Source: an uncultured Christensenellaceae bacterium
Lineage (GTDB): Bacteria; Bacillota; Clostridia; Christensenellales; UBA3700
Assembly: GCA_944381365.1 (NCBI GenBank)
Contig: CALWKW010000001.1
Coordinates: forward strand, 279,100-343,099
Length of the DNA: 64,000 nucleotides
Direction: 5' to 3'
Part shown: positions 1 through 64,000 of the stretch, one piece after another
Position numbering within the stretch: the stretch's first letter is position 1
Layout: each line of letters starts with the position of its first letter
Notes under the pieces: generated by a model
What the model was told of the DNA's origin: nothing
Databases searched by the model: none
What the model saw: only the letters and a program-made list of their open reading frames with translations
Program-made: the position numbers and the translations under genes

Positions 1-543
1 ATACTTGGGCACGCACCAAATACCTTTTATGGTATCATCGTTTGCGACAAGCTGTTCTACCAAATCCATATTGGGACCTTGGTCATTCATAGGGATATTT
101 ATCATTTCAATACCAAAATGCTCGCAGATAGCAAAATGTCTGTCATAACCGGGTACGGGACACAAGAACTTAGGTTTTGTATTGTTCCAAGGTTGTCCGC
201 CGCATACGCCAAACTGCAAGTTGCGTTGGATAGTGTCGTACATAAGATTAAGCGAGCTGCTTCCGCCGAGAATAACTTCGCTTGAATCAACGCCAAGCAT
301 TTCTGCAAAAAGCTTTTTCATTTCGGGAATACCGTCAAGCATACCGTAGTTGCGATAGCTTTTGGGCATATTCTCTATACCTTCGAGCTTGAACATATCG
401 CTTGCAATGTCAAGCTGTTCATTACAAGGCTTTCCTCTTGCAATGTCTACTTTAAAACCTTGCGAAACAAGGTTGTCGTACTCTGCCTTCTGGCGGTCGT
501 AGATTTGTTGAAGTTCTTCTTTTGATAATTGCTTAAAATTCAT
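1..543 (-). CDS. PLP-dependent aminotransferase (class I/II fold), 5' part only; C-terminus lies beyond the window start
   Basis: Manual reverse translation from the ATG at 543 gives MNFKQLSKEELQQIYDRQKAEYDNLVSQGFKVDIARGKPC...GIWCVPKY. This is an uninterrupted frame to position 1 and resembles Asp-aminotransferase-like PLP enzymes. An SD-like GAAGGTGAAAT sits upstream. Confidence 0.7.
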   Translation of the reverse strand, partial: MNFKQLSKEELQQIYDRQKAEYDNLVSQGFKVDIARGKPCNEQLDIASDMFKLEGIENMPKSYRNYGMLDGIPEMKKLFAEMLGVDSSEVILGGSSSLNLMYDTIQRNLQFGVCGGQPWNNTKPKFLCPVPGYDRHFAICEHFGIEMINIPMNDQGPNMDLVEQLVANDDTIKGIWCVPKY

Positions 544-738
544 ATTTCACCTTCTGAAAAGTTTTTTTACGATTTAATTTTTATTATTCTATCACACATA
601 CACGCACGCTTGCAACTTTATAATTATACAAATTATGTCAATTTTGTCTATATTTGCGACACTTTTGCGTATGTTTTATATTATTAGATACTTTATTCGT
701 TAATGTCGATTATTTTGATGAAAAAATCGACTTCTCTA

Positions 739-2055
739 TCAATCTTCTTCTTTTCGATTGCGTACGATAAGCTTTATGGGAGTGCCTTTGAATTCGAATG
801 TCTTTCTCAATGTGTTTTCCAGATATCTGAGATAACTGAAGTGCATGAGTTTTGCATCATTGACGAAAAATACGAATGTGGGAGGCTGTACTCCGCCTTG
901 CGTGACATAATATATTTTGAGTCTTTTTCCGTTGTGAGAAGGGGGCTCGACTGCTACTACGGCATCGCTTATTATGTCATTGAGTACGCCGGTAGCCACT
1001 CTCTTTGTGGATTCTGCATAAACCTCGAGAGCAAGCGACAAAAGTTTGTCCACTCTTTGTCCCGTCATTGCCGAAACATAAACGGGAACCATATAATCCA
1101 TAAACTTCAAATCGCTTTGCATCTTCTTGTTGAAAGTATTTATAGTGAATGTATCTTTTTCTACAAGATCCCATTTGTTCATGACGATTACTGAGGGCTT
1201 GCCTTGTTCATGCACATAACCGCAAATCTTTATGTCCTGTTCGCTCATGCCTTCGTTTGCGTCCACTACGACAAAGACTACATCCGCTCTTCTGACAGCG
1301 GCAAGCGAGCGAAGTACAGAATACTGCTCTATACCCTCATCGACAGCACTCTTTTTGCGTATGCCTGCGGTATCTATAATATTGAATTTTTGATTGTTCC
1401 ATTCAAAAGCCGTATCTATCGCATCTCTTGTAGTACCCGCAACATCGCTCACAATGACTCTGTCATATCCCAAAATCTTGTTTGTAATCGAGCTTTTTCC
1501 TGCATTGGGCTTGCCTACAATAGCCACTTGCAAGGTGTCTTTGTCTTCGTCAGCACTTACTTTGGGAAGATTTTCTATCACTGCATCGAGCAAATCGCCG
1601 ATGCCTTTTGATTGCTCTGCCGATATGCCTATCACATCGCCCACTCCCAAAGAATAAAAATCGTAGAGATTTTCCTGTTCATTATTGTCCAATTTGTTGA
1701 CAGCGACAATCACAGGCTTTTTGCTTGTACGCAAAAAGTCTGCCACTTCCAAGTCGTTTGCGGTCATACCTGCTTTGCCGTCTACCACAAAAATCACTTC
1801 TTCGGCAATTTCCACGGCTATTCTGGCCTGTTCTCTAATGTGACGCCACATTTTGTCTTCGCTCTTTATCTCGAGACCGCCCGTATCGATAAGCGTAAAA
1901 TTGAATCCGCACCACTCGGCATCACAATAGAGTCTGTCTCTTGTCACGCCTTTAAAATCTTCGACTATGCTTACTTTTTTTCCTACTATTCTGTTGAAAA
2001 GCGTGGACTTGCCTACATTAGGTCTGCCCACTATCGCCACCAAAGGTTTCATCAA
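739..2055 (-). CDS. der: Ribosome-associated GTPase Der/EngA
   Basis: 438 aa with two tandem GTPase domains: P-loops GRPNVGKS and GKPNAGKS, plus DTGG/DTAG and NKxD motifs, and a KH-like C-terminus. Confidence 0.95.
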   Translation of the reverse strand: MMKPLVAIVGRPNVGKSTLFNRIVGKKVSIVEDFKGVTRDRLYCDAEWCGFNFTLIDTGGLEIKSEDKMWRHIREQARIAVEIAEEVIFVVDGKAGMTANDLEVADFLRTSKKPVIVAVNKLDNNEQENLYDFYSLGVGDVIGISAEQSKGIGDLLDAVIENLPKVSADEDKDTLQVAIVGKPNAGKSSITNKILGYDRVIVSDVAGTTRDAIDTAFEWNNQKFNIIDTAGIRKKSAVDEGIEQYSVLRSLAAVRRADVVFVVVDANEGMSEQDIKICGYVHEQGKPSVIVMNKWDLVEKDTFTINTFNKKMQSDLKFMDYMVPVYVSAMTGQRVDKLLSLALEVYAESTKRVATGVLNDIISDAVVAVEPPSHNGKRLKIYYVTQGGVQPPTFVFFVNDAKLMHFSYLRYLENTLRKTFEFKGTPIKLIVRNRKEED

Positions 2056-2068
2056 TTTCTCCTTTAAT

Positions 2069-3361
2069 CTATTTGTCGTTGCACAATTTTTCTATGATTT
2101 TTACAAAACTTTCTCCGCCGTGAGATATGAGTATTTTGCTCTTTATCGCATCTTCAAGCTCTTTTACGGTCATGCCGTCCAAGAATGTGTCCGTAAATTC
2201 TCTCAGCATGTTTGACGGAATTATCGTATATTCGGGCATATCTTTGACTTGTTTTATGATATCTCCTGCCGTGATAAGTCCCGATACCGTAATAGTTCTG
2301 CCGAAAAAGTCATTGTATATATCGCAAATTCTTATATCGAGATTGGGAAATTTTATCTTGAGTTTTTGACTCTGAGCTTTTAGAATATCCTTAAAAGATT
2401 GTCCCGTAATGCTCGCCACTGATATTTTTTTGTCGCTTTTTTGAGCCTCTTCGAGTGCATGGTCAAACTCGTCTATAAACTCTGCACAAAGTCCCACTCC
2501 GTTTTCTATCTGGTCAAAGTCGCCATACTCATCAAAATCGGGAAGAGGCAACTCCGCTTTTATATAAAACTCATCGCTGCACCAACAAAAATTTCCGCCC
2601 ACGCTCTTGTTGAAATCTTCTACGAGAGCTATTGTCTCTCTTGCAGAATTTTTGTCAAAGCTATCCAAAGGATAGAGCTTTTCTCTGTGTCCCGTAAGTC
2701 CTACGGGTATTACTGCCACCGTCTGTACATTTGGAGATAATTTTCTAAGTTGAGTCAAAGTCTCCAAAAGCACTTCTTTGTCATTTATACCCTTGCACAA
2801 AACTATCTGAGTGTGCATGATAATGCCGTGTTTTGCCAAAAACTCCATTTTCTCAAAAATCTTGGCACTTTCGGGATTGGATACGAGTTTTGTCTTTATC
2901 GCCTTGTCATAGGCATGCACGGATATATACAAAGGGCTTAAGTGAAGTTTTGCTATTCTGTCAAGCTCTTTTTGTCCGATATTGCTCATCGTGACATAGT
3001 TGCCGCTGACAAAACTCAATCTGTAATCGTCATCTTTGACATAAAGCGTATCTCTCATGCCTTTGGGCAGCTGGTCTACAAAACAAAACAGACATTTGTT
3101 TTTGCATCTCATAGGCTCGAGCTGAACGCTCTCGTCAAGCTCAATACCCAAAGTTTCGTCCTCGCCTTTTTCTATGTCGATATCCACTTTTTCGCCTTGC
3201 TTTGTAAGAATATTTATGACGAATTCTTCCTGAGAATCATAATAGGCATAGTCAAGCACATCGACAATCTTCTCGCCGTTGAAGCCGAGAAGCTCATCGC
3301 CTGCCTCGAGTCCTATTTCTTCGCCTATTCCGCCTTTTTGTACTGATATAATCTTTGCCAT
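2069..3361 (-). CDS. DUF512-type PDZ plus radical-SAM-like protein
   Basis: N-terminal PDZ-like segment (GIGEEIGLEAGDELLGFNG) and a CKNKCLFC (Cx3Cx2C) motif. It sits directly upstream of der, as is typical in Clostridia. Start set at the ATG at 3361 (GGAG 5 nt upstream) rather than the GTG at 3367. Confidence 0.8.
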   Translation of the reverse strand: MAKIISVQKGGIGEEIGLEAGDELLGFNGEKIVDVLDYAYYDSQEEFVINILTKQGEKVDIDIEKGEDETLGIELDESVQLEPMRCKNKCLFCFVDQLPKGMRDTLYVKDDDYRLSFVSGNYVTMSNIGQKELDRIAKLHLSPLYISVHAYDKAIKTKLVSNPESAKIFEKMEFLAKHGIIMHTQIVLCKGINDKEVLLETLTQLRKLSPNVQTVAVIPVGLTGHREKLYPLDSFDKNSARETIALVEDFNKSVGGNFCWCSDEFYIKAELPLPDFDEYGDFDQIENGVGLCAEFIDEFDHALEEAQKSDKKISVASITGQSFKDILKAQSQKLKIKFPNLDIRICDIYNDFFGRTITVSGLITAGDIIKQVKDMPEYTIIPSNMLREFTDTFLDGMTVKELEDAIKSKILISHGGESFVKIIEKLCNDK

Positions 3362-3462
3362 ATTCACTCCGATTCTTTTATTATTATATATTAATACCTT
3401 AGTTCTGTAAAGTATTTGCTCCTACATAACATATATCTACGCTTTTGACACATAACAAAAAT

Positions 3463-4014
3463 ATGGAAGTTTTGATATTCTCTGCAATATTTTATCTTGT
3501 CTTGTGCTTTGTCATATCGCCTGTTTTGTTTGCAAAACAAGCGACATTTATCGTGCTTTCTTTTTCTTTTTTGTCCATATATCTTTTGAGTGAACTAAGC
3601 TTTTTTGTCTATGTATTTTGTCTTATTACAATTATTTCTCAGCTAAAAAGCTTTTTTGCAAGTTTATCTGAATGGCTATTGTTTGTATTGCTGTGCACAG
3701 GGACGACTTTTTGGCTCACAATGCAAGAATTTGTGGACGGATTTGCCTATTCGTATTTGTTTATAGCCACAACTATCGCCATATTTTCAAGACTTTCCTA
3801 TTCATCGTCAAACTGGCGATTTTTTGCTCTTTTTGACTATTTTTTGAGTAGCTTTATCAATATCCTCTTACAAAACTATACGGATACGACTATGTTTTTT
3901 ATAGGTTTTATTCTCATATTTATTCTCACGACAAATTATTCTATTTCTTTAAGCCGTGTAGATAAACATGCTTTTTCGATTTTTAACTATAATCTTATTT
4001 ATTCAAAACAATAA
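3463..4014 (+). CDS. Hypothetical polytopic membrane protein
   Basis: Highly hydrophobic ORF with about 5-6 predicted TM stretches and no recognisable motif. The start is uncertain (TTG at 3445 or ATG at 3463). Confidence 0.45.
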   Translation: MEVLIFSAIFYLVLCFVISPVLFAKQATFIVLSFSFLSIYLLSELSFFVYVFCLITIISQLKSFFASLSEWLLFVLLCTGTTFWLTMQEFVDGFAYSYLFIATTIAIFSRLSYSSSNWRFFALFDYFLSSFINILLQNYTDTTMFFIGFILIFILTTNYSISLSRVDKHAFSIFNYNLIYSKQ

Positions 4015-4032
4015 TACACATAATGCACAAAA

Positions 4033-4058
4033 AAAAGATATCAGAAATGATATCTTTT
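4033..4058. terminator. Bidirectional intrinsic terminator hairpin
   Basis: AAAAGATATC-agaaat-GATATCTTTT lies between convergent genes, with an A-run upstream and a T-run downstream. Confidence 0.6.
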
Positions 4059-4141
4059 CAAAATCAGTATTATTTTTTGTCACAAGATTTTAACTGACTT
4101 ATTTATTTTGATTTGTCAAAATTTTAAGACAAATCCATTTT

Positions 4142-4636
4142 TTACAAGCGAACGATTTGTTTGATGATAATAGGATCATAAGGCACATCGTCATAATAGC
4201 CTACTCTCACTGTCTTTACTTTTGAGATATCTTCAGCTACCTTTTTGCTTTCTTCGTCTAAAAGTTCGCCAAAGCCTGCATACTGTCCGTCAAGAAAATC
4301 GCAATCCTCTACGCAAATAAAAAACTGAGAAGAAGCACTGTCAGGCACATTTGTGCGAGCCATTGACAATGTTCCTATTTTGTGTCGTATAGGATTGTTT
4401 ACACCGTTGGCTTTGAATTCGCCTTTGATAGCTTTTGTCTCTTTAGGACAAAGAGATGCGTCCATTCCGCCGCCCTGAATCATAAATCCGGGGATTACTC
4501 TGTGAAAAATAAGACCGTTGTAAAAACTATTGTCCACAAGCTTCAAAAAATTTTGTACTGTGATAGGAGCCGACTCTTCGTCAAGACATGCATTCATCAC
4601 TCTGCCGTCAATAAGTTGTATTTGTATCTTTACCAT
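4142..4636 (-). CDS. ppiB: Peptidyl-prolyl cis-trans isomerase, cyclophilin type
   Basis: 164 aa with the FHRVIPGFMIQGGG and SMARTNVPDSASSQFFI cyclophilin signatures. Confidence 0.9.
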   Translation of the reverse strand: MVKIQIQLIDGRVMNACLDEESAPITVQNFLKLVDNSFYNGLIFHRVIPGFMIQGGGMDASLCPKETKAIKGEFKANGVNNPIRHKIGTLSMARTNVPDSASSQFFICVEDCDFLDGQYAGFGELLDEESKKVAEDISKVKTVRVGYYDDVPYDPIIIKQIVRL

Positions 4637-4741
4637 ATATCCTCCGTGTCAAAGCCAAAAAATTGCTTTGACAAATTTTCGTTTATGTTTTCTTTTCTAA
4701 CATTTAAAAGATTGATATTTATAGCCGAAACTATATTTTTA

Positions 4742-5029
4742 TCAATACTCATAGTCTACGCTGTGAGATTTTTCCACTACACCCTTTACATATTCCATTA
4801 CGGGAAGATGCACGGGATGAACTCTGTATTTTTCAAGGTCTTCCATGCTGTTGAATACACAATCAAGCACTACATCGAAGCTTCTTTGAGACTGCACTTT
4901 GTCCACACCTGAATTTATATCGACAAGCAAATCGATTTTTCCTTTCATAGACAAAAACTTGTCTACGAGAGCTTGTTTGTTTTCGTTTGTAGGATTGATT
5001 AATTTGTACATTACTATGTGTCTAACCAT
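4742..5029 (-). CDS. Dabb (stress-responsive dimeric alpha/beta barrel) family protein
   Basis: 95 aa, MVRHIVMYKL...YRVHPVHL...; size and motifs are typical of the Dabb domain. Confidence 0.75.
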   Translation of the reverse strand: MVRHIVMYKLINPTNENKQALVDKFLSMKGKIDLLVDINSGVDKVQSQRSFDVVLDCVFNSMEDLEKYRVHPVHLPVMEYVKGVVEKSHSVDYEY

Positions 5030-6362
5030 TTCTTTTCCTCCATTTGCTCTTTTTTTCTTGAGTTTCTATTTTTATCTCAGGCTCATCTTCTGTTTCGTCA
5101 ATTTCTTCTACTACTTCTTTGTTGGGATTGACGCCCGAATCCAAAAGGTCGAGGATTTCCAAAAATTTTTCACAGCCGTTGTTTGAAAAATAATTCTCGC
5201 AATGCTCCTTCCAGCCCTTTAAGTCTTTGAGATAACCTGCCATTGCCGTCTTTATTCTCTCATTGCTTATGCCAGAATAAGCAAAGCCGTTTGATACCAA
5301 AAACTTGCTGTTTTTTGTCTCGACATTGTTGACGCTGTCCATGAGAATCAAAGGTATGTTTCTCATAATAGCTTCAAAACAAATTGTCGATGTGGGAGCC
5401 GTGATAAGATAATCGGTAATTCTGTATACTTCGTCAAGTCCTTTTACATTGTCTGCAAAATAGATATTGGGAGTACACTGATTTTTTTTGCTCCATCTGA
5501 TGAATTTTCTGTATATGGATTTGTTGCCGTTTGTGATTACAAGTATGTTGCAATCCTTGAATTCTGCGACATCCTTTAAGGCATTGTAAGTATATTTTGA
5601 GCCGTATCTGCCGCCGATTATGGTGATTACGGGCAATTCATTGCGAATATTGTATTTGCTCTTTATCTCCTCTTTTGTACAGACAATTTCTACCTCTATA
5701 TCTTTGTCTTCTGTTTTGTCGCTTTCAGAAAAATCTTTCTTTGATTTTTTTGTATAATTCTTTTGATTTTCTACGACTTCCATTCTCTCGACAGGCATAT
5801 TGATAAGGAAGATATTGTCGGCATCGATACCTCTTTCGACAAGCTCTTCTTTTGTCTTTTTTGTGATTACAAAATATCCGTCAAGATATTTGTTTATAAA
5901 ATTATGCTGAAGGTCAAAATCTGTGAGAAGTGCAAAAATTTTGCCCGAAAGTCCGTATTTCTCTCTTGCAAGCACAGCTCTTTTTATGCCGAATTGCGAA
6001 GTGCAAATCACATATTCGCAATCATATCTCATACATATATTTTCAAGCTTTTTGTATCTTGCAAATATTTCAGAGGTAGGCTTGAAGTTTACCTCATTGC
6101 CATCGCTGTCCTTTTTTCTTTCTACTTCTGCCGAAGGAAAATTCGTGATAAGATTATTAAAAAAACAATTGTGCCTGTATGAGTATTTGTATGCTCTCAT
6201 AAAGTTTTTGAGCACATGAAAACTGTCATAGTCCTTTTCACTGACGCAAATGACATTGTATTTGCCGTCCTCTTTAAGGTAGCTTTTCAGTGCCAACGCC
6301 GACACATCAAACATATTGGAATAAATTATCAATACCGTCTTTTTCATAAATACCTTTTTCAA
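5022..6362 (-). CDS. Glycosyltransferase, GT28/MGDG-synthase-like (putative glycolipid synthase)
   Basis: 446 aa. The C-terminal half (VITIIGGRYGSKY...ITAPTSTICFEAIMRNIPLIL) resembles the Glyco_tran_28_C/UgtP-type fold. Acidic/basic tail. It overlaps the downstream Dabb gene by 8 nt. Confidence 0.5.
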   Translation of the reverse strand: MKKVFMKKTVLIIYSNMFDVSALALKSYLKEDGKYNVICVSEKDYDSFHVLKNFMRAYKYSYRHNCFFNNLITNFPSAEVERKKDSDGNEVNFKPTSEIFARYKKLENICMRYDCEYVICTSQFGIKRAVLAREKYGLSGKIFALLTDFDLQHNFINKYLDGYFVITKKTKEELVERGIDADNIFLINMPVERMEVVENQKNYTKKSKKDFSESDKTEDKDIEVEIVCTKEEIKSKYNIRNELPVITIIGGRYGSKYTYNALKDVAEFKDCNILVITNGNKSIYRKFIRWSKKNQCTPNIYFADNVKGLDEVYRITDYLITAPTSTICFEAIMRNIPLILMDSVNNVETKNSKFLVSNGFAYSGISNERIKTAMAGYLKDLKGWKEHCENYFSNNGCEKFLEILDLLDSGVNPNKEVVEEIDETEDEPEIKIETQEKKSKWRKRNG

Positions 6363-6472
6363 AAGGTCAAATGACCTTGTTGTCTTCTTCTACCTATCGA
6401 TTGTCTTTAAACAATCTGACTTTTTAGAGAAAATCTCTTTTATTATACTACCAAAAATACGCCACGCAAATA

Positions 6473-7699
6473 TTAATTGACTTTTTTTCTTAAAATATCT
6501 CTTTCGTGAAGCTTTTTGTCAGTAGGAATATACAATACTTGCTGAACGAGTTTTGCGTCCTCGACCTCTTGCATATTTTCGTCATACATCTTTTCTATTT
6601 TGAGAATATCGTCAAAATATCTGTCGTCAGGACTCAAAATTTCAAGCTCATCGCCTACTTTGAATCTGTTTCGCATTTCCACCATGAGCATGCCTTTCTG
6701 CTCGTCATAGCCTCTCACTTCTGCAATAAATTCATAATCGCATTTGGGCTGAGATGTCTCTAGACATACATTGTCTTTACTCTTATAATAAAATCCCGTG
6801 GTATACGCTCGGTGGCTGTTTTTGAAAAGCTCGTCAGATATGCTCTTTGGCAATTCATAGTCCTTTCCCTTGGCATAATATAAGTCTATCGCTTTGCGAT
6901 AAGCATTGATTACGCTTGCCACATAATAAGGCGATTTCATTCTGCCCTCTACCTTAAAAGAACTTACTCCGCTTTCGACAAGCTCGCCGATATGCTCTAT
7001 CATATTGAGGTCTTTTGAATTGAGAAGATATGTTCCTCTTTCTTCTTCGCCTATCGTAAGAGGTTGTCCCCCTCTGTTTTTTTCCACGATAGAAAACTCC
7101 CATCTGCAAGCCTGAACGCAATCGCCTCTGTTTGACGATCTTCCCGTCAAGGCATTGGACAAAAGACATCTTCCCGAATATGCTATGCACATAGCTCCAT
7201 GCACAAAAGCTTCGATTTCTGTATCTTCAGACAAAAAATCTCTGATTTCTTTTATGTCGTCCATAGAGGTTTCTCTCGCAAGCACTATTCTTTTTACGCC
7301 TTGCTCTGCCCAGAATTTTGCAGAATACTTATTTGTAGTATTGGCTTGAGTAGAAAGATGAATCTCGAGTTTTGGTGCGACTTCCTTGCAAAGAGCAAGC
7401 ACTCCTGCATCGCTTATAATCACCGCATCCACTCCCGCTTCTTCTAAGTCCTTAAAGTATTCTTTCAATGCGGGAAAATCGCTGTTGAAAGCAAATATAT
7501 TTGCCGCAACATAGATTTTTTTGCCTCTTTTGTGAGTATATTCTACCGCTTCTTTGAGCTGAGCTTTGTCAAAATTTTTGGCATTGGCTCTCAGGCTGAA
7601 ACAACTTCCGCCTATATATACTGCGTCCGCACCGAAATGCAATGCCGTCTTCAATTTGTTCATATCGCCTGCGGGAGCAAGCAATTCTACTCTGTTCAT
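6473..7699 (-). CDS. Peptidase U32 family protein (TrhP/RlhA-like putative RNA hydroxylase)
   Basis: 408 aa, MNRVELLAPAGD...GADAVYIGG...EAFVHGAMCIAYSGRCLLS; canonical U32 signature. Confidence 0.9.
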   Translation of the reverse strand: MNRVELLAPAGDMNKLKTALHFGADAVYIGGSCFSLRANAKNFDKAQLKEAVEYTHKRGKKIYVAANIFAFNSDFPALKEYFKDLEEAGVDAVIISDAGVLALCKEVAPKLEIHLSTQANTTNKYSAKFWAEQGVKRIVLARETSMDDIKEIRDFLSEDTEIEAFVHGAMCIAYSGRCLLSNALTGRSSNRGDCVQACRWEFSIVEKNRGGQPLTIGEEERGTYLLNSKDLNMIEHIGELVESGVSSFKVEGRMKSPYYVASVINAYRKAIDLYYAKGKDYELPKSISDELFKNSHRAYTTGFYYKSKDNVCLETSQPKCDYEFIAEVRGYDEQKGMLMVEMRNRFKVGDELEILSPDDRYFDDILKIEKMYDENMQEVEDAKLVQQVLYIPTDKKLHERDILRKKVN

Positions 7700-8298
7700 T
7701 TTTTCCTCACTACTGCGATACCGTTGCCCTCTTCAAAGACTGTGCTTTCAAAAAGCTTGCTGTTTTGGATATAATCCAAAAATTCTCGCATGTTTTTTAC
7801 TATCGTACGGTGTTTGTGTATTACTTTTTCTTGTCCTCTCACAAGTCCAAGATACAAGACATCATCGCACAAGACAATTCCGCCTTTTTCAAGATAGGGA
7901 TACAAAAATTCAAGCTGATTTTTGTATGAGGATTTTGCTCCGTCAATAAAGATAAAATCATATATTTTGTCTTTGACCACCTGAGGGAGCAATTCTTTTG
8001 AATCGCCTTCAAAAGAATTTATTCTCTCTTCTATGCCGAGAGCCTTCCACAATTCTTTTGCTTTTTTTATTCTCTCGTTGTCTTTTTCTATCGTGTCGAT
8101 TATACAATCCGACATAAGAGCCATGACTGATGACGAATAGCCTATCGCCGTGCCAATCTCCAGCACTCTTTTGGGAGAATTTTCTTCAAAAAGTCTTCTC
8201 AATACGACTTCGCATTCGTCCGCAAGAATCATGATATAATTTTCTCTTGCATAATCGTGCACCTTGTCCAATATCTTCTGACAAGTCGCATCTATCAT
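7696..8298 (-). CDS. Class I SAM-dependent O-methyltransferase (YrrM/TrmR-like)
   Basis: 200 aa with SAM motif VLEIGTAIGYS and the DFIFIDGAK motif of the catechol-O-MT-like family. It has 4-nt overlaps with both neighbours. Confidence 0.8.
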   Translation of the reverse strand: MIDATCQKILDKVHDYARENYIMILADECEVVLRRLFEENSPKRVLEIGTAIGYSSSVMALMSDCIIDTIEKDNERIKKAKELWKALGIEERINSFEGDSKELLPQVVKDKIYDFIFIDGAKSSYKNQLEFLYPYLEKGGIVLCDDVLYLGLVRGQEKVIHKHRTIVKNMREFLDYIQNSKLFESTVFEEGNGIAVVRKK

Positions 8299-9977
8299 TC
8301 TTCGTCCTCGCTTTTTTCTTTTATTTGCTCTATAAGCAAGGGCAAGACCATAGGTCTTTGTTTGAGCTTGTTGAGAATAACTCTAGAAATCTTTCGTTTG
8401 AGATTATTCTTCAAGCCGCCTCTTTCGCTTTCGTTTTTATAACTCGATGTGGCAAAAGTATCTTCTGTCAAAATCTTCATTTCTTCAAGGAATTCTTCGT
8501 CAAATACAATACCTCTTGTGAGAATATCTACCGATGTGAGCTGTCTGTTTTCTACATTGATATTGAGAAGAAGTATTACCACGCCGTCAGTAGAAAGCTG
8601 TTTTCTGTCTCTCAAAACAAGGCTGTCTACATTGCTGTTGCCGTCCACATAAACTTCGCCAGCTTCTATGCTGTCACTAAATTGTATGGATTTTTTCTTG
8701 ATTACTATCTTGTTGCCGATATCGACAAGTTTGATATTTTCTTTGGGAATTCCCATGGACAAAGCAAGTTCCTCATGCTTTTTGAGGTGTCTGTATTCTC
8801 CGTGTACGGGGATAAAATATTTGGGCTTTACCAAAGAAAGCATAAGCTTTAATTCGTCCTGACAAGCATGTCCCGATACATGCAGCTGCTCGAGTGAGCC
8901 GTACAAAACTTTAGCCCCTCTTCTATACAGATTGTTTATGAGAGTATAGACTGCTTTTTCGTTTCCGGGGATAGGCTGAGAAGATATAGCCACCACATCC
9001 TGCTCTCCTATCACGACTTCTTTGTCTTCGCCGTTTGCCATTCTTGTAAGAGCACTCATAGGCTCTCCTTGCGAGCCTGTGGAGATAATACAAAGCTTAC
9101 TCGGCTCGATACCCTTTATTTCTTCGATAGGCACAACCGTATTGTCCTTATAATCGAGAATATTGAGTTTTTTTGCCATTTCGCTTATGTTGACCATGCT
9201 TCTGCCGTCAAAAGCTACTTTTCTGCCCACTTTTTCGCAGATATTGATAATTTGCTGTACACGATTGACATTGGATGCGAAAGTAGCGATTATAATTCTT
9301 TTGTCGGGATTGGATTCGACAATTCTTTGCAATGTGATGCCTACTTCCTTTTCGCTTATGGTAGTACCCTTTTTCTCTATATTGGTAGATTCGCCGAGCA
9401 TAAGAGTGACGCCGCTGTTGCCTATATCGGCGATTCTACCCAAATCTATGCTTTCGCCGTCAACGGGTGTATAGTCGATTTTGTAGTCGCCTGTGTGGAA
9501 GACAACGCCTGCGGGCGTAGTAATAGACAACGCAAACGCTCCCAAAATGGAGTGCGTGACATTGATAAATTCTACTCCGAACACACCGATATTTTTTTTA
9601 TCTCCGCCCTTTACGACATTGAGCTTTGGCATATTGATTTTCTTTTCTGTAAGTTTGTGCTTTATGAGAGCGATAGCCAAAGAACTTCCGAATACAGGTA
9701 TATTTCCGCATTCCTGAAGAAGATAAGGTATGCCGCCGATGTGGTCCTCGTGTCCGTGAGTAATGACAATGCCCTTTATTTTGTCCAAGTTTTCTTTGAC
9801 AAAACTAAAGTCAGGAATAATCAAATCTATACCCGGAGTATCGTCCATGGAAGGAAATGTCGAACCGCAATCAATGAGCAAAATATCGTTGGCATACTTA
9901 ATGGCAGTCATGTTTTTGCCAATCTCGCCTACTCCGCCCAAAAAAGCAACTTCCAATTCTTTGTTTTTCTTAACCAA
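8295..9977 (-). CDS. rnj: Ribonuclease J
   Basis: 560 aa with the metallo-beta-lactamase motif HGHEDHIGG and beta-CASP architecture. TTG start, with AAGGAG 6 nt upstream. Confidence 0.92.
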   Translation of the reverse strand: MVKKNKELEVAFLGGVGEIGKNMTAIKYANDILLIDCGSTFPSMDDTPGIDLIIPDFSFVKENLDKIKGIVITHGHEDHIGGIPYLLQECGNIPVFGSSLAIALIKHKLTEKKINMPKLNVVKGGDKKNIGVFGVEFINVTHSILGAFALSITTPAGVVFHTGDYKIDYTPVDGESIDLGRIADIGNSGVTLMLGESTNIEKKGTTISEKEVGITLQRIVESNPDKRIIIATFASNVNRVQQIINICEKVGRKVAFDGRSMVNISEMAKKLNILDYKDNTVVPIEEIKGIEPSKLCIISTGSQGEPMSALTRMANGEDKEVVIGEQDVVAISSQPIPGNEKAVYTLINNLYRRGAKVLYGSLEQLHVSGHACQDELKLMLSLVKPKYFIPVHGEYRHLKKHEELALSMGIPKENIKLVDIGNKIVIKKKSIQFSDSIEAGEVYVDGNSNVDSLVLRDRKQLSTDGVVILLLNINVENRQLTSVDILTRGIVFDEEFLEEMKILTEDTFATSSYKNESERGGLKNNLKRKISRVILNKLKQRPMVLPLLIEQIKEKSEDEE

Positions 9978-10027
9978 AATTACTCCTTTTTTGAATTTTT
10001 CGTTTCAAAACATATTAATACATTATA

Positions 10028-10056
10028 ATTATATATTAAAAAAGCATAATTGACAA
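10028..10056 (-). promoter_or_regulatory. Putative sigma-A promoter of the rnj operon (TTGTCA-17-TATAAT)
   Basis: Read on the minus strand: TTGTCA, a 17-nt spacer, then TATAAT, about 50 nt upstream of the rnj start. Confidence 0.5.
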
Positions 10057-10429
10057 GAACTTTGCCCGCAAAGTTTGTCCTAAAATGCAGTATTTTGCAA
10101 TTTTTAAAAAATTATCTCCAAAAATAATTCAATCTATCCTTATTTCTATAAATACGCTAATTACAAATCGACAAAAAGTTTTACTAAAAAATAACCGTTT
10201 TGTACATATTTTTTGTCATAAAATTTCACCCTTTTAAAAAAGTCAAAAAAAGCCTTCGGAAAAACTCCAAAAGCTTTTTAAATTTGCAAAACTTTATAAA
10301 TATAATGTTTTTATAATGATTTATATATTTTACTATAATTATTTTTTTATTTTATCAATATTTATCAAATATATTTTATGATATGAGCTTTTAAAAAATC
10401 GCTCAATGATTTATCATATTAATTTTTAC

Positions 10430-11140
10430 TCAATAAATACTAAGTCCGAAGCTGTCGGGATGAGTGCATACATACTCGTTTGTCGAATAATACTTGGGAA
10501 GAGTGCCTATATCCGACCAAAAACAATTTGTCTTATAGCAGTAAATATCCCCCAGCATCTTGGGAAAAATGTCATAAGAAAAATCGCAATACCCTTTGGG
10601 GATTTCCCTGATTACTTCTTTGTCAAAAGCATATATTCCCATATTGACAAGACCTGAACATTTTTCTTTGGGTTTTTCTTCAAATGACAAAATAAGATTG
10701 TCTTTTGCCCTTACTAGTCCGAATCCTCTGGCATCACTCACTCTTTTTACTGCCATACTTGCTTTTCCGCTGTGCAATCTGTGAAAATTTGCAAAGTCCT
10801 TTAAATCGATATTGGAAAAACCATCGGCAGAAAGCACTAAAAAATCGTCATATATAAAGTCCTTTGCGTTTCTCACTCCTCCTGCCGTACCTAAAGGCGT
10901 GCTTTCTACAAAATACTTTATGTCCGCTCCCCATTTTCTGCCGTCCTGAAAATACTCCATTATCATATCTCCTCTGTATCCTATCGTTACGGCTATTTCT
11001 CTTATGCCCGAGCTGACTATACTCTCCACTATATACTCCATAACCGGTTTGTCTATAATTTTTATCAAAGGTTTTGGAATATAGTTTGTCAAAGGTCGCA
11101 ATCTGCTTCCCTGTCCTCCTGCCATTATTACTGCTTGCAT
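10430..11140 (-). CDS. Sugar-phosphate nucleotidyltransferase (NTP_transferase family)
   Basis: 236 aa with the N-terminal signature MAGGQGSRLRPLTNYIPKPL. Confidence 0.8.
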   Translation of the reverse strand: MQAVIMAGGQGSRLRPLTNYIPKPLIKIIDKPVMEYIVESIVSSGIREIAVTIGYRGDMIMEYFQDGRKWGADIKYFVESTPLGTAGGVRNAKDFIYDDFLVLSADGFSNIDLKDFANFHRLHSGKASMAVKRVSDARGFGLVRAKDNLILSFEEKPKEKCSGLVNMGIYAFDKEVIREIPKGYCDFSYDIFPKMLGDIYCYKTNCFWSDIGTLPKYYSTNEYVCTHPDSFGLSIY

Positions 11141-11267
11141 AACCCCTCCTTTTTGACTATTTTATGGAAAATTAAAGAAATTATGCGTTTTTTTAGGACG
11201 AGTATAAAGATTTGTTGTTTATTTGACGAATTTTGTTGTTATTGTTAAAAATTATACAATAATTTTG

Positions 11268-11296
11268 TTGCTTAAAGCATACCTTAGTGATATAAT
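11268..11296 (+). promoter_or_regulatory. Putative promoter of serC-serA (TTGCTT-17-TATAAT)
   Basis: Hexamers with exact 17-nt spacing, 60 nt upstream of the serC ATG. Confidence 0.45.
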
Positions 11297-11356
11297 ATGT
11301 ATATTATTTTTATTTTAAATTAATTTTGGTCATTGCACCAATATAAGGAGTTAAGA

Positions 11357-12427
11357 ATGAGAGTTTATAATTTTTCGGCAGGTCCTTCAATGCTTCCCAT
11401 CGAGGTCTTGGAAGAAGCTCAAAGAGATTTCCTCGACTACGGCGGTAGCGGAATGAGTGTGTGCGAAATGAGCCACAGAAGCAAATACTACGATGCTATC
11501 AACAACGAATGTATCGCACTTTTTAAGGAATTGATGAATATTCCCGACAATTACAGTGTTATTTTTGTTCAGGGCGGTGGCTCTACTCAGTTTGAAGCAG
11601 TTCCTCTCAACCTTCTCACAGGCAGCGGAAAAGCCGATTATGTCGTGACAGGCAACTTCGCAAAAAAAGCTTATAAAGAAGCTCTCAAGTACGGCGATAT
11701 CGCAGTAGCAGGTTCGTCTGAAGACAAAAACTTCTCTTATATCCCCAAAGATCTTAAAATAAGAGACGATATCGATTATTTGTATATCTGTCAGAACAAC
11801 ACTATTTTCGGTACAAGATATTCTAAGCTTCCCGAGACAAAAGCAAATATCGTAGCTGATATTTCCTCAAACATTCTCAGTGAAAAAATCGATGTAAGCA
11901 AGTACGGCGTACTCTTTGCAGGTGCTCAGAAGAATATCGCTCCCGCAGGCGTCACTATCGTAATCGTAAGAAACGACCTCGTTGGCGATGGTATGAAAAT
12001 CTGCCCTACAATGCTCAAATGGAAGACTCAGGTCGACAACAACAGCTTGTACAACACTCCTCCTTGCTTCCCTATTTATATGGCTATGCTTACTCTCCGT
12101 CATCTCAAAAAACTCGGCGGCGTAGAAGCTATGCAAAAAATCAATGAGTACAAGTCTTCGCTTCTCTATGATTTTATCGACAATTCTTCTTTCTACACAA
12201 ACAATGTGGCAAAAGAAGACCGTTCGTTTATGAATGTACCTTTTGTGACACCCAATCCCGACCTCGATGCCAAATTCATAAAAGAAGCAGGCAACAACGG
12301 TCTCGTTTCTATCAAGGGACACAGACTCGTAGGCGGTATGCGTGCATCTATCTACAACGCTATGCCCGTAGAAGGCGTAAAGAAGCTTATCGAATTCATG
12401 AAGAAATTCGAACTCGAAAACAAATAA
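11357..12427 (+). CDS. serC: Phosphoserine aminotransferase
   Basis: Starts MRVYNFSAGPSMLP, typical of SerC. AAGGAG lies 6 nt upstream of the ATG at 11357, so the longer ORF from 11333 was rejected. Confidence 0.93.
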   Translation: MRVYNFSAGPSMLPIEVLEEAQRDFLDYGGSGMSVCEMSHRSKYYDAINNECIALFKELMNIPDNYSVIFVQGGGSTQFEAVPLNLLTGSGKADYVVTGNFAKKAYKEALKYGDIAVAGSSEDKNFSYIPKDLKIRDDIDYLYICQNNTIFGTRYSKLPETKANIVADISSNILSEKIDVSKYGVLFAGAQKNIAPAGVTIVIVRNDLVGDGMKICPTMLKWKTQVDNNSLYNTPPCFPIYMAMLTLRHLKKLGGVEAMQKINEYKSSLLYDFIDNSSFYTNNVAKEDRSFMNVPFVTPNPDLDAKFIKEAGNNGLVSIKGHRLVGGMRASIYNAMPVEGVKKLIEFMKKFELENK

Positions 12428-12464
12428 TCACATAAGATATACAGAATATAAAAACGGAGTTATT

Positions 12465-13595
12465 ATGAAAGAAATTCTGAAACTTAACGAAATCAGCAGC
12501 AAAGTAAACGATATTCTTACGGCAGACAAATATACCGTATCCACAGATTGCAAAAACCCCGAAGCTATCATTTTGAGAAGCTTCTCTATGCACGAATACG
12601 ATATGCCCCAAAGCGTAATCGCAGTCGCAAGAGCCGGAGCCGGTGTAAACAATATTCCTCTTGACAAAATGACAGAAAAAGGAGTATGCGTATTCAATAC
12701 TCCCGGTGCCAACGCAAACGCAGTAAAAGAACTCGTTTTGTTTGCTCTTTTGCTCGCTTCGAGAAGATTGTATGAAGGCATTTGCTGGACTCAGCATCTC
12801 GAGAAAAACGGCGAAGTAAACAAGCAGGTAGAAAAAGGCAAAAAAGCTTTTGTAGGTCAGGAAATTTACGGCAAGACTTTGGGTATCATAGGACTCGGTG
12901 CTATCGGCAAACTCGTAGCAAACGCAGTACTCGCACTCGGTATGAAAGTTATTGCTTATGACCCTTTTGTAAAGTCAACCGACCTCAACATCGAGCTTAC
13001 CGAAGATATCAACGAAGTATATAAAAACAGCGACTACATCACTCTTCATGTACCCGCTACTCCCGAAACAAAAAATTCAATCAACAAAGACACTATCGCT
13101 ATGATGAAAGACGGAGTAAATATTATCAACCTTGCCCGTGCAGAACTTGTCAACAACAGCGATATCAAAGAAGCTTTGGCAAGCAAGAAAGTCGGCAAAT
13201 ATGTCACTGACTTGCCCTGTGATGAAATCTTGGGTGTAGAAAACCTTATTACTATCCCCCACTTGGGTGCATCCACAGGCGAAGCTGAAGATAATTGTGC
13301 TGTAATGGCTGCCAACCAACTCAAAGATTATCTCGAAAACGGCAATATCGTCAACAGCGTCAACTTCCCTAAGCTTCAGGCTGCAAGAAGCGGCAAGTGC
13401 CGTATTACGGTAGTTTCCAACGATTTGGACAATGCCGTATCTCAAGTAAGCGTACTTGTCAACAAGAATCTTAAAGCTATCACAAGTGCTACTCGTGGAA
13501 ATATCTGCTATATAATCGCAGACCTCGAGGAAGAAATAGACAATGCTACTCTTGAGAGCATCAAAGCTATTTCCGTAAAAGTAAGAGTGCTTTAA
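12465..13595 (+). CDS. serA: D-3-phosphoglycerate dehydrogenase
   Basis: 376 aa 2-hydroxyacid dehydrogenase with NAD loop GIIGLGAIG and an ACT-like C-terminus. It is adjacent to serC. Confidence 0.85.
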   Translation: MKEILKLNEISSKVNDILTADKYTVSTDCKNPEAIILRSFSMHEYDMPQSVIAVARAGAGVNNIPLDKMTEKGVCVFNTPGANANAVKELVLFALLLASRRLYEGICWTQHLEKNGEVNKQVEKGKKAFVGQEIYGKTLGIIGLGAIGKLVANAVLALGMKVIAYDPFVKSTDLNIELTEDINEVYKNSDYITLHVPATPETKNSINKDTIAMMKDGVNIINLARAELVNNSDIKEALASKKVGKYVTDLPCDEILGVENLITIPHLGASTGEAEDNCAVMAANQLKDYLENGNIVNSVNFPKLQAARSGKCRITVVSNDLDNAVSQVSVLVNKNLKAITSATRGNICYIIADLEEEIDNATLESIKAISVKVRVL

Positions 13596-13614
13596 TTATA
13601 AAAATCAAAAATAA

Positions 13615-13645
13615 AAATACCGCTTTAAAAAGCGGTATTTTTTTT
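13615..13645 (+). terminator. Intrinsic terminator of serC-serA
   Basis: AAATACCGCT-ttaaaa-AGCGGTATTT followed by TTTTT. Confidence 0.85.
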
Positions 13646-13693
13646 GGATTTATTTAGTTTTTAGATATTTATAAGACATTTGAGATAAAGATA

Positions 13694-14485
13694 TTATTTG
13701 TCTTCTTGCTTTTTATCATCTTCTTTCAATACTTCATAATCGGGATTTATCTCTTCGTCATTATCCTTATCATAATCTTCGTTGTCCAAAGATTGCATTT
13801 TCTTTTTAAAATCGATGATCAGATAAATTCCCATATTAAGAGCAATCAAAAAGCTTAATGCAAAAGGTATAAGACACATTGCCAAAGCAAATCCCTGAGC
13901 CTTAAAAGTAATCGCCCCTATCAATGCCAGAATAAGACATATTCCCACAATCGAGAGCATTGATGATACTACTTTTGTTATAGTAATCTTTTTGACAAAA
14001 AATCTTATCATAACAGCCAAAATATAAGCAATATACAATGTCGGGATAATATAATGAACCATATATGACAAGTCCTGTCCTATCTTGCTTGCTTTTGAAA
14101 TCACTAAAGCATAAAAAATGATTATGATACTGAATATCATCAAAAAAAGTCGAACAGATTTGTCAGAAAATCTTTTTTCTCTTGCCAAAAAAATGAGCCT
14201 TGCTCCCAAAAACACAGCTGCCATTATTATGACTACAAAACAGCTCCAGCAAAAATCACTCACAAACAAATCGATTATACTGAGTATAATCGACAAATTG
14301 AGAAGTATCGCAAGCGACACTATCCAAGGATTGTGCTTTTTTGTATTCTCGTTGACGAATTTTCCTAGGTCATTGTCCACATAGGCTCTGACTCTTTCGT
14401 CATCTTCTTTATATCTGTATCCGCAATGAGGACAGACGCTTTTGTCATCGTCAAACCATTCATTGCAGTTTGGACAAAGTTTCAT
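13694..14485 (-). CDS. Zinc-ribbon membrane protein (hypothetical)
   Basis: N-terminal CPNC...CPHC zinc ribbon, about 6 TM segments, and an acidic DE/K-rich tail. Confidence 0.6.
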   Translation of the reverse strand: MKLCPNCNEWFDDDKSVCPHCGYRYKEDDERVRAYVDNDLGKFVNENTKKHNPWIVSLAILLNLSIILSIIDLFVSDFCWSCFVVIIMAAVFLGARLIFLAREKRFSDKSVRLFLMIFSIIIIFYALVISKASKIGQDLSYMVHYIIPTLYIAYILAVMIRFFVKKITITKVVSSMLSIVGICLILALIGAITFKAQGFALAMCLIPFALSFLIALNMGIYLIIDFKKKMQSLDNEDYDKDNDEEINPDYEVLKEDDKKQEDK

Positions 14486-14583
14486 AATCTCCTGTTTGTA
14501 GATGAAATACTATTCGATTTCGTATTTTGACGCATTTTAAGACAAATGCTTTTTATTATTATAAAAGATAAAATATAATGCGA

Positions 14584-17070
14584 CTATTTTTGAAGTTTGT
14601 CATGAATATCTTTTTTGGTCTGTCTTACTCTTTCTCTTATCGTCTTTGTAGCTTTACGATAATTCTCTCTTATATAAAGCTTGATAGCTTTCGCCTCTTT
14701 TTTGCCTTTTGGAGTAAGGTCTGCCACTCTTCCCGTAAACAATATCATGACGCTCGGCAATACGAAGAATACGAGTATTCCGCTTATTATACTGCCTCTT
14801 GCGATAAGCATCGTAATTTCCTGCACGATAAGATTTGAGGATACGAAGTACACCGAAAGACAGCATCCTGCCATTATCGCCACTGAAGTGATTACTGACA
14901 AGGCACACTCATTCAAAGACCTGTATGCCGCCTCTCTTGCAGACATTTCCTCGGCATATTTTTTGTATTTTACCGCAAACAATATCGCATAGTCGACCGT
15001 AGCTCCGAGCTGAATGGACGATATAATTATATATCCGATAAAGTTGAGCGTAGCTCCCATAATCACACTCAAAGCAAGATTGACGAATATACCGAATTCT
15101 ATTACAAGTATTATCAAGAAGGATATCTTGAAGGATTTCATCGTAAACAACAATATCACTAATATTATGGCTACAGATACCAAAGTTATTACCAAAAAGT
15201 CAGTGGGAGTAATTTCCTTCAAATCCAATGACGCCTGACTCATACCTGTAATATAATAGCTTTCGCCTTCAAAATTCTTCTCAAGCGACTTGTAAATATT
15301 TTGCATGGTATTGACGGTTTCTTCACTCTCGGCATCGCCTTTTACCATTATAAAATACAATCCGTGATTGTCGCCTACAATGTTTTTAAGAGCTTTTGCT
15401 TCGTCCGGCAGATTGTCGGCAATCAATTTTTCGCTCATAAAACTGCAAAGAAGCTCTGCCAAAGAATAATTTTCCTCGGGTATTATAGAATACAAGCCGA
15501 GTATTCCCATAATATTCTGATTTTCGTCTTTTCTGATTTCTTCGATAAAGTTGAGATTTTTGTCTCTTAAAGTGTTGTTTTTTATGTTTTCTGCTTGCTT
15601 ATCGGCATCTTTATAAGATACAGGCAAAGCCACTATAATAGAGTTTGACATAGAATCGACTATGGTCTCTATCTGTGTGGGATTTTCCTTTTCTTGACTG
15701 AAGTCTACATAACTGAGTTTTACAAATGACTGAAGAATGATTGCAGGTATTATGAGCACAAACATTAATGTGGCAAAAATTCTTCTTCTCTTGATAGAAA
15801 AACTTGCAGTCTTGTTCATCTTGGGGAAAAATACGGCATGCGTGGTCTTTTCCTGCAATTTTCTTGTCATAATCACAAGACAAGGCAAAAGCAAAATTAT
15901 CGTGACAAGCGACAAAAATACTCCCTTTGCAAGTACCAAGCCCAAATCTTTGCCTATGCCGAATCTCATAAAGAGCAAGGCTATAAATCCGCCTACGGTA
16001 GTAAGCGATGAAGCGGTAATAGTAGAAAATGTCTTGGGTATTGCCCTACGCATTGCTTGTTCGTCACTAAGTGTATATTGTTTTTCTTCCTTGAACGAAT
16101 GAATAAGGAAGATGGCATAGTCCATAGAAAGACCTATCTGAAGTATTGACGATGCCGCAAAAGTAATGATAGATACCGAAGGGAAAATAATGTTTGTACC
16201 CATATTGAGTATTACCGCAACACCCAAAGTGAGCATCAAAATAAAAGGCTCGATAATGTTGTCGGTGGTGAGCATAAGGATAATAAACATTACCAAAACC
16301 GCAACAATGACATATTTCCATACTTCATTGATTGTGGATTCGTACAAATCGTATATTATCTTTGTACTACCGCCGAGTGCACTGTCATATCCGTCAAATA
16401 CCTTGTCTATCTTCTCTAAGGCTTCCATTGCGTCATTTGACGAAGAAGGTACTCCGAGCTGTATAATCACTATATAATTTGAAGGCAAATCTTTTTCTAT
16501 CGACTCTTTGATAGAAGCTTTATTTTCGGGGAAAAAGAGGTTTTGCACATCTTTTTGCTCGAGCATTCCCTCTACCATACCCGACAAATCCACCTCTCTT
16601 ATACATTGATATACTTTGCCTTCGCTGTCAGTCTTGTTTCTATCGAGAGAATAGCCGTATTTGTTGAGCATCTTCTCTAACATATTTTTTATCAAAGCAT
16701 TGCCTGTGTACTTGTCAAGCATGGCATTAAAATCAAAATTCTTCATCTCATAAAGGCTTCCGAGCCACATTACGCCGCCCTCATTTACGCCTTTTACTGC
16801 CTGAACTTCTTTGACTTTTTCTGTCATCTCGCTGTATTTTATACCGCTAACGCCTACAATGGCATCTCCGTCCATGCCATAAGTAGACTTGACATAATTA
16901 AGTCCTTTTGAAGTATTCATATCGTCAGGCAAATAGGAAAATACATCAGAATTGACATTTACAAAAGCGAGTGCAACAATCGATAGTACCGCCAAAACCG
17001 CTACTATACAAACAATTATAAGTTTGTGCTTGATAATAAACTGAGAAATTTTGTCTGTAAAATTTTTCAT
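14584..17070 (-). CDS. MMPL/RND-superfamily membrane transporter
   Basis: 828 aa with two repeats of a large extracytoplasmic loop plus a 5-6 TM bundle, typical of the MMPL/YdfJ-like architecture. Confidence 0.8.
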   Translation of the reverse strand: MKNFTDKISQFIIKHKLIIVCIVAVLAVLSIVALAFVNVNSDVFSYLPDDMNTSKGLNYVKSTYGMDGDAIVGVSGIKYSEMTEKVKEVQAVKGVNEGGVMWLGSLYEMKNFDFNAMLDKYTGNALIKNMLEKMLNKYGYSLDRNKTDSEGKVYQCIREVDLSGMVEGMLEQKDVQNLFFPENKASIKESIEKDLPSNYIVIIQLGVPSSSNDAMEALEKIDKVFDGYDSALGGSTKIIYDLYESTINEVWKYVIVAVLVMFIILMLTTDNIIEPFILMLTLGVAVILNMGTNIIFPSVSIITFAASSILQIGLSMDYAIFLIHSFKEEKQYTLSDEQAMRRAIPKTFSTITASSLTTVGGFIALLFMRFGIGKDLGLVLAKGVFLSLVTIILLLPCLVIMTRKLQEKTTHAVFFPKMNKTASFSIKRRRIFATLMFVLIIPAIILQSFVKLSYVDFSQEKENPTQIETIVDSMSNSIIVALPVSYKDADKQAENIKNNTLRDKNLNFIEEIRKDENQNIMGILGLYSIIPEENYSLAELLCSFMSEKLIADNLPDEAKALKNIVGDNHGLYFIMVKGDAESEETVNTMQNIYKSLEKNFEGESYYITGMSQASLDLKEITPTDFLVITLVSVAIILVILLFTMKSFKISFLIILVIEFGIFVNLALSVIMGATLNFIGYIIISSIQLGATVDYAILFAVKYKKYAEEMSAREAAYRSLNECALSVITSVAIMAGCCLSVYFVSSNLIVQEITMLIARGSIISGILVFFVLPSVMILFTGRVADLTPKGKKEAKAIKLYIRENYRKATKTIRERVRQTKKDIHDKLQK

Positions 17071-17271
17071 GATTACACTCTTAAGCTTTTTTTATATTTA
17101 TATAATATAACAATTATAAAAAAATGTAAATACCTATCTAGGCTTTATAAAATTTTATTACCTAAATTATAGATATAACATATAGATATTTTTAAAAACT
17201 ATGTCATTTATCTTGACAATTCAATTATTATATAAAGATTTTTTTGTTTTGTATCTTTATGTCTTGATATC

Positions 17272-17308
17272 AATAAAAAAGGGCTTGCCCCAATAGGCAA
17301 ACCCTTTT
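17272..17308 (-). terminator. Intrinsic terminator of pckG
   Basis: Minus strand reads AAAGGGTTTGCC-tattgg-GGCAAGCCCTTT followed by a T-run. Confidence 0.8.
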
Positions 17309-17332
17309 GATTTTTATAAAGTAGCTGTGAAA

Positions 17333-19141
17333 TTATTTTTCAAGTCTAGCTTTGAGTTCGTCAGCTTGATTAGCAAGTTCTTTAGGCAACTTGTCGCCGA
17401 AAGACTTGTAGAATTCCTTAACGCCGTCAGCTTCTACCTTCCAAGCTTCCTTGTCAACAGCCAAGATACCCTTCAATGTATCCTTTGTAAAGCCTTCAAT
17501 ACCATCGATATTGATATCGTCAGCATTAGGAACATAACCGATAGGTGTCTCAACAGCATCAACTTCACCGGCAATTCTCTTGAGCATCCAATCAAGCACA
17601 CGCATATTGTCGCCAAATCCGGGCCAAATGAAATCGCCGTTTTCGTCTACTCTGAACCAGTTTACATTGAAGAACTTAGGTTGTTTGTCTACATCGACAG
17701 ACTTGCCCATGTCGAGCCAGTGCTGGAAGTAGTCACCCATGTGATATCCGCAGAAAGGACGCATAGCCATAGGATCTCTACGAACTACGCCGACTTGACC
17801 GGTAGCAGCAGCAGTAGTTTCGCTACCCATGATAGAACCGATGAATACACCGTGTTCCCAGCTTCTAGCCTGATATACCAAAGGTACTGTGGAAGGACGA
17901 CGACCACCGAAGATAAATGCACTGATGGGCACACCGTTTCCGTTTTCGAATTCAGGTGAAATGCAAGGACAGTTGATAGCAGGAGCTGTAAATCTGGAGT
18001 TGGGATGAGCTGCCTTAACGGGCTTGCCGTCAGCATCAACAGTATCGGGTGTCCAAGGCTTGCCTGTCCAATCGATAAGATGAGCGGGCTTTTGCTTGTT
18101 GGGATCATCCTTTTCAAGAGCTTCCCACCATACTTCCTTTGTCTCGGGATTGTATGCCACATTTGTGAAGATAGTATTCTTTCTTGTGGACATAAGAGCA
18201 TTGTAGTTGGAGTGTGAGTTTGTACCGGGAGCTACGCCGAAGAAACCATTTTCAGGGTTGATAGCGTAAAGTCTGCCATCGGGACCTTTCTTGATCCAAG
18301 AAATATCGTCACCTACTGTGTATACCTTATAGCCGTTCTTTCTATAACCCTCAGGAGGAATAAGCATAGCAAGGTTTGTCTTTCCGCATGCAGAAGGGAA
18401 TGCAGCACACATATAAACGATTTCCTTGTTGGGCTTTTCAATTCCCAAAATGAGCATGTGTTCTGCCATCCACATTTCGTTCTTACCTTGGTAAGAAGCA
18501 ATTCTCAAAGCAAAGCACTTCTTGCCGAGCAATACATTGCCGCCGTAACCGCTGTTTACAGAGATAATTGCGTTGTCCTCAGGGAATTGGCAAATATATC
18601 TCTCTTCGGGATCGATTTGACACTTAGCATGTGTACCTCTTACGAAGTCATTGCTGTCGCCAAGAGCCTCGAGCACATTATTGCCGACTCTGGTCATAAT
18701 TCTCATATTCAATACAACATAGATGGAATCTGTGAGCTCGATACCGATCTTGGAGATAGGACCACCGACAGGACCCATTGAGAAAGGTATAACATACATT
18801 GTACGACCCTTATAAGCACCATCGAGAATGCTCTCGAGCTTTGCATAAGCTTGCTTAGGTTCCCACCAGTTGTTTGTAGGACCGCAATCTTCTTCCTTAC
18901 GGGAGCAAATAAATGTTCTTCCCTCAACACGAGCTACGTCGTTGGGATTGGTACGGTGCAACAAACATCCGGGAAGTGTCTTTTGATTGAGCTCGATCAT
19001 CTCGCCTGTGGAGAGAGCTTCTTTAGTCAAAGCGTCATATTGCTCTTTTTCGCCTGTAATCCAAACTACTTTGTCAGGCTTGCAAAGTTCAACTCTGCTT
19101 TGTACAAATTCCAATACTTTCTTGTTTGTAGTATTTGCCAT
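17333..19141 (-). CDS. pckG: Phosphoenolpyruvate carboxykinase (GTP)
   Basis: About 602 aa GTP-type PEPCK (FPSACGKTN kinase-1a motif). Start set at the ATG at 19141 (AAGGAG upstream) rather than 19165. Confidence 0.92.
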   Translation of the reverse strand: MANTTNKKVLEFVQSRVELCKPDKVVWITGEKEQYDALTKEALSTGEMIELNQKTLPGCLLHRTNPNDVARVEGRTFICSRKEEDCGPTNNWWEPKQAYAKLESILDGAYKGRTMYVIPFSMGPVGGPISKIGIELTDSIYVVLNMRIMTRVGNNVLEALGDSNDFVRGTHAKCQIDPEERYICQFPEDNAIISVNSGYGGNVLLGKKCFALRIASYQGKNEMWMAEHMLILGIEKPNKEIVYMCAAFPSACGKTNLAMLIPPEGYRKNGYKVYTVGDDISWIKKGPDGRLYAINPENGFFGVAPGTNSHSNYNALMSTRKNTIFTNVAYNPETKEVWWEALEKDDPNKQKPAHLIDWTGKPWTPDTVDADGKPVKAAHPNSRFTAPAINCPCISPEFENGNGVPISAFIFGGRRPSTVPLVYQARSWEHGVFIGSIMGSETTAAATGQVGVVRRDPMAMRPFCGYHMGDYFQHWLDMGKSVDVDKQPKFFNVNWFRVDENGDFIWPGFGDNMRVLDWMLKRIAGEVDAVETPIGYVPNADDINIDGIEGFTKDTLKGILAVDKEAWKVEADGVKEFYKSFGDKLPKELANQADELKARLEK

Positions 19142-19352
19142 AGTAAAACTCCTTTTGAATTTCAATATTTATTTTTTCCTATATATTATACCAAAGGTTT
19201 GGTCTAAATGCAAACAATATTTTAATATTTTGAGTATAAATATTTAAATAAAATTATTGTATATTTATTTTATTTTATCCTTATATAAGGATAATAAACT
19301 TATTTACAAACAAAAATAATATCGTATTGACAAAAATTTTACCCATAAAAAC

Positions 19353-19380
19353 AAAAAAAGCGAGGTTTTTCTTCTCGCTT
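19353..19380 (-). terminator. Intrinsic terminator after the J-domain gene
   Basis: Minus strand reads AAGCGAG-aagaaaaac-CTCGCTT followed by TTTTTTT. Confidence 0.7.
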
Positions 19381-19441
19381 TTCTAACTTTTATCTCAAAG
19401 TCTTATTGTCTCTGTCTTTGATGATTTATGACAAATATCTT

Positions 19442-20041
19442 TTAAATACAGAACCAGCAAATTGCATTACAGCAAAGCATTGTCGCACAATAACTGCAAA
19501 GTCCGCCGTCTACCATGCTTCCGCCGGCTTCTCTGGGTGCCTGATATCCGCCTCTTGCCTGTCTTTGTGCTTTTATCTCATCATTGACATTGGATTGTTT
19601 TTTGTTGAGAGCTTCCAAAGTGGAAAGATATTTTTGATTGTCGGGATCGTGAGCCAAAGCCATATCCACTTGATTTTTGCTTTCCAAAAACCAATTTCTT
19701 TTATAGAAAATATGTGCCTGCGTAAAATGCCATTCGCCGTCTCTGGGCTCGGTATTGTCAAGAAGCTGTTGGGCCTCGTTGAGCTTTCCTTCCTTTATGA
19801 GTCTTTGAATTGCGTCATACACCGTGCCGTCTCCCAAAAACTCACGCTTTTTGATATCTTCTACACAATCATTGTAAGCAATTCTTATCTTGGACAGCAT
19901 TTTTGCGGCAGTACTACCCGCCTCGCCCTCTTCAAAGCATTGCTTTTGATATTTTTCTTTTAAAGTATTGTAGGCCTTTTCGACTTCCTGCATTGTGGCA
20001 TTGTCTTTAAGTCCCAATATTAAATACGAGCTTTCTTGCAT
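19442..20041 (-). CDS. J-domain-like protein with TPR-like middle region and C-terminal cysteine string
   Basis: The N-terminus YLILGLKDNATMQEVEKAYNTLKEKY is J-domain-like. The C-terminus GGLCSYCATMLCCNAICWFCI has 6 Cys in 20 residues. Confidence 0.7.
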   Translation of the reverse strand: MQESSYLILGLKDNATMQEVEKAYNTLKEKYQKQCFEEGEAGSTAAKMLSKIRIAYNDCVEDIKKREFLGDGTVYDAIQRLIKEGKLNEAQQLLDNTEPRDGEWHFTQAHIFYKRNWFLESKNQVDMALAHDPDNQKYLSTLEALNKKQSNVNDEIKAQRQARGGYQAPREAGGSMVDGGLCSYCATMLCCNAICWFCI

Positions 20042-20892
20042 TTTTCCGTTCTCCTTAACAGCTCCTTTGTGCTATTCAAAATACCATACCATAGTATGTT
20101 TGTCAATATGCCTTCATATTTTTTTACTTGGATTTTATCAAAATCGTTGCATATCGTGTGATAACAACTCATAAGTACAAAATCCAAGGTTTCTTTTTTA
20201 TCTGATAAAAAAGAGGCTTTGTCTTTGTATTCGTATCCTTGCAAAAATACATTGTACTTTTTCTCTTTAAAATCATCGTCTACATCATCGATAGCGTCAG
20301 CGAGATATACCCATTTGCCGATATTGTAAAGCATATTGCTTAAGTTTTCGTCATACTTGTCTTCAAATACGACTTCGCCTATTTTTACCATTATTTCGCC
20401 AAAAGGATGAGCTATTCTGTCAATGCTGTCGCACTTGTCTTTTTCAAGCTGCTCCAGCTCAAGATATTTTTGAGCGATATAACTATCAAGTTCGGGATAA
20501 ATCTTTTTTGCTTTTTTATAGTGCTTTTTTATTATAGCATTATCCACAAACTTCTTTGACAGCGATTTGTCATCGATAATGTCGTCTACACATTTATAAT
20601 GTGCAAGAATCGTGCCTATATCCACGATTTTTTGCGTAAGTTCGTCATCTTGTGCCGTAAGTTTTTTTACCACGACATTGAGCACGCACTTTTGCATCTT
20701 CATTTCAGGCTCAACATCGAGTACTCCGTGAGCAAGAATATTGAGAAAAGTCATATCGTAAGTGGTGTTTATTCGCATAAGCTGAGAACAACGCCTGCCG
20801 ATACTTTTGCACAATCCGCAATAAAAAGCACGGTAGCCGTAGTAATCTTTCATAAACATATTCATTTTGTCAGGTATTACATATCCGAACAT
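20020..20892 (-). CDS. DUF5685-like protein
   Basis: MFGYVIPDK...YRAFYCGLCKSIGRRC matches my recollection of the DUF5685 N-terminus. It overlaps the downstream J-domain gene by 22 nt. Confidence 0.65.
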   Translation of the reverse strand: MFGYVIPDKMNMFMKDYYGYRAFYCGLCKSIGRRCSQLMRINTTYDMTFLNILAHGVLDVEPEMKMQKCVLNVVVKKLTAQDDELTQKIVDIGTILAHYKCVDDIIDDKSLSKKFVDNAIIKKHYKKAKKIYPELDSYIAQKYLELEQLEKDKCDSIDRIAHPFGEIMVKIGEVVFEDKYDENLSNMLYNIGKWVYLADAIDDVDDDFKEKKYNVFLQGYEYKDKASFLSDKKETLDFVLMSCYHTICNDFDKIQVKKYEGILTNILWYGILNSTKELLRRTEKCKKARI

Positions 20893-21107
20893 ACACACCC
20901 TATCCTTTCGTCTTAGCGAAAAGGATTTTGCTTTTTGACTTCATTTTATGATAATCATAATATGCTTGACTACCCAAAAGATTTCTTGCTATTCAGATTT
21001 GTCTCTGAATATATTATAGATAATCAATATATAATTTATATAAAGTCTATACAAAATCCATATAAAATTTTTTGGCTTTTACAAAAATACCGCAAAATTT
21101 TATGTTT

Positions 21108-22100
21108 TTACAATATATATCCCAAAGCTTCCTTAAATCTTTTGAGGACTTTTTCTGCTTTTTGAGATGCTTTTTCCTGTCCTAGTTTTGCACACTTAAT
21201 GAGATAATCCTTTTCGCCTATAAGTCTGTTGTACTCAGTCTGGAAAGGTCTCAGCATTTCTACGACCGCTTCGCCCACTCTGACTTTTAAATCTCCGTAT
21301 CTCAAGCCTTGACACTCCTCAACAGTGCTCTCCAAAGACTTGTTTTGTGCCACGGCAAGAATTCTCAAAAGATTGGAAATGCCTGCTTTGTTTTCGGGAT
21401 CGTATGCAATGGTCGTATCGCTGTCAGTGACTGCCTTTTTGAATTTCTTCATAATTACGCTTGGCTCGTCAAGACAAGAAATCACTGCGTTGGGATTGGG
21501 GTCGGACTTGCTCATTTTGCTTTCAGGATCTTGCAAGCTCATGATTTTTGCTCCGACTTTGGGTATAAATCCCTCAGGAACTTTAAAGATATCGCCATAA
21601 ATATTGTTTACTCTCAAAGCTATATCTCTCGTAATCTCTATATGTTGAAGCTGGTCATAACCTACGGGTACCAAATCTGTATCGTACAAAAGGATATCTG
21701 CCGCCATAAGCACGGGATAATCCATAAGTCCCATATTGATATTGTCGGCATGCTTTAAAGACTTCTCCTTGAATTGAGTCATTCTGTTCATCTCGCCTAC
21801 ATAGGTAAAACAATTCAACAGCCATGCAAGCTCGCTGTGTTCATGCACATGAGATTGCAAATATACCGTGCTCTTTTCTACATCGAGACCTACCGCCAAA
21901 AGCAAAGCATAAAAGCTCCAGCAGTTTTTATTGAAAATCTGAGGGTCTTGTCTTACGGTAATAGTATGCAAATCGGCAAGGGCAAAAATACAATCGTTTG
22001 AAGCATCTGATTGCATATTTCTCCAATTATTGACAGCTCCTATATAATTGCCCAAAGTCATTATACCCGAAGGTTGGATAGCACTATAAATAGTCTTCAT
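21108..22100 (-). CDS. trpS: Tryptophan--tRNA ligase
   Basis: 330 aa class I aaRS with KMSKS (SKMSKSDPN) and a TLGNYIGA HIGH-like region. Confidence 0.93.
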   Translation of the reverse strand: MKTIYSAIQPSGIMTLGNYIGAVNNWRNMQSDASNDCIFALADLHTITVRQDPQIFNKNCWSFYALLLAVGLDVEKSTVYLQSHVHEHSELAWLLNCFTYVGEMNRMTQFKEKSLKHADNINMGLMDYPVLMAADILLYDTDLVPVGYDQLQHIEITRDIALRVNNIYGDIFKVPEGFIPKVGAKIMSLQDPESKMSKSDPNPNAVISCLDEPSVIMKKFKKAVTDSDTTIAYDPENKAGISNLLRILAVAQNKSLESTVEECQGLRYGDLKVRVGEAVVEMLRPFQTEYNRLIGEKDYLIKCAKLGQEKASQKAEKVLKRFKEALGYIL

Positions 22101-22203
22101 AAATCTCCTTTTTGCTCATAAACTTTTTTGATATGCCTCTGACATATCGCATCGCATTATTCTAAAGCCGAGTATGATTGATATCAATCACACTCGATGC
22201 CGA

Positions 22204-23691
22204 TTAATTCTTTTGAGTATATTTCAATACTTCTTCTGCAATATCCTTTTTGTCTATTACATTTGTAAATCTGATTTCTCTCTTGTCAAGATCTGCCAAA
22301 GGCTCGGGCACTTCTTCGCCTGTAAAGGATTCGAGCTTTTTGGTAGCTTTCTGAGCGTCATCTACTCTTTCTCCCGATACTGCTTCATACACATCGCAAG
22401 GGAATTTATAAGCGTTTGCCGTAGATACGATGACAGAAGGAGTTTCGTCATTGGTAGCTTCATAATAATCGTCATATACGCTCATTGCCACAGCGGTGTG
22501 AGTATCCATAAGATAATCATAAGCCTCGAGACAGTTGTCGATAACTTCCTTTGTGTCCTTTTCTGTCGCAAAACCTACTGAGAAAATCTTGTTGAGTCTT
22601 TGAAGTTCGTCATTGGATATCGAATATTTGCCGTCTTTTTTGAGTGCGTCCATTCTCTCTTTGATAAGTTTGTCATTTCTTCCGCTGAATTCAAACAACA
22701 AACGCTCGAGATTTGAGCTTATGAGAATATCCATTGAAGGACTCATTGTCTTGTGGAATTCTCTGTGAATATCATAAGTACCCGTATTGAAGAAATCTGT
22801 GAGTACATTGTTGACATTTGATGCACATATAAGTTTGTTTACGCCTACTCCCATAAGAGAAGCATAGTAGCCTGCAAGAATGTTTCCGAAATTTCCGCTG
22901 GGTACACAGAAGTTTACTTTGTCGCCGAGTTTGATTTTTCCGGAAGATATCAAATCGCAATAGCTCGATACATAATAAGCTATCTGAGGAGCGAGTCTGC
23001 CCCAGTTGATAGAGTTTGCAGAAGACAACTTATATCCGTTTGCAAGAAGTTTTGCCTGAATTTCGCTGTCATTGAAAATTGTCTTGACTGCCGACTGTGC
23101 ATCATCGAAATTTCCGTCAATAGCACATACATACACATTTTTACCTTGCTGAGTCATCATTTGCAATTTTTGCATATCGCTTACGCCCTGAGAAGGATAG
23201 AATACGATAATATCCGTTCCGTCAACATCCTTAAAGCCTTCGAGAGCGGCTTTTCCCGTATCGCCGGAAGTAGCCACCAAAATCAGAGTTCTTGAATCTT
23301 CGCCCGTCTTTTTTCTGGCTGCGGACAAAAGATGAGGCAACATAGTGAGTGCCATATCCTTAAACGCACAAGTAGGTCCGTGCCAAAGTTCGAGTACATA
23401 CAAATCTTCGTCAACATTGACCAAAGGACAAGGGTCCTCGCCGTAAAATCTCGAATAAGCTTTTTGAGTATAATCGAGAAGTTCTTCGTATGTATAATCC
23501 TCGAGATACATTGACAAAACTTTTGCCACTCTCTCGGGATAGCTCATTGCGATAAGCTCTTCGAAGTCTTTTTCGCTGAGTTTGGGGAAAACTTCGGGGA
23601 CAAAAAGTCCGCCGTCTTTTGCAAGTCCGCTGACGATAGCCTGAGCGGAGCTGACCTTTATTGATTTGTTTCTTGTGCTGATGTAATTCAT
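22204..23691 (-). CDS. thrC: Threonine synthase (long form)
   Basis: 495 aa, MNYISTRN...CAFKDMAL (PLP-lysine motif). Confidence 0.9.
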   Translation of the reverse strand: MNYISTRNKSIKVSSAQAIVSGLAKDGGLFVPEVFPKLSEKDFEELIAMSYPERVAKVLSMYLEDYTYEELLDYTQKAYSRFYGEDPCPLVNVDEDLYVLELWHGPTCAFKDMALTMLPHLLSAARKKTGEDSRTLILVATSGDTGKAALEGFKDVDGTDIIVFYPSQGVSDMQKLQMMTQQGKNVYVCAIDGNFDDAQSAVKTIFNDSEIQAKLLANGYKLSSANSINWGRLAPQIAYYVSSYCDLISSGKIKLGDKVNFCVPSGNFGNILAGYYASLMGVGVNKLICASNVNNVLTDFFNTGTYDIHREFHKTMSPSMDILISSNLERLLFEFSGRNDKLIKERMDALKKDGKYSISNDELQRLNKIFSVGFATEKDTKEVIDNCLEAYDYLMDTHTAVAMSVYDDYYEATNDETPSVIVSTANAYKFPCDVYEAVSGERVDDAQKATKKLESFTGEEVPEPLADLDKREIRFTNVIDKKDIAEEVLKYTQKN

Positions 23692-23787
23692 ATATATGAC
23701 TCCAAAATTGTATTGTTTTTTATTGTTTTGCCTTATCCGATATTTATCAAACAGATTATCGTATAAAGCGATGCTGCGATTTATCTT

Positions 23788-24858
23788 TTAATTGTCAAGC
23801 TTTGACAACAAAGCATTCTGATTTGCAAGTTGCAATGCCTCGAGCATTTCCGTGAGGTCGCCGTCCATGAAGCTGTCGAGATTGTACATAGTAAAGCCGA
23901 TTCTGTGGTCGGTAACCCTGTTTTGAGGGAAATTGTATGTTCTGATTTTTTCTGACCTATCGCCGCTTCCTATCTGAGTTTTTCTGTTTGCGGCATATTC
24001 GCTTTCGGCTTTTTGGCTGTAATAATCATAAAGTCTGGACTTTAAGACATTCATAGCCTGCTCTCTGTTTTTTATCTGCGAACGCTCGTCCTGAGACGCT
24101 ACGACAATACCTGTGGGCAAGTGAGTAATACGCACGGCACTTTCTGTCTTGTTGACATGCTGACCGCCTGCACCGCTCGAGCGATAAGTATCTATCTTGA
24201 GGTCTTTTTCAGCAATCTCAATCTGTATATCGGGAGCTTCGGGAAGAATTGCCACCGTAGCGGTAGAAGTATGAACTCTGCCCTGAGATTCCGTCTCGGG
24301 AACTCTCTGCACTCTGTGAACGCCGCTTTCGTATTTGAGTTTTGCATAAGCACCTTTGCCGCTTATCATAAATACTACTTCTTTGGCTCCGCCGAGTTCT
24401 GTATAGTTCATATCGATTTCTTTTATCTTCCAACGCATACGCTCGGCATAACGCATATACATTCTTACAAGCTCGGCTCCGAAAAGTCCGCCTTCTTCGC
24501 CGCCTGCACCTGCTCTGACTTCGACAATTACATTGTTGTCATCATTGGGGTCAACGGGAAGCAAGGAAACTTTGAGTTCATGAACAAGCTCTGCACTGTC
24601 TTTTTGGGCCTGATGCAGCTCTTCTTTTGCCAAAGCCGTCATCTCTTCATCGCTGCCGTCATTTATTATTTCAAAACATTCTTCGATATTCTTTTGCAAA
24701 GCAAGATACTTTTTATAAAGCTCGATAGTACCTTCCATCTGAGAATGCTCCTTGACAAGCTTTTGCCATTTTTCCTGATCGGCTATTATCTCGGGATCGG
24801 CAATAAGTTTTGTCAATTCCTCAAATCTTTTCATCATCCATTCAAGTTTTTCAAACAT
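23788..24858 (-). CDS. prfA: Peptide chain release factor 1
   Basis: 356 aa with the GGQ motif ([11 protein letters not shown]) and the RF1-type PxT region context. Confidence 0.95.
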
Positions 24859-24979
24859 ATATACATCCTATATACACAAATTTCTTATCTTTATCTTTTT
24901 GTCTTATCGATTTTTTACTTGTCTTTTGTCATCTTAATACTTTTGATGACTTGTCAAAGCTCATAAATTCAAAAGTCAT

Positions 24980-26854
24980 TTAGCTTTTTGCTGCCACTTC
25001 TTCTTTGCCGCTTATATCAGACAAAGGCACATCCTTTTTTTGAGCTATGACTATTCTGTCGATTCCCTGCAAGTCTTTAACTATCTCACTCTCAAAATTC
25101 TTTCCGAGAATCATACAGACATCTTCTGCCTGCTCGGCTCCGCATTCAAGAGCCAAAATACCATTATCTTTAAGATAATCACCAGCTTTTTTTGCAAAAA
25201 TTCTATAAAAATTCAATCCGTCTTCTCCGCCGTCCAAAGATATCAAAGGGTCATAATCTCTCACTTCTTTGTCAAGATGGTGAATATCCTTTGTCTTTAT
25301 ATAAGGAGGATTGGATACGATTATGTCATATTTGCCTTCTATATTGCAAAACATATCGCTTTCTACAAAACTTATTTTGTCGTCAGCTTGATTATCAATT
25401 GCGTTTTGTCTGGCTACTTCCAAAGCTTTGGGGCTTATATCAGATGCGGTAATCTTGCAATTTGCCGTCTTCTTTGCAAGCACGACAGCTATACAGCCGC
25501 TGCCCGTACACATATCGAGAATTTGGCAATCGGGCTTTGCTCTTTTTATTACTTCTTCGCAAAGTCCTTCTGTCTCAGGTCTTGGACAAAGCACATCGGA
25601 AGTAATCTTGATGTCAAAGCCATAAAAGTCTACTTTGCCGAAAACTCTCCACAAAGGCATTCCCGTAGCTCGTTTTTTTGCAAACTCGACAATCTTTTCA
25701 TAATCAATCTGATTTATTTGTTCCACATTGTCAAGCTCGCTTCTCTTGATGCCGAGCACTTCGCAGAATATCCAATCGATATCGCTCTTGTCTGCCTTTT
25801 TGAGCATTGTTTCTATATCTTTTCTTACTTTTGCATAAGGCTTTTTGGTGTCAAATCGCTGTTCGGGAACAGTAGGGTCTGCATCCATTGCCATTACCGT
25901 CTTAAAAGCAGTGATAGCACACTCTACCATATCATCGGTAGGTTGTCTTGTGGTAAGCTTTTGAAGAGCAAGTCCGGGAGCTTTGAGAATACGCACAAAC
26001 CAGTTGTCGTACTTTGCCAAAGTCTTGAGCATCTCATAGCTTATACCCATAATTATAGGAAGAAGGATAATTCTAGAAGCAAACAAAATCACTTCTTTCC
26101 ATCCGCCCAACACTTCCATATAGGGCTCGAATATTCCCACTATCGAAAATACGAATATGCTCACAAGCATTATTATAAACATAAAGGTCGTGCCGCATCT
26201 GTCATGAATGGTGGACATTTTCTGCACATTTTCTACCGTAAGTTCAAGCTCGTTTTCATAGGCACTTATTGTCTTGTGCTCTGCACCGTGGTACATATAA
26301 GTACGCTTTACGGTCTTTATAAGAGTAGTAAACCATATATAAAGCACAAAAATAATTATTCTCAAAATGCCTTCGCCTATCGCATAAAGCACCGTGACAT
26401 ACCACAAGCTGTTTGCCTCATCGCCAAACCTATGAGCCACCAAAGCTTTTATACCTGTGAGAATTCCCAATGGCAAAAAGAAGAAAAGTCCCAAAGCAAG
26501 CAAAACTCCTAAAATGACGGAAAACACCATCATCACATCATAGATATTGACTTTGAGCTTTTCGGCAAACCATTTTTCTACTTTTCCGGGCTCCTCGTCT
26601 CCGCCAAACACTTCTCCCGAACGCATAAGAGTACGCATACCCAAAACCATAGTGCTGAAGAAGTTGAAAACTCCTCTGACAAAAGGAATGCGATATCTCA
26701 AAGGTTTTTTGTCTACGGAAGTAATATATTTGCTTTCGACAACAATCTTGCCGCTCTCATCTCTTACGGCAGTAGCGACAGAGCGTTCGCCCTTCATCAT
26801 TACGCCTTCTATTACAGCCTGACCGCCTATTCTCGATGTTCTTTTTCTAGCCAT
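24980..26854 (-). CDS. prmC: Fusion protein: DUF1385 membrane domain + release-factor glutamine methyltransferase PrmC/HemK
   Basis: The N-terminus is IGGQAVIEGVMMKG followed by TM segments (DUF1385). The C-terminal half has SAM motif DMCTGSGCIA and catalytic NPPY (VSNPPYI). It is a single uninterrupted 624-codon frame. Confidence 0.88.
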   Translation of the reverse strand: MARKRTSRIGGQAVIEGVMMKGERSVATAVRDESGKIVVESKYITSVDKKPLRYRIPFVRGVFNFFSTMVLGMRTLMRSGEVFGGDEEPGKVEKWFAEKLKVNIYDVMMVFSVILGVLLALGLFFFLPLGILTGIKALVAHRFGDEANSLWYVTVLYAIGEGILRIIIFVLYIWFTTLIKTVKRTYMYHGAEHKTISAYENELELTVENVQKMSTIHDRCGTTFMFIIMLVSIFVFSIVGIFEPYMEVLGGWKEVILFASRIILLPIIMGISYEMLKTLAKYDNWFVRILKAPGLALQKLTTRQPTDDMVECAITAFKTVMAMDADPTVPEQRFDTKKPYAKVRKDIETMLKKADKSDIDWIFCEVLGIKRSELDNVEQINQIDYEKIVEFAKKRATGMPLWRVFGKVDFYGFDIKITSDVLCPRPETEGLCEEVIKRAKPDCQILDMCTGSGCIAVVLAKKTANCKITASDISPKALEVARQNAIDNQADDKISFVESDMFCNIEGKYDIIVSNPPYIKTKDIHHLDKEVRDYDPLISLDGGEDGLNFYRIFAKKAGDYLKDNGILALECGAEQAEDVCMILGKNFESEIVKDLQGIDRIVIAQKKDVPLSDISGKEEVAAKS

Positions 26855-27052
26855 ATTTCAAAATCCTGTAATTTCTATTTTACAATTATACTATGAATTT
26901 CGTAGATTGTCTATTAAATAAAAATATCTTTTAATACTTAATATAATATTTTAACAAAAAATATATATTTTTTACAAATTATCAGAATAAAAAACAATAC
27001 AAACTCTTTGATTTAAGACAATTTTTAAATAATTATAGCAAAAAAGACAAAT

Positions 27053-27077
27053 AAAAAACAGGGGTAAAAACCCCTGT
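27053..27077 (-). terminator. Intrinsic terminator of rpmE
   Basis: Minus strand reads ACAGGGG-ttttta-CCCCTGT followed by TTTTTT. Confidence 0.85.
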
Positions 27078-27105
27078 CGATTGCATAACAATGCTTGACA
27101 AATTC

Positions 27106-27309
27106 TTACAAGCTATAACGCTTCTTGAACTTATCTACTCTACCACCGGTATCTACAAGCTTTTGCTTACCTGTATAGTAGGGATGACACTTGCTGCAAA
27201 CTTCGACCTTGATGGTATCTCCCTCTTTGGTAGAACCACAAACAAAGCTGGCACCACAAGCACATACAACTGTCACATCATGGTAATTAGGTTGGATATT
27301 CTCGTTCAT
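27106..27309 (-). CDS. rpmE: 50S ribosomal protein L31 (Zn-ribbon type A)
   Basis: 67 aa, [10 protein letters not shown]...CACG...[13 protein letters not shown]. Confidence 0.95.
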
Positions 27310-27344
27310 ATTATCACCTCACCTGCGAAATTCTTTACTCAATG

Positions 27345-27373
27345 ATTATACTCATAAACTTTTTATAAGTCAA
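27345..27373 (-). promoter_or_regulatory. Putative rpmE promoter (TTGACT-17-TATAAT)
   Basis: Read on the minus strand with exact 17-nt spacing, about 35 nt upstream of the ATG. Confidence 0.55.
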
Positions 27374-27793
27374 GCATAATTGACAAGTATTTTGAATAAT
27401 TTTGCTTTCAATCACTCAAAAAGATTTTATTATGTTCATTATAGCTCTTTGTATCGATTTTTAAAATATGATAAAACCAAATTATATAATTTTTGTCCAA
27501 GTGCGAAATTTTATACAAAATACTCTAAAATTGTCTAAAAATTTTTATACCTTTCAAAAAATCAATGCCAAAATTTGTATATCGCCAAAATTGTTTTACC
27601 CTCTCCTGCATACGATAAAGCCACTTTATCTTGTCAAAAAAAGTTTTCAAAATAGAAGGGTATCAAAGCTTAAATTTGCCATAATTTGATATAAATTTTT
27701 TGAATAAAATCGTCTTGATTTTGAGCATATTTTTGCGATATGTGTCGATAAAAGCCTATTAATCCTTATTTTTGACAATTTTGTCGAGGTTGC

Positions 27794-27822
27794 TTGCACA
27801 TTCAAATAAACTATGCTATAAT
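27794..27822 (+). promoter_or_regulatory. Putative promoter (TTGCAC-17-TGcTATAAT, extended -10)
   Basis: Hexamers plus a TGn extension, 28 nt upstream of the ATG at 27850. Confidence 0.55.
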
Positions 27823-27849
27823 GCTTTTACTTGTTAATTTAGAGGGTGT

Positions 27850-28824
27850 ATGAAATCTTATAAAATCACAAAAAGTTTCACTATCGAAGAGCAAATCGAG
27901 GACAGTAATGCTTCTTTAAAGGATTGTGCAAAGATAAAACTTATCCGTGCGTCAATATGTCCGAGCGATGTAGCTCTCTTTCAGGGAAAAACCGAAGGCG
28001 TTTCTCTTCCCATTACTCCTTGCCGTATTGCGGTAGGTCTTGTCAGCGAAAGCGAAGACATTACTTTGAGAAAAGGTCAGAGAGTCATGCTCTCTCCCTA
28101 TACTCGCTTGGAAAACGGCAGTTATGTAATAAACGGTCTTAAAGAAAACGGCTATCTCGGCGATTATGTCTATGTTCCCCTTCACAATATCTATACCATT
28201 CCCGATGGCATAAGCGATAATTCAATTACTTTTATCGAAGATATCGCTATGGCTCTCAATGTAATAGAAAAGCTCGATGTGGAAAAGACAAAGTATGTCA
28301 TGCTTTACGGCTGCACTACCGTAAACCTTATTATCGCTCAGCTTTGTATTTATTATCAAGCTATTCCTATCATTATAGATAATGACAATGCAAGACTCAG
28401 CATTGCTCAGGAACAAGGCATTTATTATTGTATAAATTATGCCGAAGAAGAAGTCTTGCAAAAAATAAGAGAAATCACAAGCGGAAAGCTCGTGGATTAT
28501 CTCATACTCGACAGCGATATTTGTGACGAGATCGGCAGAATGCTCCACTATGTGAGAGTCAACGGCAAAGTAGCCATAGTAGGTTATGACAAATCCGTAC
28601 AATCCTTGAAAGGCGACTTCTCTCCCGTGATAAAAAACAATCTTACCGTATACGGCATAAATGACGGCTACGGCGAAATAGAAACGGCAATCAATATGCT
28701 TGCTACCGAAACGGTCAATGTAGACAAGATGATAGACAGCATCGAAGACATAGCCGATATACAGACTACTCTGTCAAATCTTGCAAAAACTCACAACTAT
28801 TTCAAGACAATCATAAAGTGCTGA
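27850..28824 (+). CDS. Medium-chain dehydrogenase/reductase (zinc-ADH-like) family protein, divergent
   Basis: 324 aa with a GroES-like N-terminus (IRASICPSD) and a Rossmann-like middle. The canonical GHE motif, structural-Zn Cys loop and GxGxxG are not recognisable. Confidence 0.6.
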   Translation: MKSYKITKSFTIEEQIEDSNASLKDCAKIKLIRASICPSDVALFQGKTEGVSLPITPCRIAVGLVSESEDITLRKGQRVMLSPYTRLENGSYVINGLKENGYLGDYVYVPLHNIYTIPDGISDNSITFIEDIAMALNVIEKLDVEKTKYVMLYGCTTVNLIIAQLCIYYQAIPIIIDNDNARLSIAQEQGIYYCINYAEEEVLQKIREITSGKLVDYLILDSDICDEIGRMLHYVRVNGKVAIVGYDKSVQSLKGDFSPVIKNNLTVYGINDGYGEIETAINMLATETVNVDKMIDSIEDIADIQTTLSNLAKTHNYFKTIIKC

Positions 28825-28838
28825 TAACTAAAAAATAT

Positions 28839-28862
28839 GAGCGACAAAAGTCGCTCTTTTTT
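28839..28862. terminator. Bidirectional intrinsic terminator (MDR gene / murC)
   Basis: GAGCGAC-aaaa-GTCGCTC with a T-run downstream and an A-run upstream, between convergent genes. Confidence 0.85.
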
Positions 28863-28907
28863 ATATCCTTTAACAAATTCTTTTTATCATAAAGTTTTTA
28901 TTTGTAT

Positions 28908-30260
28908 TTATTGCACAAGCTTTTGAGCAAGAGAATATACACTGCCAGCCCCCAAGACTATCACGACATCGTCTTTTGATGTATGCTCGTTTATGTATTC
29001 ATAGGCTTTGTCATAAGAATCCATATACAATGCACATTCTCCTCTTTTGTTGATATAACAAGTCAAATCAATGCCGTCATAGCCTTGATTTTTTGTTTCT
29101 CTTGCCGAATATGTAGGCAATATGAGCAATTCGTCTGTCCAGAAAAAGCATTGTGCAAAGTCATCGAGAAGTACCTTTGTCCTCGAATATGTATGAGGCT
29201 CGAACACTGCTACTATTCTCCCTTTGGTCATAAGTCTCAATGTGTCGATAGTGGCACATATTTCTCTGGGATGATGAGCATAATCGGCTATGATTTTTGC
29301 TCCGCTCTGACTCTTTCCCATAATAGAAAATCTTCTGTCCACCCCCTCAAAGCTTTCGATACACTCTGCCACTTCTCTTATATTTTGCCACATAATTCTA
29401 GATACGGCAATTACCGCCAAAGCATTGAGAACATTGTGTTTTCCATACACATTGAGATGAATATCTGTGAGTTTTTGACCTCTCATCAAAACGGCAAAAG
29501 AGAATTTTCCGTCTTTTTGAGTGATATTCACGGCTCTGAAATCTGCGTCTTCGCCAAGTCCGAAAGTATAGATTTTGTCTTTATTTTCTATTCTTTGCAA
29601 ATCAAGCGTCTTGTATGTATTCTCTTCTGCCACAACCACTTGCGACTGCTCTGCAAACTGTCTGAAAGCATCATACATATCTTCTTTTGACGGATATGTA
29701 TCGGGATGGTCATAATCGCTGTTGAGTATCACTCCCACAGTGGGTTCCAACGCAAGAAAACTTCTTTTGTATTCACACGCTTCTGTGACAAAATAATCAT
29801 CGCCTGTGTTGATAAAATTGCAATGCTCCTGACTTATGATGCCGCCGAGATGACCTTTGAATCCAACTCTCAGACACTTTAAGACATAGCAAAGCATTGC
29901 TGTCGTGGTCGTCTTGCCATGACTTCCCGATATTGCGATAAGGCTCTTGCATTCTTTTGATATCAATGCCAAAAAAGCTTTTCGCTCCATACAGCGGATT
30001 CTGTTGGTACGGGCAAACTTTAATTCTGTATCATCATCTCCTATCGCTCCCGTATATACCACCAAATCGCTTTGTGCGACTATACTGTTGTTGCTACCTG
30101 TATAGACATTGAGCCCCATATCTTTGAGCTTTTGCAATGTGAAAGAATCCTCTCTGTCCGAGCCGCTTACCCAAGCACCGCTTTCGCTCGCAAGCATTGC
30201 CAAAGCCGACATACTGCTGCCGCCTATACCTATAAAATGTATCTTTCTAAAATCCAACAT
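28908..30260 (-). CDS. murC: UDP-N-acetylmuramate--L-alanine ligase
   Basis: 450 aa, IHFIGIGGSSMSALA and GSHGKTTTT Mur-ligase motifs. Confidence 0.92.
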   Translation of the reverse strand: MLDFRKIHFIGIGGSSMSALAMLASESGAWVSGSDREDSFTLQKLKDMGLNVYTGSNNSIVAQSDLVVYTGAIGDDDTELKFARTNRIRCMERKAFLALISKECKSLIAISGSHGKTTTTAMLCYVLKCLRVGFKGHLGGIISQEHCNFINTGDDYFVTEACEYKRSFLALEPTVGVILNSDYDHPDTYPSKEDMYDAFRQFAEQSQVVVAEENTYKTLDLQRIENKDKIYTFGLGEDADFRAVNITQKDGKFSFAVLMRGQKLTDIHLNVYGKHNVLNALAVIAVSRIMWQNIREVAECIESFEGVDRRFSIMGKSQSGAKIIADYAHHPREICATIDTLRLMTKGRIVAVFEPHTYSRTKVLLDDFAQCFFWTDELLILPTYSARETKNQGYDGIDLTCYINKRGECALYMDSYDKAYEYINEHTSKDDVVIVLGAGSVYSLAQKLVQ

Positions 30261-30314
30261 ACTCTATACTATGCTTTTACTCCTAAAAATTTGCTATTGC
30301 GACAAAATATTGAG

Positions 30315-30360
30315 CATAAAAAAATCGCTTCTTTGATTTTTTTGCTCAAAGAAGCGATTT
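30315..30360 (-). terminator. Intrinsic terminator closing the phage-like operon
   Basis: A 15-bp stem AAATCGCTTCTTTGA/TCAAAGAAGCGATTT followed on the minus strand by TTTTTTT. Confidence 0.85.
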
Positions 30361-30374
30361 TATGTCGTCATAAT

Positions 30375-30716
30375 TCAGACTTTGTCATTATCTGAATTTT
30401 TTTCATACTCTTTGAATGAGACATTTGTATCGTCTTTTGAAAATTCGTCTTTTTCTTCTCTATCTTCAAGAGTGCTATCTATTTTTTGAGTATCACTTAT
30501 ATCCCCCGATTCAGTCGAAACTTCGACATTCTGTTTTGAAGGATTTTTCTTGAGAATACCCGCTACCGTAAGCAAACTCAAAAATGCCATCGTGACTTCG
30601 TTTATATAAGGTATATCCACTCTTATGCTGATTGTCTGCAAAAGTACCATTACGGCACTAGCTACCGATACCCAAAATTCATAACTTTTGAGTTTTTCTT
30701 TGATGTTTTCTTTCAT
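30375..30716 (-). CDS. Holin, phi-LC3/phage_holin_1-like
   Basis: MKENIKEKLKSYEFWVSVASAVMVLLQ...LLTVAGILK has two TM segments followed by an acidic tail. AAAGGAG lies 5 nt upstream of the ATG at 30716, and there is an ATGA overlap with the upstream ORF. Confidence 0.7.
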   Translation of the reverse strand: MKENIKEKLKSYEFWVSVASAVMVLLQTISIRVDIPYINEVTMAFLSLLTVAGILKKNPSKQNVEVSTESGDISDTQKIDSTLEDREEKDEFSKDDTNVSFKEYEKNSDNDKV

Positions 30717-30955
30717 ACACACTCCTTTGTTTTCAACTTTCCTTTGCTGAGAATACTCCTCATTTCATCGTGAATCTTGTCTATATTCTTGTTCATAGTG
30801 TTCATATACGCAAGGTCCTGAGATAAAGCCGATATAGTATTCTGATATTTTACTTCTCTTGCTCTGCTGTCTTTTAATTCGAATATCAACAACACACAAA
30901 ACAACAACGCCCATATTCCGTCATCGACAGCGACTTGTACGAGCTTATCCCACAT
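30713..30955 (-). CDS. BhlA/UviB-family holin-like protein
   Basis: 80 aa. GIWALLFCVLLIFELKDSRAREVKYQNTI closely parallels the BhlA core (GPFAVLFCWLLFYV.K.SKERE.KLY) as I recall it. Confidence 0.7.
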   Translation of the reverse strand: MWDKLVQVAVDDGIWALLFCVLLIFELKDSRAREVKYQNTISALSQDLAYMNTMNKNIDKIHDEMRSILSKGKLKTKECV

Positions 30956-30964
30956 AAGTGCTTT

Positions 30965-31951
30965 TTATTGCGAAAGAATCTCAGAGGCAAGTCTTGTGTG
31001 ATACAATCCAAGATAATCTTTTAAGTCTCTATTGGCATTGAACATAATCTCCGCCACATTTTTGGGCAAAGACATATAAAAATCTCTCGCAAGCTGATAT
31101 CTTGCCTTGTAATTTTCGTCTTTTTCGCCCGTATAACCGTTTTGTTCTTCGAGGTTTTTTATTTCGAGATCATCTTTGATTCTGTTTGCCAACTGCTCTT
31201 CGATTGCCAGCAATCTCTCCTCTTTGTATTTGGCTTCTTTGGCTTTTAAATCGTTGTTGTATTTGTTGATATCGTTGATTTCTTTTTGTCTTGTTTCCAG
31301 CAATTTCTGAATTTCGCTCTCAAGCTCCTGTGCATATTTGAGATTGAGAGAGTCTATGGCGACTTTTTCTTCGTCTTTAAGTCTTTGTATTTCGGCATCA
31401 TAGCCGTTTATGTCTGAAGTCAAATCGTCTTTTATTTTCTGTGCTTCCTGTGCTTTCATTGAGTCCGCATAGTCTTCCTGACCTTGTTTTATAGACGACC
31501 TGTACATACCGTTCTGAACAAGCGAATTTTCGATTTGTTTTTTTATCTCGTCATATTCGCTGTCAAGCTTGTCATACTTTGTCTGACTTTCTGAAAGAGC
31601 ATTGTCCTTTTTTTGTTCGATTGAATCTATCTTTCCTTTGTATTCGGTATTGACTTCTTCTGTTTTGCCGCTCAACAAGTCTTCGTATTTTGAAGTAGTC
31701 TTGTCTTTTATGGTCTGTTCGTCATCGCCCTTGTATTCTTTGTAGACAAACTCTATTTCTTCCGGAAGCACATCTTCAATGTCCTCATATCCTTGACTGG
31801 GGACATAACTTTCCTTAAACTCTTCTTCCATTTTTTTGAGAGCCTCATTGAGTTCGTTTTGTTTGTCTACATAAGGCGAAATATCGGGTTTTTGTTCTTC
31901 ACCCGTAAAAAATTCTTTTACTTTTTGCTTAAAATCACTCCACCAGCTCAT
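30965..31951 (-). CDS. Phage structural protein, long coiled-coil (putative tail needle/plug or internal protein)
   Basis: 328 aa, E/K/D-rich with heptad-like repeats throughout. Strong SD (AAAGGAGAAAG). Function inferred from position only. Confidence 0.55.
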   Translation of the reverse strand: MSWWSDFKQKVKEFFTGEEQKPDISPYVDKQNELNEALKKMEEEFKESYVPSQGYEDIEDVLPEEIEFVYKEYKGDDEQTIKDKTTSKYEDLLSGKTEEVNTEYKGKIDSIEQKKDNALSESQTKYDKLDSEYDEIKKQIENSLVQNGMYRSSIKQGQEDYADSMKAQEAQKIKDDLTSDINGYDAEIQRLKDEEKVAIDSLNLKYAQELESEIQKLLETRQKEINDINKYNNDLKAKEAKYKEERLLAIEEQLANRIKDDLEIKNLEEQNGYTGEKDENYKARYQLARDFYMSLPKNVAEIMFNANRDLKDYLGLYHTRLASEILSQ

Positions 31952-32063
31952 TTTCTTTCTCCTTTATGTTTTTGCCTGAATTGTTTTGTTTCAGGGCTTT
32001 GAAATATTGTCCCAACTTGTATTTTGCAATTTCCTTTGCGATAAGTCTTAATCTTTTTGTCAT
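31935..32063 (-). CDS. Possible small basic ORF (42 aa) filling the only gap in the operon
   Basis: Manual translation gives MTKRLRLIAKEIAKYKLGQYFKALKQNNSGKNIKEKENELVE*. It starts 12 nt after the upstream stop, has a weak SD and is below the ORF-track cutoff. Confidence 0.25.
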   Translation of the reverse strand: MTKRLRLIAKEIAKYKLGQYFKALKQNNSGKNIKEKENELVE

Positions 32064-32075
32064 AAATATAGTTCC

Positions 32076-32459
32076 CTAAAGCGATAATATCGTGCTTTTT
32101 GTCAAAGCTCCCGTGAGTCTTACTCTCGAAGATGCGGTATTTGCCGAAGTCACAAACTCGAGCGTATGATACCCCTTTGGCAAATCTATCTCCTCTGAAG
32201 AAATCATACCTTTTCTTTGTGCTGCTTCTTCTCCGTCAATTCTGATGCTGCAAGTGATTTCTCCCTCTGAAGAATAATCGGGCATACATATAACTTCGCA
32301 TTCGCTTTTTCCGCCTGAAGAATAAACTTTTATGGCAAGTTCGCCTGTTTTTAAGTTTTGTTGCATGACATAATAATAAGTGTTTTTTGAGGACAATATA
32401 TGGTTTTGCAAACTTTCGCTTATCTCGTCAATCATATTTTCCATTCTCTTTATGTTCAT
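32076..32459 (-). CDS. Phage hypothetical protein (127 aa)
   Basis: GGGAGG lies 4 nt upstream of the ATG at 32459, and the ORF is tightly packed in the operon. No motif recognised. Confidence 0.55.
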   Translation of the reverse strand: MNIKRMENMIDEISESLQNHILSSKNTYYYVMQQNLKTGELAIKVYSSGGKSECEVICMPDYSSEGEITCSIRIDGEEAAQRKGMISSEEIDLPKGYHTLEFVTSANTASSRVRLTGALTKSTILSL

Positions 32460-32473
32460 TTTTCCTCCCAAGA

Positions 32474-33916
32474 CTATACCTTGTCGATAAAGTCAACTTC
32501 GAGTTTCGGCGGTCTAATATTTTCAAGATTATTGTCGCTTCTGATATAAAATACAAAACTTTGAGACTTGATATAAATGCTCTTTTTTTTCTCTTTGGGC
32601 GTCAGCAAAAACTCATGTCTTTCTCCGTCTGCGATAATGCCCAAGATATACTCATACGGCGTATTGTATTCGATAGTTCTTATGACTTTTACGCCGTTTG
32701 GCAAATCAAAATCAATCTCATTCGTCTGCCAATACTTTTGCATGGCTTTGCCAAAATAAAGACCGCTGTCATCGAGTTGGGCGACTTTGTCAAAGTCATC
32801 GGAAAGACCTATTACTCTGTTGTAATCGCTCATACTCAAAGTAATCAATCTTGAAAAACTTATGCCTCTTATGAGATTTACGCTTTTGTCGGCAAGGTCG
32901 AATATGAGCAAAATATTGTTGTCGATATCTCTTGTAAAAATGCCGTAATCGCTTGCGGCGGTATTTGTAAAAGACAATATATATTTGTGATGAGCATAAC
33001 ACGCATACACATCGTCAAATCCGCTTTTGAGCAAATCATTCGTCTTTATCGAATATCTCGACACATCGTAGCCGTCAAAAAGATATACTCCGTCTTCGCT
33101 CGCAAAAGCAATGTATTCGCCGCATTCTGTGATTGAAGGGGCAAAAATTCTTCCGCAAGAGGTATATACTTTTTTCATGGAAAATTGATTCTGGTCGGCA
33201 AAAGCCGTAAGTCTGTATATACCGTAGTCGCAGAAAATATACAGATAGTTGATAAAACTTTTTATTACTTTTACATTTCCCAAAGTTCCGTCAAAACCTA
33301 TATATCCGCCTTCATCGATAGATACATTCCAATTAAAAGGGTCAAAGTTGTCGCTAAACCAAAGGCTGTTTCGTTTACCCTTGACCACGGCATAAATTCT
33401 TTCGTTGTGGACACACAAAGCTTCGATTTGACCTTCGTATTGCACATCGCAAAGCTCGCCGTTTTTGAATACTTTTATTCCTTTTTCTCCTGAAAGAATA
33501 AGAAGATCGTCATCGTTGTAAAGATAATTGACGCCGCTTTTAAAAAAGTCTTGGCAATCGAGATGATGCCATTCTGTTTCGCCTATCGTGATATATTCAA
33601 GCCCGTTTTGATAGCTCACCGCAAGCGTGCTTTTTATCTCTCCCCCGACATTCATTTTTGTGGCAAAGAGTCTTTTGTCGCCTTCTATCTTGGGAAGAAC
33701 AGGAAGAATGGTCTCTCCCAATTTGAGCTCGTTTATTCCAAAAGAATTGACGAGTCTTCCGTTTTTAAAGCTGAAATTATATACGCAATCCACATAATCG
33801 CAAGGCAAGTTTGAAGTGAGTTTTGTTTCGTCATAACCTTTGAATCCCGAAAGCATGACCGTCTTACGCTTGGGTTTTGGAAGCGAATATTCTTTGTCGT
33901 AAAATATCATAACCAC
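32474..33916 (-). CDS. Phage structural protein, 480 aa, beta-rich repeat protein (putative tail hub, P22 gp10-position analogue)
   Basis: Recurrent aromatic/Gly beta-strand-like repeats (e.g. YLYIFCDYGIYRL, GEYIAFASEDGVYLFDG). Its position and size match the hub gene of P22-type modules. Inference only. Confidence 0.5.
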   Translation of the reverse strand: MVMIFYDKEYSLPKPKRKTVMLSGFKGYDETKLTSNLPCDYVDCVYNFSFKNGRLVNSFGINELKLGETILPVLPKIEGDKRLFATKMNVGGEIKSTLAVSYQNGLEYITIGETEWHHLDCQDFFKSGVNYLYNDDDLLILSGEKGIKVFKNGELCDVQYEGQIEALCVHNERIYAVVKGKRNSLWFSDNFDPFNWNVSIDEGGYIGFDGTLGNVKVIKSFINYLYIFCDYGIYRLTAFADQNQFSMKKVYTSCGRIFAPSITECGEYIAFASEDGVYLFDGYDVSRYSIKTNDLLKSGFDDVYACYAHHKYILSFTNTAASDYGIFTRDIDNNILLIFDLADKSVNLIRGISFSRLITLSMSDYNRVIGLSDDFDKVAQLDDSGLYFGKAMQKYWQTNEIDFDLPNGVKVIRTIEYNTPYEYILGIIADGERHEFLLTPKEKKKSIYIKSQSFVFYIRSDNNLENIRPPKLEVDFIDKV

Positions 33917-34458
33917 CTTCTCGGCTTGATTCTTATCTCGCCTTTTTTTCTTGTCGCCGTCCTCATGTCTTCTTTGAATCTTTCAGAATACATTACGGAC
34001 TGTTCATACATACCCTCGATGAGGCTGTACTCTGCACATATTCCCAAAGCAAGCGTCTTTGCACTTATGATAGGACTTATAGGACACTGTTCGTCAATCT
34101 CTATGTCCACGGGAAGATAGGTGTATTTTACGAGGGCTTTTTTTATGTCTTTGTTTTCGAGCACGCACTCTGTGGGATTCATTCTGAAATTGGTATAAAT
34201 ACCGTTTTTTACATTTTTGACGGAGAGTATTTCCAGCACTCTGTGAAGCAACTTTTCATAACTTATGTTGCCATTGTCAATCTCTACTTCCTCTGTTTCT
34301 GTGAGAGGGATATAATCTGTCGCTATCTCTTTTATGACAAGATTGGCACATTTGACCAACAATTTGAGTCTGGGGTGCTGTGCCGTTTTGTTGTTGACAG
34401 ATGCGTCCTCATCGCCGAGATATGTAAGAGATAATTGTATAGCTTCTTTTAATTCCAT
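33907..34458 (-). CDS. Phage structural protein, 183 aa (putative head-tail adaptor)
   Basis: Strong SD (AAGGAGAGAAAAATG), downstream of the MCP and overlapping the next gene by 10 nt. Function inferred from position. Confidence 0.5.
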   Translation of the reverse strand: MELKEAIQLSLTYLGDEDASVNNKTAQHPRLKLLVKCANLVIKEIATDYIPLTETEEVEIDNGNISYEKLLHRVLEILSVKNVKNGIYTNFRMNPTECVLENKDIKKALVKYTYLPVDIEIDEQCPISPIISAKTLALGICAEYSLIEGMYEQSVMYSERFKEDMRTATRKKGEIRIKPRRWL

Positions 34459-34477
34459 TTTTCTCTCCTTATGATAA

Positions 34478-34501
34478 AAGGGTGAGTGTCACCTCACCCT
34501 T
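34478..34501 (-). terminator. GC-rich hairpin inside the structural operon (partial terminator/attenuator or RNA stabiliser)
   Basis: AAGGGTGAG-6 nt-CTCACCCTT (9-bp stem) lies in the 49-nt gap after the 104-aa gene. It is followed on the minus strand by only a short T stretch. Confidence 0.45.
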
Positions 34502-34507
34502 ATGGGA

Positions 34508-34822
34508 CTAAAGTCCTATGCCGCTCATTGTCTTTTCAAACAAATTTTTCATATACTCTTGTTCTTGTCGAATATTTTGTTGTTCGATTTCTTTTAATAT
34601 GCGTTCTTTGTTTTTTACTTCGCTCTTCAGCGTATAGTCTACGGCTCTTTTGTCGAGAGTTTTGTATGGAAAAGTGAGCTGATAAGAAGGATGACTTTTT
34701 GTATTGTGAAGCTCATAGCTTTTCGTATCCCCGTTGAAGTATATTTTGTAGTCTGCGTCAATACTCTTTATCCGATTGGCTATGTCAAACAAATCATCTT
34801 TTATCTCTATCAACTTTTCCAT
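34508..34822 (-). CDS. Phage hypothetical protein (104 aa; possible decoration/head-completion protein)
   Basis: Start moved to the internal ATG (MEKLIEIKDDLF...) because the 184-aa version overlaps the MCP gene. Coiled-coil-like C-terminus. Confidence 0.5.
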   Translation of the reverse strand: MEKLIEIKDDLFDIANRIKSIDADYKIYFNGDTKSYELHNTKSHPSYQLTFPYKTLDKRAVDYTLKSEVKNKERILKEIEQQNIRQEQEYMKNLFEKTMSGIGL

Positions 34823-34908
34823 ATTTATCCCTCTTTTTCCGTATGACTCTCTTTTTATACAAATGCAAATGCTTTTAATCGATTGACAAAATTTATCGAC
34901 AAAAAATG

Positions 34909-36081
34909 TTATTGAGCGGTAATACCCGAAAGCTTTGCCTGACCGATAGGCTTGTCGCAAATCATATCGGCATACTTGACGAGTGTAGCACTGTATGTCG
35001 CACTGCCCGCTTTTTGCTTGATTACCTTGCCGTTGTCGCCCTCGAGCCATCTCCAATCGCAAAGCTGATGCAACTTGAAGTCCTGACTGTTGAGCAAATA
35101 CATCGTACCCTTTTCTACAAATCTGTCTGCGATAAGAGGAATACCGTTGTAGGACAAAGCCTTAAAACCTCCGTCAAGATTCATATAGTCGATATTGGTA
35201 CGAGTGAGAGCAAGATAGTCGAGATATGCTCTTCTTACATCATACGAGCATACGATAAAGTCAATCTGACTTCCCGCTACTTCATCGATATAGTCGATTG
35301 CACTCTGAATTTTTGCGGTAGAGATAGCACCCGTATTTGCATAATGTTTGGGCTGCAACCAGCTTCTGCCCTCTCTCGACAAACCGTAAAGCTCCTTGTC
35401 TGAGAATATAGCTCCAAGACCTGTGAGTTCGTTTTCCTTTGAGCCCTGAACCGTAACGGTATCGCCGTCCTGAATGCTCGAAGACACGCTTGCTGCCACG
35501 GTAATTGTATCGTTTACTCTGTCTACTGCGGTAATTCTTACGCCCTTGAGGTCGCTATAAACATTGCCGTTTGATTTTGCATAGACATCGATTACCATAC
35601 CTTCCATGACATTGCGTACGCTGTCCACTTTGATAGTATTTGCTGTCGAGCCTTCGGCAGAACATGTAGCCAATACGCCGCTTCCGTCTCCGTACAACAT
35701 TCTTCCGAGATTGAACTTGGAAGCTTTGAGCAAGCCTTCCATTTCTGCATTGAGAAGGTTTACGAATGCACCGGTATTTGACTGAGATGCTCTGATTGCC
35801 TTGTCTGACAACTCGATAGTACCATAAAGGTTTTTAAGTTCGAGCTTGAATCTGTCATAGTTGTTTGCTGCGGGAACAGGCAATTCGCCGCTTTCTGTAC
35901 CGGCTCCTATACCGCCGTTGATGCCATAGGGTACGAGCTTGATGATTTCCTTACCCCATACATCAGAGGTAGTCTGTTGTATTTTTGCCAAAAGTGGATT
36001 GACGCCTACATTGAGTTGGTCTGCCACTACATTCAAATAGACACTTTTCAGTGCCTTTTCTGCTGTTTCTAATGTTACCAT
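34909..36081 (-). CDS. Phage major capsid protein (HK97-fold type)
   Basis: 390 aa. The N-terminal pattern ...KSVYLNVVADQLNVGVNPLLAKI...GKEIIKLVPYG... and the G-rich E-loop-like region are typical of MCPs. AGGAGG SD, TAATG overlap with the scaffold-like gene, and position after portal and scaffold. Confidence 0.8.
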   Translation of the reverse strand: MVTLETAEKALKSVYLNVVADQLNVGVNPLLAKIQQTTSDVWGKEIIKLVPYGINGGIGAGTESGELPVPAANNYDRFKLELKNLYGTIELSDKAIRASQSNTGAFVNLLNAEMEGLLKASKFNLGRMLYGDGSGVLATCSAEGSTANTIKVDSVRNVMEGMVIDVYAKSNGNVYSDLKGVRITAVDRVNDTITVAASVSSSIQDGDTVTVQGSKENELTGLGAIFSDKELYGLSREGRSWLQPKHYANTGAISTAKIQSAIDYIDEVAGSQIDFIVCSYDVRRAYLDYLALTRTNIDYMNLDGGFKALSYNGIPLIADRFVEKGTMYLLNSQDFKLHQLCDWRWLEGDNGKVIKQKAGSATYSATLVKYADMICDKPIGQAKLSGITAQ

Positions 36082-36716
36082 TATATCCTCCTGTTGTTGA
36101 GCATAGTTGTGATTACTGCCCCCGCCTCTGCTATGCTCTTAGGTCTCGAAGGCGGAGTGAGTGTGATTTGTCCTCTGGAAGTTATGGACTTTGGCGGCAT
36201 AGTCTTTTGCAATCCGTCAAGATATTCATCGACTATGTTTTGTCTGATGCTTTCGTTGGGGTAAATATATTCTTTGATAAAGTTTTCGTCCCCTGCAAGC
36301 TGCTGAGGCGATACATATTGTTTGCACAATACTCTCAACAAAGCGATTTCAAGACAATTATCTTGTCTTTGCAAGGCTTTATCAGAGATTATTTCATTCC
36401 CGATAGCATTGGCAAATTGCTTTGCCAAAGGATAGGTGCTCAAAAAAGCATTGACTTTGTCCTGCCAATCTTCTTTGTCAAATACCGCTTTTTCTTCTTT
36501 TTCAGGAGTGTCTGAAGTTTGCTCCTCTTCATTCTCGGTATTTTCGTCTGTGGTCAAAGGATTTTGTCTTTGCTCTTTGGTATCTTCTTTGATTTCAGTT
36601 TCCAAAGTCTCATTTTCTTCCTGAGAAGGTATATCTAAGGCTTCCTTGATCGTTTCTTCGGAAGCGGGTTGGGCTTGGTTTTGCGTTTGCTGTGTATTTT
36701 TATCTTTCTTTTTCAT
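36081..36716 (-). CDS. Putative scaffolding protein
   Basis: 211 aa with a very acidic low-complexity N-terminus, located between the portal and MCP genes. Positional inference. Confidence 0.5.
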   Translation of the reverse strand: MKKKDKNTQQTQNQAQPASEETIKEALDIPSQEENETLETEIKEDTKEQRQNPLTTDENTENEEEQTSDTPEKEEKAVFDKEDWQDKVNAFLSTYPLAKQFANAIGNEIISDKALQRQDNCLEIALLRVLCKQYVSPQQLAGDENFIKEYIYPNESIRQNIVDEYLDGLQKTMPPKSITSRGQITLTPPSRPKSIAEAGAVITTMLNNRRI

Positions 36717-38574
36717 ATTGCTCCTCTGTCTTTTGCAAACCGTCTGTCATGAGTTTTGCAAGTTTATGCTGTTTGATATGCTCGTCTAGCAAGGCTTTGA
36801 GTTTTTCGTCTTTGAGTTCGAGCAAAGCTTTGAGATGCTCTTCTATGTGCAAATCGTGGTCGTCATAATCCGCTACCTTCAAATCTTTCTTTCCCGTTTC
36901 GAGATTTTCTTTGAGAGCTTTTTTGCGATGACTCTCGTCTACATCTCTGCCCGACTCCCAGTTGCCGAATCCCAAAATCTCAAGTATCTTGACTTTGTTT
37001 CTTGGCGATATCTCTCCGTTTTCGCCATTGAAAATACCCATGCTCACCAAGTCAAGCACCATCTTTCTTCTGTTTTCCAAAGTATCTGTAAGCTCGTTTT
37101 CGTTGTCAAACACAAGGTCATCGCTTCTCAAATCGCTTGCCGTAAAATATGCAAGTTCTACTTCTCCGTTGTCTCCCGAAAATCTCTTTACTCTCTTTGT
37201 CGTGCAATATTGCTTATAAAGTCTCAGCATTTGCTCGCATATATGTTTGACTGCGTTTCTCAACGAATTCGTAGCAATGCTCAATCTCGTATCGTCCTGC
37301 TCGACCAAAAGTCCTATCGCTTTACCTGACAATTGATTGTAGACATTTGAATATTTGCTCAATTCGCTTACGCCCGACATGGTAGTAAACTCTGAGAGTA
37401 TTCTCTCTTCTTCATACTGAAAGTCCGCAGGCACTTGTCCCACTTCCAAAAGTCTGGGCGGAGTCGAGCCTTGTCTGTATATGAGTACTTTTCCTGGGGA
37501 AAGTCCCTCTTCTTCGAGATTGTCGGTATCTATCGAGCCGTCCTCAATAGTCATTACTCCCATGGCAAGTCTGTTCATAAACTCGTGTTTTCTGTTTTTG
37601 ACGGCATTGTATGCTCTTTGCAAAGGTATAAGTCTTTCGATTATGCTCGTGCCGTAAAAACAGCCTATTTTGTCAAGACATATCGTCTTTGTAAAAGGAT
37701 AACCTCTTTGCTCGTTTTCCTGATTTATATACGGCAAATCGCCATAATACACAAGCTGATCTCCAGCTACGATTATGAGTTCGCCATTGGGTTTTTCCGA
37801 TGTGGGACGGCAATATTTTTCTATCACGATACACATATCGTGAGCCACGCTGTCTATCATATTGGGAAAACTTGCGTCATATCCGAGTCCGCCGCCTATC
37901 TGTGCATTGTCGAGAGAAAAGACATTGACATCTTCGCCTTTTACCTCTATGCCCCATATATCCTTTACTTCGTCCACATGATATGCTTTTGCGTGTATAA
38001 TGCTTTGACAATCGTTGATATCCGAAGTAGTAAGGCTGTCGGGAAAAATCTCATAAGGCGGCACGACAGTGACTTCCACATCTCCTTCTTTTACTGCCTT
38101 TTTGTTTTTTGCAAGTCCGATTACTCTTCCCTTGTCTGCCGACCATACCGTTTTGAAAAAACAAGTTCCCGTGACTTCGCTCCAAGTGCTTGCCACATTG
38201 AGCAAAGACGCTATTTTGTTTTCTTCGCAAAGTGCTTTGACAATCTGCGTAGAAAGTTTTGCAGTATGCACATCGCTGTCATCGCTGCTGAAAGGTCTTA
38301 CGCTCACGCCGCATTTGAGTCTGTTGAGTTTTGCAAGACGGGTTTCTACGATTGATGCAATATGGTTGTACACCTCACGCTCTTGCCAGAAATATTGTTT
38401 GCCATACTGTTCGATATCGCCTACGGGAGAAATCTCGGCATATTGATTGCCGTTGTAGAAATTCATATTGAGACGCCACTGAAGCTCGAGAGGTTTTCTT
38501 TCTTCTCTTCTGCGTTGATAATCCTTTCTTACCTCATTGACGATATCTTCTTTGAATTTATCATCTTTTATCAT
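36700..38574 (-). CDS. Phage portal protein
   Basis: 624 aa. The N-terminal LELQWRLNMNFYNGNQY motif is typical of portal proteins. It follows terL. Confidence 0.85.
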   Translation of the reverse strand: MIKDDKFKEDIVNEVRKDYQRRREERKPLELQWRLNMNFYNGNQYAEISPVGDIEQYGKQYFWQEREVYNHIASIVETRLAKLNRLKCGVSVRPFSSDDSDVHTAKLSTQIVKALCEENKIASLLNVASTWSEVTGTCFFKTVWSADKGRVIGLAKNKKAVKEGDVEVTVVPPYEIFPDSLTTSDINDCQSIIHAKAYHVDEVKDIWGIEVKGEDVNVFSLDNAQIGGGLGYDASFPNMIDSVAHDMCIVIEKYCRPTSEKPNGELIIVAGDQLVYYGDLPYINQENEQRGYPFTKTICLDKIGCFYGTSIIERLIPLQRAYNAVKNRKHEFMNRLAMGVMTIEDGSIDTDNLEEEGLSPGKVLIYRQGSTPPRLLEVGQVPADFQYEEERILSEFTTMSGVSELSKYSNVYNQLSGKAIGLLVEQDDTRLSIATNSLRNAVKHICEQMLRLYKQYCTTKRVKRFSGDNGEVELAYFTASDLRSDDLVFDNENELTDTLENRRKMVLDLVSMGIFNGENGEISPRNKVKILEILGFGNWESGRDVDESHRKKALKENLETGKKDLKVADYDDHDLHIEEHLKALLELKDEKLKALLDEHIKQHKLAKLMTDGLQKTEEQYEKER

Positions 38575-38789
38575 TGTTCGCCTCTTCCTTTGTTTCTCAT
38601 ATAAATATTCTTGGGGCTTTTGGGTACAAGGATTTTTGAGGTAGCGTCATAAAGATTTTGCATACAATCCTTGCAGAGATTGATATATCGGCTTTTGTCC
38701 ACGCCGTCAGGTACGACAGAATAATCTGCCATATTGGTGCAAACGCCCATATCGCATTTAAGTTTGTTTGTCTGAATTACTATCTTCAT
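38571..38789 (-). CDS. Small Cys-rich phage protein (72 aa, possible zinc ribbon)
   Basis: AAGGAG lies 6 nt upstream of the ATG at 38789. Cys pairs CDMGVC and CKDC. ATGA overlap with the portal gene. Confidence 0.5.
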   Translation of the reverse strand: MKIVIQTNKLKCDMGVCTNMADYSVVPDGVDKSRYINLCKDCMQNLYDATSKILVPKSPKNIYMRNKGRGEQ

Positions 38790-39057
38790 TTTTCTCTCCT
38801 TTTGTCATATCGTTTAGCTGAGAAATCAGCCTGAATTTTAGTTGTTCGAGCTGTTCATCGCTCAAGGCGGTAATATCATCGGTCTTGTCGATACCGAGTT
38901 CGACCATAGTTTTGACGGCGGTCATATCGGGAGGATAATGTTTGAGACTGACTTTTCTTTTCAAAAGTTCGTTGTCGCCCGAATATTCCTCTACTATTTC
39001 CTGAATATCATAGCCGACCGCCTTGCGATAAACGGCCTTTTCTATTTCTTCATTCAC
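38758..39057 (-). CDS. Small phage protein (99 aa), possible terminase small-subunit-like/DNA-recognition protein
   Basis: GTG start with GGGAGG 5 nt upstream. The KHYPPDMTAVK segment resembles the PPD motif I recall in some TerS proteins. Weak evidence. Confidence 0.4.
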   Translation of the reverse strand: MNEEIEKAVYRKAVGYDIQEIVEEYSGDNELLKRKVSLKHYPPDMTAVKTMVELGIDKTDDITALSDEQLEQLKFRLISQLNDMTKGEKNEDSNSDKQT

Positions 39058-39077
39058 TTTTTCCTCCCTTGAGAGAG

Positions 39078-40505
39078 TTATATTTTTTGCCGTTTATTAA
39101 GTTGTTTTATAAGTTTTTGTTTATCTTTTTGTATTATGGTGGGCTTTAAGGAAGGAAGTTTTGTCGCTTTTGGTTTTGTACATAGATAATAACGGAGGGC
39201 ATCGAGTGCGTGGTCATCTTTTTTTATCGGTTTATCTCCCTTTCCCCACCAATAAGTTTTGAGTTCTCTTATAAGGTTTGTACAATTTGAAAATATCTTG
39301 ATTTTGTCTTCTGAAAAAAAACTTTTGACCTGAGCTATACCCGAAAAAAGCTGTTTGTTGACATTTGTATTGACGAGTATGTTTCTGTCATAAAAAAGTT
39401 CTGATACGCTTTTTTGACTTGCGAGAGTATGCTGATCCGCCGCACTGTCTATGAGTGCCGACAATCTTCCTTTTCCGTCTCTGTGCCAATTAAGTTTTTG
39501 AGCAAGTTCGTGAATTTTTTCTGCGTGATAATCTATGTCCTTTCCCGCCATATACCATTCCCCAACCACATACACGGTTCCGTCATAGTCCACCGCAAAA
39601 AACAAACACGCCAAAGGATTGTTGAGTCCCGGGTCGATAGAGATATTGTCCTGCCATTCAAAAGGGATATCAAAAGGCTCTATGACATGTCTGTTTTGGT
39701 CAAATTCTTTATAGACAATGCCTTCTGCCTCGCAAAATCTTCCGAATCTTCTCGAAGCAAGCGTATCTTCGTCAAGGCATTTAGAAAGAGCGTCAACCTC
39801 ATTTTTGTCAAGAAAAGGATTGTCCGCCCACTCTATATGTTCGTGCCATGTTTCATCGTCTTGTTTTGAATTGAGATATATCTCGTCATACACCCAAGTC
39901 AGTCCTTTTAGAGGTGTCATTGTGCCCCACACTTCGCCTCGTCTGTCCAAAACTCTCATTCTGCATTCGTCATAAATATCCTTTGGCGGCTCTTCGTCAA
40001 ACCACACAAAGTCAAGCGATGTTCCCTGAAATTTTTCTCTGCCTTGGTCACAGCTCTTAAAAGATATTTTGGACACTCCGCCAAATATGTTTTTTATGAG
40101 AATATAATCTATAATTCCGTATTCGGCAGATGCTTTTTTGCCTGACGACATTACAATATCTTCTATCCAATCGGGATTGAGATAACTCAAAAACTTGCTT
40201 TGAGCGACATCTCTTTGCACCTCATAAGACAAAGATACTATCCAGCCCGACACATTTTTTCTGTTTTGTCTGTACGGATGAATTCCTCTCGCCCACCATA
40301 CCGCTTCTACAGCTCCGCACTCTGTTTTTCCGCTTCTGTTTCCGCCAAAAACCCACCTGTTTCTTTTTTGACATTTATGGAATATGAGTTGTTTTTCATG
40401 GACTTTTTCGCCTGTATTATAATGCGATAATTTATCTCCCGCCTGCCTTCTTGCCTGTTCTTTTTCTATGGCTAGAATTCTTCCGAGTATTTGCTTTTCT
40501 GTCAT
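39078..40505 (-). CDS. terL: Phage terminase large subunit
   Basis: 475 aa with Walker A FGGNRSGKT, Walker B LDFVWFDEEP and a C-terminal RNaseH-like nuclease region (D-rich motifs). Confidence 0.9.
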   Translation of the reverse strand: MTEKQILGRILAIEKEQARRQAGDKLSHYNTGEKVHEKQLIFHKCQKRNRWVFGGNRSGKTECGAVEAVWWARGIHPYRQNRKNVSGWIVSLSYEVQRDVAQSKFLSYLNPDWIEDIVMSSGKKASAEYGIIDYILIKNIFGGVSKISFKSCDQGREKFQGTSLDFVWFDEEPPKDIYDECRMRVLDRRGEVWGTMTPLKGLTWVYDEIYLNSKQDDETWHEHIEWADNPFLDKNEVDALSKCLDEDTLASRRFGRFCEAEGIVYKEFDQNRHVIEPFDIPFEWQDNISIDPGLNNPLACLFFAVDYDGTVYVVGEWYMAGKDIDYHAEKIHELAQKLNWHRDGKGRLSALIDSAADQHTLASQKSVSELFYDRNILVNTNVNKQLFSGIAQVKSFFSEDKIKIFSNCTNLIRELKTYWWGKGDKPIKKDDHALDALRYYLCTKPKATKLPSLKPTIIQKDKQKLIKQLNKRQKI

Positions 40506-40608
40506 AATTCGTCATAATAAATCCACAATTTTTGATATATTGAACAAAATTGTATTGTAAAAATAATAAAATTAGAATATAATTAATATATTACTTAGCG
40601 AGGTTTGT

Positions 40609-41361
40609 ATGAAAAAACTTATACTTGTCACATTGCTTCTTGCCATGCTCATTGTACCCTGCATAAGCTGCGGTACTGCTTTGGCTGAAGAAGACGGAAA
40701 TATCTATTATTACACAGCGAGCGAAATCCCCGTGTTTTCCGACACACAAGGCGGAACTCCTCTTTACTATATCCCTTCGACCTATGCCTATAAATTTTTG
40801 AGCGAAGTACAAGACAGCGATTATATCAAAATCGAGTACAACGGCAAAGAAGGATATATCAAAAAAGACCGCCACAAAAAAGAAAATCAGGTAAAACTCG
40901 ATTGGAAAGACACTTATTACTACAACTTTACTTTCAGTATTACTCCCGAAATCGTCACTTTGTACAAATCATCTGACATAAACGCTTCGGGACAATATGT
41001 AAAAAGCTCTGTTGCTATCAACAAGGTTTACGGATACACCTATACCCTCAAAGATAATGTAAAAGAATTTTATTTTCTGATAGAGTTTACCAGCAATGAA
41101 GTAAAGGACACAAGGTATGTCAAAGCAAGCGATACCACATTAAGCGGATTCACATTGGACGAGATTCCTCAGAATGAGTATTATTTGCAAGAGATTACTC
41201 CCGAAACTCCAAGCGGCGATACCGATACCGGCAATACTGACGGCATCCAAGAGCCTACAAACAATCTCGAAAGATATCTTCTTATCACCGTAATAGCCGT
41301 ATTGTGCGTAATCATTGTGGTATTAATTTTTATTCCAAACAAGCACCGCAAAAATAACTGA
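40609..41361 (+). CDS. Secreted, C-terminally membrane-anchored protein with SH3b-like domains
   Basis: Signal peptide MKKLILVTLLLAMLIVPCISC, SH3-like segments (...DYIKIEYNGKEGYIKK...) and a C-terminal TM (LLITVIAVLCVIIVVLIFI) followed by a basic tail. Confidence 0.55.
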   Translation: MKKLILVTLLLAMLIVPCISCGTALAEEDGNIYYYTASEIPVFSDTQGGTPLYYIPSTYAYKFLSEVQDSDYIKIEYNGKEGYIKKDRHKKENQVKLDWKDTYYYNFTFSITPEIVTLYKSSDINASGQYVKSSVAINKVYGYTYTLKDNVKEFYFLIEFTSNEVKDTRYVKASDTTLSGFTLDEIPQNEYYLQEITPETPSGDTDTGNTDGIQEPTNNLERYLLITVIAVLCVIIVVLIFIPNKHRKNN

Positions 41362-41376
41362 CATAATTTTTTGCAT

Positions 41377-41408
41377 AAAAAAAGCCGTAGCAATACGGCT
41401 TTTATTCT
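41377..41408. terminator. Bidirectional intrinsic terminator
   Basis: AAAGCCGTA-gcaa-TACGGCTTT is flanked by an A-run and a T-run, between convergent genes. Confidence 0.85.
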
Positions 41409-41427
41409 TTTCGCCAAAATATTTATT

Positions 41428-42003
41428 CTAAATCATTGCACTGCTCTCAGCTTTTGCCTCCGATGCCATTGCCACATTTGCCATAGCACAGACAAATTGT
41501 TTTGTCTTGTTGTCGCAGGTATTTGCTTTGACAAGAGAATTTTTTTGAAGTTGAGCCATATTGACTTCGTTGAGTCTTATGAACAGGCTGTCTCTTGCAT
41601 ATCTTTTTTCCAGCCACGCTTCGTCATACCCTTTTGCTCTCAATATTGCCGAAAAAGATTTTATGGCAAAAGCATATCTTCTGAAGACAGTCCTAAGGCA
41701 TATTCCCAAAATATCTGCGATGTCTTCAAAACTTTTTTTGTCTATGTACTTCATTTCGAGGATCTGCCTGTATTTGGGTTTGAGGTCTGCAAGAGTGGTG
41801 TCCACAATCACTTTTGCGTTTATCAAAGCCTCCTTGCGTTTGTTGTTGTCGATAATTTTTTGCATAAGGTCTAATGTGTTGCCCGCATAGGAAAAACTGC
41901 CAAGAGCCATAGTCATTGTGTAAGAATCTATCGATTTGACTATCTTTGGCAAAATCCTATAAGATGCGAGAAGACTTTTGGACCACATCTCTTGATTCAT
42001 CAT
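41428..42003 (-). CDS. Sigma-70 region-4-type HTH regulator (ArpU/DUF1492-like phage late-gene activator candidate)
   Basis: YRQILEMKYIDKKSFEDIADILGICLRTVFRRYAFAIKSF is a region 4.2-like HTH. Start set at the ATG at 42003 (GGAGGTGAT upstream). Confidence 0.6.
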   Translation of the reverse strand: MMNQEMWSKSLLASYRILPKIVKSIDSYTMTMALGSFSYAGNTLDLMQKIIDNNKRKEALINAKVIVDTTLADLKPKYRQILEMKYIDKKSFEDIADILGICLRTVFRRYAFAIKSFSAILRAKGYDEAWLEKRYARDSLFIRLNEVNMAQLQKNSLVKANTCDNKTKQFVCAMANVAMASEAKAESSAMI

Positions 42004-42073
42004 ATCACCTCCGTTTACACTCAAAGTATATTACAAAGGGTTAGGGAAAATCAATCTTTTATGACAATATTTT

Positions 42074-42087
42074 TGAACATTTGTTCA
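42074..42087. promoter_or_regulatory. SOS-box-like palindrome TGAACATTTGTTCA (GAAC-N4-GTTC)
   Basis: A perfect 6-2-6 palindrome 71 nt upstream of the regulator start. It matches 11/14 positions of the Firmicutes LexA consensus CGAACATATGTTCG. An extra TGTTCA half-site lies at 42095-42100. Confidence 0.35.
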
Positions 42088-42240
42088 TATTTTTTGTTCA
42101 CATTCCTCAAACAATCACATATCCAAAAAAATTCAAAAATTTGATTTTGAATTGCATTTTTATCTCAAAAACCTTTTTGGGGCATTTAAATCTATAAATA
42201 AATTTGTTTATTATTCTTAAAATATTCAATATCTTTTGAT

Positions 42241-42273
42241 AAAAAAATCTCCCTGAAAGAATATTCAGGGAGA
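42241..42273 (-). terminator. Intrinsic terminator of parE-parC
   Basis: Minus strand reads TCTCCCTGAA-tattct-TTCAGGGAGA followed by TTTTTTT. Confidence 0.85.
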
Positions 42274-42327
42274 AAAATTTGTTTTAGACTTTGACTTTTC
42301 AATATCGATAAAATAATAAATATAATA

Positions 42328-44805
42328 TCAGTCTATTATATTGTGTCTTTTTGCGTCTCCGATAGTCATGATATTTTTGTCTTTTGACACTATCTTTATG
42401 ATATTCTTGCCTTTGTTTGCTCTGTCTTCGATACCTATCTGTTCGGTATTTATGCTCTTCACTTCGCCGTTTGGCAAGACGATAGCAAAATCATAAGGAG
42501 TCGTCACGACATCAATGAATACGCACTCGCCTATCTTGTTGTCGAATATTTTGTTGCCTTTTGCCATTCTCATTCTGGGTTCGATAGTGCCGAGTATAAT
42601 TCTCTTTGCGTATCCGCTGTCCATTACCAAGACTATTTCGCCGCTTGCGTCTGTGTGCGTAGCAAAAATAAGTTTGTCGTCATCATCGAATCTCATGAGT
42701 TTTACGCCGCTTGCCTTTCTGCCTTGCGTGGGAATATCGTCATAACTTGTAAGTGCCATGCCGTTTTGCGTAACAGACAAGATAAAGCCTCTTGCCTCTC
42801 TCGTTCCGTCATCGACTTCGGGCGGAGTCACAAGTTCGACCGCAACAAGTCTGTCGTCTTCGTCCTTGAAAGCCATTGCATTCGTCAATGATTTTTTGTC
42901 AAAAGTAAATTCCTCGAGATCGACATATTTTGCCATACCCATCTGTGTTATGAGCAAAAGCTTTTTGCCCTTGACTTCGCTTTCTGTAAATATCTGAACA
43001 AGTATGTCATCGCTGTCTACCTTGGCAAATTTGTTTACGCTTATGCCTCTGCTCTTCCACTTATCCTCTCCTAGAGCCGATACGGGGAATGTCACGGCAT
43101 TGCCTTTTGATGTGATACCAAAGAGCATTGCTTCGCTGTCAGTCTTTATTACCTTCTTGGACAAGTCTTGTGCATTGCAGTTGACGATACTCTTGGATGC
43201 GAGGTTGTATCCTTTGTCAAGCACGAATTTGATATTGCCGTTGTAATGCAATACTACAAAACCTTCTTTCTTGATTTTTGCGTTGAGGTCTACTTCTACA
43301 TCTGCGATAAGACTTTCGTGAATGATTTCGCTTTGTCTAGGCGAAGGATATTTCTTCTTGATTTCCAAAAGCTCTTTTTTGACCACATTGTATTGTTTTG
43401 TCTTAGAATTGGTGATACCCGTAAGATATTTTATCTTTTCCATCAATTCTTTTTGTTCTTCGAGCATCTTGTTTATATCGAGCTTGTTGAGTCTTTTGAG
43501 AGGTATATCCAATACGGCAATCGCTTGTTTTTCCGTAAGGTCAAATCTCATTCTCAATCTGTCTTTTGCTTCGGTATAAGTCTTGCTGTCAAGCACTATA
43601 TCCACTACTTCTCTGATGTTGTTTACGGCTTTGAGAAGACCTTCGAGAATATGCTCTCTCTTTTCTGCCACATCGAGGTCGTACTTGCTTCTTTTATAAA
43701 TGACTTCTCTTTGGAATTCTACATAATGCTTTATTATGTCCAAAAGTCCCAGCTGCATAGGACGATTGTTGACGATTGCGGTCATATTCGCACTGAAGTT
43801 TGTTTGCAAATCCGTCTTTTTGAGAAGGAGGGCTATCATAGTATCGACATCTGCTTCTTTTTTGAGCTTGATTACACAACGCATACCCGTTCTGTCGCTC
43901 TCGTCTACGATGTCCTGTATGTTGCCAAACAAATCTTTGTTGATATCTCTAAGTTCGTTTATTCTGCTGAGCAAACTTGCTTTGTTTACCTGATAAGGGA
44001 TTTCTGTTATGACAATATTTGTTCTGCCGCCCTCGTCTTCGGTATGAATTTTTGCTCTTACGACAATTTTTCCTTTGCCGGTAGAATATGCGTCATAAAT
44101 ACCTTGGTTGTCCACGATAATTCCGCCCGTGGGAAAATCGGGGGCAGGAATATATTTCATCATCTCTTCCAAAGATATGTCTTTGTTTTCGATATAAGCC
44201 ACTATACCGTCAATGGCTTCGCCTAGATTGTGAGGCGGGATATTTGTGGCAAGGCCTACTGCAATACCGTTGGCTCCGTTGACAAGCAAATTGGGCACCC
44301 TGCTCGGCAAGACTTCAGGCTCTTCGAGGCTGTCGTCAAAGTTGAGCATCATAGGAACGGTGTCTTTGTCGAGATCCCTCAGCATTTCGAGTGCAAAAGG
44401 CGTCATTCTCGCCTCTGTATATCTCATTGCCGCAGCACTGTCGCCGTCCACGCTACCAAAGTTTCCGTGTCCGTCTACCAGCAACATCTTTGTATTGAAA
44501 GGCTGTGCGAGCTTTACCATTGCACCATACACCGAGCTGTCTCCGTGAGGGTGATATTTACCAAGACAATCACCGACAATACGGGCAGACTTACGATGAG
44601 GCTTATCCGGAGTGGTGCCAAGCTCAAGCATTGTATAAAGAATTCTTCTTTGTACAGGCTTTAATCCGTCTTCTACTCTCGGCAATGCTCTGTCGAGTAT
44701 TACATACTCGCTGTAAGGGAGCATGGAATCATGCAGTACCTGTTCAAATGTACCGTCAATGATTTTGGAATTGTCTACTTCTTCTACCTTTTTGTTTTTT
44801 GCCAT
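42328..44805 (-). CDS. parC: Type IIA topoisomerase subunit A, ParC-like (topoisomerase IV)
   Basis: 825 aa with [19 protein letters not shown] and the active-site AAMRYTE motif. I could find no GyrA-box (QRRGGKG) in the C-terminal domain, which favours ParC over GyrA. Confidence 0.7.
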
Positions 44806-44899
44806 ATTAATCCCTGTATGTATTTTGAGTATCCGACTTTATACATAGTATAAAAATCGTACTTTCTTTTTAATTGAATCAAAGCTGAATATCTATGTA

Positions 44900-46891
44900 T
44901 CAGTTGTCCGAAGACAAATGCTGTTCGGCAGCTTTTTTTGTCTCTATGAAGTTGTCCTGCTTATTGAAGTTTGCGTATTCAAAAATATATTCTCTACGCA
45001 TCTCCGCACCATCGCCCATAAGAGTGACAATCAATCTGTCCGCTTCTGCACTGTCATCGATAGACACTTTCATGAGCGAACGGCTTTTGGGGTCCATTGT
45101 AGTTTCCCAAAGCTGTTCAGGGTTCATCTCTCCGAGACCTTTATATCTTTGCAAGGTATAGTTTTTTCCTACCTTAGCAAGAATTTGTTGAAGCTGGTCG
45201 TCATCATAAGCATACTGAACATTGTTTTTTTCAGTAATCTTATACAAAGGAGGCATACCGATAAAAAGATGCCCGCCCGTGATAAGAGGACGCATATACC
45301 TGAAGAAGAAAGTCAAAAGTATAGCTCTTATGTGAGCACCGTCCTGATCGGCATCCGCAAGTATGATTACTTTATGATATTTGAGATTTGATTCGTTGAA
45401 ATCTCTGCCGAAGCCTGTGCCCAAAGCATTGATGATAGTCTTTATTTCTTCGTTTTTCAGAATTTCTTCCACTTTCTTTTTCTCGACATTGAGCGGCTTT
45501 CCTCTCAATGGCAAAATTGCCTGACAAGATCTGTCTCTGCCCTGTTTTGCACTACCGCCCGCACTTTCGCCCTCTACGATAAAAAGCTCGTTGAGTTCGG
45601 GCTTTCTGCCTGAGCAGTTTGCCATCTTGCCGATTAAGGCAGATGAAGACATGCTGTTGATGTTTCTTGCCACAGATTTTGCTTTTGCAGCACTCTCTCT
45701 CGCTTTTGCCGCTACCTTTGCTTTTTCAAATATAGCATCGATAGTATCCTTTTTTGCCTTGTTGAGATAGTCCTTTATGCCGTCCGTCAAAAGATTTTCG
45801 ACCAAAGTCTTTACTTCGGGATTGCCTAGTTTTGTCTTTGTCTGCCCCTCAAACTGCATATCCTGCATTTTTATTGTGAGTACAGCCGTCAAACCTTCTC
45901 TGTAATCTTCGCCGTTGAAGTTTTGTTGTTTGTCCTTAATGATGTTTTTTGCTCTTCCGAAATCGTTCAAAGCTCTTGTGAGTGCCGAACGAAAACCTGT
46001 CTCGTGCGTTCCGCCCTCAGTGGTAGGAATGTTGTTGACATAACTAAATACATCTTCTGTATAAGTATCGGTATGTTGGAAAGCAAGCTGAACGACAAAC
46101 ATTCCTTGCTTTTTCTCTATAAAAGCAGGAGGAGAATATTTTACGGTTTTTCCTTCATTAAGACTTACCACAAAATCGCTTATACCGCCTGCATAACAAT
46201 AATTTCTTACCTTAGGTCTTCCGCTTTCGGTAAGTTGTCTGTGATCGGTAAGCGAAAGTTTTACACCGCCGTTGAGAAAAGCAAGCTCTCTCAATCTCTT
46301 TGAGATTGTATCAAAAGAAAATTCTTCTTTGCCGAATACTCTTGAATCGGGTTTGAAAGTGACTTTTGTGCCTTTGAGTTTTTTCTCGCAAGGCTTTGAA
46401 GTAAGATCTTCCAGCTTTCTGCCGCTGGCGATTTCTCCGTTTTTAAGCTCGTAAGAATGGAATTTCATTGTGTACTGCATGCCGTTTTTGAATACATCTA
46501 CCGTGAGCCATTCGCTCAAAGCATTCGTGACAGACGCACCAACACCGTGCAAACCGCCGGAAACCGAATAATTTTTGTTGTTGAATTTTCCGCCTGCGTG
46601 CAAAACCGTAAATATAAGTTCTACCGCAGGGATTTTTTTCTGAGGATGAATGTCTACGGGAATTCCTCTTCCGTTGTCATATACACTTATTACATTGTCG
46701 GGAAAAATCTCAATTTCTATGGTATTACCATAGCCGTTGAGAATTTCGTCCATACCATTGTCTACTATTTCCCACAAAATGTGATGAAGTCCTTTTACTC
46801 CGGTAGTACCTATGTACATACCAGGTCTTTTTCTTACCGCATCGAGACCTTCGATGACATCAATGTCTTTTGCTCCGTAATCGTTTGCCAT
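44900..46891 (-). CDS. parE: Type IIA topoisomerase subunit B, ParE-like
   Basis: GHKL ATPase (LHHILWEIVDNGMDE), TOPRIM (ELFIVEGESAGGSAKQGRD) and PLRGK motifs. Start set at the ATG at 46891 (AGGAAG upstream). Confidence 0.7.
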   Translation of the reverse strand: MANDYGAKDIDVIEGLDAVRKRPGMYIGTTGVKGLHHILWEIVDNGMDEILNGYGNTIEIEIFPDNVISVYDNGRGIPVDIHPQKKIPAVELIFTVLHAGGKFNNKNYSVSGGLHGVGASVTNALSEWLTVDVFKNGMQYTMKFHSYELKNGEIASGRKLEDLTSKPCEKKLKGTKVTFKPDSRVFGKEEFSFDTISKRLRELAFLNGGVKLSLTDHRQLTESGRPKVRNYCYAGGISDFVVSLNEGKTVKYSPPAFIEKKQGMFVVQLAFQHTDTYTEDVFSYVNNIPTTEGGTHETGFRSALTRALNDFGRAKNIIKDKQQNFNGEDYREGLTAVLTIKMQDMQFEGQTKTKLGNPEVKTLVENLLTDGIKDYLNKAKKDTIDAIFEKAKVAAKARESAAKAKSVARNINSMSSSALIGKMANCSGRKPELNELFIVEGESAGGSAKQGRDRSCQAILPLRGKPLNVEKKKVEEILKNEEIKTIINALGTGFGRDFNESNLKYHKVIILADADQDGAHIRAILLTFFFRYMRPLITGGHLFIGMPPLYKITEKNNVQYAYDDDQLQQILAKVGKNYTLQRYKGLGEMNPEQLWETTMDPKSRSLMKVSIDDSAEADRLIVTLMGDGAEMRREYIFEYANFNKQDNFIETKKAAEQHLSSDN

Positions 46892-47025
46892 ATTTCTTCC
46901 TATAAAATTCCGAAAAATCGGTTCGCCCAAAGGCATTTGCTCAGTATTAATATATCAATTTTGATAAGCTATGTTTGTAATTAAGCTATTTTATAATTAT
47001 GTATCTTGACATGCTTTTTTCGATT

Positions 47026-47994
47026 TTATTCTTCATCATCGATAGATAAGTCATCTTGCAAATCCACTTGAGGGTTCAAAATATTTTCTATCCAATCAAG
47101 CACATCCTGATATACTTCTTCTTTATTAAGTTCGTTCAAAATCTCGTGTCTAGATTTGTTGTAAAGCTTTATGTCGATATTTTTCATATTGAGTCCGACA
47201 TACATATCATACAATTCTCTCACGAGTTTTCCCATATTGCCCACGGGGTCATTGTCTCCGCTTATGATAAACACAGGCAAATCTTTTGATATCGACTCAA
47301 GATTTTCTTTTTCATAGATTTTGCTCAAGCCGTCAAAGAAGTATTTATAAAATCCTATGGACATCGTATAATTGCAGAATTTGTCATTATTATACTTTTC
47401 ACAAGCATCGACATCTCTGTTGAGCCAAGCATTTGCTCTCTTTTCTTTTTTAAAAGGTTTGTCATAACCGCCGAAAGAAAGTTTTCTTATGAGATTTGCA
47501 GGCTTATCTTTTCCATACAATTTGAATTGCAGATTAGCCACAGCCTTGCCCATTTTGACATCGGGCGTATCCATTTTTGCCGAGCCGCACAATACACAGC
47601 CTTTTATATCCTTGCTGTGCTTTTCTATATAACCTTGAGCAAGGAAAGATCCATAACTATGTCCGAATAAGAATATCGGCAATTCGGGAAATTTATTTTT
47701 AAGATACTCTGTGAGTACAAAAGCATCGTCAATCGTATCGAAATAAGTATGTCCTTCAGGTACCTTGCCGAGATTTTCCTCCCCAGCCGTCAAACCATGT
47801 CCTCTGTGGTCATCTCCTGCCACCACAAAACCGTTTGTCGCCAAAAACGATGCAAACTCATCGTATCTGTCTATATATTCTACCATACCGTGAAGTATCT
47901 GAACTATTCCTCTTGGCGAACCTTCGGGAATCCAAAACGAAACGCTGAATTTATAGCCGTCTCGTCCGTTTAAAATTTCTTTAAATTTTTGCAT
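47026..47994 (-). CDS. Alpha/beta hydrolase (lysophospholipase/monoacylglycerol-lipase-like)
   Basis: HG oxyanion motif (ILHGMVEY) and nucleophile elbow GHSYGS. Start set at the ATG at 47994 (GGGGGAAA upstream). Acidic C-terminal tail. Confidence 0.8.
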   Translation of the reverse strand: MQKFKEILNGRDGYKFSVSFWIPEGSPRGIVQILHGMVEYIDRYDEFASFLATNGFVVAGDDHRGHGLTAGEENLGKVPEGHTYFDTIDDAFVLTEYLKNKFPELPIFLFGHSYGSFLAQGYIEKHSKDIKGCVLCGSAKMDTPDVKMGKAVANLQFKLYGKDKPANLIRKLSFGGYDKPFKKEKRANAWLNRDVDACEKYNNDKFCNYTMSIGFYKYFFDGLSKIYEKENLESISKDLPVFIISGDNDPVGNMGKLVRELYDMYVGLNMKNIDIKLYNKSRHEILNELNKEEVYQDVLDWIENILNPQVDLQDDLSIDDEE

Positions 47995-48142
47995 AATATT
48001 TCCCCCAACAAAATTATACATATACATTATATAGTATAATTACAAATTTTTCAACCCCAATTATTGTGTTTTTGTCAACTTTTTTAATATTTAATATTTA
48101 AAAACTCTTTAAAATCAGCTTATATTAAGATAATTTATTATT

Positions 48143-48157
48143 TTGAACATTGTTCAA
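48143..48157. promoter_or_regulatory. Palindrome copy 1: TTGAACATTGTTCAA (7-1-7)
   Basis: A perfect 15-bp inverted repeat in the 520-bp hydrolase/murG intergenic region. Confidence 0.4.
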
Positions 48158-48330
48158 TAGTTTTATTACTGATATATATTTATATCTTTATACAGATTCT
48201 TTCCTCTATAAAAAACTATAAAAATTTGTCATTCTTGCTTTAATTAAAAATATACTGCCCTAATCAATCCATTAAATTTGCCATATTATAACAGTAATAA
48301 AGATATATTTATATCTTTAATTATAAAATT

Positions 48331-48359
48331 TTGATAAATTGAACACTGTTCAATATATT
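48331..48359 (+). promoter_or_regulatory. Candidate murG promoter TTGATA-17-TATATT whose spacer is palindrome copy 2 (TTGAACACTGTTCAA, 48339-48353)
   Basis: Hexamers with exact 17-nt spacing. The 15-bp palindrome fills the spacer, an operator-over-promoter geometry, about 190 nt upstream of the murG ATG. Confidence 0.4.
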
Positions 48360-48549
48360 TTAAAATTTATCTACCGCTTATTTATCACCTAACAATTTGC
48401 ATCTTACTGCTATCTACATATTTTTACATTGCTTCTATTTCCAAAACCTCAATAGACATGAACAACGCCAATTTTATTTTCATATTATGATTAGATTTGA
48501 TAATTTGAGCTAAAACGCAAACACTATTTCAAAGAATCAGGAGGCATAT

Positions 48550-49593
48550 ATGAATATAGCTTTGACAGGCGGAGGTACCGCAGGACATGTAATGCCAAAC
48601 ATGGCACTACTTAAAGAATTGAGAAAAAAATTCGATAAAATCATATATATCGGCAATCAAGATAAGATAGAATACGATATCTGCAAAAAATATGATGTGC
48701 AATTTTTCCATTGTGACAGCATAAAATTTGACAGAACAAAAGTTTTATCCAATATAGCTATTCCTTTCAAACTCCCCTCATATATCAACCAAGCAAAAGA
48801 GCTGTTAAAACAAAACAATATTGATATTGTATTTTCAAAAGGCGGTTATGTCGCTCTGCCTGTAGTGTACGCAGCCAAAAAATTGAATATCCCCACTATA
48901 TGTCATGAGAGCGACTACACAATGGGACTAGCCAACAAATTGACTTCAAAATTCGCCAAAGGCATTATCACATGCTTTGAAAACACTTCCGATAAAAAAA
49001 ATGTAAAAGTTTTTCCCAATCCTATAAGAGACTCGTTTTTTAAAGGCAATGCTCAAAATGTCTTCGATAAACTTCCCCTCAATCACACCCAGCCTATTTT
49101 ACTCGTGGTCGGCGGCTCAATGGGAGCAAAAAGCATAAATGAAATTATATATAATTCGCTCGATACTCTTACCATAAGATATCAAATTATTCATATTTGC
49201 GGAAATACCCCAAAAGATATAAAACATAAAAATTATTATCAGCTCAAATTTGCCGACAATATACAGGATTATCTTATGGCAAGTGACTTAATTATATCGA
49301 GATGCGGTGCAGGTGCATCCACAGAAATAAACGCACTAAACAAAAAAGCACTCTATATCCCCTTGCAAAACAAAGCTTCTAGAGGCGACCAAGTACTAAA
49401 CGCAAAATTTCAAGAAGAAAACGGCTACGCTCTTACTCTTACAGAAGACAAACTCAACAAAGAAAATCTTGTCAAAATGCTTGAAAAACTCATGTCCTTT
49501 GACAAAAAGCCTTATCACTACGACAAAGACAACAACTTGCGTATAGTAGATTATATCTACAAAACTGCACAAGAATTTTCTCATTCCCACTAA
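48550..49593 (+). CDS. murG: Undecaprenyldiphospho-muramoylpentapeptide beta-N-acetylglucosaminyltransferase
   Basis: 347 aa with N-terminal LTGGGTAGHVMP (the MurG G-loop) and a GT28 C-terminal domain (VVGGSMGAKSIN). AGGAGG SD. Confidence 0.85.
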   Translation: MNIALTGGGTAGHVMPNMALLKELRKKFDKIIYIGNQDKIEYDICKKYDVQFFHCDSIKFDRTKVLSNIAIPFKLPSYINQAKELLKQNNIDIVFSKGGYVALPVVYAAKKLNIPTICHESDYTMGLANKLTSKFAKGIITCFENTSDKKNVKVFPNPIRDSFFKGNAQNVFDKLPLNHTQPILLVVGGSMGAKSINEIIYNSLDTLTIRYQIIHICGNTPKDIKHKNYYQLKFADNIQDYLMASDLIISRCGAGASTEINALNKKALYIPLQNKASRGDQVLNAKFQEENGYALTLTEDKLNKENLVKMLEKLMSFDKKPYHYDKDNNLRIVDYIYKTAQEFSHSH

Positions 49594-49619
49594 TTACTAA
49601 AATAATCTACATCCACTAA

Positions 49620-49658
49620 ATCTCATAGACATTTTGAATCTTTTATTGTCTATGAGAT
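49620..49658 (+). terminator. Probable murG terminator hairpin
   Basis: A 12-bp stem ATCTCATAGACA/TGTCTATGAGAT with a 15-nt loop, followed by ATTTTAT. Confidence 0.55.
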
Positions 49659-49785
49659 ATTTTATAAGTATTGATTCAAAATTGCTATCAACTTTATATC
49701 AGACTAAGCCATATCAAAACGAAAAAACAAATATTTTTCTATAAAACATGATACAAACCATTTATTCAGAATCAACTGCTATATT

Positions 49786-49800
49786 TTGAACATTGTTCAA
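49786..49800. promoter_or_regulatory. Palindrome copy 3: TTGAACATTGTTCAA
   Basis: A perfect 15-bp inverted repeat (17 bp with flanking T/A) in the 567-bp convergent intergenic region. Confidence 0.4.
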
Positions 49801-50068
49801 ATTATGATATTTTATAGATCATTAAAAAATTGTAGATTTTTTTATTACATCGCAATATTTAACTAAGTATGTTTGGATTTTTGTAATACATAACCCATAA
49901 TGCACTTTTATGTAAAATAACTAAAAAGATATATCTCAACAATTCACGCTCTTATAATCCAAAGACCTTTAATTCAAGATTATCCGTTATCACAATTTCA
50001 CATCTATTTATCAAATAATCGACATATATCCTAATAATTTATCACTATATTTATCTTTAATAATAAAA

Positions 50069-50105
50069 ATATACACAATTTGAACATTGTTCAAATTGTG
50101 TATAT
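50069..50105. repeat. 37-nt perfect palindrome containing palindrome copy 4 (core 50080-50094)
   Basis: ATATACACAATTTGAACATTGTTCAAATTGTGTATAT is self-complementary about T50087. It is followed on the minus strand by TTTTATTATT, so it may double as the terminator of the PAP2-ligase operon. Confidence 0.6.
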
Positions 50106-50160
50106 AATGTGCGTATATACCTATAAATCAGACTTAATTTATATATTTATAGCTTTAGCA

Positions 50161-51795
50161 TCAATTATTATCAGCCTTTTCGCTTTCTTCCTGAAGTTTT
50201 TTAAAGTCCACCTTTCCTATTTGCGTAAGAGGAAGACTATCTACCACTTCGACCAATCTGGGCACACTGTATTTGAGCAAATGCTTTGCTATATAATCTT
50301 TCAGCCCTTTTATATATTTCTCGTCAGCAACTATGCCGTCTTTTGTCATAAGATAAAGCTTTAATTCCGTTCGACCGTCTTTATTGACAGAAATAACACA
50401 GCTTTTATATACCCCATCATATTTATTGACATAATCTTCAATTTCCTGAGGAAAGACATTCATACCGCTTATTTTGACCATTCTTTTTAATCTGTCAATA
50501 AAATATACATATCCGTCTTCATCGATATATCCTATATCGCCCGTCTTGAGCCACTTTTCGCCTTTTTTATCGACAAAGATAGTCTCCTTGGTCAACTCCT
50601 CGTCATCATAATATCCGCTCATCATGCTGTTTGTAGCAATTACAATCATACCTTTTTGATTATGAGACAAGAAGTTATTATTTTCGTCTATTATGGCAAA
50701 TTTATTGTTTTTTATAGGCTTTCCCAAAGTACCTTCTTTGTGTATATCCATAGTATTTACACAGCATATACCGCCCTCAGTAAGTCCGTATCCCGCACAA
50801 AGCTTTATAGGATTACCGCTTTTTGCCATAGCTTCTTCAAATCTTGTTTTTATCGCATCAGACAGTTTATCTCCGCCGCAATAACAATTCTTTAGCTTCT
50901 TAAGGTATTCGCCTTTAAATTTGCCCGAAGAGACCATTTTTGCATACATATTGGGTACGCCTGCAATATATGTCACATTTCGCTTTTTTACGAGCCTACA
51001 AGCCCCTTTAGGATTGAATTTAGGCATCATTACAGCTTGTCCGCCACCGGAAATTACAGTATGCATACATATACCCAATCCGAAATTGTGGAAAATCGGC
51101 AATACCATAAGCATACCGTCTTTATCATCTACGCCGCCGCCTATCAAATCGATAGCATTATCCGCCAAATGATTGAAAGAATCATTGTTGAGCATTACGG
51201 TCTTTGATTTTCCGGTAGTTCCACCACTATGCATATATATAGCTATATCTTCGCCTTTTATGTCCACTTTAAGCGGTTTGAAACCAATCAAAGTATCCTT
51301 AAATCTTACGACTCTATCGTCATACTTAAGCTTTTTCTTGAATTTTTTAGAATAAATGTTATAAGGTAATTTATAAAGCTTGGGCAAATAGTCGCTTACC
51401 GAACACAATATGACAGGTTTTTCACTTTGCTTAAGCCATTCATATTTATTATAAAATTCATCAAAAAGAATAAAAGCCTTGCTATTCATTCTCTCGGAAA
51501 TTTCTTTAAGAGATTGACTAGGGATCAATGGATGCACAATATTCGCTATTGCTCCTGTATTGTTTATCGCATAAAAGCTGACAATAGCATCAGGCAAATT
51601 ACCAAGGCACAATATCACATTATCGCCTTTTCCTATGCCTACGCTTTGCAAAAAGCCCGTAAGGCTGTTGACATTATCTATAAACTCTCCGATACCTATC
51701 GAAGCACCAAAAAAATTCCAAACTCTGTTGGTACGAGGAAGTCTTTTTGTCTCGTCTACCACATAGCTGAACATTGATTTATCAAATTTTGTCAT
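50161..51795 (-). CDS. Acyl-CoA/acyl-AMP ligase (AMP-binding, long-chain fatty-acid-CoA-ligase-like)
   Basis: AMP-binding motif MHSGGTTGKSKTV, plus GYGLTE and a GDIGYIDEDGYVYFIDRLK core. Start set at the ATG at 51795, which gives TGAAATG coupling to the PAP2 stop. Confidence 0.85.
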   Translation of the reverse strand: MTKFDKSMFSYVVDETKRLPRTNRVWNFFGASIGIGEFIDNVNSLTGFLQSVGIGKGDNVILCLGNLPDAIVSFYAINNTGAIANIVHPLIPSQSLKEISERMNSKAFILFDEFYNKYEWLKQSEKPVILCSVSDYLPKLYKLPYNIYSKKFKKKLKYDDRVVRFKDTLIGFKPLKVDIKGEDIAIYMHSGGTTGKSKTVMLNNDSFNHLADNAIDLIGGGVDDKDGMLMVLPIFHNFGLGICMHTVISGGGQAVMMPKFNPKGACRLVKKRNVTYIAGVPNMYAKMVSSGKFKGEYLKKLKNCYCGGDKLSDAIKTRFEEAMAKSGNPIKLCAGYGLTEGGICCVNTMDIHKEGTLGKPIKNNKFAIIDENNNFLSHNQKGMIVIATNSMMSGYYDDEELTKETIFVDKKGEKWLKTGDIGYIDEDGYVYFIDRLKRMVKISGMNVFPQEIEDYVNKYDGVYKSCVISVNKDGRTELKLYLMTKDGIVADEKYIKGLKDYIAKHLLKYSVPRLVEVVDSLPLTQIGKVDFKKLQEESEKADNN

Positions 51796-51796
51796 T

Positions 51797-52783
51797 TCAC
51801 TCCATTTTTGCCAAAGCTTCGTCCGCCACAGCAAAATTAGTACTTTTTCTGAAGAATAAATATTTAAGAACTCTAAAGATGATATATGATATTCCGGCTC
51901 CTGCGATTACATCGGACATAAAGTGTGCATCATCGCATATTCTTGACAAACAAGACAATACGACAAACAAGAAGCATCCTGTATATATCACATATTTGAG
52001 CCATTTCTTTTCTTTCCATTTTGGCAAACATTCATACATTACACACAACAAAAAGATATGTGCGGCAGAACTCGAATGACCGGAAGGAAAAGATGTATAT
52101 TCATAATCGGGATTTAGCTCGATTTTTGTAGCGTCAGGCATATACCAAGGCGTAAAATAGCTAAAGCCGTCATTTCCCAAAGCATTTTCTTTGAGCATAT
52201 CTCTAAATCTCATTCTGTGCCAAAGCATTTTCATGCCTTGATTTATCAAAAGAGCCACCAAAAGATATACTACTGCAAAAACAGCAAACTTAAATAGCAA
52301 ATATCTTGTCTTTTTGGGTATAAATCGTCCGAGCAAAATGCTGACAATCGCACAAATTACCGCCACAATACCCATGACTACCGCAAATACTATTCCGTCA
52401 AAGCCCACTTCTTGAAGCATGTCCATTGCTTCGCTTTTAAAACAAAGAATTACCCATCCTCCGATAGTCAAAACCACCATACCTATTTTGTACAAAATTC
52501 TGTATTTTTGAGGGATAAGGTCTGCACAATAAAATAGCATAGGTCCGAAAACAGGCAAAATAAAATACGCAGGATATTCCGCAACAATAGAGAAAAAAGT
52601 GGCAAAAGCGGTTTTTACCCAATTCCCGTTGTACGATTTTGACAATGCCTTATTTATGATCAAATCAAAATATTCGCCATTTTTATTTTTAAAAGCTAGA
52701 AGAATCAAAACCCCGACAAGTAAAACAGCCAATACAGAATGTATAGTTATGGATATGATTTTATCTCTTTTTTGCTCGGTCAT
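51797..52783 (-). CDS. PAP2-family membrane phosphatase
   Basis: 328 aa polytopic protein with the PAP2 motifs PSGHSS and SRICDDAHFMSD. Confidence 0.8.
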   Translation of the reverse strand: MTEQKRDKIISITIHSVLAVLLVGVLILLAFKNKNGEYFDLIINKALSKSYNGNWVKTAFATFFSIVAEYPAYFILPVFGPMLFYCADLIPQKYRILYKIGMVVLTIGGWVILCFKSEAMDMLQEVGFDGIVFAVVMGIVAVICAIVSILLGRFIPKKTRYLLFKFAVFAVVYLLVALLINQGMKMLWHRMRFRDMLKENALGNDGFSYFTPWYMPDATKIELNPDYEYTSFPSGHSSSAAHIFLLCVMYECLPKWKEKKWLKYVIYTGCFLFVVLSCLSRICDDAHFMSDVIAGAGISYIIFRVLKYLFFRKSTNFAVADEALAKME

Positions 52784-52946
52784 AACAAAACCCCTAAAAA
52801 ACTCTTTATAATATTGTACAATATTTACTATACTTTTGCAATATACTTTTTGTATAAATTATATTAAAAAGAAGATAACCTTGTAGAAAAATGAAAAAAT
52901 AACAGCTAAAATGTAAAAATTTAATTATATCTATTGTTTATTAATT

Positions 52947-52972
52947 AACAAAGGGAGCTCTTGCTCCCTTTG
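52947..52972. terminator. Hairpin terminator downstream of the lipoprotein gene
   Basis: ACAAAGGGAGC-tctt-GCTCCCTTTGT. The T-run lies on the plus side and the AT-rich tail on the minus side. Confidence 0.55.
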
Positions 52973-52983
52973 TTTTTTTATAA

Positions 52984-54009
52984 TTAATAATTTTCTATAC
53001 TCAACAATTTTTCCACGCTCTTGGAGCCGTAAGGCTTGAGATAAACAGAGCTTGTATCGTAAAATCCATTTATATTGTCAGCAAGATTGTATCCCGCTTC
53101 TCCTCTGTCATAAGAAAATTGAACTTCACTCTTAAGAGTAACATTTCCATTCAAAAGTCCGCCAGACAATTTCATATTGTATGATTCAGTAATATGAATA
53201 TTTCTTATCATACCGTTTTTCCAAAGCACCACTCTCAATCTCAACTGCAAAAACTCAAGATTGTTTACCGTCATTCCGGCATTTTCACTAAGCTGGGCCT
53301 TCATGGTGTTGATATAGCTCTTTGTGGCTTTTACAGGATCCAACAGCAAAACAAATCTGCATGTACCCGTCTTTTCGTCATATATAGGCTCAGAACTCTC
53401 CTGAACATTTTCCTCAGCGGTATCATACATCCACAAAAGTGTAGGATTGTTGTATTTCTTTTGAGTAAAATCATCGAGATTTTCAAAGCTTGACTGCACC
53501 TCATTCCATGACTTTACATTTATAGAATTTTCCTTTCTCAAATAACTTGTATTTGCGTTTCTATACAATATCTGATCGGGATATACAACCATTTTTTCAT
53601 AAAGATGTGCCAATGAAGAATAAGAAATACTATCTGCAAAATATGTAGCCCCGTAAAGATTCTGACCGCTGGCATCGCCTTTTCCGTCTCTTACTTTGGC
53701 TACATCAACAACCTGACTCTTTTTTACCACACCCATAGAAGTCAAGGCTGTACCGTATTGCTGAGAAATCACAAAATCTGCATTATAATAATTTTTGATT
53801 GCAGTATCAAACATCTCATAAGCCGTCATATCTTCATTAATACTTACGGCATTTACATTTTCAGGCATATTCTTGCCTATATTCATATCTATAATGTCAA
53901 AATCTTCAGTACCTACTTTCTGTATACTCTGTTTGCATCCTGTCATAGCAGTAATCAAACCCGTAAAAATCATAGCAATAGCAATCATTGCGACAAAAAA
54001 CTTTTTCAT
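52984..54009 (-). CDS. Lipoprotein of unknown function (paralogue A)
   Basis: Signal peptide plus lipobox (LITAMTGC). Clearly homologous along its full length to the 54428-55414 product. Confidence 0.75.
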   Translation of the reverse strand: MKKFFVAMIAIAMIFTGLITAMTGCKQSIQKVGTEDFDIIDMNIGKNMPENVNAVSINEDMTAYEMFDTAIKNYYNADFVISQQYGTALTSMGVVKKSQVVDVAKVRDGKGDASGQNLYGATYFADSISYSSLAHLYEKMVVYPDQILYRNANTSYLRKENSINVKSWNEVQSSFENLDDFTQKKYNNPTLLWMYDTAEENVQESSEPIYDEKTGTCRFVLLLDPVKATKSYINTMKAQLSENAGMTVNNLEFLQLRLRVVLWKNGMIRNIHITESYNMKLSGGLLNGNVTLKSEVQFSYDRGEAGYNLADNINGFYDTSSVYLKPYGSKSVEKLLSIENY

Positions 54010-54363
54010 AGTTTTCTCCGATTATTATTTATTTTGATTTTCACTCCACACTTATTGCAGTTTTTCCACTTTTATAAACTTTTTTCTTAAAACATCAAAT
54101 GTAATATCTATGTAAAATTCTAATTAATTGTACTATATTATTTTTCCAATTACAATAGTTTTTTTGATAAAATTTGACAAAATTAAAAAAAGTCGATTTT
54201 TTCTTTAACACTATTTTAAGAAATATTACAAAACAAGCAAATTTCTTTACATTCTTTACAATAATATGAAATTTTGTTTTATATTTACAAAACTATCAGA
54301 TAGCTTAATTTAAATAATTTTATCTCAAACTTTATATCAAAATTTCAAATCATATACCATATC

Positions 54364-54402
54364 ACAAAAAAAATAGAAGAGAAGGAAAACTCCTTCTCTT
54401 CT
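54364..54402 (-). terminator. Intrinsic terminator of lipoprotein paralogue B
   Basis: A 12-bp stem AGAAGAGAAGGA/TCCTTCTCTTCT followed on the minus strand by a T-run of about 8 nt. Confidence 0.85.
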
Positions 54403-54427
54403 TACAATTCCATTATAGTTTTTATTG

Positions 54428-55414
54428 TTATGCTTCGTAAGGCTTTGTATAAGTCTTGTCATCGCTCGTGATCGATGCGATATTCTCGTCAATATCATAG
54501 CCTGCTTCATTTTTATCAAATGAATATTGTACATAAGATTGCAATGTGATTGTACTATCAATGATACCAGCTATCTTCATCTTGTAAGACTCTGTGATAT
54601 GCATATTTCTGATCATACCGTTTTCCCAAAGAACAACTCTCAATCTCAACTGCTTGAATTCGATACCGCTTACTGACATACCAGCGTTTGCTTCGAGCTG
54701 TTGTTTCATTGTGCCCTTGTAGTTTTCTGTGGACTTGATAGGATCGAAGATAATAGCAAATCTGTATGTACCTGTAGCTTTGTCATATACAGGAGTAGAA
54801 GCTTCGAGAATATACTGTTCCTGCAAGTCATACATCCACAAGATAGTAGGATTGTTTGCCTTCTTCTTTGTAAAGTCAGCTACATCGCTGAAGTTTGTAT
54901 CAATAGCATTCCAATACTTGATTTCAAAAGCATCTTTTCTCTTACTGTAAGATGTCTTAGCGTTTCTGTATTGAATTTCATCGGGAGTGATAACAATCTT
55001 CTCATACAAGCTAGCTACGCTTGAATAAGAAATGCTGTCAGCAAAATATTTTGCTCCGTTTGCGTTGTTGCCATTTATATCGCCCTTACCTGATCTGATT
55101 TTTGCAGCGTCAACTACCTGAGTTATCGGAATACCCAAAACTGAAGTAAGAACAGTACCAAGCAACTGAGAAGCAGCATAATCTACATCATAATAGTTCT
55201 TTACAGAAGCATCGAGCATTTGGAAAGCTGTCATGTCTGCACTCAAAGGATTTGCTACCTCAACATCGGGCATTGTCTTACCGATATTCATTTCGGCAAT
55301 TTCAAAGTCCTCAACGCCAATTTCTTCCAAGCCGTCATCACAAGCAGCAAATGCCATGAGAGACATGGAAAGAACCATAACTATAACTAAAATTGAAATC
55401 AAACTTTTTTTCAT
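54428..55414 (-). CDS. Lipoprotein of unknown function (paralogue B)
   Basis: Signal peptide plus lipobox (LMAFAAC). It shares blocks with paralogue A, such as YFADSISYSS, NPT(L/I)LWMYD, QLRLRVVLW(K/E)NGMIRN(I/M)HITESY. Confidence 0.75.
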   Translation of the reverse strand: MKKSLISILVIVMVLSMSLMAFAACDDGLEEIGVEDFEIAEMNIGKTMPDVEVANPLSADMTAFQMLDASVKNYYDVDYAASQLLGTVLTSVLGIPITQVVDAAKIRSGKGDINGNNANGAKYFADSISYSSVASLYEKIVITPDEIQYRNAKTSYSKRKDAFEIKYWNAIDTNFSDVADFTKKKANNPTILWMYDLQEQYILEASTPVYDKATGTYRFAIIFDPIKSTENYKGTMKQQLEANAGMSVSGIEFKQLRLRVVLWENGMIRNMHITESYKMKIAGIIDSTITLQSYVQYSFDKNEAGYDIDENIASITSDDKTYTKPYEA

Positions 55415-55694
55415 AGTTTTCTCCTCGTATAGGTTTTTTACTATAACTATAATATCCTAATTTTTTATATATGGCAAGTAAAATATACAAATTTTTTAAT
55501 TTTGGTTTGCATAGTTTTTACATAAAACCCTTATTGATGTACTATATAAGTATAAGCAAATTGAATAATATAAAAATTTTGCGACATCATTTATATGGTT
55601 TTGTATATTCATATTATATAAATGTCTAAATTAAAATAAAATTAAACAATTTGAATAATTTTAAAAACCAAGTGTTAAGTACTTTATAAAGCTA

Positions 55695-55723
55695 TTGACA
55701 ATTGACTTTTTTGACTATATAAT
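55695..55723 (+). promoter_or_regulatory. Consensus sigma-A promoter of degV (TTGACA-17-TATAAT)
   Basis: Both hexamers are perfect with 17-nt spacing, 52 nt upstream of the ATG. Confidence 0.6.
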
Positions 55724-55774
55724 TAACTTGTTTATTGTTAAATAATATAAATAAAATAGAAGGACGGAATAATT

Positions 55775-56680
55775 ATGAAAATAATGATTACAGCTGAGGC
55801 TACGAGCGATCTTCCCGAGAGCCTTATTACCGAAAACATCACAATTTTCCCTATGGCCTATACTGTCAAAGGAGAAGCTTATGACGGAAAAGAAACAAAA
55901 TTGTCGCCAAAGGAATTTTATGATATTTGCCGCACGGCAAAGACAAAAGAAGACCTTCCTCAAACCACAATGATTACTGCATATCAGGCTGAAGAATATT
56001 TCAGACCTATTCTTAAAAACGGTTATGACATCATTCATATCGGCTTTACTAAAGCTTTGAGCGGTACCTATGACCAAATGTGTATGGCGGCAGAAACCAT
56101 GAGAAAGGAGTTCCCCGACAGGAAAATCACTATTATCGAATCTTATGCAGCATCATTTGTACAAGGCTTGCTTGTATATTATGTAGATCAAAAACTAAAA
56201 GAAGGAGCAAGCTATGAAGAGCTCGTAGACTACGCAAATGAGATAAAGCATCATTGCGGCGGTTATTTCACAATAGACGATATGAAACATCTTTATCGTA
56301 CCGGCAGAGCCACAAAGACACAGGCTTTTCTCGGCAATGCCCTTCAAATCAAGCCTATACTCTATCTCAACAAATTCGGAAAGCTTATCCCTATAAGCAA
56401 ACAGATTTCTCACAAAAAAGCTATCAAAACAATGCTTGAATATTATGACAAACAGGCTTTGCCTGCTGACCAGCAAAAACTCGTAGGTATCGTACATGCC
56501 GATGCCACAGACGATGCTCTCATGATAGAGAAGTATCTCAAAGAAAAATACGGCCTTAAAAACACTATGCTTGTAGATGTAGGACCTGTAATCGGCTCTC
56601 ATGTAGGAGCAGGAATGGTAGCATTCGTAGCACTCTTAAAAGAAAAAGCAGAGCCAAACGACAAATCATTGCAAGAATAA
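55775..56680 (+). CDS. DegV-family fatty-acid-binding protein (FakB-like)
   Basis: 301 aa, MKIMITAEATSDLP...PQTTMITAYQ...ALSGTY...; typical DegV layout. Confidence 0.88.
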   Translation: MKIMITAEATSDLPESLITENITIFPMAYTVKGEAYDGKETKLSPKEFYDICRTAKTKEDLPQTTMITAYQAEEYFRPILKNGYDIIHIGFTKALSGTYDQMCMAAETMRKEFPDRKITIIESYAASFVQGLLVYYVDQKLKEGASYEELVDYANEIKHHCGGYFTIDDMKHLYRTGRATKTQAFLGNALQIKPILYLNKFGKLIPISKQISHKKAIKTMLEYYDKQALPADQQKLVGIVHADATDDALMIEKYLKEKYGLKNTMLVDVGPVIGSHVGAGMVAFVALLKEKAEPNDKSLQE

Positions 56681-56686
56681 TTTAAA

Positions 56687-56715
56687 AAAGCTCACTTTTG
56701 TGAGCTTTGTTTATT
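56687..56715 (+). terminator. Intrinsic terminator of degV
   Basis: AAAGCTCAC-tttt-GTGAGCTTT followed by GTTTATT. Confidence 0.7.
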
Positions 56716-56796
56716 ACCCGATTAATAAACAATTACATCTTTAAATTGTTATAAAAAATATATTAATAAAATTTGATAATCAATCAAAAATGCTAC

Positions 56797-56827
56797 AAAA
56801 AAATGCCGTATTATCACGGCATTTTTT
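56797..56827 (-). terminator. Intrinsic terminator of the tyrS-yigZ-ilvE operon
   Basis: AAATGCCGT-attatc-ACGGCATTT with flanking A- and T-runs. Confidence 0.85.
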
Positions 56828-56864
56828 ATTCACATTATTAATTGTTTTAACATAACTTGTAAGA

Positions 56865-57920
56865 TTACTTAACTTCGGTCACCCAGCCAAATTCATCAGG
56901 ATATCTTTCTGACTGAATACCTGTAATCTTGTCATACAAGAAAGATGTAATCTCGCCCATCTTTTCGCCATTGACTATCATATCCTTGCCTTGATATGTG
57001 ATAAGACCTACGGGAGAAATTACGGCAGCAGTACCAGAGCCGAAACATTCTTTGAGTTCGCCTTTGTTGTAAGCATCGACTATCTCATCCATAGATATTC
57101 TTCTCTCGCTTATCTTGTATCCGTATTTTTTCAATACCTGTATGCAAGAATTTCTTGTGATACCGGGAAGAATACTGCCTACCAATGCAGGAGTGACCAC
57201 TTCATCGCCGATTACAAAGAAGATATTCATCGAGCCAACTTCTTCTACATACTTATGCTCTTTTGCGTCAAGCCACAAAGCTTGGTCATAACCTTTTTTG
57301 TTTGCCAATTCTCCGCCCATCAATGATGCAGCATAGTTGCCCATACACTTAGCTTCGCCTGTACCGCCGATAGCTGTTCTGACATAATGCTCTTCTACCA
57401 AAATCTTTGTAGGTTGAAGTCCGTGAGCATAATATGAGCCTACGGGAGAAAGGATAATAAAGAATCTGTATTTATGACTAGCATGAACGCCGAGCACTTC
57501 TTCGTTGGCAATCATAGTAGGTCTGATATAAAGAGCTGTACCGGGTTCGGTAGGAATCCAATCTTTTTCGATTTTGAGAAGCTCAAACAAAGCTGCCTTA
57601 ACTACTTTTGCGTCAAAAGTAGGCATACACATACGAGTAGCAGAATTGTTCATACGAATAAAGTTGTCATCTATTCTGAATACCGTAATTTTACCTTCTT
57701 TTGTCTTATAAGCTTTTGCTCCTTCAAAAATACCCTGAGCATAGTGCAATACATTTGTAGCAGGATAAATCTCAAAAGGTGCATAAGGAACTATTTCGGG
57801 CTCTTTCCAAGCACCGTTCTCATAGTCCATAACAAGCATGTGGTCGGTAAAATATTTACCAAAACCAAGCTTAGAAGAATCGGGTTTTTGCTTAGGATGT
57901 TTTGTTAATGTAATTTTCAT
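56865..57920 (-). CDS. ilvE: Branched-chain amino acid aminotransferase
   Basis: 351 aa fold-type IV PLP enzyme (...EGAKAYKTKEG..., GTGEAKCMGNYAASL). Confidence 0.9.
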   Translation of the reverse strand: MKITLTKHPKQKPDSSKLGFGKYFTDHMLVMDYENGAWKEPEIVPYAPFEIYPATNVLHYAQGIFEGAKAYKTKEGKITVFRIDDNFIRMNNSATRMCMPTFDAKVVKAALFELLKIEKDWIPTEPGTALYIRPTMIANEEVLGVHASHKYRFFIILSPVGSYYAHGLQPTKILVEEHYVRTAIGGTGEAKCMGNYAASLMGGELANKKGYDQALWLDAKEHKYVEEVGSMNIFFVIGDEVVTPALVGSILPGITRNSCIQVLKKYGYKISERRISMDEIVDAYNKGELKECFGSGTAAVISPVGLITYQGKDMIVNGEKMGEITSFLYDKITGIQSERYPDEFGWVTEVK

Positions 57921-57955
57921 TTTTCACCTCTATATTCACCAAGCAAGAAGTTTGG

Positions 57956-58591
57956 TTAGATTTTAAATTGAAAGTATTTTGTCTCGATTTTTTCTACAAT
58001 AGCCTTATCGAGAGAAATATCGATTGTTTTATCGCAAAAATCTTTTGACTTTTCCACAGGGACAGCTACCTCCAAAACGACATCGTTTCCGTACTCAGTA
58101 CTGACAACCTGTCCTTCATAAGACTCCACGCAATCTTCAATCTTTTTGTATATTCCATAGCCCACTTTTATTTTTAAAATGTCGGCAGACTGATTTTTTA
58201 CCAACACCGCTTCATCTAGAGCTTGCGATACACTCGAAGAATATGCTCCTACAAGACCGTTTGCTCCCATCTTTATTCCGCCGAAATATCTCGTCACAAC
58301 CGCAAGAGTCATATATACTTTTCGTTTTTTCAAAACTTCGAGCATCGGGATACCTGCCGTCCCCTGAGGCTCGCCGTCATCGCTGAATCTCTGCTCTGTG
58401 GCTTGCACATTCGATATAAAAGCATAACAGTTGTGCGTAGCATCGCTGTAAAGTTTGTTTATTTCTTTTATCTTTTTTATTGCGTCATCATAATCTTTTA
58501 TCGGCAATAATGTAGTGATAAATCTCGACTTGTTTATAACAATCGTATTTTCAAAAGCTTCGTTTATGCTCAAAAACCAATCGCAAGGCAT
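57956..58591 (-). CDS. YigZ/IMPACT-family (UPF0029) protein
   Basis: 211 aa. KSRFITTL...HNCYAF...DDGEPQGTAG is the IMPACT N-domain signature. TAATG overlap with the tyrS stop. Confidence 0.8.
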   Translation of the reverse strand: MPCDWFLSINEAFENTIVINKSRFITTLLPIKDYDDAIKKIKEINKLYSDATHNCYAFISNVQATEQRFSDDGEPQGTAGIPMLEVLKKRKVYMTLAVVTRYFGGIKMGANGLVGAYSSSVSQALDEAVLVKNQSADILKIKVGYGIYKKIEDCVESYEGQVVSTEYGNDVVLEVAVPVEKSKDFCDKTIDISLDKAIVEKIETKYFQFKI

Positions 58592-59808
58592 TATTCCACG
58601 CTTACCTTTATATGCATCTTTTTGCCTTTGTGAAGCACAAAGCCGTTTGCTTTTTGACTGTCTGTAAGATTATAAGCTATATCGTCAATCTTTTGCTCGT
58701 CGACTCTTACGCCGCCGCCCGCAATGAGATTTCTTGCCTCGCTCTTTGATTTGCAAGCACCTACCGCTATCATCACATCGAGGATATTTTCGCAATTTGC
58801 TGGGATAGACTTAGAAGGCATATTCTCACTGTCTCCGCCAAAAGCCGCCAAAGCTTGTTTTTGGGCAATTTGTGCCTGCTCTTCGCCGTGTACAATCTTT
58901 GTGAGTTCAAAAGCAAGACGCATTTTTGCCTGATTGATTCTTTCGTCTTTATACTGACAGAGCTCTTGGATTTCTTCAAGAGGCATATATGTCAAAAGCT
59001 TCATGCACTTCTCGACATCGGCATCTGCCGTATTTCTCCAATATTGATAGAATTCATAAGGAGAAGTCTTTTCAGGGTCGAGCCACACAGCACCTTTTTG
59101 AGTCTTGCCCATCTTCTTTCCTTCGCTTGTGGTAAGAAGCTGGAATGTCATAGCATAAGCATCCTGACTCTTTTTTCTTCTTATAAGGTCGGCACCTGCA
59201 AGAATATTTGACCACTGATCATCGCCGCCGCATTCCAATTTGCAGCCGTATGTCTCATACAAATGCAAAAAGTCATAAGCCTGCATAAGCATGTAGTTAA
59301 ACTCAAGGAAAGACAAGCCCTTTTCCATTCTTGTCTTAAAACATTCTGCCGTCAACATCTGATTGACAGAAAAATGCACGCCTATATCTCTTATAAACTC
59401 TATATAATTGAGATTGTCAAGCCAATCTGCGTTGTTTACCATTACAGCGGCATTTTCGCCTTCAAAAGAGAAAAACTTTGACATCTGCTTTTTAAAACAT
59501 TCGCAGTTGTGCATAATAGTCTCGTTTGTCATCATTTTACGCATATCGCTTCTTCCCGAAGGATCGCCGATTTTGCCTGTACCGCCGCCGATAAGCACAA
59601 TAGGTTTGTGACCGGCTTTTTGCATATAACTCATAACCATAAGTTGCATAAAGTGTCCTACATGAAGGCTATCAGCAGTAGGATCGAAGCCTATATAGAA
59701 AGGAACACTCTCACTTCCCAAAAGTTTGTACAAATCTTCTTCCCTTACCACTTGTTTGATAAATCCTCTTTCTCTGAGAACATCCATTATGTTTCTTGTG
59801 ATTTCCAT
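58591..59808 (-). CDS. tyrS: Tyrosine--tRNA ligase
   Basis: HIGH motif (LHVGH), KMSKS variant (KMGKT) and an S4-like C-terminus. Start set at the ATG at 59808 (AAGGATAGG upstream). Confidence 0.92.
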
Positions 59809-60010
59809 TTTTCCTATCCTTTTTTCGTTGTTTGACAATATTATAACACCACTTTTGGGCATTGTAAATAAAAAGTTTCTTATAAAACAATATTTTTAAT
59901 ATTTATCGCTTTTATATTCGATATCGAAATATATTTTTCTTAAAATATCAAATTAATATTCAAGGATAAAAATATAATTATTGCTCAAACTAAGACAAAC
60001 GGAGGATGAT

Positions 60011-60697
60011 ATGAAAAAACTTGTTATTGTAATGATAATGATATTGAGCATTTTTACCATAGTCGGTCTTTGTGCATGCGATAAAGAGCAAATGCCTTCT
60101 CCTGAATATTATTCGGTAGAGGATTTTCTCAATCTCAAAAATTTCACTGCCACAAACTCTATGGAAAAAAGCACGACTTGCAAATATGTCGCTGAAGACA
60201 ACAAAATTCTTTTTGAAAGCGATTCAAAAAGCCAAGAGTTTGGTGACAATATAGTATATTATAGCTTTGATACCACTCAAAGCAAAATTTATACAGGCGG
60301 CAAATGGCAATCGATAGGCAAAGACGATGTAGACGATTATCTTTCGTCCATCGAAGACAGAACAGGACTTGTATACAACAATCTCCAATCGACTTATTTT
60401 GAAGAAAAAGAAAAAAGAGTCTACACAATCCAAAATGATCACTTCTTCAAAGAGCTTTTCAGACAAAAATATGAAAAATATTTTGGAAAAGAATATGAAG
60501 AAAATGATTTTATCACAGAATACGAAACTCAAAAAGAAGAATTGTTCGGAGATACAGATTCTTATAAAATAATTTTGGATTGCTCGGAAAAATATATTAT
60601 AAAATTGTCAATCGAAAAGCCTACTGAAGACGGCAGAGAATACACTTCTTACACTTATACCGATATAGACAAAACAAAAATTTCTCTTCCCGAATAA
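60011..60697 (+). CDS. Lipoprotein of unknown function
   Basis: Signal peptide MKKLVIVMIMILSIFTIVGLCAC. GGAGG SD upstream of the ATG at 60011. Confidence 0.65.
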   Translation: MKKLVIVMIMILSIFTIVGLCACDKEQMPSPEYYSVEDFLNLKNFTATNSMEKSTTCKYVAEDNKILFESDSKSQEFGDNIVYYSFDTTQSKIYTGGKWQSIGKDDVDDYLSSIEDRTGLVYNNLQSTYFEEKEKRVYTIQNDHFFKELFRQKYEKYFGKEYEENDFITEYETQKEELFGDTDSYKIILDCSEKYIIKLSIEKPTEDGREYTSYTYTDIDKTKISLPE

Positions 60698-60707
60698 AAT
60701 AATCAAA

Positions 60708-60740
60708 AGACAAAAGCAGGAACTCTCCTGCTTTTGTCTT
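60708..60740 (+). terminator. Terminator hairpin
   Basis: A 13-bp stem AGACAAAAGCAGG/CCTGCTTTTGTCT with a weak T tail. Confidence 0.55.
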
Positions 60741-61041
60741 AATCACATACTGATAATTAATTATCCTTATTCTATATTTATGCTGAAAATAAATCTCCTA
60801 TAAATAATCGGACATTAACTTTTTCTATTGCAAAATTTTTGTCCTATTCATAAGAATTTTATTCTTTAAGTTAATAATATCATAACTTTATCTTAAAATC
60901 AATACCAGAACTTATATATCTTTTTAATTAAACTAGTATAAAATGTTTTAAAATTTTTGGATATTTCAAAATATATATTGTCGCAATAGATATATGCTCT
61001 GCATATAAATACCTTTTTTGTTAAATATTCGGCAAAAAACT

Positions 61042-61070
61042 TTGACATAACCAAAAAGTTGTTATATAAT
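61042..61070 (+). promoter_or_regulatory. Consensus sigma-A promoter (TTGACA-17-TATAAT) of the NifU-like/GGGtGRT operon
   Basis: Both hexamers are perfect with 17-nt spacing, 46 nt upstream of the ATG at 61116. Confidence 0.6.
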
Positions 61071-61115
61071 TTTTGTGGTAATTAAAATTTATTATTATTT
61101 AAGGAGGATTTCCTA

Positions 61116-61808
61116 ATGGAATATTCACATGAAGTTTTGAATATGTGCAAGGTTACCAAAGGCACTGACCATGGTCCTGCTCCTATTCCCGAAGAAGGCA
61201 AGTGGGTTCAATCCAAGCAAATCAAAGATATCAGCGGTTTGACACACGGTGTCGGCTGGTGTGCTCCTCAACAAGGTGCTTGCAAATTGACTCTCAATGT
61301 AAAAGAAGGTATCATCGAAGAAGCTTTGGTAGAAACTCTCGGTTGTTCAGGTATGACTCACTCTGCCGCTATGGCCGCAGAAATCTTGCCCGGCAAGACT
61401 ATCCTCGAAGCTCTCAATACTGACCTCGTTTGTGATGCTATCAATACAGCTATGAGAGAATTGTTCCTTCAAATCGTTTACGGTCGTACACAATCCGCTT
61501 TCTCTGAAAACGGTTTGCCTATTGGTGCCGGACTTGAAGATCTCGGAAAAGGTTTGCGTAGCCAAGTTGGTACAATGTACTCCACAGGTGCTAAGGGCGT
61601 AAGATACCTCGAGATGGCTGAAGGATATGTCACACATATCGGTCTTGACAAGGACAATCAAGTTATCGGTTATGAATTCGTAAACCTCGGCAAAATGATG
61701 GACGCTATCAAAAACGGTATGTCCGCTAATGATGCTTTGGTTAAGTTTACAGGTAGCTACGGCAGATATAAAGAAGCTGTGAAAGTTATCGATCCCAGAA
61801 AGGAATAA
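61116..61808 (+). CDS. NifU/IscU-like domain protein (partner of the GGGtGRT protein)
   Basis: 230 aa. GWCAPQQGACKLTLNVKEGIIEEALVETLGCSGMTHSAAMAAEILPGKT resembles the IscU scaffold core with conserved Cys. AAGGAGG SD. Confidence 0.7.
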   Translation: MEYSHEVLNMCKVTKGTDHGPAPIPEEGKWVQSKQIKDISGLTHGVGWCAPQQGACKLTLNVKEGIIEEALVETLGCSGMTHSAAMAAEILPGKTILEALNTDLVCDAINTAMRELFLQIVYGRTQSAFSENGLPIGAGLEDLGKGLRSQVGTMYSTGAKGVRYLEMAEGYVTHIGLDKDNQVIGYEFVNLGKMMDAIKNGMSANDALVKFTGSYGRYKEAVKVIDPRKE

Positions 61809-61823
61809 TAGGAGGTACAAAAA

Positions 61824-62828
61824 ATGGCAGTTACATTTGAAAGCTATGAAAGAAGAATTGATAAAATAACAAAGTGCCTCAAGGAATACGGCATTGCTTC
61901 CCTCGAAGAAGCAAGACAAATCTGTCTTGACAAAGGCATTGATGTAGAAGCAATCGTAAAGGGTGTACAACCTATCGCATTCGAAAATGCAGTATGGGCA
62001 TACACAGTAGGTTGTGCTGTTGCAATCAAGAAAGGTTGCAAAAAAGCAGCTGACGCAGCTGAAGCTATCGGTATCGGACTTCAGAGTTTCTGTATTCCCG
62101 GTTCAGTAGCAGAACAAAGAAAGGTAGGTCTCGGACACGGCAACCTCGCAGCAATGCTTTTGAGAGAAGAGACAAAGTGCTTTGCTTTCTTGGCTGGTCA
62201 CGAATCTTTTGCCGCAGCTGAAGGTGCAATCGGTATTGCTATGAAGGCAAACAAAGTAAGAAAACAACCTCTTCAGGTTATCCTCAACGGTCTTGGCAAA
62301 GATGCTGCAAAGATTATCAGCCGTATCAACGGATTCACTTATGTTCAGACAAAGCTCGACTATTTCACAGGTGAACTCAAAGTCGTAGATACAATCTCTT
62401 ACAGCACAGGCGAAAGAGGCAAAGTAAGAGTTTATGGTGCTGACGATGTAGTAGAAGGCGTAGCAATCATGCATCACGAGAATGTCGATGTTTCTATCAC
62501 CGGCAACTCTACCAACCCTACTCGTTTCCAACATCCTGTTGCAGGCACATACAAGAAAGAATGTATCGAAAAAGGCAAGAAGTACTTCTCTGTTGCTTCC
62601 GGTGGCGGCACAGGTCGTACATTGCACCCTGACAACATGGCTGCTGGTCCTGCAAGCTACGGCATGACAGATACAATGGGAAGAATGCACTCTGACGCTC
62701 AGTTTGCCGGTTCTTCATCCGTTCCTGCTCACGTAGAAATGATGGGACTTATCGGTATGGGCAACAACCCTATGGTAGGTGCAAGCGTTTCTTGTGCAGT
62801 AGCAGTAGAAGAAGCTATGAGCAAATAA
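61824..62828 (+). CDS. GGGtGRT-family protein (unknown function)
   Basis: 334 aa containing the eponymous SGGGTGRT motif. AGGAGG SD, 15 nt after the upstream stop. Confidence 0.85.
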   Translation: MAVTFESYERRIDKITKCLKEYGIASLEEARQICLDKGIDVEAIVKGVQPIAFENAVWAYTVGCAVAIKKGCKKAADAAEAIGIGLQSFCIPGSVAEQRKVGLGHGNLAAMLLREETKCFAFLAGHESFAAAEGAIGIAMKANKVRKQPLQVILNGLGKDAAKIISRINGFTYVQTKLDYFTGELKVVDTISYSTGERGKVRVYGADDVVEGVAIMHHENVDVSITGNSTNPTRFQHPVAGTYKKECIEKGKKYFSVASGGGTGRTLHPDNMAAGPASYGMTDTMGRMHSDAQFAGSSSVPAHVEMMGLIGMGNNPMVGASVSCAVAVEEAMSK

Positions 62829-62847
62829 TTGTCAATTAAGACAAACA

Positions 62848-62879
62848 AAAAGCCCGCTATAAAGCGGGCTTTATTTTTT
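62848..62879 (+). terminator. Intrinsic terminator
   Basis: AGCCCGC-tataaa-GCGGGCT followed by TTATTTTTT. Confidence 0.85.
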
Positions 62880-63074
62880 ATTATCAAATATTTTATTGTT
62901 CGTAAATTATAATCTTGATTAGACTCACACTCTTAAGAAAAACCTTCTTCTTTCGCAATTTAAAGTCTATTTTATATTGTAAGTTTATCCATATTAAATC
63001 TCAATTTGTTTATTATTTCTTGATAATCAGACATGACAATATTATTTTTCATTATATAATCTACATTAAAATGA

Positions 63075-63836
63075 TTATGCACGAATTATTTGTTTGTATT
63101 TTTCAAAATATCTTTCGCCCAATTCCTTAAGCGATTTACGACAAAAATGTATTTCGTCAGGTTTAGGATTACCCTCTAAGCCATCAGAAGACACATAGCC
63201 TCCGTTTTTTATGCTTTCGACATACTCTTTTGTGACTTTTGCTATCTCAAAAGAATATGGCTCTTCTTCTTTCCATTGAGGGACATAATCTCCTGCGATA
63301 AAGGGCAAATCTTCACAGCCCGTCTTATTTTTATAGTCTTCGACCAAAGTCCTTAGTTTGTCATGATAATAATCTATCGAAGCAACTTTTTCTATATCGG
63401 CTTCGCCCTGATGCCACAACAGACATTTTAGTTTTGCTTTTGGCAATTCACTCAAAACTTTGTTTGTCATAAAAAGCAAATTATTGTACAAATCTTCGCC
63501 AATTCCCCATCTGTGGTCGCTAAAGCCTGTGCCGCTTACAGCTGCACCGATAAGCAATATTTTATGATTTTCATTTAAAAGCTCTTCCTTATATCTTTTG
63601 GCAAAATAAAGAGAAAATATTGCTCTTTTATCATGATTGTTTATTTTTCTTTCGCAAGCCTTGGATATTTTTCCTTTATAATACAAAAGGATATCGTCAT
63701 CTTCTGAAAAACTCAATTCTTCATTTCCTATGCCATATCCCATTGAATTTGACTGACCTGCATAGACGATTACATCCAAATCGATATTTTTAAGTTCTTG
63801 CAATTTTTTGTTGAGTTTATATTTTTTAATACACAT
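63075..63836 (-). CDS. Sialate O-acetylesterase-like (SASA/DUF303) carbohydrate esterase
   Basis: 253 aa with a GQSNSMG nucleophile motif and WHQGEAD. Confidence 0.7.
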   Translation of the reverse strand: MCIKKYKLNKKLQELKNIDLDVIVYAGQSNSMGYGIGNEELSFSEDDDILLYYKGKISKACERKINNHDKRAIFSLYFAKRYKEELLNENHKILLIGAAVSGTGFSDHRWGIGEDLYNNLLFMTNKVLSELPKAKLKCLLWHQGEADIEKVASIDYYHDKLRTLVEDYKNKTGCEDLPFIAGDYVPQWKEEEPYSFEIAKVTKEYVESIKNGGYVSSDGLEGNPKPDEIHFCRKSLKELGERYFEKYKQIIRA

Positions 63837-63845
63837 ATATATAAT

Positions 63846-63876
63846 TAAAGAAAAGGCATATCCGAAAATATGCCTT
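63846..63876 (-). terminator. Intrinsic terminator of the upstream (partial) gene
   Basis: AAGGCATAT-ccgaaa-ATATGCCTT followed on the minus strand by TTTTCTTT. Confidence 0.6.
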
Positions 63877-63881
63877 AATTT

Positions 63882-64000
63882 TTATTTTTTCAAGTCTTGA
63901 GCAATTATGTCGGCAAGCTGAGTCAAATCCTCATAGCTTTTATCATTAAGTGCCGATTTGATAGTCACCTTCTTGTCAAGAATAACATTGTTTTTGAGCT
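63882..64000 (-). CDS. 3' end of an unidentified gene (last 38 codons)
   Basis: Manual translation gives ...LKNNVILDKKVTIKSALNDKSYEDLTQLADIIAQDLKK*, an open frame to the window edge followed by a terminator. Confidence 0.4.
   Translation of the reverse strand, partial: LKNNVILDKKVTIKSALNDKSYEDLTQLADIIAQDLKK

Follow-up and report, generated by a model that had tools for sequence, protein, structure and literature searches.

A chromosomal, phage-derived cassette of podovirus build in Christensenellales, a probable gene-transfer-agent-like element

Results

The stretch of DNA analysed here (the window, 64 kb in full length) carries a cassette made up of a minus-strand operon, running from terL to two holin genes, and an upstream regulator region. 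Every ORF listed in the initial annotation is present on the minus strand at the coordinates given there, and family matches agree with its terminase, portal, major capsid protein (MCP) and holin assignments. That list overlooked two genes, encoding a sigma-70 region-4/DUF1492-like regulator and a divergent membrane protein, both of which accompany the cassette in other genomes. Gene callers start the 480-aa ORF two codons later, for a product of 478 aa, and choose a start for the last holin that gives 113 aa. Features are listed below in window coordinates.

30317-42086, whole cassette
28908-30260, flanking gene murC
30317-30360, minus strand, intrinsic terminator ending the operon, 15-bp stem AAATCGCTTCTTTGA / TCAAAGAAGCGATTT and then a T-run
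30375-30722, minus strand, second holin, two hydrophobic segments and a charged tail (phrog_297, E 1e-8)
30713-30955, minus strand, BhlA-family holin (PF10960, E 2.5e-13)
30965-31951, minus strand, DUF7934 coiled-coil protein, 328 aa (PF25588, E 7e-43)
31935-32471, minus strand, variable slot with a 127/131-aa protein (32076-32471) and a 42-aa ORF (31935-32063)
32474-33916, minus strand, predicted tail nozzle, beta-propeller hub, 480 aa (AlphaFold model, Foldseek)
33907-34458, minus strand, predicted head-to-tail adaptor, 183 aa (AlphaFold model, Foldseek)
34508-34822, minus strand, 104-aa protein, conserved in the same slot in 75 loci
34909-36081, minus strand, MCP of podovirus type (NF033394, phrog_14242)
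36081-36716, minus strand, acidic scaffold-like protein, assigned by composition and its slot between portal and MCP
36700-38574, minus strand, portal of P22/SU10 type (PF16510 P22_portal, E 1.4e-26; PF23899; phrog_156)
38571-38789, minus strand, 72-aa Cys-rich protein, positionally conserved in 46 loci
38758-39057, minus strand, 99-aa short TerS-like protein (phrog_309, terminase small subunit)
39078-40505, minus strand, large terminase TerL (Terminase_6N/6C; phrog_2)
40609-41361, plus strand, divergent 250-aa protein with N-terminal signal sequence, SH3-like region and C-terminal TM segment
41428-42024, minus strand, sigma-70 region-4/DUF1492-like regulator (PF08281, E 3e-10; PF07374; phrog_36)
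42025-42054, minus strand, promoter-like -35/-10 of the regulator gene, TTGATT-18-TATACT (consensus scan)
42075-42086, no strand assigned, LexA-type (Cheo) box GAACAAATGTTC, 5' of the regulator gene
42328-44805, flanking parC-type topoisomerase IV/gyrase subunit A gene

The operon encodes a complete DNA-packaging head, consisting of TerL, the short TerS-like protein, portal, scaffold and MCP. The Walker A and Walker B motifs, the coupling motif and the three nuclease Asp residues of TerL are 100% conserved across 67 orthologues. Orthologues of the 99-aa protein match phrog_309 in 47 of 51 cases, within profile positions ~195-240 of 319 only; the N-terminal part of the profile has no counterpart in this protein. 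The MCP matches NCBIfam model NF033394 (capsid_maj_Podo) with E 2e-82 and phrog_14242 with E 8e-59. The scaffold-like protein is conserved in its slot in 69 loci, and a family search returned no match for it. Family searches likewise gave nothing beyond a weak phrog_16583 match for the 72-aa protein, and no informative match for the 104-aa protein, which may be a head or neck accessory.

Behind the head genes, the operon encodes a minimal short tail (adaptor and nozzle), the virion-type coiled-coil DUF7934 protein and the two holins. The suggestion that the 183-aa and 480-aa proteins are of P22 gp4 and gp10 class is borne out by structure prediction. The model of the 183-aa protein (pLDDT 88.6) shows a podovirus head-to-tail adaptor fold, with Foldseek matches to adaptors of KHP30, phicrAss001, SU10, DEV, Pa223, N4 and T7 gp11 (E down to 3e-7, TM up to 0.70). 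That of the 480-aa protein (pLDDT 87.5) shows a podovirus tail nozzle fold, matching the nozzles of Pa223 (E 5e-20), VP1 (TM 0.77), SU10, GP4 and T7 gp12; a profile match to the SU10 tail protein 7z47_G (E 8e-4) was also obtained. The slot between nozzle and DUF7934 varies by locus, being empty or holding either a ~120-aa protein or one of 280-436 aa, and a Pfam search of these proteins returned no match. The DUF7934 protein, E/K-rich with a conserved C-terminal region, closes the structural block in 64 loci; against PDB profiles it gave only coiled-coil noise. BhlA-family proteins are annotated in PHROGs (phrog_2429) as "bacteriocin production or immunity", while the orthologue of the second holin in one related locus weakly matches PF04531 (Phage_holin_1). 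The strong terminator described before murC was identified by eye, the consensus scan having missed it.

Upstream of the operon lies the sigma-70 region-4-like regulator gene with a conserved LexA-type operator, to which LexA would be expected to bind. The regulator matches phrog_36 (transcriptional regulator) with E 5e-15, and its true start is likely the ATG at 42003, behind GGAGGTGAT. A Sigma70_r4_2 protein occupies the same position in 12 of 28 genomes (27 related loci plus the present window). The box is the single match to GAAC-N4-GTTC in the whole window. Exact matches occur upstream of the regulator in 24 of the 33 loci where a regulator is detectable; 31 of 57 loci have one at a distance of 1.3-2.2 kb upstream of terL, compared with 12 matches in the remaining ~1 Mb; two further loci have a version with one mismatch, and a control region inside the cassette has no exact box. 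Related loci keep the promoter hexamers, downstream of the box and a TTGGCAC motif. Two observations count against an SOS reading: the box is missing in 23 of 57 loci, mostly from a more distant clade, and it does not overlap the promoter, lying ~20 nt upstream of the predicted -35. An opposite-strand ORF of 245-340 aa stands directly upstream of terL in most loci, and three proteins from the two upstream gene positions have SH3_3 matches.

The cassette is non-mobile and carries no integration or replication functions. Domain searches of the interval and of the rest of the window found no integrase, replication, protease, tape-measure or endolysin domain, in agreement with the initial annotation. 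Its broader statement, that every gene needed for an autonomous phage is lacking, passes over a late-type regulator that is retained. Neither the cassette nor the window yielded a recognisable receptor-binding protein, fibre or tailspike, needle or endolysin, so that adsorption, DNA delivery and lysis are unaccounted for.

More than 6000 MCP homologues were found, on chromosomal contigs of up to 700 kb, and screening a collection with a single genome for each species yielded 551 confirmed matches, all of them beside housekeeping genes. Gene order is the same in 82 of 82 distinct related genome loci, over which MCP identity is 60-91%. The 125 ORFs taken from the flanks of 26 loci have housekeeping functions (among them murG, RNase J, pseudouridine synthase, gyrB-type and tRNA synthetases), with no integrase or recombinase among the recurrent families, and the wider neighbourhood (AMP-binding, murG, hydrolase, parE/parC) is kept at only 60-70% ParE identity. 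MCP identity follows host ParE identity (Spearman rho 0.885, p 1e-4).

Purifying selection acts on the cassette in hundreds of species. Values of dN/dS are 0.04-0.4 for every computable gene, small ORFs included (0.17 for the regulator, 0.15 for the divergent protein), and are rough because even the comparison with the nearest species has saturated dS. The dN of MCP, portal and TerL is 0.065-0.10 (MCP 0.065 against the nearest species), similar to parC at 0.072, while murC is higher at 0.235. Occurrence solely inside complete prophages had been named as grounds against the initial annotation; the relatives on IMG/VR viral contigs are pieces of the same chromosomal cassette and no complete phages, and no att-like direct repeats were found here. 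Two relatives are disrupted, L124 with a truncated terL and adjoining serine recombinases, L134 with a restriction-type island in place of the tail genes, which indicates that the element can be lost.

Discussion

We consider the Christensenellales cassette to be, probably, a chromosomally fixed, vertically inherited, phage-derived element of podovirus build that resembles a gene transfer agent (GTA), a "viriform". It is apparently switched on by DNA damage, to judge from the operator motif. The initial annotation had left three candidates standing, and the comparative evidence favours the GTA-like one over a satellite or a truncated prophage.

Its remark that a GTA of podovirus type would be unusual has been overtaken. 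Such particles, described only recently in gut bacteria, are no longer without precedent because of FpGTA of Faecalibacterium prausnitzii (PMC12946183, Nat Commun 2026; bioRxiv 2024.11.15.623857), the closest precedent. FpGTA particles are ~40 nm and hold ~9 kb of DNA each, nanopore reads of the packaged Faecalibacterium DNA being 8.4-8.9 kb and seemingly random chromosomal fragments (PMC12946183). GTA-type packaging of 4-7 kb fragments was also reported there for Christensenellaceae MAGs, for which the locus was not found (PMC12946183).

The two systems share a gut Clostridia host, a podovirus-like build, the lack of integrase and replication genes, and a ~10-kb operon of TerL, portal, scaffold-position protein, MCP, small proteins and tail nozzle, followed by an abundant E/K-rich protein (annotated "TolA" in FpGTA). 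The FpGTA TerS lacks an evident DNA-binding domain, and the near-ubiquity of FpGTA in its host genus is a further likeness. They differ in that here the TerS-like gene comes after terL, no Prp-annotated protein lies between portal and MCP, the holin genes are part of the operon rather than lying at a second locus, the operon comes with a regulator that has a LexA-type box, and no fibre, receptor-binding protein or endolysin operon was seen within 64 kb. The MCPs probably belong to separate lineages, judged by family annotation and not by sequence: that of FpGTA is annotated as N4-gp56 family, whereas the one here matches NF033394 and not TIGR04387. FpGTA is experimentally supported, whereas the Christensenellales cassette is known from its genes alone. 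RcGTA-type elements of Alphaproteobacteria are alike in having a head-tail cluster without integration or replication genes, vertical inheritance and slow evolution; a truncated TerS, an activator of their own and additional genes at other loci are likewise expected (Lang & Beatty 2000; Craske et al. 2024). They differ in their siphovirus-type tail, prohead protease and other capsid lineage, and in control by CtrA, quorum sensing and GafA, where the cassette has a sigma-like protein linked to a LexA box; the two are unrelated in sequence.

In the mechanism we propose, removal of LexA, by DNA damage or another signal, would derepress the regulator, which in some of the cells would activate the operon from terL to the holins. 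Procapsids would assemble on the portal with the scaffold, and TerL with the TerS-like protein, which lacks the usual N-terminal part, would pack chromosomal DNA by headful cutting with no preference for the cassette. Adaptor and nozzle would then seal the portal, the holins would permeabilise the membrane, and an endolysin or autolysin encoded elsewhere would finish lysis and release the particles. These might deliver DNA to recipients, as a true GTA does, or serve another population-level role.

The alternative that deserves most attention, although we think it unlikely, is a defective-phage particle like PBSX of Bacillus subtilis, packaging DNA but selected for something other than gene delivery; its advantage might lie in killing competitors, in the programmed lysis of a subpopulation, or in setting free DNA or cell contents after DNA damage. 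PBSX is likewise a Gram-positive, chromosomally fixed, DNA-damage-inducible particle (inducibility being predicted here), and it packs host DNA fragments, of 13.4 kb. The shared logic of an SOS-linked switch, a sigma-like late activator (Xpf in PBSX, Sigma70_r4 here) and a holin-ended late operon fits, as do the bacteriocin annotation of BhlA-family proteins and the failure to recognise a receptor-binding protein, and the FpGTA authors too allow that their particles may not deliver DNA. In PBSX it is Xpf that drives the operon ending in holin genes. PBSX differs, however, in its myovirus-like contractile tail, killer particle, Xre repressor and own lysin; the short, nozzle-only tail here lacks the contractile or membrane-piercing machinery behind PBSX and tailocin killing, TerL scores 60 bits against a cut-off of 105 bits for the PBSX terminase family, and the packaging functions, none of which lysis alone would need, are all strictly conserved.

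Helper dependence is conceivable for an element with its own capsid and packaging genes and no fibres or endolysin, and the late-activator-type regulator lies immediately upstream of the packaging genes here, an arrangement found in many Firmicutes phages and satellites. A horizontally moving, helper-phage-dependent satellite of the cf-PICI kind, or other mobile element, is nevertheless very improbable: integrase, excisionase, replication and primase genes and att repeats were not found, the cassette itself encodes an adaptor and a nozzle, while cf-PICIs use helper tails, housekeeping genes flank it in 26 loci, and capsid divergence follows host ParE divergence within a conserved neighbourhood. 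Every gene is phage-derived and damage is visible in the two disrupted relatives, yet a functionless remnant of a recently truncated or decaying prophage is extremely unlikely given that the complete gene set and order are kept over 82 loci whose MCPs are as little as 60% identical, that dN/dS lies far below 1 for every gene, small ORFs among them, and that the TerL catalytic residues are invariant. The cassette is intact, as had been proposed from its unbroken frames.

Podovirus modules of P22/SU10/Pa223/VP1 type match the cassette in portal family and in the folds of adaptor and nozzle. Among cultured phages the nearest are Microbacterium phage Shocker and Arthrobacter phage Jasmine, with MCP identity to cultured phages at just 25-30%. 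Unlike the cassette, these two have autonomous genomes of 45 kb that include genes for replication, lysis and fibres. In Shocker, too, the terminase gene is followed by two small ORFs, portal, scaffold-position gene and MCP, and Shocker gp33 gives a weak match to the nozzle profile (E 9e-4).

Gene content of the cassette

The cassette is a minus-strand operon that runs from the large terminase gene (terL) to two holin genes between murC and parC, spanning 30317-42086 when its regulator region is included. Every open reading frame listed for this interval in the initial annotation is present, on the minus strand and tightly packed, and the terminator placed there before murC is confirmed. The list was incomplete by two genes within the interval it covered, one encoding a regulator and one a 250-aa protein; these are the last two features below.

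Features of the cassette in the window, with family matches
Minus strand: large terminase (terL), Terminase_6N/6C
Minus strand: portal of P22 type, PF16510 (E 1.4e-26)
Minus strand: major capsid protein (MCP), phrog_14242 (E 8e-59) and NCBIfam NF033394 'capsid_maj_Podo' (E 2e-82, 277 bits)
Minus strand: 328-aa protein, PF25588 (DUF7934), coiled-coil and rich in E/K, its C-terminal region conserved
Minus strand: BhlA holin, PF10960
Minus strand: second holin, phrog_297
30317-30360: terminator closing the operon, 15-bp stem and T-run
40609-41361, plus strand: divergently transcribed gene whose 250-aa product has a signal sequence and, at its C terminus, a membrane anchor
41428-42024, minus strand: sigma-70 region-4/DUF1492-like regulator, PF08281 (E 3e-10) and phrog_36 (E 5e-15)

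The flanks of the cassette are murC and a parC/parE-type topoisomerase pair, and the genes around it in the 64-kb window are ordinary housekeeping genes. Domain scans of the cassette and of the whole window found nothing there that resembles an integrase, replication protein, prohead protease, tape measure, fibre or endolysin. For two minus-strand reading frames in the window, 52984-54009 (341 aa) and 54428-55414 (328 aa), Pfam records no family; their neighbors are housekeeping genes (DegV, PAP2).

Virion proteins identified by structure and profile

An AlphaFold model of the 480-aa protein, built from an alignment of database homologues, is all-beta and confident (pLDDT 87.5). In the PDB, Foldseek matches it best to podovirus tail nozzles, namely those of Pa223 (E 5e-20), VP1 (TM 0.77), SU10 and GP4, with further matches to the phicrAss001 muzzle and to T7 gp12; the sequence profile of the protein also reaches the SU10 tail protein. 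The model of the 183-aa protein (pLDDT 88.6) matches podovirus head-to-tail adaptors from KHP30, phicrAss001, SU10, DEV, Pa223 and N4, as well as T7 gp11. The structural roles suggested for these two proteins from gene order and size are thereby supported, with adaptor and nozzle folds recovered by AlphaFold and Foldseek. Together with the P22-type portal (PF16510), the adaptor fold and the beta-propeller nozzle fold match the portal, dodecameric-adaptor and nozzle components of the virion module of P22/SU10-type podoviruses. From the assigned folds and families, therefore, the products of the cassette make up a head, a packaging motor and a tail core of portal, adaptor and nozzle.

The 99-aa protein appears to be a short relative of small terminases, with a match to phrog_309 (TerS) in 47 of 51 orthologues, limited to positions ~195-240 of the 319-position profile. 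A comparison of its profile with gp18 of phage Shocker by hhalign gave no similarity. Profile searches against PDB sequences returned no match for the MCP or the adaptor, and the matches they returned for DUF7934 and the 99-aa protein were rejected as coiled-coil or repeat noise. In sequence searches for a tail needle or plug and for a tailspike or fibre, DUF7934 gave coiled-coil noise and the proteins of the variable slot, which lies between the nozzle and DUF7934 genes, gave no match; Pfam found nothing in ten of these slot proteins. Family searches that included the slot proteins recognized no receptor-binding protein in the cassette. Across 58 loci, the slot (31935-32471 in the window) is empty (~100-150 nt) or encodes a protein of either ~115-135 or 280-436 aa; a component of host range or of the tail tip would fit both where it lies and how much it varies.

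Distribution, synteny and descent

Homologues of the MCP number more than 6000 at E<=1e-5, largely from metagenome-assembled genomes of Clostridia and Christensenellales, on contigs of up to 700 kb, and at 50% identity the family falls into 2731 clusters; naming of distant cluster representatives brought up neither Faecalibacterium nor any other named host. Scanning a collection with one genome for each species gave at least 551 confirmed matches, of which the best 80 show 60-91% identity. MCP identity to the nearest cultured phages is only 25-30%. Microbacterium phage Shocker shares the head-gene order of the cassette, but carries it inside a 45-kb autonomous genome.

The order terL, 99-aa gene, 72-aa gene (Cys-rich product), portal, scaffold, MCP, 104-aa gene, adaptor, nozzle, variable slot, DUF7934, holins is kept in all 82 distinct related genome loci. 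Upstream of terL, most loci have a small regulator gene on the plus strand and a membrane-protein gene on the minus strand; a recognizable Sigma70_r4_2 protein occupies the regulator position in 12 of 28 genomes (27 related loci plus the window). The 125 open reading frames surrounding 26 of the loci are housekeeping genes, with no recurrent integrase or recombinase family among them. A direct-repeat search found no att-like repeats flanking the window copy. Its best pair (30301-30324 and 41360-41383, 83%) was rejected as an att site because the regulator would fall outside, and the remaining candidates are imperfect, A/T-rich chance pairs.

Genomes whose ParE is only 60-70% identical have the cassette in the same wider neighborhood (AMP-binding enzyme, murG, hydrolase, parE/parC) and on the opposite side of the murG-to-parC block, a placement indicating old residence and local rearrangement. 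In genomes at 70-76% MCP identity (window 42328-51834 compared with the related loci L001 and L004), the cassette sits between murG and a gene for either a CDP-alcohol phosphatidyltransferase or a pseudouridine synthase. The window has the cassette and regulator between parC and murC, while the L001 and L004 copies lie beyond the murG-hydrolase-parE-parC block.

MCP and ParE identities rise and fall together (rho 0.885, p 1e-4). In comparisons with the nearest species, all genes that allowed a dN/dS estimate gave values of 0.04-0.4, these ratios being rough because dS is saturated. Values of dN for MCP, portal and TerL (0.065-0.10) are comparable to that of parC (0.072) and below that of murC (0.235). 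Across 67 orthologues, TerL keeps its Walker A, Walker B and coupling motifs and all three nuclease aspartates unchanged. Gene order, the MCP-ParE correlation and dN/dS point to vertical inheritance across the host clade under purifying selection, as expected of a gene transfer agent (GTA). The same expectation extends to content: the head, tail and packaging genes of phage origin that make up the cassette reside in the chromosome, and the scans found no integration, excision or replication module with them.

The regulatory region

The palindrome GAAC-N4-GTTC, the Cheo box of Firmicutes and as such a form of the LexA operator, has a single match in the 64-kb window, GAACAAATGTTC at 42075-42086, upstream of the regulator gene; alone, this match is not significant. 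An exact box is found upstream of the regulator in 24 of the 33 loci with a detectable regulator; in 31 of 57 loci one lies 1.3-2.2 kb upstream of terL, and two more loci have a one-mismatch box at the same place. The rest of those 57 loci (~1 Mb) contains 12 matches, with GC-rich spacers, and an equally large control region within the cassette contains no exact box. The box is absent from the more distant clade. We infer a possible link of the regulator to the SOS response, which would extend by way of the regulator to the operon; having both regulator and operator defined points to DNA damage as a candidate inducing condition.

Downstream of the box are a conserved TTGGCAC motif and then -35/-10-like hexamers. 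The motif, TTGTCAT in the window (42055-42074), lies just downstream of the box and is followed by TTGAT/TTGCA, as seen at the equivalent positions of related loci L016-L025, L037, L041, L054 and L081. An additional TTGACA...TGTCA inverted repeat follows in L039, L041, L054 and L081. The TTGGCAC ... TTGC/TTGA motif resembles a sigma-54 -24/-12 pair, but at 11 rather than 10 its GG-to-GC spacing is one base too long, and the sigma-54 reading was rejected on that ground. Between terL and the membrane-protein gene, the divergent intergenic region (40506-40608 in the window; 18 loci) has a conserved TATATTATA-like motif, AATTATATTCTAA in the window, that could be a -10 element in either direction or a target of the sigma-like regulator.

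Comparison with the Faecalibacterium gene transfer agent

The closest described system is the Faecalibacterium gene transfer agent, FpGTA, an operon of ~10.5 kb that includes a nozzle and an abundant 'TolA'-annotated protein (PMC12946183). FpGTA particles measure ~40 nm and hold ~9 kb of DNA, and nanopore reads (8.4-8.9 kb) of the Faecalibacterium DNA inside map to the chromosome as fragments of seemingly random origin (PMC12946183). With FpGTA gene order taken from the locus tags and annotations in the proteomics table of that paper, both systems show the order TerL, portal, scaffold-position gene, MCP, ..., nozzle, ..., E/K-rich abundant protein. They differ in five respects. The cassette MCP falls in NF033394, whereas the FpGTA MCP (RCH50849.1) is annotated as N4-gp56 family, and TIGR04387 gave no match to the window MCP at E<=0.01. 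The TerS-like gene differs in position, and the cassette lacks a Prp-annotated gene, keeps its holins within the main operon and has the regulator attached. The cassette and FpGTA are therefore probably separate lineages, set apart by annotation and gene layout. The 64-kb window has no second operon like that of FpGTA (fibre, receptor-binding protein, holin, endolysin).

GTA-type packaging was also reported for two Christensenellaceae metagenome-assembled genomes, with peaks near 4.1/7.1 and 6.3 kb and the gene cluster not identified (PMC12946183). These fragments of 4-7 kb lend indirect support to the packaging that a GTA would show, with host DNA taken up almost at random and each piece too short for the full gene set. 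Look-ups linked none of our loci to the species reported to package in this way: JAIDUT corresponds to GCA_029060065 rather than QANA01 sp019420265, and two prevalent MCP variants led to other assemblies.

Interpretation

The cassette appears to hold what a DNA-filled, short-tailed particle would need, with nothing for the replication or movement of a phage or satellite, and in evolution it behaves like a host gene cluster. Particle genes present, mobility absent and host-like evolution fit a GTA-like domesticated particle, the origin favored here among the three that the initial annotation had proposed. Gene content and host-like evolution argue against the others, a satellite and a decaying prophage remnant. 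A capsid-forming PICI or phage satellite would be expected to use helper tails, yet the cassette has its own adaptor and nozzle, and no integrase, replication gene or att repeat came from the domain scans, the flanks of 26 loci or the direct-repeat search. A PBSX-like role, with lysis or killing and no transfer, is less likely: the score with the PBSX-family terminase model TIGR01547 is 60 bits, below its cut-off of 105, and the cassette has no sheath or tube genes for a contractile tail of PBSX type.

The cassette is probably a GTA-like element, for which podovirus-type precedent already exists in FpGTA. We tentatively propose that it may represent a second podovirus-type GTA family, probably domesticated separately from FpGTA (judged by capsid family), fixed across Christensenellales and related gut Clostridia, SOS-wired through a LexA box and sigma-like activator, and forming the missing basis of the 4-7 kb host-DNA packaging by Christensenellaceae in human stool.

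Very few lineages have known GTA gene clusters, and in present studies of gut virus-like particles GTA-type packaging is seen but cannot be assigned to named loci. A conserved, easily recognized cassette offers a marker for predicting GTA-type producers in metagenomes, and a compact system of 16 genes offers a testbed for the packaging, and possibly delivery, of host DNA by podovirus-type particles. Christensenellales are widespread in the gut. The family Christensenellaceae is consistently linked to metabolic health (PMC10865807).

Relatives on viral contigs

Relatives in IMG/VR are short fragments of the same cassette, with no complete phage among them. Loci L096-L138, all from this source, are chromosomal cassette copies, mostly fragments of 4-19 kb starting at terL; one (L137) has the host genes parE and parC upstream. 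Since IMG/VR lists chromosomal copies as viral contigs, virus-detection pipelines count the cassette as virus, and users of such pipelines should be aware of this scoring.

Two of these contigs depart from the usual layout. On L134 (5986-12763; IMGVR_UViG_3300010163_003556) the cassette ends after the MCP and is followed by a WYL-domain regulator, a C-5 cytosine methylase, a HATPase_c_3 protein and an Mrr_cat-ResIII helicase, so that a restriction/defence-type island occupies the expected place of the neck and tail genes. On L124 (1383-7263; IMGVR_UViG_3300029711_000209) terL is cut down to a 176-aa reading frame. Directly upstream are two large serine recombinases (Resolvase+Recombinase+Zn_ribbon_recom) and an Mtd_N-domain protein, and the host genes 2-Hacid_dh and RNase J lie downstream, an arrangement suggestive of a mobile element that entered the cassette terminase gene or landed beside it.

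Follow-up and report, generated by a model that had tools for sequence, protein, structure and literature searches.

The stretch of DNA analysed here (the window) comprises 64,000 nucleotides from an uncultured Christensenellaceae bacterium and carries an island of phage-like genes, a syntenic 12-kb cluster that includes terL, portal, capsid and BhlA holin genes (Table 1). The genes from terL to the holin form a single close-packed block transcribed in one direction, consistent with the operon proposed in an earlier sequence-only reading of this DNA, and the assignment of the holin to the BhlA/UviB family is borne out by its Pfam match; the holin orthologue at locus L040 is likewise annotated as PF10960. 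In all loci the regulator gene is immediately upstream of terL, separated from it by a single divergent gene, and strict synteny of the regulator, the divergent 250-aa gene and terL is kept in every lineage, also where the island has relocated. The 250-aa gene is found in all orthologous loci, yet is fast-evolving.

Table 1. Features of the island and its regulatory region (coordinates are window positions)
Feature	Position	Strand	Basis or remark
Structural and lysis operon	30375..40505	minus	ORFs, Pfam, PHROG, orthologue synteny
115-aa membrane protein	30375-30722	minus	Last gene of operon
BhlA holin	30713-30955	minus	PF10960, 2.5e-13, 50.2 bits (cut-off 22.6)
DUF7934 gene	30965-31951	minus	Operon gene
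104-aa, 183-aa, 480-aa and 131-aa ORFs	between capsid and DUF7934 genes, in order	minus	
Major capsid protein	34909-36081	minus	Operon gene
211-aa ORF	between portal and major capsid protein	minus	ORF
P22-like portal	36700-38574	minus	Operon gene
99-aa and 72-aa ORFs	between terL and portal	minus	ORFs
terL	39078-40505	minus	First gene of operon
terL upstream region, presumed regulator target	40506..40554	minus	Alignments and promoter scan
Strong sigma-A promoter of 250-aa gene, TTGTAA-17-TATAAT	40555-40583	plus	Promoter scan
Divergent 250-aa gene	40609..41361	plus	Signal peptide, C-terminal transmembrane anchor
Hairpin terminator between convergent regulator and 250-aa genes	41380..41403	.	Plus-strand terminator prediction
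Regulator gene	41428..42003	minus	190 aa (ATG 42000) or 191 aa (ATG 42003)
Predicted sigma-A promoter of regulator, TTGATT-18-TATACT	42025..42054	minus	Promoter scan
Putative LexA-type (Cheo/SOS) box	42074..42087	.	Sequence and pattern search; LexA binding inferred
Upstream half-site TGAACA	42095..42100	minus	Sequence
Terminator of upstream gyrA-like gene	42248..42273	minus	Predicted; upstream limit of regulatory region

Searches of all island ORFs against Pfam, PHROG and NCBIfam revealed no integrase, replication or lysogeny genes, and the Pfam and PHROG annotations contain no regulator besides the region-4 protein described below and, as had been noted earlier, no Cro/CI-type switch. Gene order is identical in 20 GTDB species, and TerL, portal and capsid show 82-83% identity, compared with 79% for GyrA and 84% for GyrB. 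The island is under purifying selection, with dN/dS of 0.04-0.06 (0.03-0.04 for GyrA). Because integrase, replication and lysogeny genes are absent and evolution is as slow as that of GyrA, we regard the island as GTA-like; it is a vertically inherited, domesticated element of this type and not a recent or ordinary prophage. It may produce particles. GTA-like random DNA packaging has been reported for the Christensenellaceae MAGs HGM11616 and QANA01 (PMC12946183).

The regulator gene begins with tandem ATGs, and a length of 190 aa is favoured over the 191 aa given previously because of the position of the Shine-Dalgarno sequence GGAGG (42012-42008) and because orthologues begin with MNQE. The protein consists of a helical N-domain, a sigma-70 region-4 helix-turn-helix (HTH) and a conserved C-terminal GYD-EW helix. 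The HTH of the sequence-only reading is recovered by Pfam (Sigma70_r4_2, PF08281, 3e-10; Sigma70_r4, PF04545, 4.7e-6), and its likeness to phage late activators is upheld by DUF1492 (PF07374, 23.9 bits against a cut-off of 21.5, residues 58-116) and by PHROG matches to phrog_36 ('transcriptional regulator', 3.9e-15) and phrog_248 ('transcriptional activator', 1.9e-6). The DUF1492 match overlaps the HTH and is not independent of the HTH match. An AlphaFold model of the regulator (pLDDT 80.5) gives target-normalised Foldseek TM-scores of 0.77-0.86 to region 4 of SigL, SigE, SigW, SigR, SigC and SigD; full-length alignments to ECF sigma factors have E values of 0.009 or worse and TM-scores of about 0.35. 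Pfam finds no match to Sigma70_r2, and all NCBIfam sigma models score far below cut-off, aligning at the region-4 end of the model to residues ~22-130 (mainly 60-130). The protein has the region 4 of the sigma-70/ECF family, with no region 2 recognisable by sequence and no score above the cut-off of a full sigma family model, and the model leaves a sigma-2-like N-domain possible. By profile and by position at the head of the module the regulator fits the DUF1492/ArpU/RinA-type late activators and is a candidate activator of transcription. The recognition helix of region 4 varies by lineage (RTVFRRY, RNVFRRQ, RSVFRWH). Relatives of the regulator were not found in GenBank phages, in plasmids (including pBS32) or in IMG/VR.

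The regulator is preceded by a predicted sigma-A promoter with TGT immediately upstream of its -10, and transcription is predicted to start near 42018. Both hexamers are kept across all lineages, the -35 as TTGCAT, TTGCAA, TTGCTT or TTGATT and the -10 as TATACT or TATAAT. Downstream of the gene, the hairpin at 41380..41403 is followed by a T-run on the minus strand as well, and the regulator is therefore monocistronic. Rfam searches of loci with long 5' UTRs (L005, L010, L011) gave no family match.

Upstream of this promoter lies the palindrome to which the sequence-only reading drew attention, located at 42074-42087 and matching the strict consensus CGAACATATGTTCG at 11/14 positions, both as described; this consensus is that of Firmicutes LexA and may not be the host's own. 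It reads TGAACATTTGTTCA on the plus strand and TGAACAAATGTTCA on the minus strand (42087-42074), with its core GAAC-N4-GTTC at 42075-42086. Written as GAACAAATGTTC, the site conforms to the Firmicutes dyad GAAC-N4-GTTC (core AAC-N4-GTT), and it matches the degenerate consensus CGAACRNRYGTTYC at 12/14 positions. A TGAACA half-site is also present, as reported, and is 7 nt, not 8 nt, upstream of the box (42100-42095); it and the box's left arm make up a direct repeat, TGAACAAA...TGAACAAA. In group C (L005, L014, L019), L046 and L050 the left half-site is similarly repeated in direct orientation.

By itself and within the window, the box is no better than chance: GAAC-N4-GTTC occurs once where 0.74 occurrences are expected, at least one is present in 56/100 shuffles of the window, and within-window statistics for AACAAATGTTCA with one mismatch give no signal above chance. 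A search of the window found no second copy. The significance of the box derives solely from its conservation across orthologous loci, the absence of which had been named in the sequence-only reading as grounds for rejecting its SOS-type induction logic; the outcome favours that reading.

This conservation is extensive. All 34 orthologous loci of the first round have (G/A)AAC-AAAT-GTT(C/T)A at the regulator promoter; they correspond to 20 species representatives, all of them uncultured Christensenellales, and the box is the most conserved element upstream of the regulator in more than 20 species. An information profile built on 28 distinct upstream sequences from 33 loci shows ten invariant core bases, AACAAATGTT, at 2.0 bits per position, with flanks at or below 1 bit. 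By contrast, synonymous sites among the same lineages are saturated (dS 1-2). The profile is symmetric (T-A-Y-R-AAC-AAAT-GTT-Y-A-N-A), a pattern that would be expected for a dimeric binding protein. Among the fetched sequences, 11.1 kb of regulator-upstream windows contain 13 copies of GAAC-N4-GTTC and the other 475 kb contain two, an enrichment of approximately 280-fold. The box accompanies the regulator whatever the upstream neighbour, be it gyrA, Rrf2, an LRR protein or a CDP-OH transferase. It has lost its right half-site in L046, and the most distant homologues (L047-L049) lack such a box and have tandem TTTTTCACC repeats in its place.

The pattern of variation also bears on the identity of the binding protein. 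AAC-N4-GTT is the top dyad in 39/40 Firmicutes lexA promoters, with the consensus TACGAACATATGTTCGTA (PMC2248561), and is invariant in 28/28 distinct orthologous sequences here. GAAC-N4-GTTT is the form at C. difficile lexA, recA and ruvC (PMC4234289), and the AAAC-N4-GTTC variant among our orthologues is its reverse complement; the group D box is CGAACAAATGTTCA. The alternation of GAAC/AAAC and GTTC/GTTT supports a resemblance to the Clostridial LexA operator. Two distant lineages, L040 and L050, match CGAACATATGTTCG at 14/14 positions; by chance, about 2e-6 such matches would be expected per 480 bp. Compared with the window's regulator, those of L040 and L041 show 25% identity, and the L050 regulator (P0161) is an L040-like sequence (profile search, E 3e-33). 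In both L040 and L050 the 14-mer begins 6-7 nt past the -10 hexamer of a different promoter, and thus covers the predicted transcription start site.

Elsewhere the geometry is different, and L040 and L050 are the only loci in which the box overlies a predicted start site. Between the end of the box and the -35 downstream of it there are 19 nt in the window and 18-19 nt in groups A, B and D, compared with 7 nt in group C; from box to -10 the distance is 41-43 nt in most lineages versus 30 nt in group C. An argument from helical phasing for an activator is weak given the scatter of +/-1 nt. In the window the box is centred at about -62 relative to the predicted start site, which would be unusual for a simple repressor and is not classic steric occlusion. 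Also considered was a weak second box, TCAY-N4-GTTT, which overlaps the -35 of groups B, D and E; it was rejected as too degenerate and because group C has deleted it. L040 and L050 carry an additional strong proximal promoter without a box, so LexA may not be the sole control point.

The presumed target of the regulator is the terL upstream region. It is conserved, with an invariant CGAATT directly before the ATG, and alignments and the promoter scan show neither a consensus sigma-A -35 nor a Shine-Dalgarno sequence, so that the terL mRNA may be leaderless. The shared promoter motif that the sequence-only reading had proposed seeking upstream of terL did not emerge, AT-rich words being all that the regulator and terL promoters have in common. 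Since the box is absent from the rest of the window and no motif is shared with terL, the box is better viewed as an input to the regulator than as the regulator's own target. TGTCAYAA in the regulator promoter seemed by eye to co-vary with TTRTGAC in the terL promoter, but L001 and L008 do not follow this pattern and the idea was dropped. That the regulator activates terL is suggested by gene position.

We propose, with a probability of about 0.62, that a LexA operator gates the sigma-A promoter of a monocistronic region-4 regulator, which is the sole conserved regulator of a podovirus-like, GTA-like cluster. We infer LexA to be the box-binding protein from the form of the site, and the most likely trigger for particle production and cell lysis would be DNA damage. 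In this scheme RecA would be activated by damage, LexA would cleave itself, and the regulator would be produced and would turn on the non-canonical terL promoter; the 10-kb operon from terL through portal and capsid to the BhlA holin would then be expressed, leading to particle assembly, DNA packaging and lysis. No signatures of LexA, RecA, UvrA, UvrB, RuvB, RecN, DinB or UvrD were present in the window and the 464 kb of fetched loci.

Several other explanations of the box merit consideration. That it is a functionless chance occurrence would agree with its frequency in the window, and is refuted by the comparative data, as invariance over more than 20 species at saturated neutral divergence and the enrichment at regulator promoters leave this idea with practically no credence. 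Alternatively, the box could be bound by another dimeric host factor – an activator or repressor responding to growth phase or nutrients – and its likeness to a LexA site would be coincidental. Placement upstream of the -35 in most lineages is activator-like, and particles of the Faecalibacterium prausnitzii element FpGTA arise spontaneously in late stationary phase (PMC12946183). Furthermore, all close lineages keep the central AAAT unchanged and in one orientation, a tighter constraint than the LexA consensus (RNRY) demands, and this counts against LexA. Set against these points, all phylum-wide invariants of the LexA dyad are invariant in the box too, its variation is LexA-like, and in L040 and L050 both centre and flanks have shifted to a perfect CGAACATATGTTCG at the start site; we consider a different factor unlikely. 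Other operator types were compared by eye: the ARG box (TGAAT-N4-ATTCA), Rex box, cre site, Spo0A box, TnrA and WalR motifs all mismatch the invariant C and G of AAC...GTT.

The box could also be the regulator's own site, mediating positive autoregulation, for example as an ECF-type 'GAAC' -35 read by region 4. AAC is part of ECF-type -35 elements. In addition, (T/C)(G/A)AACAAA recurs as a direct repeat in group C, L046 and L050 as well as in the window, and the plasmid-encoded SigN of Bacillus subtilis has an autoregulated promoter (PMC6751061). The symmetric, palindromic profile is unlike a -35/-10 pair, however, and there is no conserved -10-like partner at a fixed spacing, the TGTCAYAA element being deleted in group C. 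Moreover, neither the terL promoter nor the remainder of the window contains a related motif, and the box is invariant though the recognition helix changes among lineages, making autoregulation through the box highly improbable. Finally, the site may be a true LexA operator whose regulator drives the 250-aa surface protein or unlinked genes and not the terL operon. This would account for the lack of a motif linking the regulator to the terL promoter, which itself could not be defined. It is difficult to reconcile with the strict synteny of the three genes in every lineage, moved islands included, with the near-consensus sigma-A promoter of the 250-aa gene where terL has none, and with the absence of any other island regulator, and we judge it quite improbable.

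GTAs outside the Alphaproteobacteria are, to our knowledge, barely characterised. FpGTA, described in 2026, is the first from a human gut commensal, and its regulator is not known; the same study observed GTA-like packaging in Christensenellaceae and identified no locus (PMC12946183). The island is a concrete candidate locus for this packaging, with a simple switch of one operator and one regulator. We suggest only tentatively, at somewhat less than an even chance, that it is the hitherto unidentified GTA of gut Christensenellales behind the random host-DNA packaging observed for Christensenellaceae MAGs when faecal VLPs were sequenced, in which a single LexA operator would govern a lone sigma-like master regulator that by itself fires a leaderless terL-to-holin operon. 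If LexA control is correct, drugs that induce the SOS response, and stresses in the gut, would be direct drivers of lysis and DNA export in Christensenellales, and the regulator could serve as a handle for particle induction in culture or in heterologous hosts. If the island is a GTA, then DNA damage, including that by antibiotics, would lead to altruistic lysis and gene transfer in a heritable, health-associated gut clade, through a direct SOS wiring unlike that of alphaproteobacterial GTAs and PBSX.

PBSX of B. subtilis is an SOS-inducible defective phage-like element of about 28 kb that is myovirus-like, packages host DNA and lyses the cell, and is governed by a CI/Xre-type switch with an Xre repressor and the sigma-like positive factor Xpf. 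The island resembles it as a Firmicute element with a sigma-like late factor and predicted SOS inducibility, and differs in having no Xre/CI gene and in being apparently wired directly to LexA. Phage GIL01 of B. thuringiensis likewise has no CI of its own and uses host LexA at SOS boxes as its lysogeny/lysis switch, but it is an autonomous tectivirus that requires the co-repressor gp7 and the LexA-like late activator gp6, neither of which is encoded by the island (PMC4551915, PMC6182141). FpGTA, by description, is similar in its gene content and setting: it is a chromosomal operon of ~10 kb, its host a Clostridia commensal of the gut, with genes for TerS-like, TerL, portal, scaffold and capsid proteins and for conserved hypotheticals; it belongs to the short-tailed-phage type and occurs almost throughout its host clade (PMC12946183). 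Its lysis and tail genes form a second locus, whereas the island's holins are within the same operon, no regulator or LexA site has been described for FpGTA, and its particles arise in late stationary phase (PMC12946183).

The regulatory logic is most similar to that of two plasmid systems. SigN (ZpdN) of B. subtilis pBS32 is likewise a small sigma-like factor on a phage-related element; LexA binds a GAAC inverted repeat just upstream of and overlapping the -35 of a sigma-A promoter of sigN, and damage de-represses it, turning on the genes of the element and killing the cell (PMC6751061). The sigN gene has several promoters, and L040 and L050 have two. SigN and the regulator have no detectable homology, with tblastn against plasmids returning weak region-4 matches to unrelated sigma factors; SigN is a proven sigma factor whereas region 4 alone is detectable by sequence in the regulator, pBS32 is a plasmid whereas the island is chromosomal and vertically inherited, and the box in the window lineage (~-62) is farther upstream than the sigN operator. 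The second system, UviA-UviB-bcn of C. perfringens pIP404/pBCNF5603, combines UV/SOS-inducible logic with a small sigma-like activator (PMC4459074, PMC10467148), and its uviA-bcn region has a putative LexA site (PMC4459074). The analogy drawn with it in the sequence-only reading holds for the proposed regulatory logic and for the holin, as pIP404 UviB and the island holin are both BhlA/UviB-family membrane proteins for release, and may not extend to the regulator sequence: UviA is a TcdR group-5 sigma with regions 2.4 and 4.2, and Pfam and NCBIfam give the island regulator no match to the TcdR/UviA family or to any other full sigma model. The cargo is a bacteriocin in the one and a capsid and DNA-packaging machine in the other, and the island has its holin gene 11 kb away from the regulator, at the operon's distal end, unlike the arrangement in UviA-UviB-bcn. 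By analogy, pBS32 SigN and C. perfringens UviA are the closest precedents for the proposed switch, and LexA control of a sigma-like activator that in turn governs a phage-like element is a logic with which pBS32 SigN and pIP404 UviA have already made us familiar.

The palindrome GAAC-N4-GTTC upstream of the regulator, a sigma-70 region-4 helix-turn-helix protein heading a 12-kb phage-derived island, is not above chance in the window (one observed versus 0.74 expected). The sequence-only reading had described this site as SOS-box-like; its statements on the palindrome and the regulator were borne out by re-reading the sequence, and the box is present upstream of the regulator in 34/34 first-round orthologous loci (L001-L034) as (G/A)AAC-AAAT-GTT(C/T)A. 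No variation occurs in the ten-base stretch AACAAATGTT among 28 distinct upstream sequences, the profile is symmetric around the dyad centre (T-A-Y-R-AAC-AAAT-GTT-Y-A-N-A), and information falls off within 4-5 nt into the flanks. The box accompanies the regulator irrespective of the gene upstream, and GAAC-N4-GTTC was counted 13 times in the 11.1 kb upstream of regulators, against two occurrences in the remaining 475 kb of fetched DNA. Neutral sites have reached saturation between the same lineages (dS is already 1-2), and this invariance therefore reflects selection on a cis-element to which a symmetric dimer binds.

The regulator gene is monocistronic: a predicted promoter precedes it and a terminator hairpin follows it. 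The second of its tandem start codons is preferred because orthologues start MNQE... in the family alignment and because of the Shine-Dalgarno spacing, such that the protein is probably 190 rather than 191 aa long. An extra half-site near the palindrome had also been noted; it is present, at a spacing of 7 nt and not 8. In several lineages the left half-site recurs as a direct repeat at a distance of 11-25 nt from the box. The repeat is 11-13 nt upstream and reads (T/C)(G/A)AACAAA in the window (42095-42100 with 42082-42087), in L046, and in L005, L014 and L019 of group C (groups A-D being sets of orthologous lineages, with the window in A); in L050 it is ~25 nt downstream and reads GCGAACATATG. 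The regulator 5′UTR is only ~15 nt in the window lineage; those of groups C (L005, L011, L014) and D (L010, L020-L025) are 100-160 nt, begin with conserved TGTAACCGCAAGGAAGAG or GGGTGTCGCAAGGAG, and gave no Rfam family match in the loci scanned (L005, L010, L011).

Features of the regulator transcription unit and the adjoining island in the window
Feature	Position	Strand	Remarks
gyrA-like gene, end	42328	-	upstream neighbour
Terminator hairpin of gyrA-like gene	42273-42248	-	
AT-rich spacer	between gyrA-like terminator and TGAACA	-	
Extra half-site TGAACA	42100-42095	-	
Palindrome TGAACAAATGTTCA	42087-42074	-	19 nt to -35
-35, TTGATT	42054-42049	-	18-nt spacer to -10
-10, TATACT	42030-42025	-	TGT just before
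Shine-Dalgarno, GGAGG	42012-42008	-	
Tandem ATGs of regulator	42003 and 42000	-	ORF runs to 41428
Hairpin terminator after regulator	41403-41380	-	
Divergent 250-aa gene	40609-41361	+	downstream of regulator; signal peptide, C-terminal transmembrane anchor; between regulator and terL in every lineage
Sigma-A promoter of 250-aa gene	40555-40583	+	near-consensus TTGTAA-17-TATAAT
terL (T4-type TerL)	39078-40505	-	first gene of tight co-directional block ending at 30375
Block after terL, in order			two small ORFs, P22-like portal, 211-aa protein
Major capsid protein	after 211-aa protein		phrog_14242, 8e-59
Block after capsid protein			five further proteins, DUF7934, BhlA holin, 115-aa membrane protein
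BhlA holin			PF10960, 2.5e-13

Interpretation of the box as a LexA operator is well supported, though not proven, by phylogenetic footprinting. The dyad of highest significance in lexA promoters of Firmicutes is AAC-N4-GTT (39/40; consensus TACGAACATATGTTCGTA; PMC2248561), and the invariant AAC-N4-GTT of the box is this same phylum-wide dyad; T-A, conserved at positions -4 and -3, is in keeping with the extended LexA consensus. The outer bases are GAAC...GTTC in groups A and D, GAAC...GTTT in L001 and L002, and AAAC...GTTC in groups B and C, which on the opposite strand reads GAAC-N4-GTTT, the form present at C. difficile lexA, recA and ruvC (PMC4234289); this is variation of the kind that LexA tolerates. 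Among island relatives reached via the capsid protein, whose regulators are just 25% identical to that of the window, L040 has CGAACATATGTTCG at 3880-3893, starting 7 nt past the -10 of a TTGCCG-16-TATACT promoter, and L041 has CGAACAAATGTTCA upstream of TTGCAA...TATAAT. L050, an L040-like lineage from a profile search (regulator P0161, E 3e-33), carries the same perfect 14-mer as L040 at 253-266, starting 6 nt past TTGTAA-17-TATATT. In L040 and L050 the box centre, flanks and promoter context are all altered with the LexA consensus retained, and the 14-mer, with a chance expectation of ~2e-6 per 480 bp, lies over the predicted start site, the textbook operator position. Because the box is single in the window even with one mismatch allowed, and nothing like it is found at the terL promoter, it serves as an input to the regulator and not as a site that the regulator itself targets.

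Several observations complicate LexA control. A search for SOS genes of the clade, lexA, recA and uvrB among them, gave none in the window or in 464 kb of fetched loci. In the window lineage the centre of the box falls near -62 from the predicted start site, from where repression might involve UP-element occlusion, or cooperation with the extra half-site or a degenerate second site; in group C a deletion of ~12 nt leaves 7 nt between the box and the -35. All close lineages keep the central AAAT unchanged, which is stricter than the consensus RNRY, and L046 (one short low-coverage contig) has lost the right half of the palindrome, with direct repeats alone remaining. The most distant homologues (L047-L049, 35-39% identity) have no box and tandem TTTTTCACC repeats instead, such that the input is lineage-specific at greater evolutionary depth. 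In L047 (572-671) and L049 (2900-3000), TTTTTCAC(C) is repeated 2-4 times in tandem at a period of ~11 nt, just upstream of a TTGACT-17-TATAAT promoter, suggesting a different regulatory input in those lineages. The proposal that LexA might be the only control point is argued against by a second, strong near-consensus proximal promoter without a LexA box in L040 (3990-4067) and L050 (380-456); the 5′UTR from this promoter contains a conserved inverted repeat, AATTCAATGCCCCTGAATT, and the promoter looks like a second layer of control.

The regulator matches Sigma70_r4_2 (3e-10), Sigma70_r4 and, barely over the cut-off, DUF1492 in Pfam, and phrog_36 'transcriptional regulator' (3.9e-15), phrog_1740 'RNA polymerase sigma factor' (1.3e-8) and phrog_248 'transcriptional activator' (1.9e-6) in PHROGs. 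NCBIfam sigma models align by their region-4 end alone, to residues ~22-130 (mainly 60-130), with all scores far under the cut-offs. The AlphaFold model, made from 23 sequences, is helical throughout (pLDDT 80.5) and in Foldseek matches region 4 of ECF sigma factors with target-normalised TM-scores of 0.77-0.86; full-length matches to SigL, SigW and AlgU are weak (E of at least 0.009, TM-score ~0.35). The regulator is thus a region-4-type, ECF-sigma-like protein, and may be either a minimal sigma factor or an activator. Its close family amounts to only 26 clusters at 90% identity, the wider full-length family comprises 328 clusters at 50% identity (E <= 1e-10), and no relatives were found in GenBank phages, plasmids (pBS32 included) or IMG/VR.

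The 103-bp terL/250-aa intergenic region has a mean identity of 77% across lineages, and conservation within it is highest at the -35 and -10 of the 250-aa gene promoter. Its terL side has an A-rich tract and, in alignments and a promoter scan, no sigma-A -35 hexamer; CGAATT is invariant immediately 5′ of the terL ATG in all orthologous loci (window 40506-40530), and terL is without a Shine-Dalgarno sequence, neighbouring genes having strong ones. These features fit an activator- or alternative-sigma-dependent terL promoter, and the terL mRNA is possibly leaderless. From the invariant synteny and the lack of any other regulator in the island, we infer that the regulator acts at this promoter.

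The island lies at 30375-42100 in the window and is also present in L001-L034, L040 and L041. Its gene order beside the gyrB-gyrA block recurs in contigs of every regulator homologue examined, as well as in the representatives of 20 GTDB species; these are exclusively uncultured Christensenellaceae, Christensenellales or 'Clostridia' MAGs. The flanks are housekeeping genes (gyrB/gyrA, murC, murG, tRNA synthetases, RF-1, RNase J). Relative to L005, the structural proteins (TerL 82%, portal 82%, capsid protein 83% identity) match the flanking gyrase (GyrA 79%, GyrB 84%) in conservation, with faster evolution of the regulator (55%) and of the 250-aa protein (37%). Values of dN/dS are 0.04-0.06 (TerL, portal, capsid protein), 0.03-0.04 (GyrA) and 0.12-0.17 (regulator). 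The annotated island ORFs include no integrase and none for replication or lysogeny. The synteny, gyrase-like conservation, low dN/dS and lack of prophage genes argue for a domesticated, vertically inherited GTA-like element and not an ordinary prophage. Possible roles of the 250-aa protein, whose L014 orthologue has a weak SH3_3 match, are immunity, receptor or cell-wall binding.

In L040 and L041 the island lies on the opposite side of the murG-hydrolase-gyrB-gyrA block (cf. window 42328-49593), beside AMP-binding and pseudouridine-synthase genes, and has thus moved or been locally inverted, yet kept the same neighbourhood. Between gyrA and the regulator, L003 (6572-7698) and L004 (2356-3482), representing one lineage, have two extra opposite-strand genes (209 and 169 aa) with no Pfam matches, and in L005 the place is taken by an Rrf2 regulator and three metabolic genes; this gap upstream of the box is an insertion hotspot, with the box-promoter unit intact. 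The capsid-protein family is very large (6383 matches at E <= 1e-10). Relatives at 55-72% identity occur on IMG/VR contigs classed as viral (L035-L039), including the 27-kb L037 with a different downstream gene set (ORFs of 516, 374, 946 and 365 aa); such contigs could represent true phage relatives or other GTA-like islands mis-called viral.

In regulatory logic the closest systems are pBS32 SigN and pIP404 UviA/UviB/bcn, the likeness being functional only. In pBS32 a LexA-repressed sigma-A promoter yields a sigma factor that induces element genes, with cell death; the LexA repeat of sigN lies just upstream of, and overlapping, the -35, a position comparable to that of the group C box (PMC6751061), and the two promoters of L040 and L050 recall the multi-promoter sigN region. 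No homology of the regulator to SigN was detected in the plasmid search. The pIP404 system is UV-inducible, with a putative LexA site, a TcdR-family sigma factor and the BhlA-like UviB; no TcdR/UviA family-specific NCBIfam model matched the regulator. A path from LexA through a sigma-like regulator to a phage-like element is thus a regulatory design of an already known kind, and the GTA-like host element is the more interesting of the two. As elements, FpGTA and PBSX are closest, FpGTA being compared by description: it is a comparable 10.5-kb podovirus-like GTA operon of Faecalibacterium, described in a 2026 paper (PMC12946183) that also reports GTA-like random DNA packaging from Christensenellaceae MAGs with no locus or regulator identified. 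The island is a strong candidate for the Christensenellales GTA and a candidate source of that Christensenellaceae packaging.

Follow-up and report, generated by a model that had tools for sequence, protein, structure and literature searches.

Conserved palindromes flanking a murG-like gene in uncultured gut Clostridia are most likely operators of a TetR-family repressor

A TetR repressor placed in a promoter spacer is textbook regulatory logic, and the 7-1-7 palindromic layout is not exclusive to TetR proteins. The PrfA box (Crp/Fnr-like) is TTAACANNTGTTAA, and the LexA box of Firmicutes is GAAC-N4-GTTC. SlmA, a TetR-family protein, uses palindromes as chromosomal position marks. The consensus of the TetR-family regulator FadR of Thermus thermophilus is TTRNACYNRGTNYAA, and single point mutations in the consensus half-site cut the stability of the FadR complex 10- to >1500-fold in EMSA (PMC5597230). 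For BioQ, the TetR-family biotin regulator of Actinobacteria, the predicted site is TGAAC-N3-GTTCA (PMC3398298). RefZ also belongs to the TetR family, and the chromosomal placement of its five near-palindromic motifs is conserved throughout the genus Bacillus (PMC6657595).

The window analysed here (the whole stretch of DNA, 64 kb long) contains four perfect copies of a 15-bp palindrome, TTGAACANTGTTCAA, at positions 48143-48157, 48339-48353, 49786-49800 and 50080-50094 (copies 1 to 4). These coordinates agree with those of the first-pass annotation, as do the central C of copy 2 and the start-to-start spacings of 196 nt (copies 1-2) and 294 nt (copies 3-4). Against these four real copies, 100 dinucleotide-preserving shuffles gave 0 matches to TTGAACANTGTTCAA. 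When up to three mismatches were allowed, only two extra matches occurred in the 64 kb, both with three mismatches (55651 and 59208), compared with 7.6 expected by chance. Because these are the only matches elsewhere and fall below chance, the palindrome is confined to the two intergenic regions flanking a murG-like gene, as had been claimed, with no degenerate copies beyond chance level in the rest of the window. All four sites consist of the half-sites TGAAC and GTTCA set 3 bp apart. The 15-mer can be written as the pattern YTGAACANTGTTCAR; its invariant 13-bp core is TGAACAnTGTTCA, and the outer positions flanking this core are Y/R. Sequence identity around the window copies is lost beyond about 17-22 nt. 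A species-specific 17-nt repeat, ATATATTTATATCTTTA, is not conserved among relatives. The two intergenic regions hold no conserved small ORF, and Rfam, at both gathering and E-value thresholds, returned no RNA family for them, only chance miRNA-like matches on the copy-4 hairpin. A literature search with the literal 15-mer or its core yielded nothing relevant. Meanwhile, a scan of a public viral collection with the single site gave at least 120 matches, scattered and single.

The window sites share with Thermus FadR the 15-bp 7-1-7 palindrome and the TTG.AC...GT.CAA skeleton. The FadR consensus given in the first-pass annotation is correct (PMC5597230), with 13 of 15 positions shared by the motif. 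The FadR/acyl-CoA identity drawn from this likeness is unsupported: the mismatches lie at specified positions, with A at position 7 where Y is required and T at position 9 where R is required, and the ligase, PAP2 and DegV genes all lack a site on their 5' side, copies 3 and 4 being placed at the ligase 3' end. The BioQ site fits the core better than the FadR consensus does; its half-sites and spacing are exactly those of the window core, and the regulator family inferred here is the same. BioQ sites, however, lie upstream of bio genes and of bioQ in Actinobacteria, whereas the window organism belongs to a Clostridia lineage, and no bio, bioY or birA genes are among the annotated window ORFs. 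The sites are not LexA boxes, as the first pass had already held, because their spacing is GAAC-N3-GTTC. Like the sites of RefZ and SlmA, those described here are palindromic, keep their genomic position across a genus and have no fixed promoter register. Unlike them, sites of the window type are exclusively intergenic, and some lie inside promoter spacers.

The neighbouring genes (hydrolase, murG-like GT28, AMP-binding ligase, PAP2 and DegV) are as they had been described. An alpha/beta hydrolase (Hydrolase_4, lysophospholipase-like; minus strand, 47026-47994; 322 aa; Pfam 5e-44) is divergent from the murG-like gene. Its 322-aa gene call agrees with the public contig, and it is syntenic with murG across Christensenellales. 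The murG-like gene itself (plus strand, 48550-49593) encodes a GT28 glycosyltransferase with the N- and C-terminal Pfam Glyco_transf_28 domains; it scores 230-252 bits against NCBIfam murG, which is under the equivalog cut-offs, and its homologues are annotated MurG in MAGs. Convergent with murG lies an AMP-binding acyl-CoA/ACP ligase (minus strand, 50161-51834; Pfam AMP-binding 1e-61), which also matches NCBIfam long-chain-fatty-acid--CoA ligase families and has no palindrome in its 5' region at up to three mismatches. The claimed lack of a local regulator gene was likewise borne out over about 74 kb (the window plus 10 kb): tblastn and Pfam searches found no TetR-like ORF in the window, and neither a TetR gene nor a palindrome was found in the 10 kb past its right end. 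The sole HTH protein of the window is a phage-type sigma70_r4 protein (41428-42024). Nearby proteins to which no function could be assigned are lipoproteins rather than regulators.

The divergent hydrolase-murG intergenic region harbours copy 1 (TTGAACATTGTTCAA), a putative distal operator, and copy 2 (TTGAACACTGTTCAA), a putative proximal operator. Copy 2, whose central base is C or T depending on the strain, fills the 17-nt spacer of a murG-facing, promoter-like element, P2 (TTGATA-17-TATATT; plus strand, 48331-48359; 10/12 consensus), in the layout TTGATA-AA-15mer-TATATT. P2 is a candidate promoter, and the placement of copy 2 within it is that reported in the first pass. The repressor-over-promoter geometry proposed there stands for copy 2 and falls for copies 1, 3 and 4, as copy 2 is the only one of the four that overlaps a promoter. 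Copy 1 is located some 96 nt upstream of the -35 of the hydrolase promoter, and no promoter overlapping it was found in this species; a site at the equivalent distal position is retained in nearly all clade relatives. The hydrolase promoter (TTGAAA-17-TATAAT; minus strand, 48026-48054; 11/12 consensus) is nearly invariant among 13 species, with the palindrome 63-500 nt upstream of it, depending on the species. Closer to murG, at about 70 nt before the ATG, a proximal promoter region, P1 (plus strand, 48459-48491; 9/12 in the scan), comprises a -35-like TGAACA and the -10 region CATATTATGAT. In the 18-species alignment, CATA is invariant at this position and a -35-like TTnAC block is conserved. 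P1 is overlapped by no palindrome.

Convergent genes border the second intergenic region with their 3' ends (murG stop at 49593, ligase stop at 50161), so copies 3 and 4 are upstream of no annotated gene, and promoter roles for them are unsupported. Copy 3 (49786-49800) forms a weak hairpin of -6.7 kcal/mol. Copy 4, meanwhile, sits at the centre of a perfect 37-nt palindrome (50069-50105) with 18-nt arms that are 100% complementary. On the minus strand, the terminator scan reported 17 pairs here ahead of TTTTATTATT, and the hairpin has a folding energy of -19.4 kcal/mol (z = -7.3) and is followed by UUUUAUUAUU. Copy 4 doubles as the predicted intrinsic terminator of the ligase gene. It is the only copy to combine a stable, GC-containing hairpin with a U-tract at a gene's 3' end; the hairpins of copies 1-3 are weak (-3.4 to -6.7 kcal/mol). 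The murG gene has an intrinsic terminator hairpin of its own (plus strand, 49620-49667), with a 12-bp stem, -16.1 kcal/mol and z = -4.05, followed by AUAUUUUAU. The copy 3/4 pair has no counterpart in relatives, where a single site occurs in this region at two loci (L006 and L146); L006 shows a copy-4-like terminator arrangement with different flank sequence.

Relatives were gathered by scanning genome contigs for murG orthologues. The palindrome is kept in the hydrolase-murG intergenic region of 17/17 other species (murG 65-78% identical), which make up one genus-level clade of Christensenellales MAGs; conservation upstream of murG had been named as a check on the sites. Two copies are present in nearly every one of these species, and the flanks and inter-site DNA diverge. 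Across 44 sites in 18 genomes, TGAACAnTGTTCA is essentially invariant, the spacing is GAAC-N3-GTTC throughout and every site is intergenic. By contrast, none of the 61 loci whose murG is 51% identical or less carries the palindrome, despite parC-parE-hydrolase-murG synteny, and a search upstream of murG in distant relatives revealed no other palindrome in its place. Clade members have a hydrolase-murG intergenic region of 430-990 nt, compared with roughly 120-660 nt among outgroups. Sporadic extra sites occur upstream of parC or parE (L145, L147, L011 and L140), and the 321 kb of clade loci contain no site beyond the parC-ligase block. Concerning a dispersed repeat family with no relation to promoters, the case that the first-pass annotation had set against its own reading, neither the 64 kb nor 1.17 Mb of loci from relatives yielded scattered copies, and a relation to a promoter was found in the window for copy 2 only. 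Judged from sequence conservation, the palindromes are clade-specific cis-elements that evidently are under selection.

The position of the sites relative to promoters varies across the clade. Their distance to the conserved core promoters of murG and hydrolase ranges from 40 to 500 nt between species, and the pair spacings are 77, 88, 153, 160, 179, 195-197, 208-209, 217 and 278-279 nt. Because this spacing varies over 77-279 nt with no helical periodicity, the suggested looping between paired sites is unsupported as a fixed or helically phased loop. Site-in-spacer promoters facing murG also occur at the distal site of five relatives. In total, 6/82 site-orientations carry such a promoter, against 2.1 +/- 1.4 in shuffles with a flexible register, which is a modest excess. 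Promoters of the P2 type turned up in no more than 6 of the 18 species, and most clade sites, like copies 1, 3 and 4, do not overlap a promoter. Fixed-register tests (the site as -35, or the site 2 nt after a -35) revealed no conserved promoter across the clade.

A link to the TetR family comes from metagenomes, which were scanned for tandem TGAACAnTGTTCA pairs 3-63 nt apart; the reference scan was designed to find tandem sites, and it returned >120 loci, 99 of them analysable. Among the matches listed, the gene of one protein cluster starts at the tandem sites in 47/99 loci, with Pfam TetR_N matched by 43 of these 47 genes and TetR_C_33 by 29. No LexA, Crp or Fur genes recur at the flanks, and TetR is the only recurrent DNA-binding family there, again among the matches listed. 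Most of the 11 low-GC TetR loci listed follow the order TTGACn, 2-3 nt, operator, TATAAT-like -10, operator, RBS, ATG. Copy 2 stands in the same register as operator 1 of these TetR-proximal promoters (-35, 2 nt, 15-mer, -10). Hence the earlier proposal that the palindromes are operators of a dimeric, TetR-type repressor gains a plausible binder, and the core TGAACAnTGTTCA is used elsewhere by TetR-family regulators, in the promoter register of copy 2. The partners of the TetR loci include PspA, an Aas-like acyltransferase/AMP-ligase, an alpha/beta hydrolase, Rce1-like membrane proteases and MacB/FtsX, an envelope/lipid theme that agrees with the local hydrolase, ligase and PAP2 genes. The local hydrolase has no significant sequence similarity to the TetR-linked one, and the local ligase shares only generic AMP-binding similarity with the Aas-like protein of the TetR loci (24% identity across 360 aa).

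The metagenomic operator pairs have a 13-bp core identical to that of the window sites, and their regulators are uncharacterised, mostly TetR_C_33 proteins. These loci look like ordinary local repressors, with tandem operators 3-63 nt apart at the regulator's own gene, whereas the window pairs are 181-279 nt apart and flank murG; a stretch of about 74 kb contains no regulator gene, and the transcription start is not covered by a second operator. The clade's own TetR gene was not located by a profile search, which gave 1787 homologues, the named ones from Oscillospiraceae or Clostridiales. One low-GC locus (L280) was ruled out as the clade's TetR locus, its U32 peptidase being only 42% identical to that of the window.

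Based on these findings, we propose that the palindromes are operators of a trans-encoded TetR-family repressor controlling an auxiliary upstream promoter of murG, with accessory sites nearby, a reading to which we assign a probability of roughly 55%. A homodimeric TetR-family protein, encoded outside the window, would recognise the core TGAACAnTGTTCA. Once bound to copy 2, it would shut P2, because copy 2 lies exactly between the -35 and the -10, and the conserved, site-free P1 would keep up basal murG expression. A ligand, possibly membrane- or envelope-related, would then free the DNA of the repressor, so that murG is transcribed more strongly. Copy 1, as well as copies 3 and 4 downstream of murG, may act as accessory sites that raise local occupancy or provide weak long-range cooperativity, and copy 4 would additionally serve as the hairpin of the ligase terminator. 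We infer that a TetR protein of this organism would bind the sites and repress, that murG rather than the hydrolase would be its main target, and what its ligand may be. Site-promoter distances as variable as 40-500 nt are unusual for a simple occluding repressor. Copies 3 and 4, between convergent genes, have no obvious target.

Activation or repression, from upstream, of the divergent hydrolase and murG, and in some species of parE/parC, by another dimeric family (Crp/Fnr-like, Fur-like 7-1-7 or a divergent LexA) is unlikely. The extra sites 5' of parC or parE, the sites upstream of both core promoters at variable distance, the non-exclusive 7-1-7 layout and a regulator gene not found in the window or the adjoining 10 kb would all suit it, but TetR is the only DNA-binding family that recurs at the tandem sites (47 loci, among the matches listed). 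Furthermore, GAAC-N3-GTTC differs from the GAAC-N4-GTTC of Firmicutes LexA, and the variable distances speak against activation of the classical class I/II kind. A more restricted form of the TetR model, in which an acyl-CoA-responsive FadR-type regulator would govern a fatty-acid regulon from these operators, is decidedly unlikely. It draws on the 13/15 match to the Thermus consensus, on the lipid-related neighbours (AMP-binding ligase, PAP2, lysophospholipase-like hydrolase and DegV) and on some TetR loci with this operator that regulate an Aas-like acyltransferase/acyl-ACP synthetase. Yet both mismatches fall at specified positions, 7 and 9, single point mutations in the consensus half-site destabilise the FadR complex (PMC5597230), and the conserved sites lie between murG and hydrolase, leaving ligase-PAP2 and DegV without an upstream site. 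In addition, TetR_C_4, the YsiA/FadR-type C-terminal domain, was found in only 1/47 tandem-site TetR proteins among the matches listed, most of which carry TetR_C_33.

Two further readings place the sites outside operator-based control. Position marks for a TetR-family nucleoid-associated protein (RefZ/SlmA-like), tagging the topo IV-murG region, are very unlikely; they would coordinate segregation or division with cell-wall synthesis in this Christensenellales clade. Genomic position is indeed conserved across the clade when core-promoter register is not, the sites share one 8-kb block with topo IV-like segregation and cell-wall genes, the extra sites occur only inside this block, and RefZ offers a precedent in Bacillus (PMC6657595). 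Against such marks stand the intergenic placement of 44/44 sites, as expected of transcriptional operators, the position of copy 2 and five distal sites in promoter spacers, a GC skew that does not switch in the window, and TetR loci with this operator that resemble ordinary local repressors. Least probable of all is a role in structure or mobility, be it through terminator hairpins or cruciforms, as what is left of (or the ends of) a small mobile insertion by which the intergenic region grew, or as inverted repeats of an invertible promoter segment. The strong terminator hairpins of copy 4 and its L006 counterpart would fit, as would the extended palindromic flanks of unrelated sequence at several sites, the longer intergenic region of the clade and pair spacings that resemble inverton sizes. 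However, copies 1-3 fold weakly, three of four copies lie where no transcript needs terminating, and strict conservation of the 13 core bases in 44 sites suits protein recognition better than stem pairing. A REP/MITE family is set aside because the flanks are unconserved beyond about 17 nt and no dispersed copies exist in the 64 kb or the 1.17 Mb. An inverton was rejected as well: 5 strains, and every species pair that could be aligned, show the inter-site segment in the same orientation.

MurG performs the last cytoplasmic step of lipid II synthesis and, to our knowledge, dedicated transcriptional control of murG has rarely been documented. The murG-flanking sites most likely represent sound but fairly ordinary gene regulation by a TetR repressor. 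As by-products, the core TGAACAnTGTTCA emerges as a putative operator for a TetR subgroup that is widespread, uncharacterised and often paired with PspA/IM30, and the cassette of -35, 2 nt, 15-mer and -10 may offer a handle for regulon prediction and synthetic promoters. If our reading is true, a ligand-responsive TetR repressor at an auxiliary promoter of murG would couple the supply of peptidoglycan precursors to a signal from the membrane or envelope, in a gut lineage that is abundant yet uncultured.

The pattern TTGAACANTGTTCAA is present in four perfect copies, at positions 48143, 48339, 49786 and 50080 of the window, and was found in none of 100 dinucleotide-preserving shuffles. The spacing is 196 nt between copies 1 and 2 and 294 nt between copies 3 and 4. 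When up to three mismatches were allowed across the 64 kb, only two extra matches appeared, both with three mismatches, against a chance expectation of 7.6. This indicates that the motif is limited to both intergenic regions around the murG-like gene (48550-49593, plus strand). The first-pass annotation had described the copies and their confinement in these terms, and both points were borne out. A 17-nt direct repeat, ATATATTTATATCTTTA, lies close to the palindromes (48174-48190, 48303-48319 and 50141-50157; two of the copies are perfect and the third has one mismatch), and its middle copy belongs to a 20-bp palindrome, AAAGATATATTTATATCTTT. This repeat was found only in strains of the window species and is not conserved in relatives.

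The sites are strongly conserved among relatives, which are MAGs labelled Christensenellaceae, Christensenellales or Clostridia. Four strains with 98.5-99.3% identity kept every site covered by their contigs, with C or T as the central base of copy 2. Because strains this close differ too little to be informative, diverged orthologous loci were compared. A palindrome was present between hydrolase and murG in 17/17 other species with a murG identity of 65-78%, and nearly all species of this group have two copies there. The parC and parE genes of these species are 74-96% identical, which defines a genus-level clade. Meanwhile, all 61 loci with murG at most 51% identical were devoid of the site, even though the parC-parE-hydrolase-murG synteny spans the order and includes them. 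The hydrolase-murG intergenic region measures about 120-660 nt in site-less loci versus 430-990 nt in the clade. The core TGAACAnTGTTCA hardly varies among the 44 sites from 18 genomes (321 kb), with T/C and A/G at the outer positions, while flanks and inter-site DNA are unalignable. Sporadic extra sites are confined to the same 8-kb block: L011, L145 and L147 have them at the parE/parC junction, L140 in the hydrolase-parE interval, and L006, L146 and the window in the murG-ligase interval. This pattern is the clear phylogenetic footprint left by a sequence-specific DNA-binding protein. Over the loci compared, it rules out both chance occurrence and a REP/MITE-type repeat.

The window derives from a bacterial chromosome, with genes including Der, RNase J, PEPCK, RF1, MurC, TrpRS and TyrRS, and is identical to ENA ERZ28615132 scaffold_1 (702 kb). 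The local order is a topo IV-like A subunit, which lacks a GyrA box, its B subunit, an alpha/beta hydrolase (Hydrolase_4), a divergent intergenic region and murG. Convergent with murG are an AMP-binding ligase (50161-51834, minus strand), PAP2 and two paralogous lipoproteins, followed by DegV. The lipoproteins (52984-54009 and 54428-55414, downstream of PAP2) had no Pfam match, and one is kept in all clade relatives. No Rfam families, tRNAs or conserved small ORFs were detected in the two palindrome-bearing regions. The murG-like protein scored under the NCBIfam murG equivalog cut-offs and is only 65-72% identical within the clade, versus 74-96% for adjacent parC, parE, ilvE and tyrS, which together suggest an unusually fast-evolving MurG. 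Directly adjoining the topo IV-like genes is a phage-like 11-kb cluster (30375-42024) that encodes a DUF7934 protein (30965-31951), a P22-type portal (36700-38574), a large terminase (39078-40505) and a sigma70_r4/DUF1492 protein (41428-42024). Terminase identity is 82-85% in the clade, where this gene and the sigma70_r4 gene occupy the same place beside parC. In more distant Christensenellales the identity is still 66-80%, but the terminase gene is on the opposite side, no more than about 10 kb from murG. This suggests vertical inheritance of a GTA-like or domesticated element.

To look for a candidate binder, metagenome contigs were scanned for pairs of TGAACAnTGTTCA cores separated by 3-63 nt, a design biased towards autoregulatory pairs. 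Tandem pairs occurred at at least 120 loci of 30-72% GC from many habitats. Clustering of the ORFs starting at the sites gave a dominant cluster of 47 proteins (47 of the 99 listed loci with flanking ORFs), of which, among the matches listed, 43 matched Pfam TetR_N and 29 TetR_C_33. The second cluster was PspA/IM30 (23 listed loci, 14 also with the TetR gene). Further partners at the listed loci were Aas-like MFS-acyltransferase-AMP-ligase, alpha/beta hydrolase, Rce1-like membrane proteases, FMN reductase, MacB/FtsX and DUF2339. Tandem TGAACAnTGTTCA, a TetR of the TetR_C_33 type and divergent PspA/IM30 form a widespread and apparently uncharacterised module of GC-rich environmental bacteria (loci L213-L332). 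At L263, L264, L276, L278 and L329, the core is instead embedded in long arrays of tandem repeats.

The low-GC, Firmicutes-like TetR loci are stereotyped: TTGACn, 2-3 nt, operator, a TATAAT-like -10, 5-6 nt, operator, RBS and ATG. Their -35, 2 nt, 15-mer and -10 share the exact register of copy 2, TTGATA-AA-TTGAACACTGTTCAA-TATATT, in which the palindrome fills the 17-nt spacer as first proposed. This shared register is the strongest argument that copy 2 marks a genuine, presumptively TetR-repressed promoter. Neither the window nor the adjoining 10 kb on its right contains a TetR gene, and a profile search with the Firmicutes subgroup returned 1787 homologues, the named ones from Oscillospiraceae/Clostridiales and none traceable to the clade.

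Species alignments revealed two strongly conserved core promoters, neither of which overlaps the palindromes. The hydrolase promoter, TTGAAA-17-TATAAT (48054 to 48026, minus strand), shows almost no variation across 13 species, and the proximal murG promoter, P1, lies about 70 nt before the ATG. P1 is followed by a leader element, GCAAACACTA (48517-48526, about 25 nt before the murG RBS), invariant in 18/18 species; a related sequence, AAAACACAA, is found just upstream of the hydrolase -35 (about 48066-48074). In this promoter region (48015-48056, minus strand), the hydrolase -10 is bracketed by an inverted repeat, ATATAC-N8-GTATAT, a possible operator for a second, different regulator. The distance from palindrome to core promoter varies by species from 40 to 500 nt, indicating that the sites are neither classical class I/II activator sites nor core-promoter occluders. 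Copy 2 occupies the spacer of a further predicted promoter that lies upstream and faces murG, and in five relatives the distal site lies within TTTACA-1-site-1-TATAAT, also facing murG. Such arrangements account for 6 of 82 site-orientations, versus 2.1 +/- 1.4 in flank shuffles. Fixed-register promoter tests across the clade were otherwise negative, and most sites overlap no detectable promoter.

The original proposal of a dimeric, trans-acting TetR-type repressor with copy 2 over a promoter largely stands, while three of its parts are not supported. Copies 3 and 4 were corrected to a position between the stop codons of convergent murG and ligase, which gives no support to a promoter role for them, and pair spacings of 77-279 nt across the clade do not support phased looping. 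The third part was the FadR label. The Thermus FadR consensus cited there, TTRNACYNRGTNYAA, is correct (PMC5597230), but the palindrome, while matching 13/15 positions, violates positions 7 and 9, whereas its core exactly matches TGAAC-N3-GTTCA, the site predicted for the actinobacterial TetR regulator BioQ (PMC3398298). Site placement lends no support to a FadR/acyl-CoA regulon, and this narrower version of the TetR model is quite improbable. Binding by a transcription factor of another family is unlikely: no positive evidence favours it, and LexA, Crp and Fur genes were not recurrent at the listed tandem-core loci.

An architectural role like that of RefZ (PMC6657595) or SlmA would fit the conserved position and variable promoter register, but the strictly intergenic sites and the promoter-spacer cases disfavour it, and we consider it very improbable. 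Hardly credible is a general role as terminators, inverton repeats or mobile remnants, which fails for most copies. A perfect 18-1-18 palindrome (50069-50105) is centred on copy 4, with a folding energy of -19.4 kcal/mol (z = -7.3), and since UUUUAUUAUU comes next on the minus strand, this hairpin is the ligase terminator; murG has its own at 49620-49667. Copies 1-3 fold weakly (-3.4 to -6.7 kcal/mol). Extended palindromic flanks, with 6-11 extra bp per side and unrelated sequences, are seen at copy 4 (W4, 50069-50105), L006-3 (6084-6120 of L006), L011/L147 (5848-5878 of L011) and L134 (9690-9716). They could reflect selection for a hairpin or quasipalindrome-correction (template-switch) mutation seeded by the perfect palindrome.

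Based on these findings, we postulate that a TetR-family homodimer encoded elsewhere would bind the palindromes and, in the window species, repress P2, an auxiliary promoter upstream of murG that would start transcripts near 48366, while a constitutive P1 would maintain basal murG expression. Accessory sites would be provided by copy 1 and, downstream of murG, by copies 3 and 4, with copy 4 recruited, or lengthened, into a terminator hairpin. Genes that partner this TetR group at other loci, together with the local hydrolase, ligase and PAP2, suggest that the signal may be envelope- or lipid-related. The interest of this system lies in murG as the putative target and in the recognition of a widespread, uncharacterised class of TetR operators.
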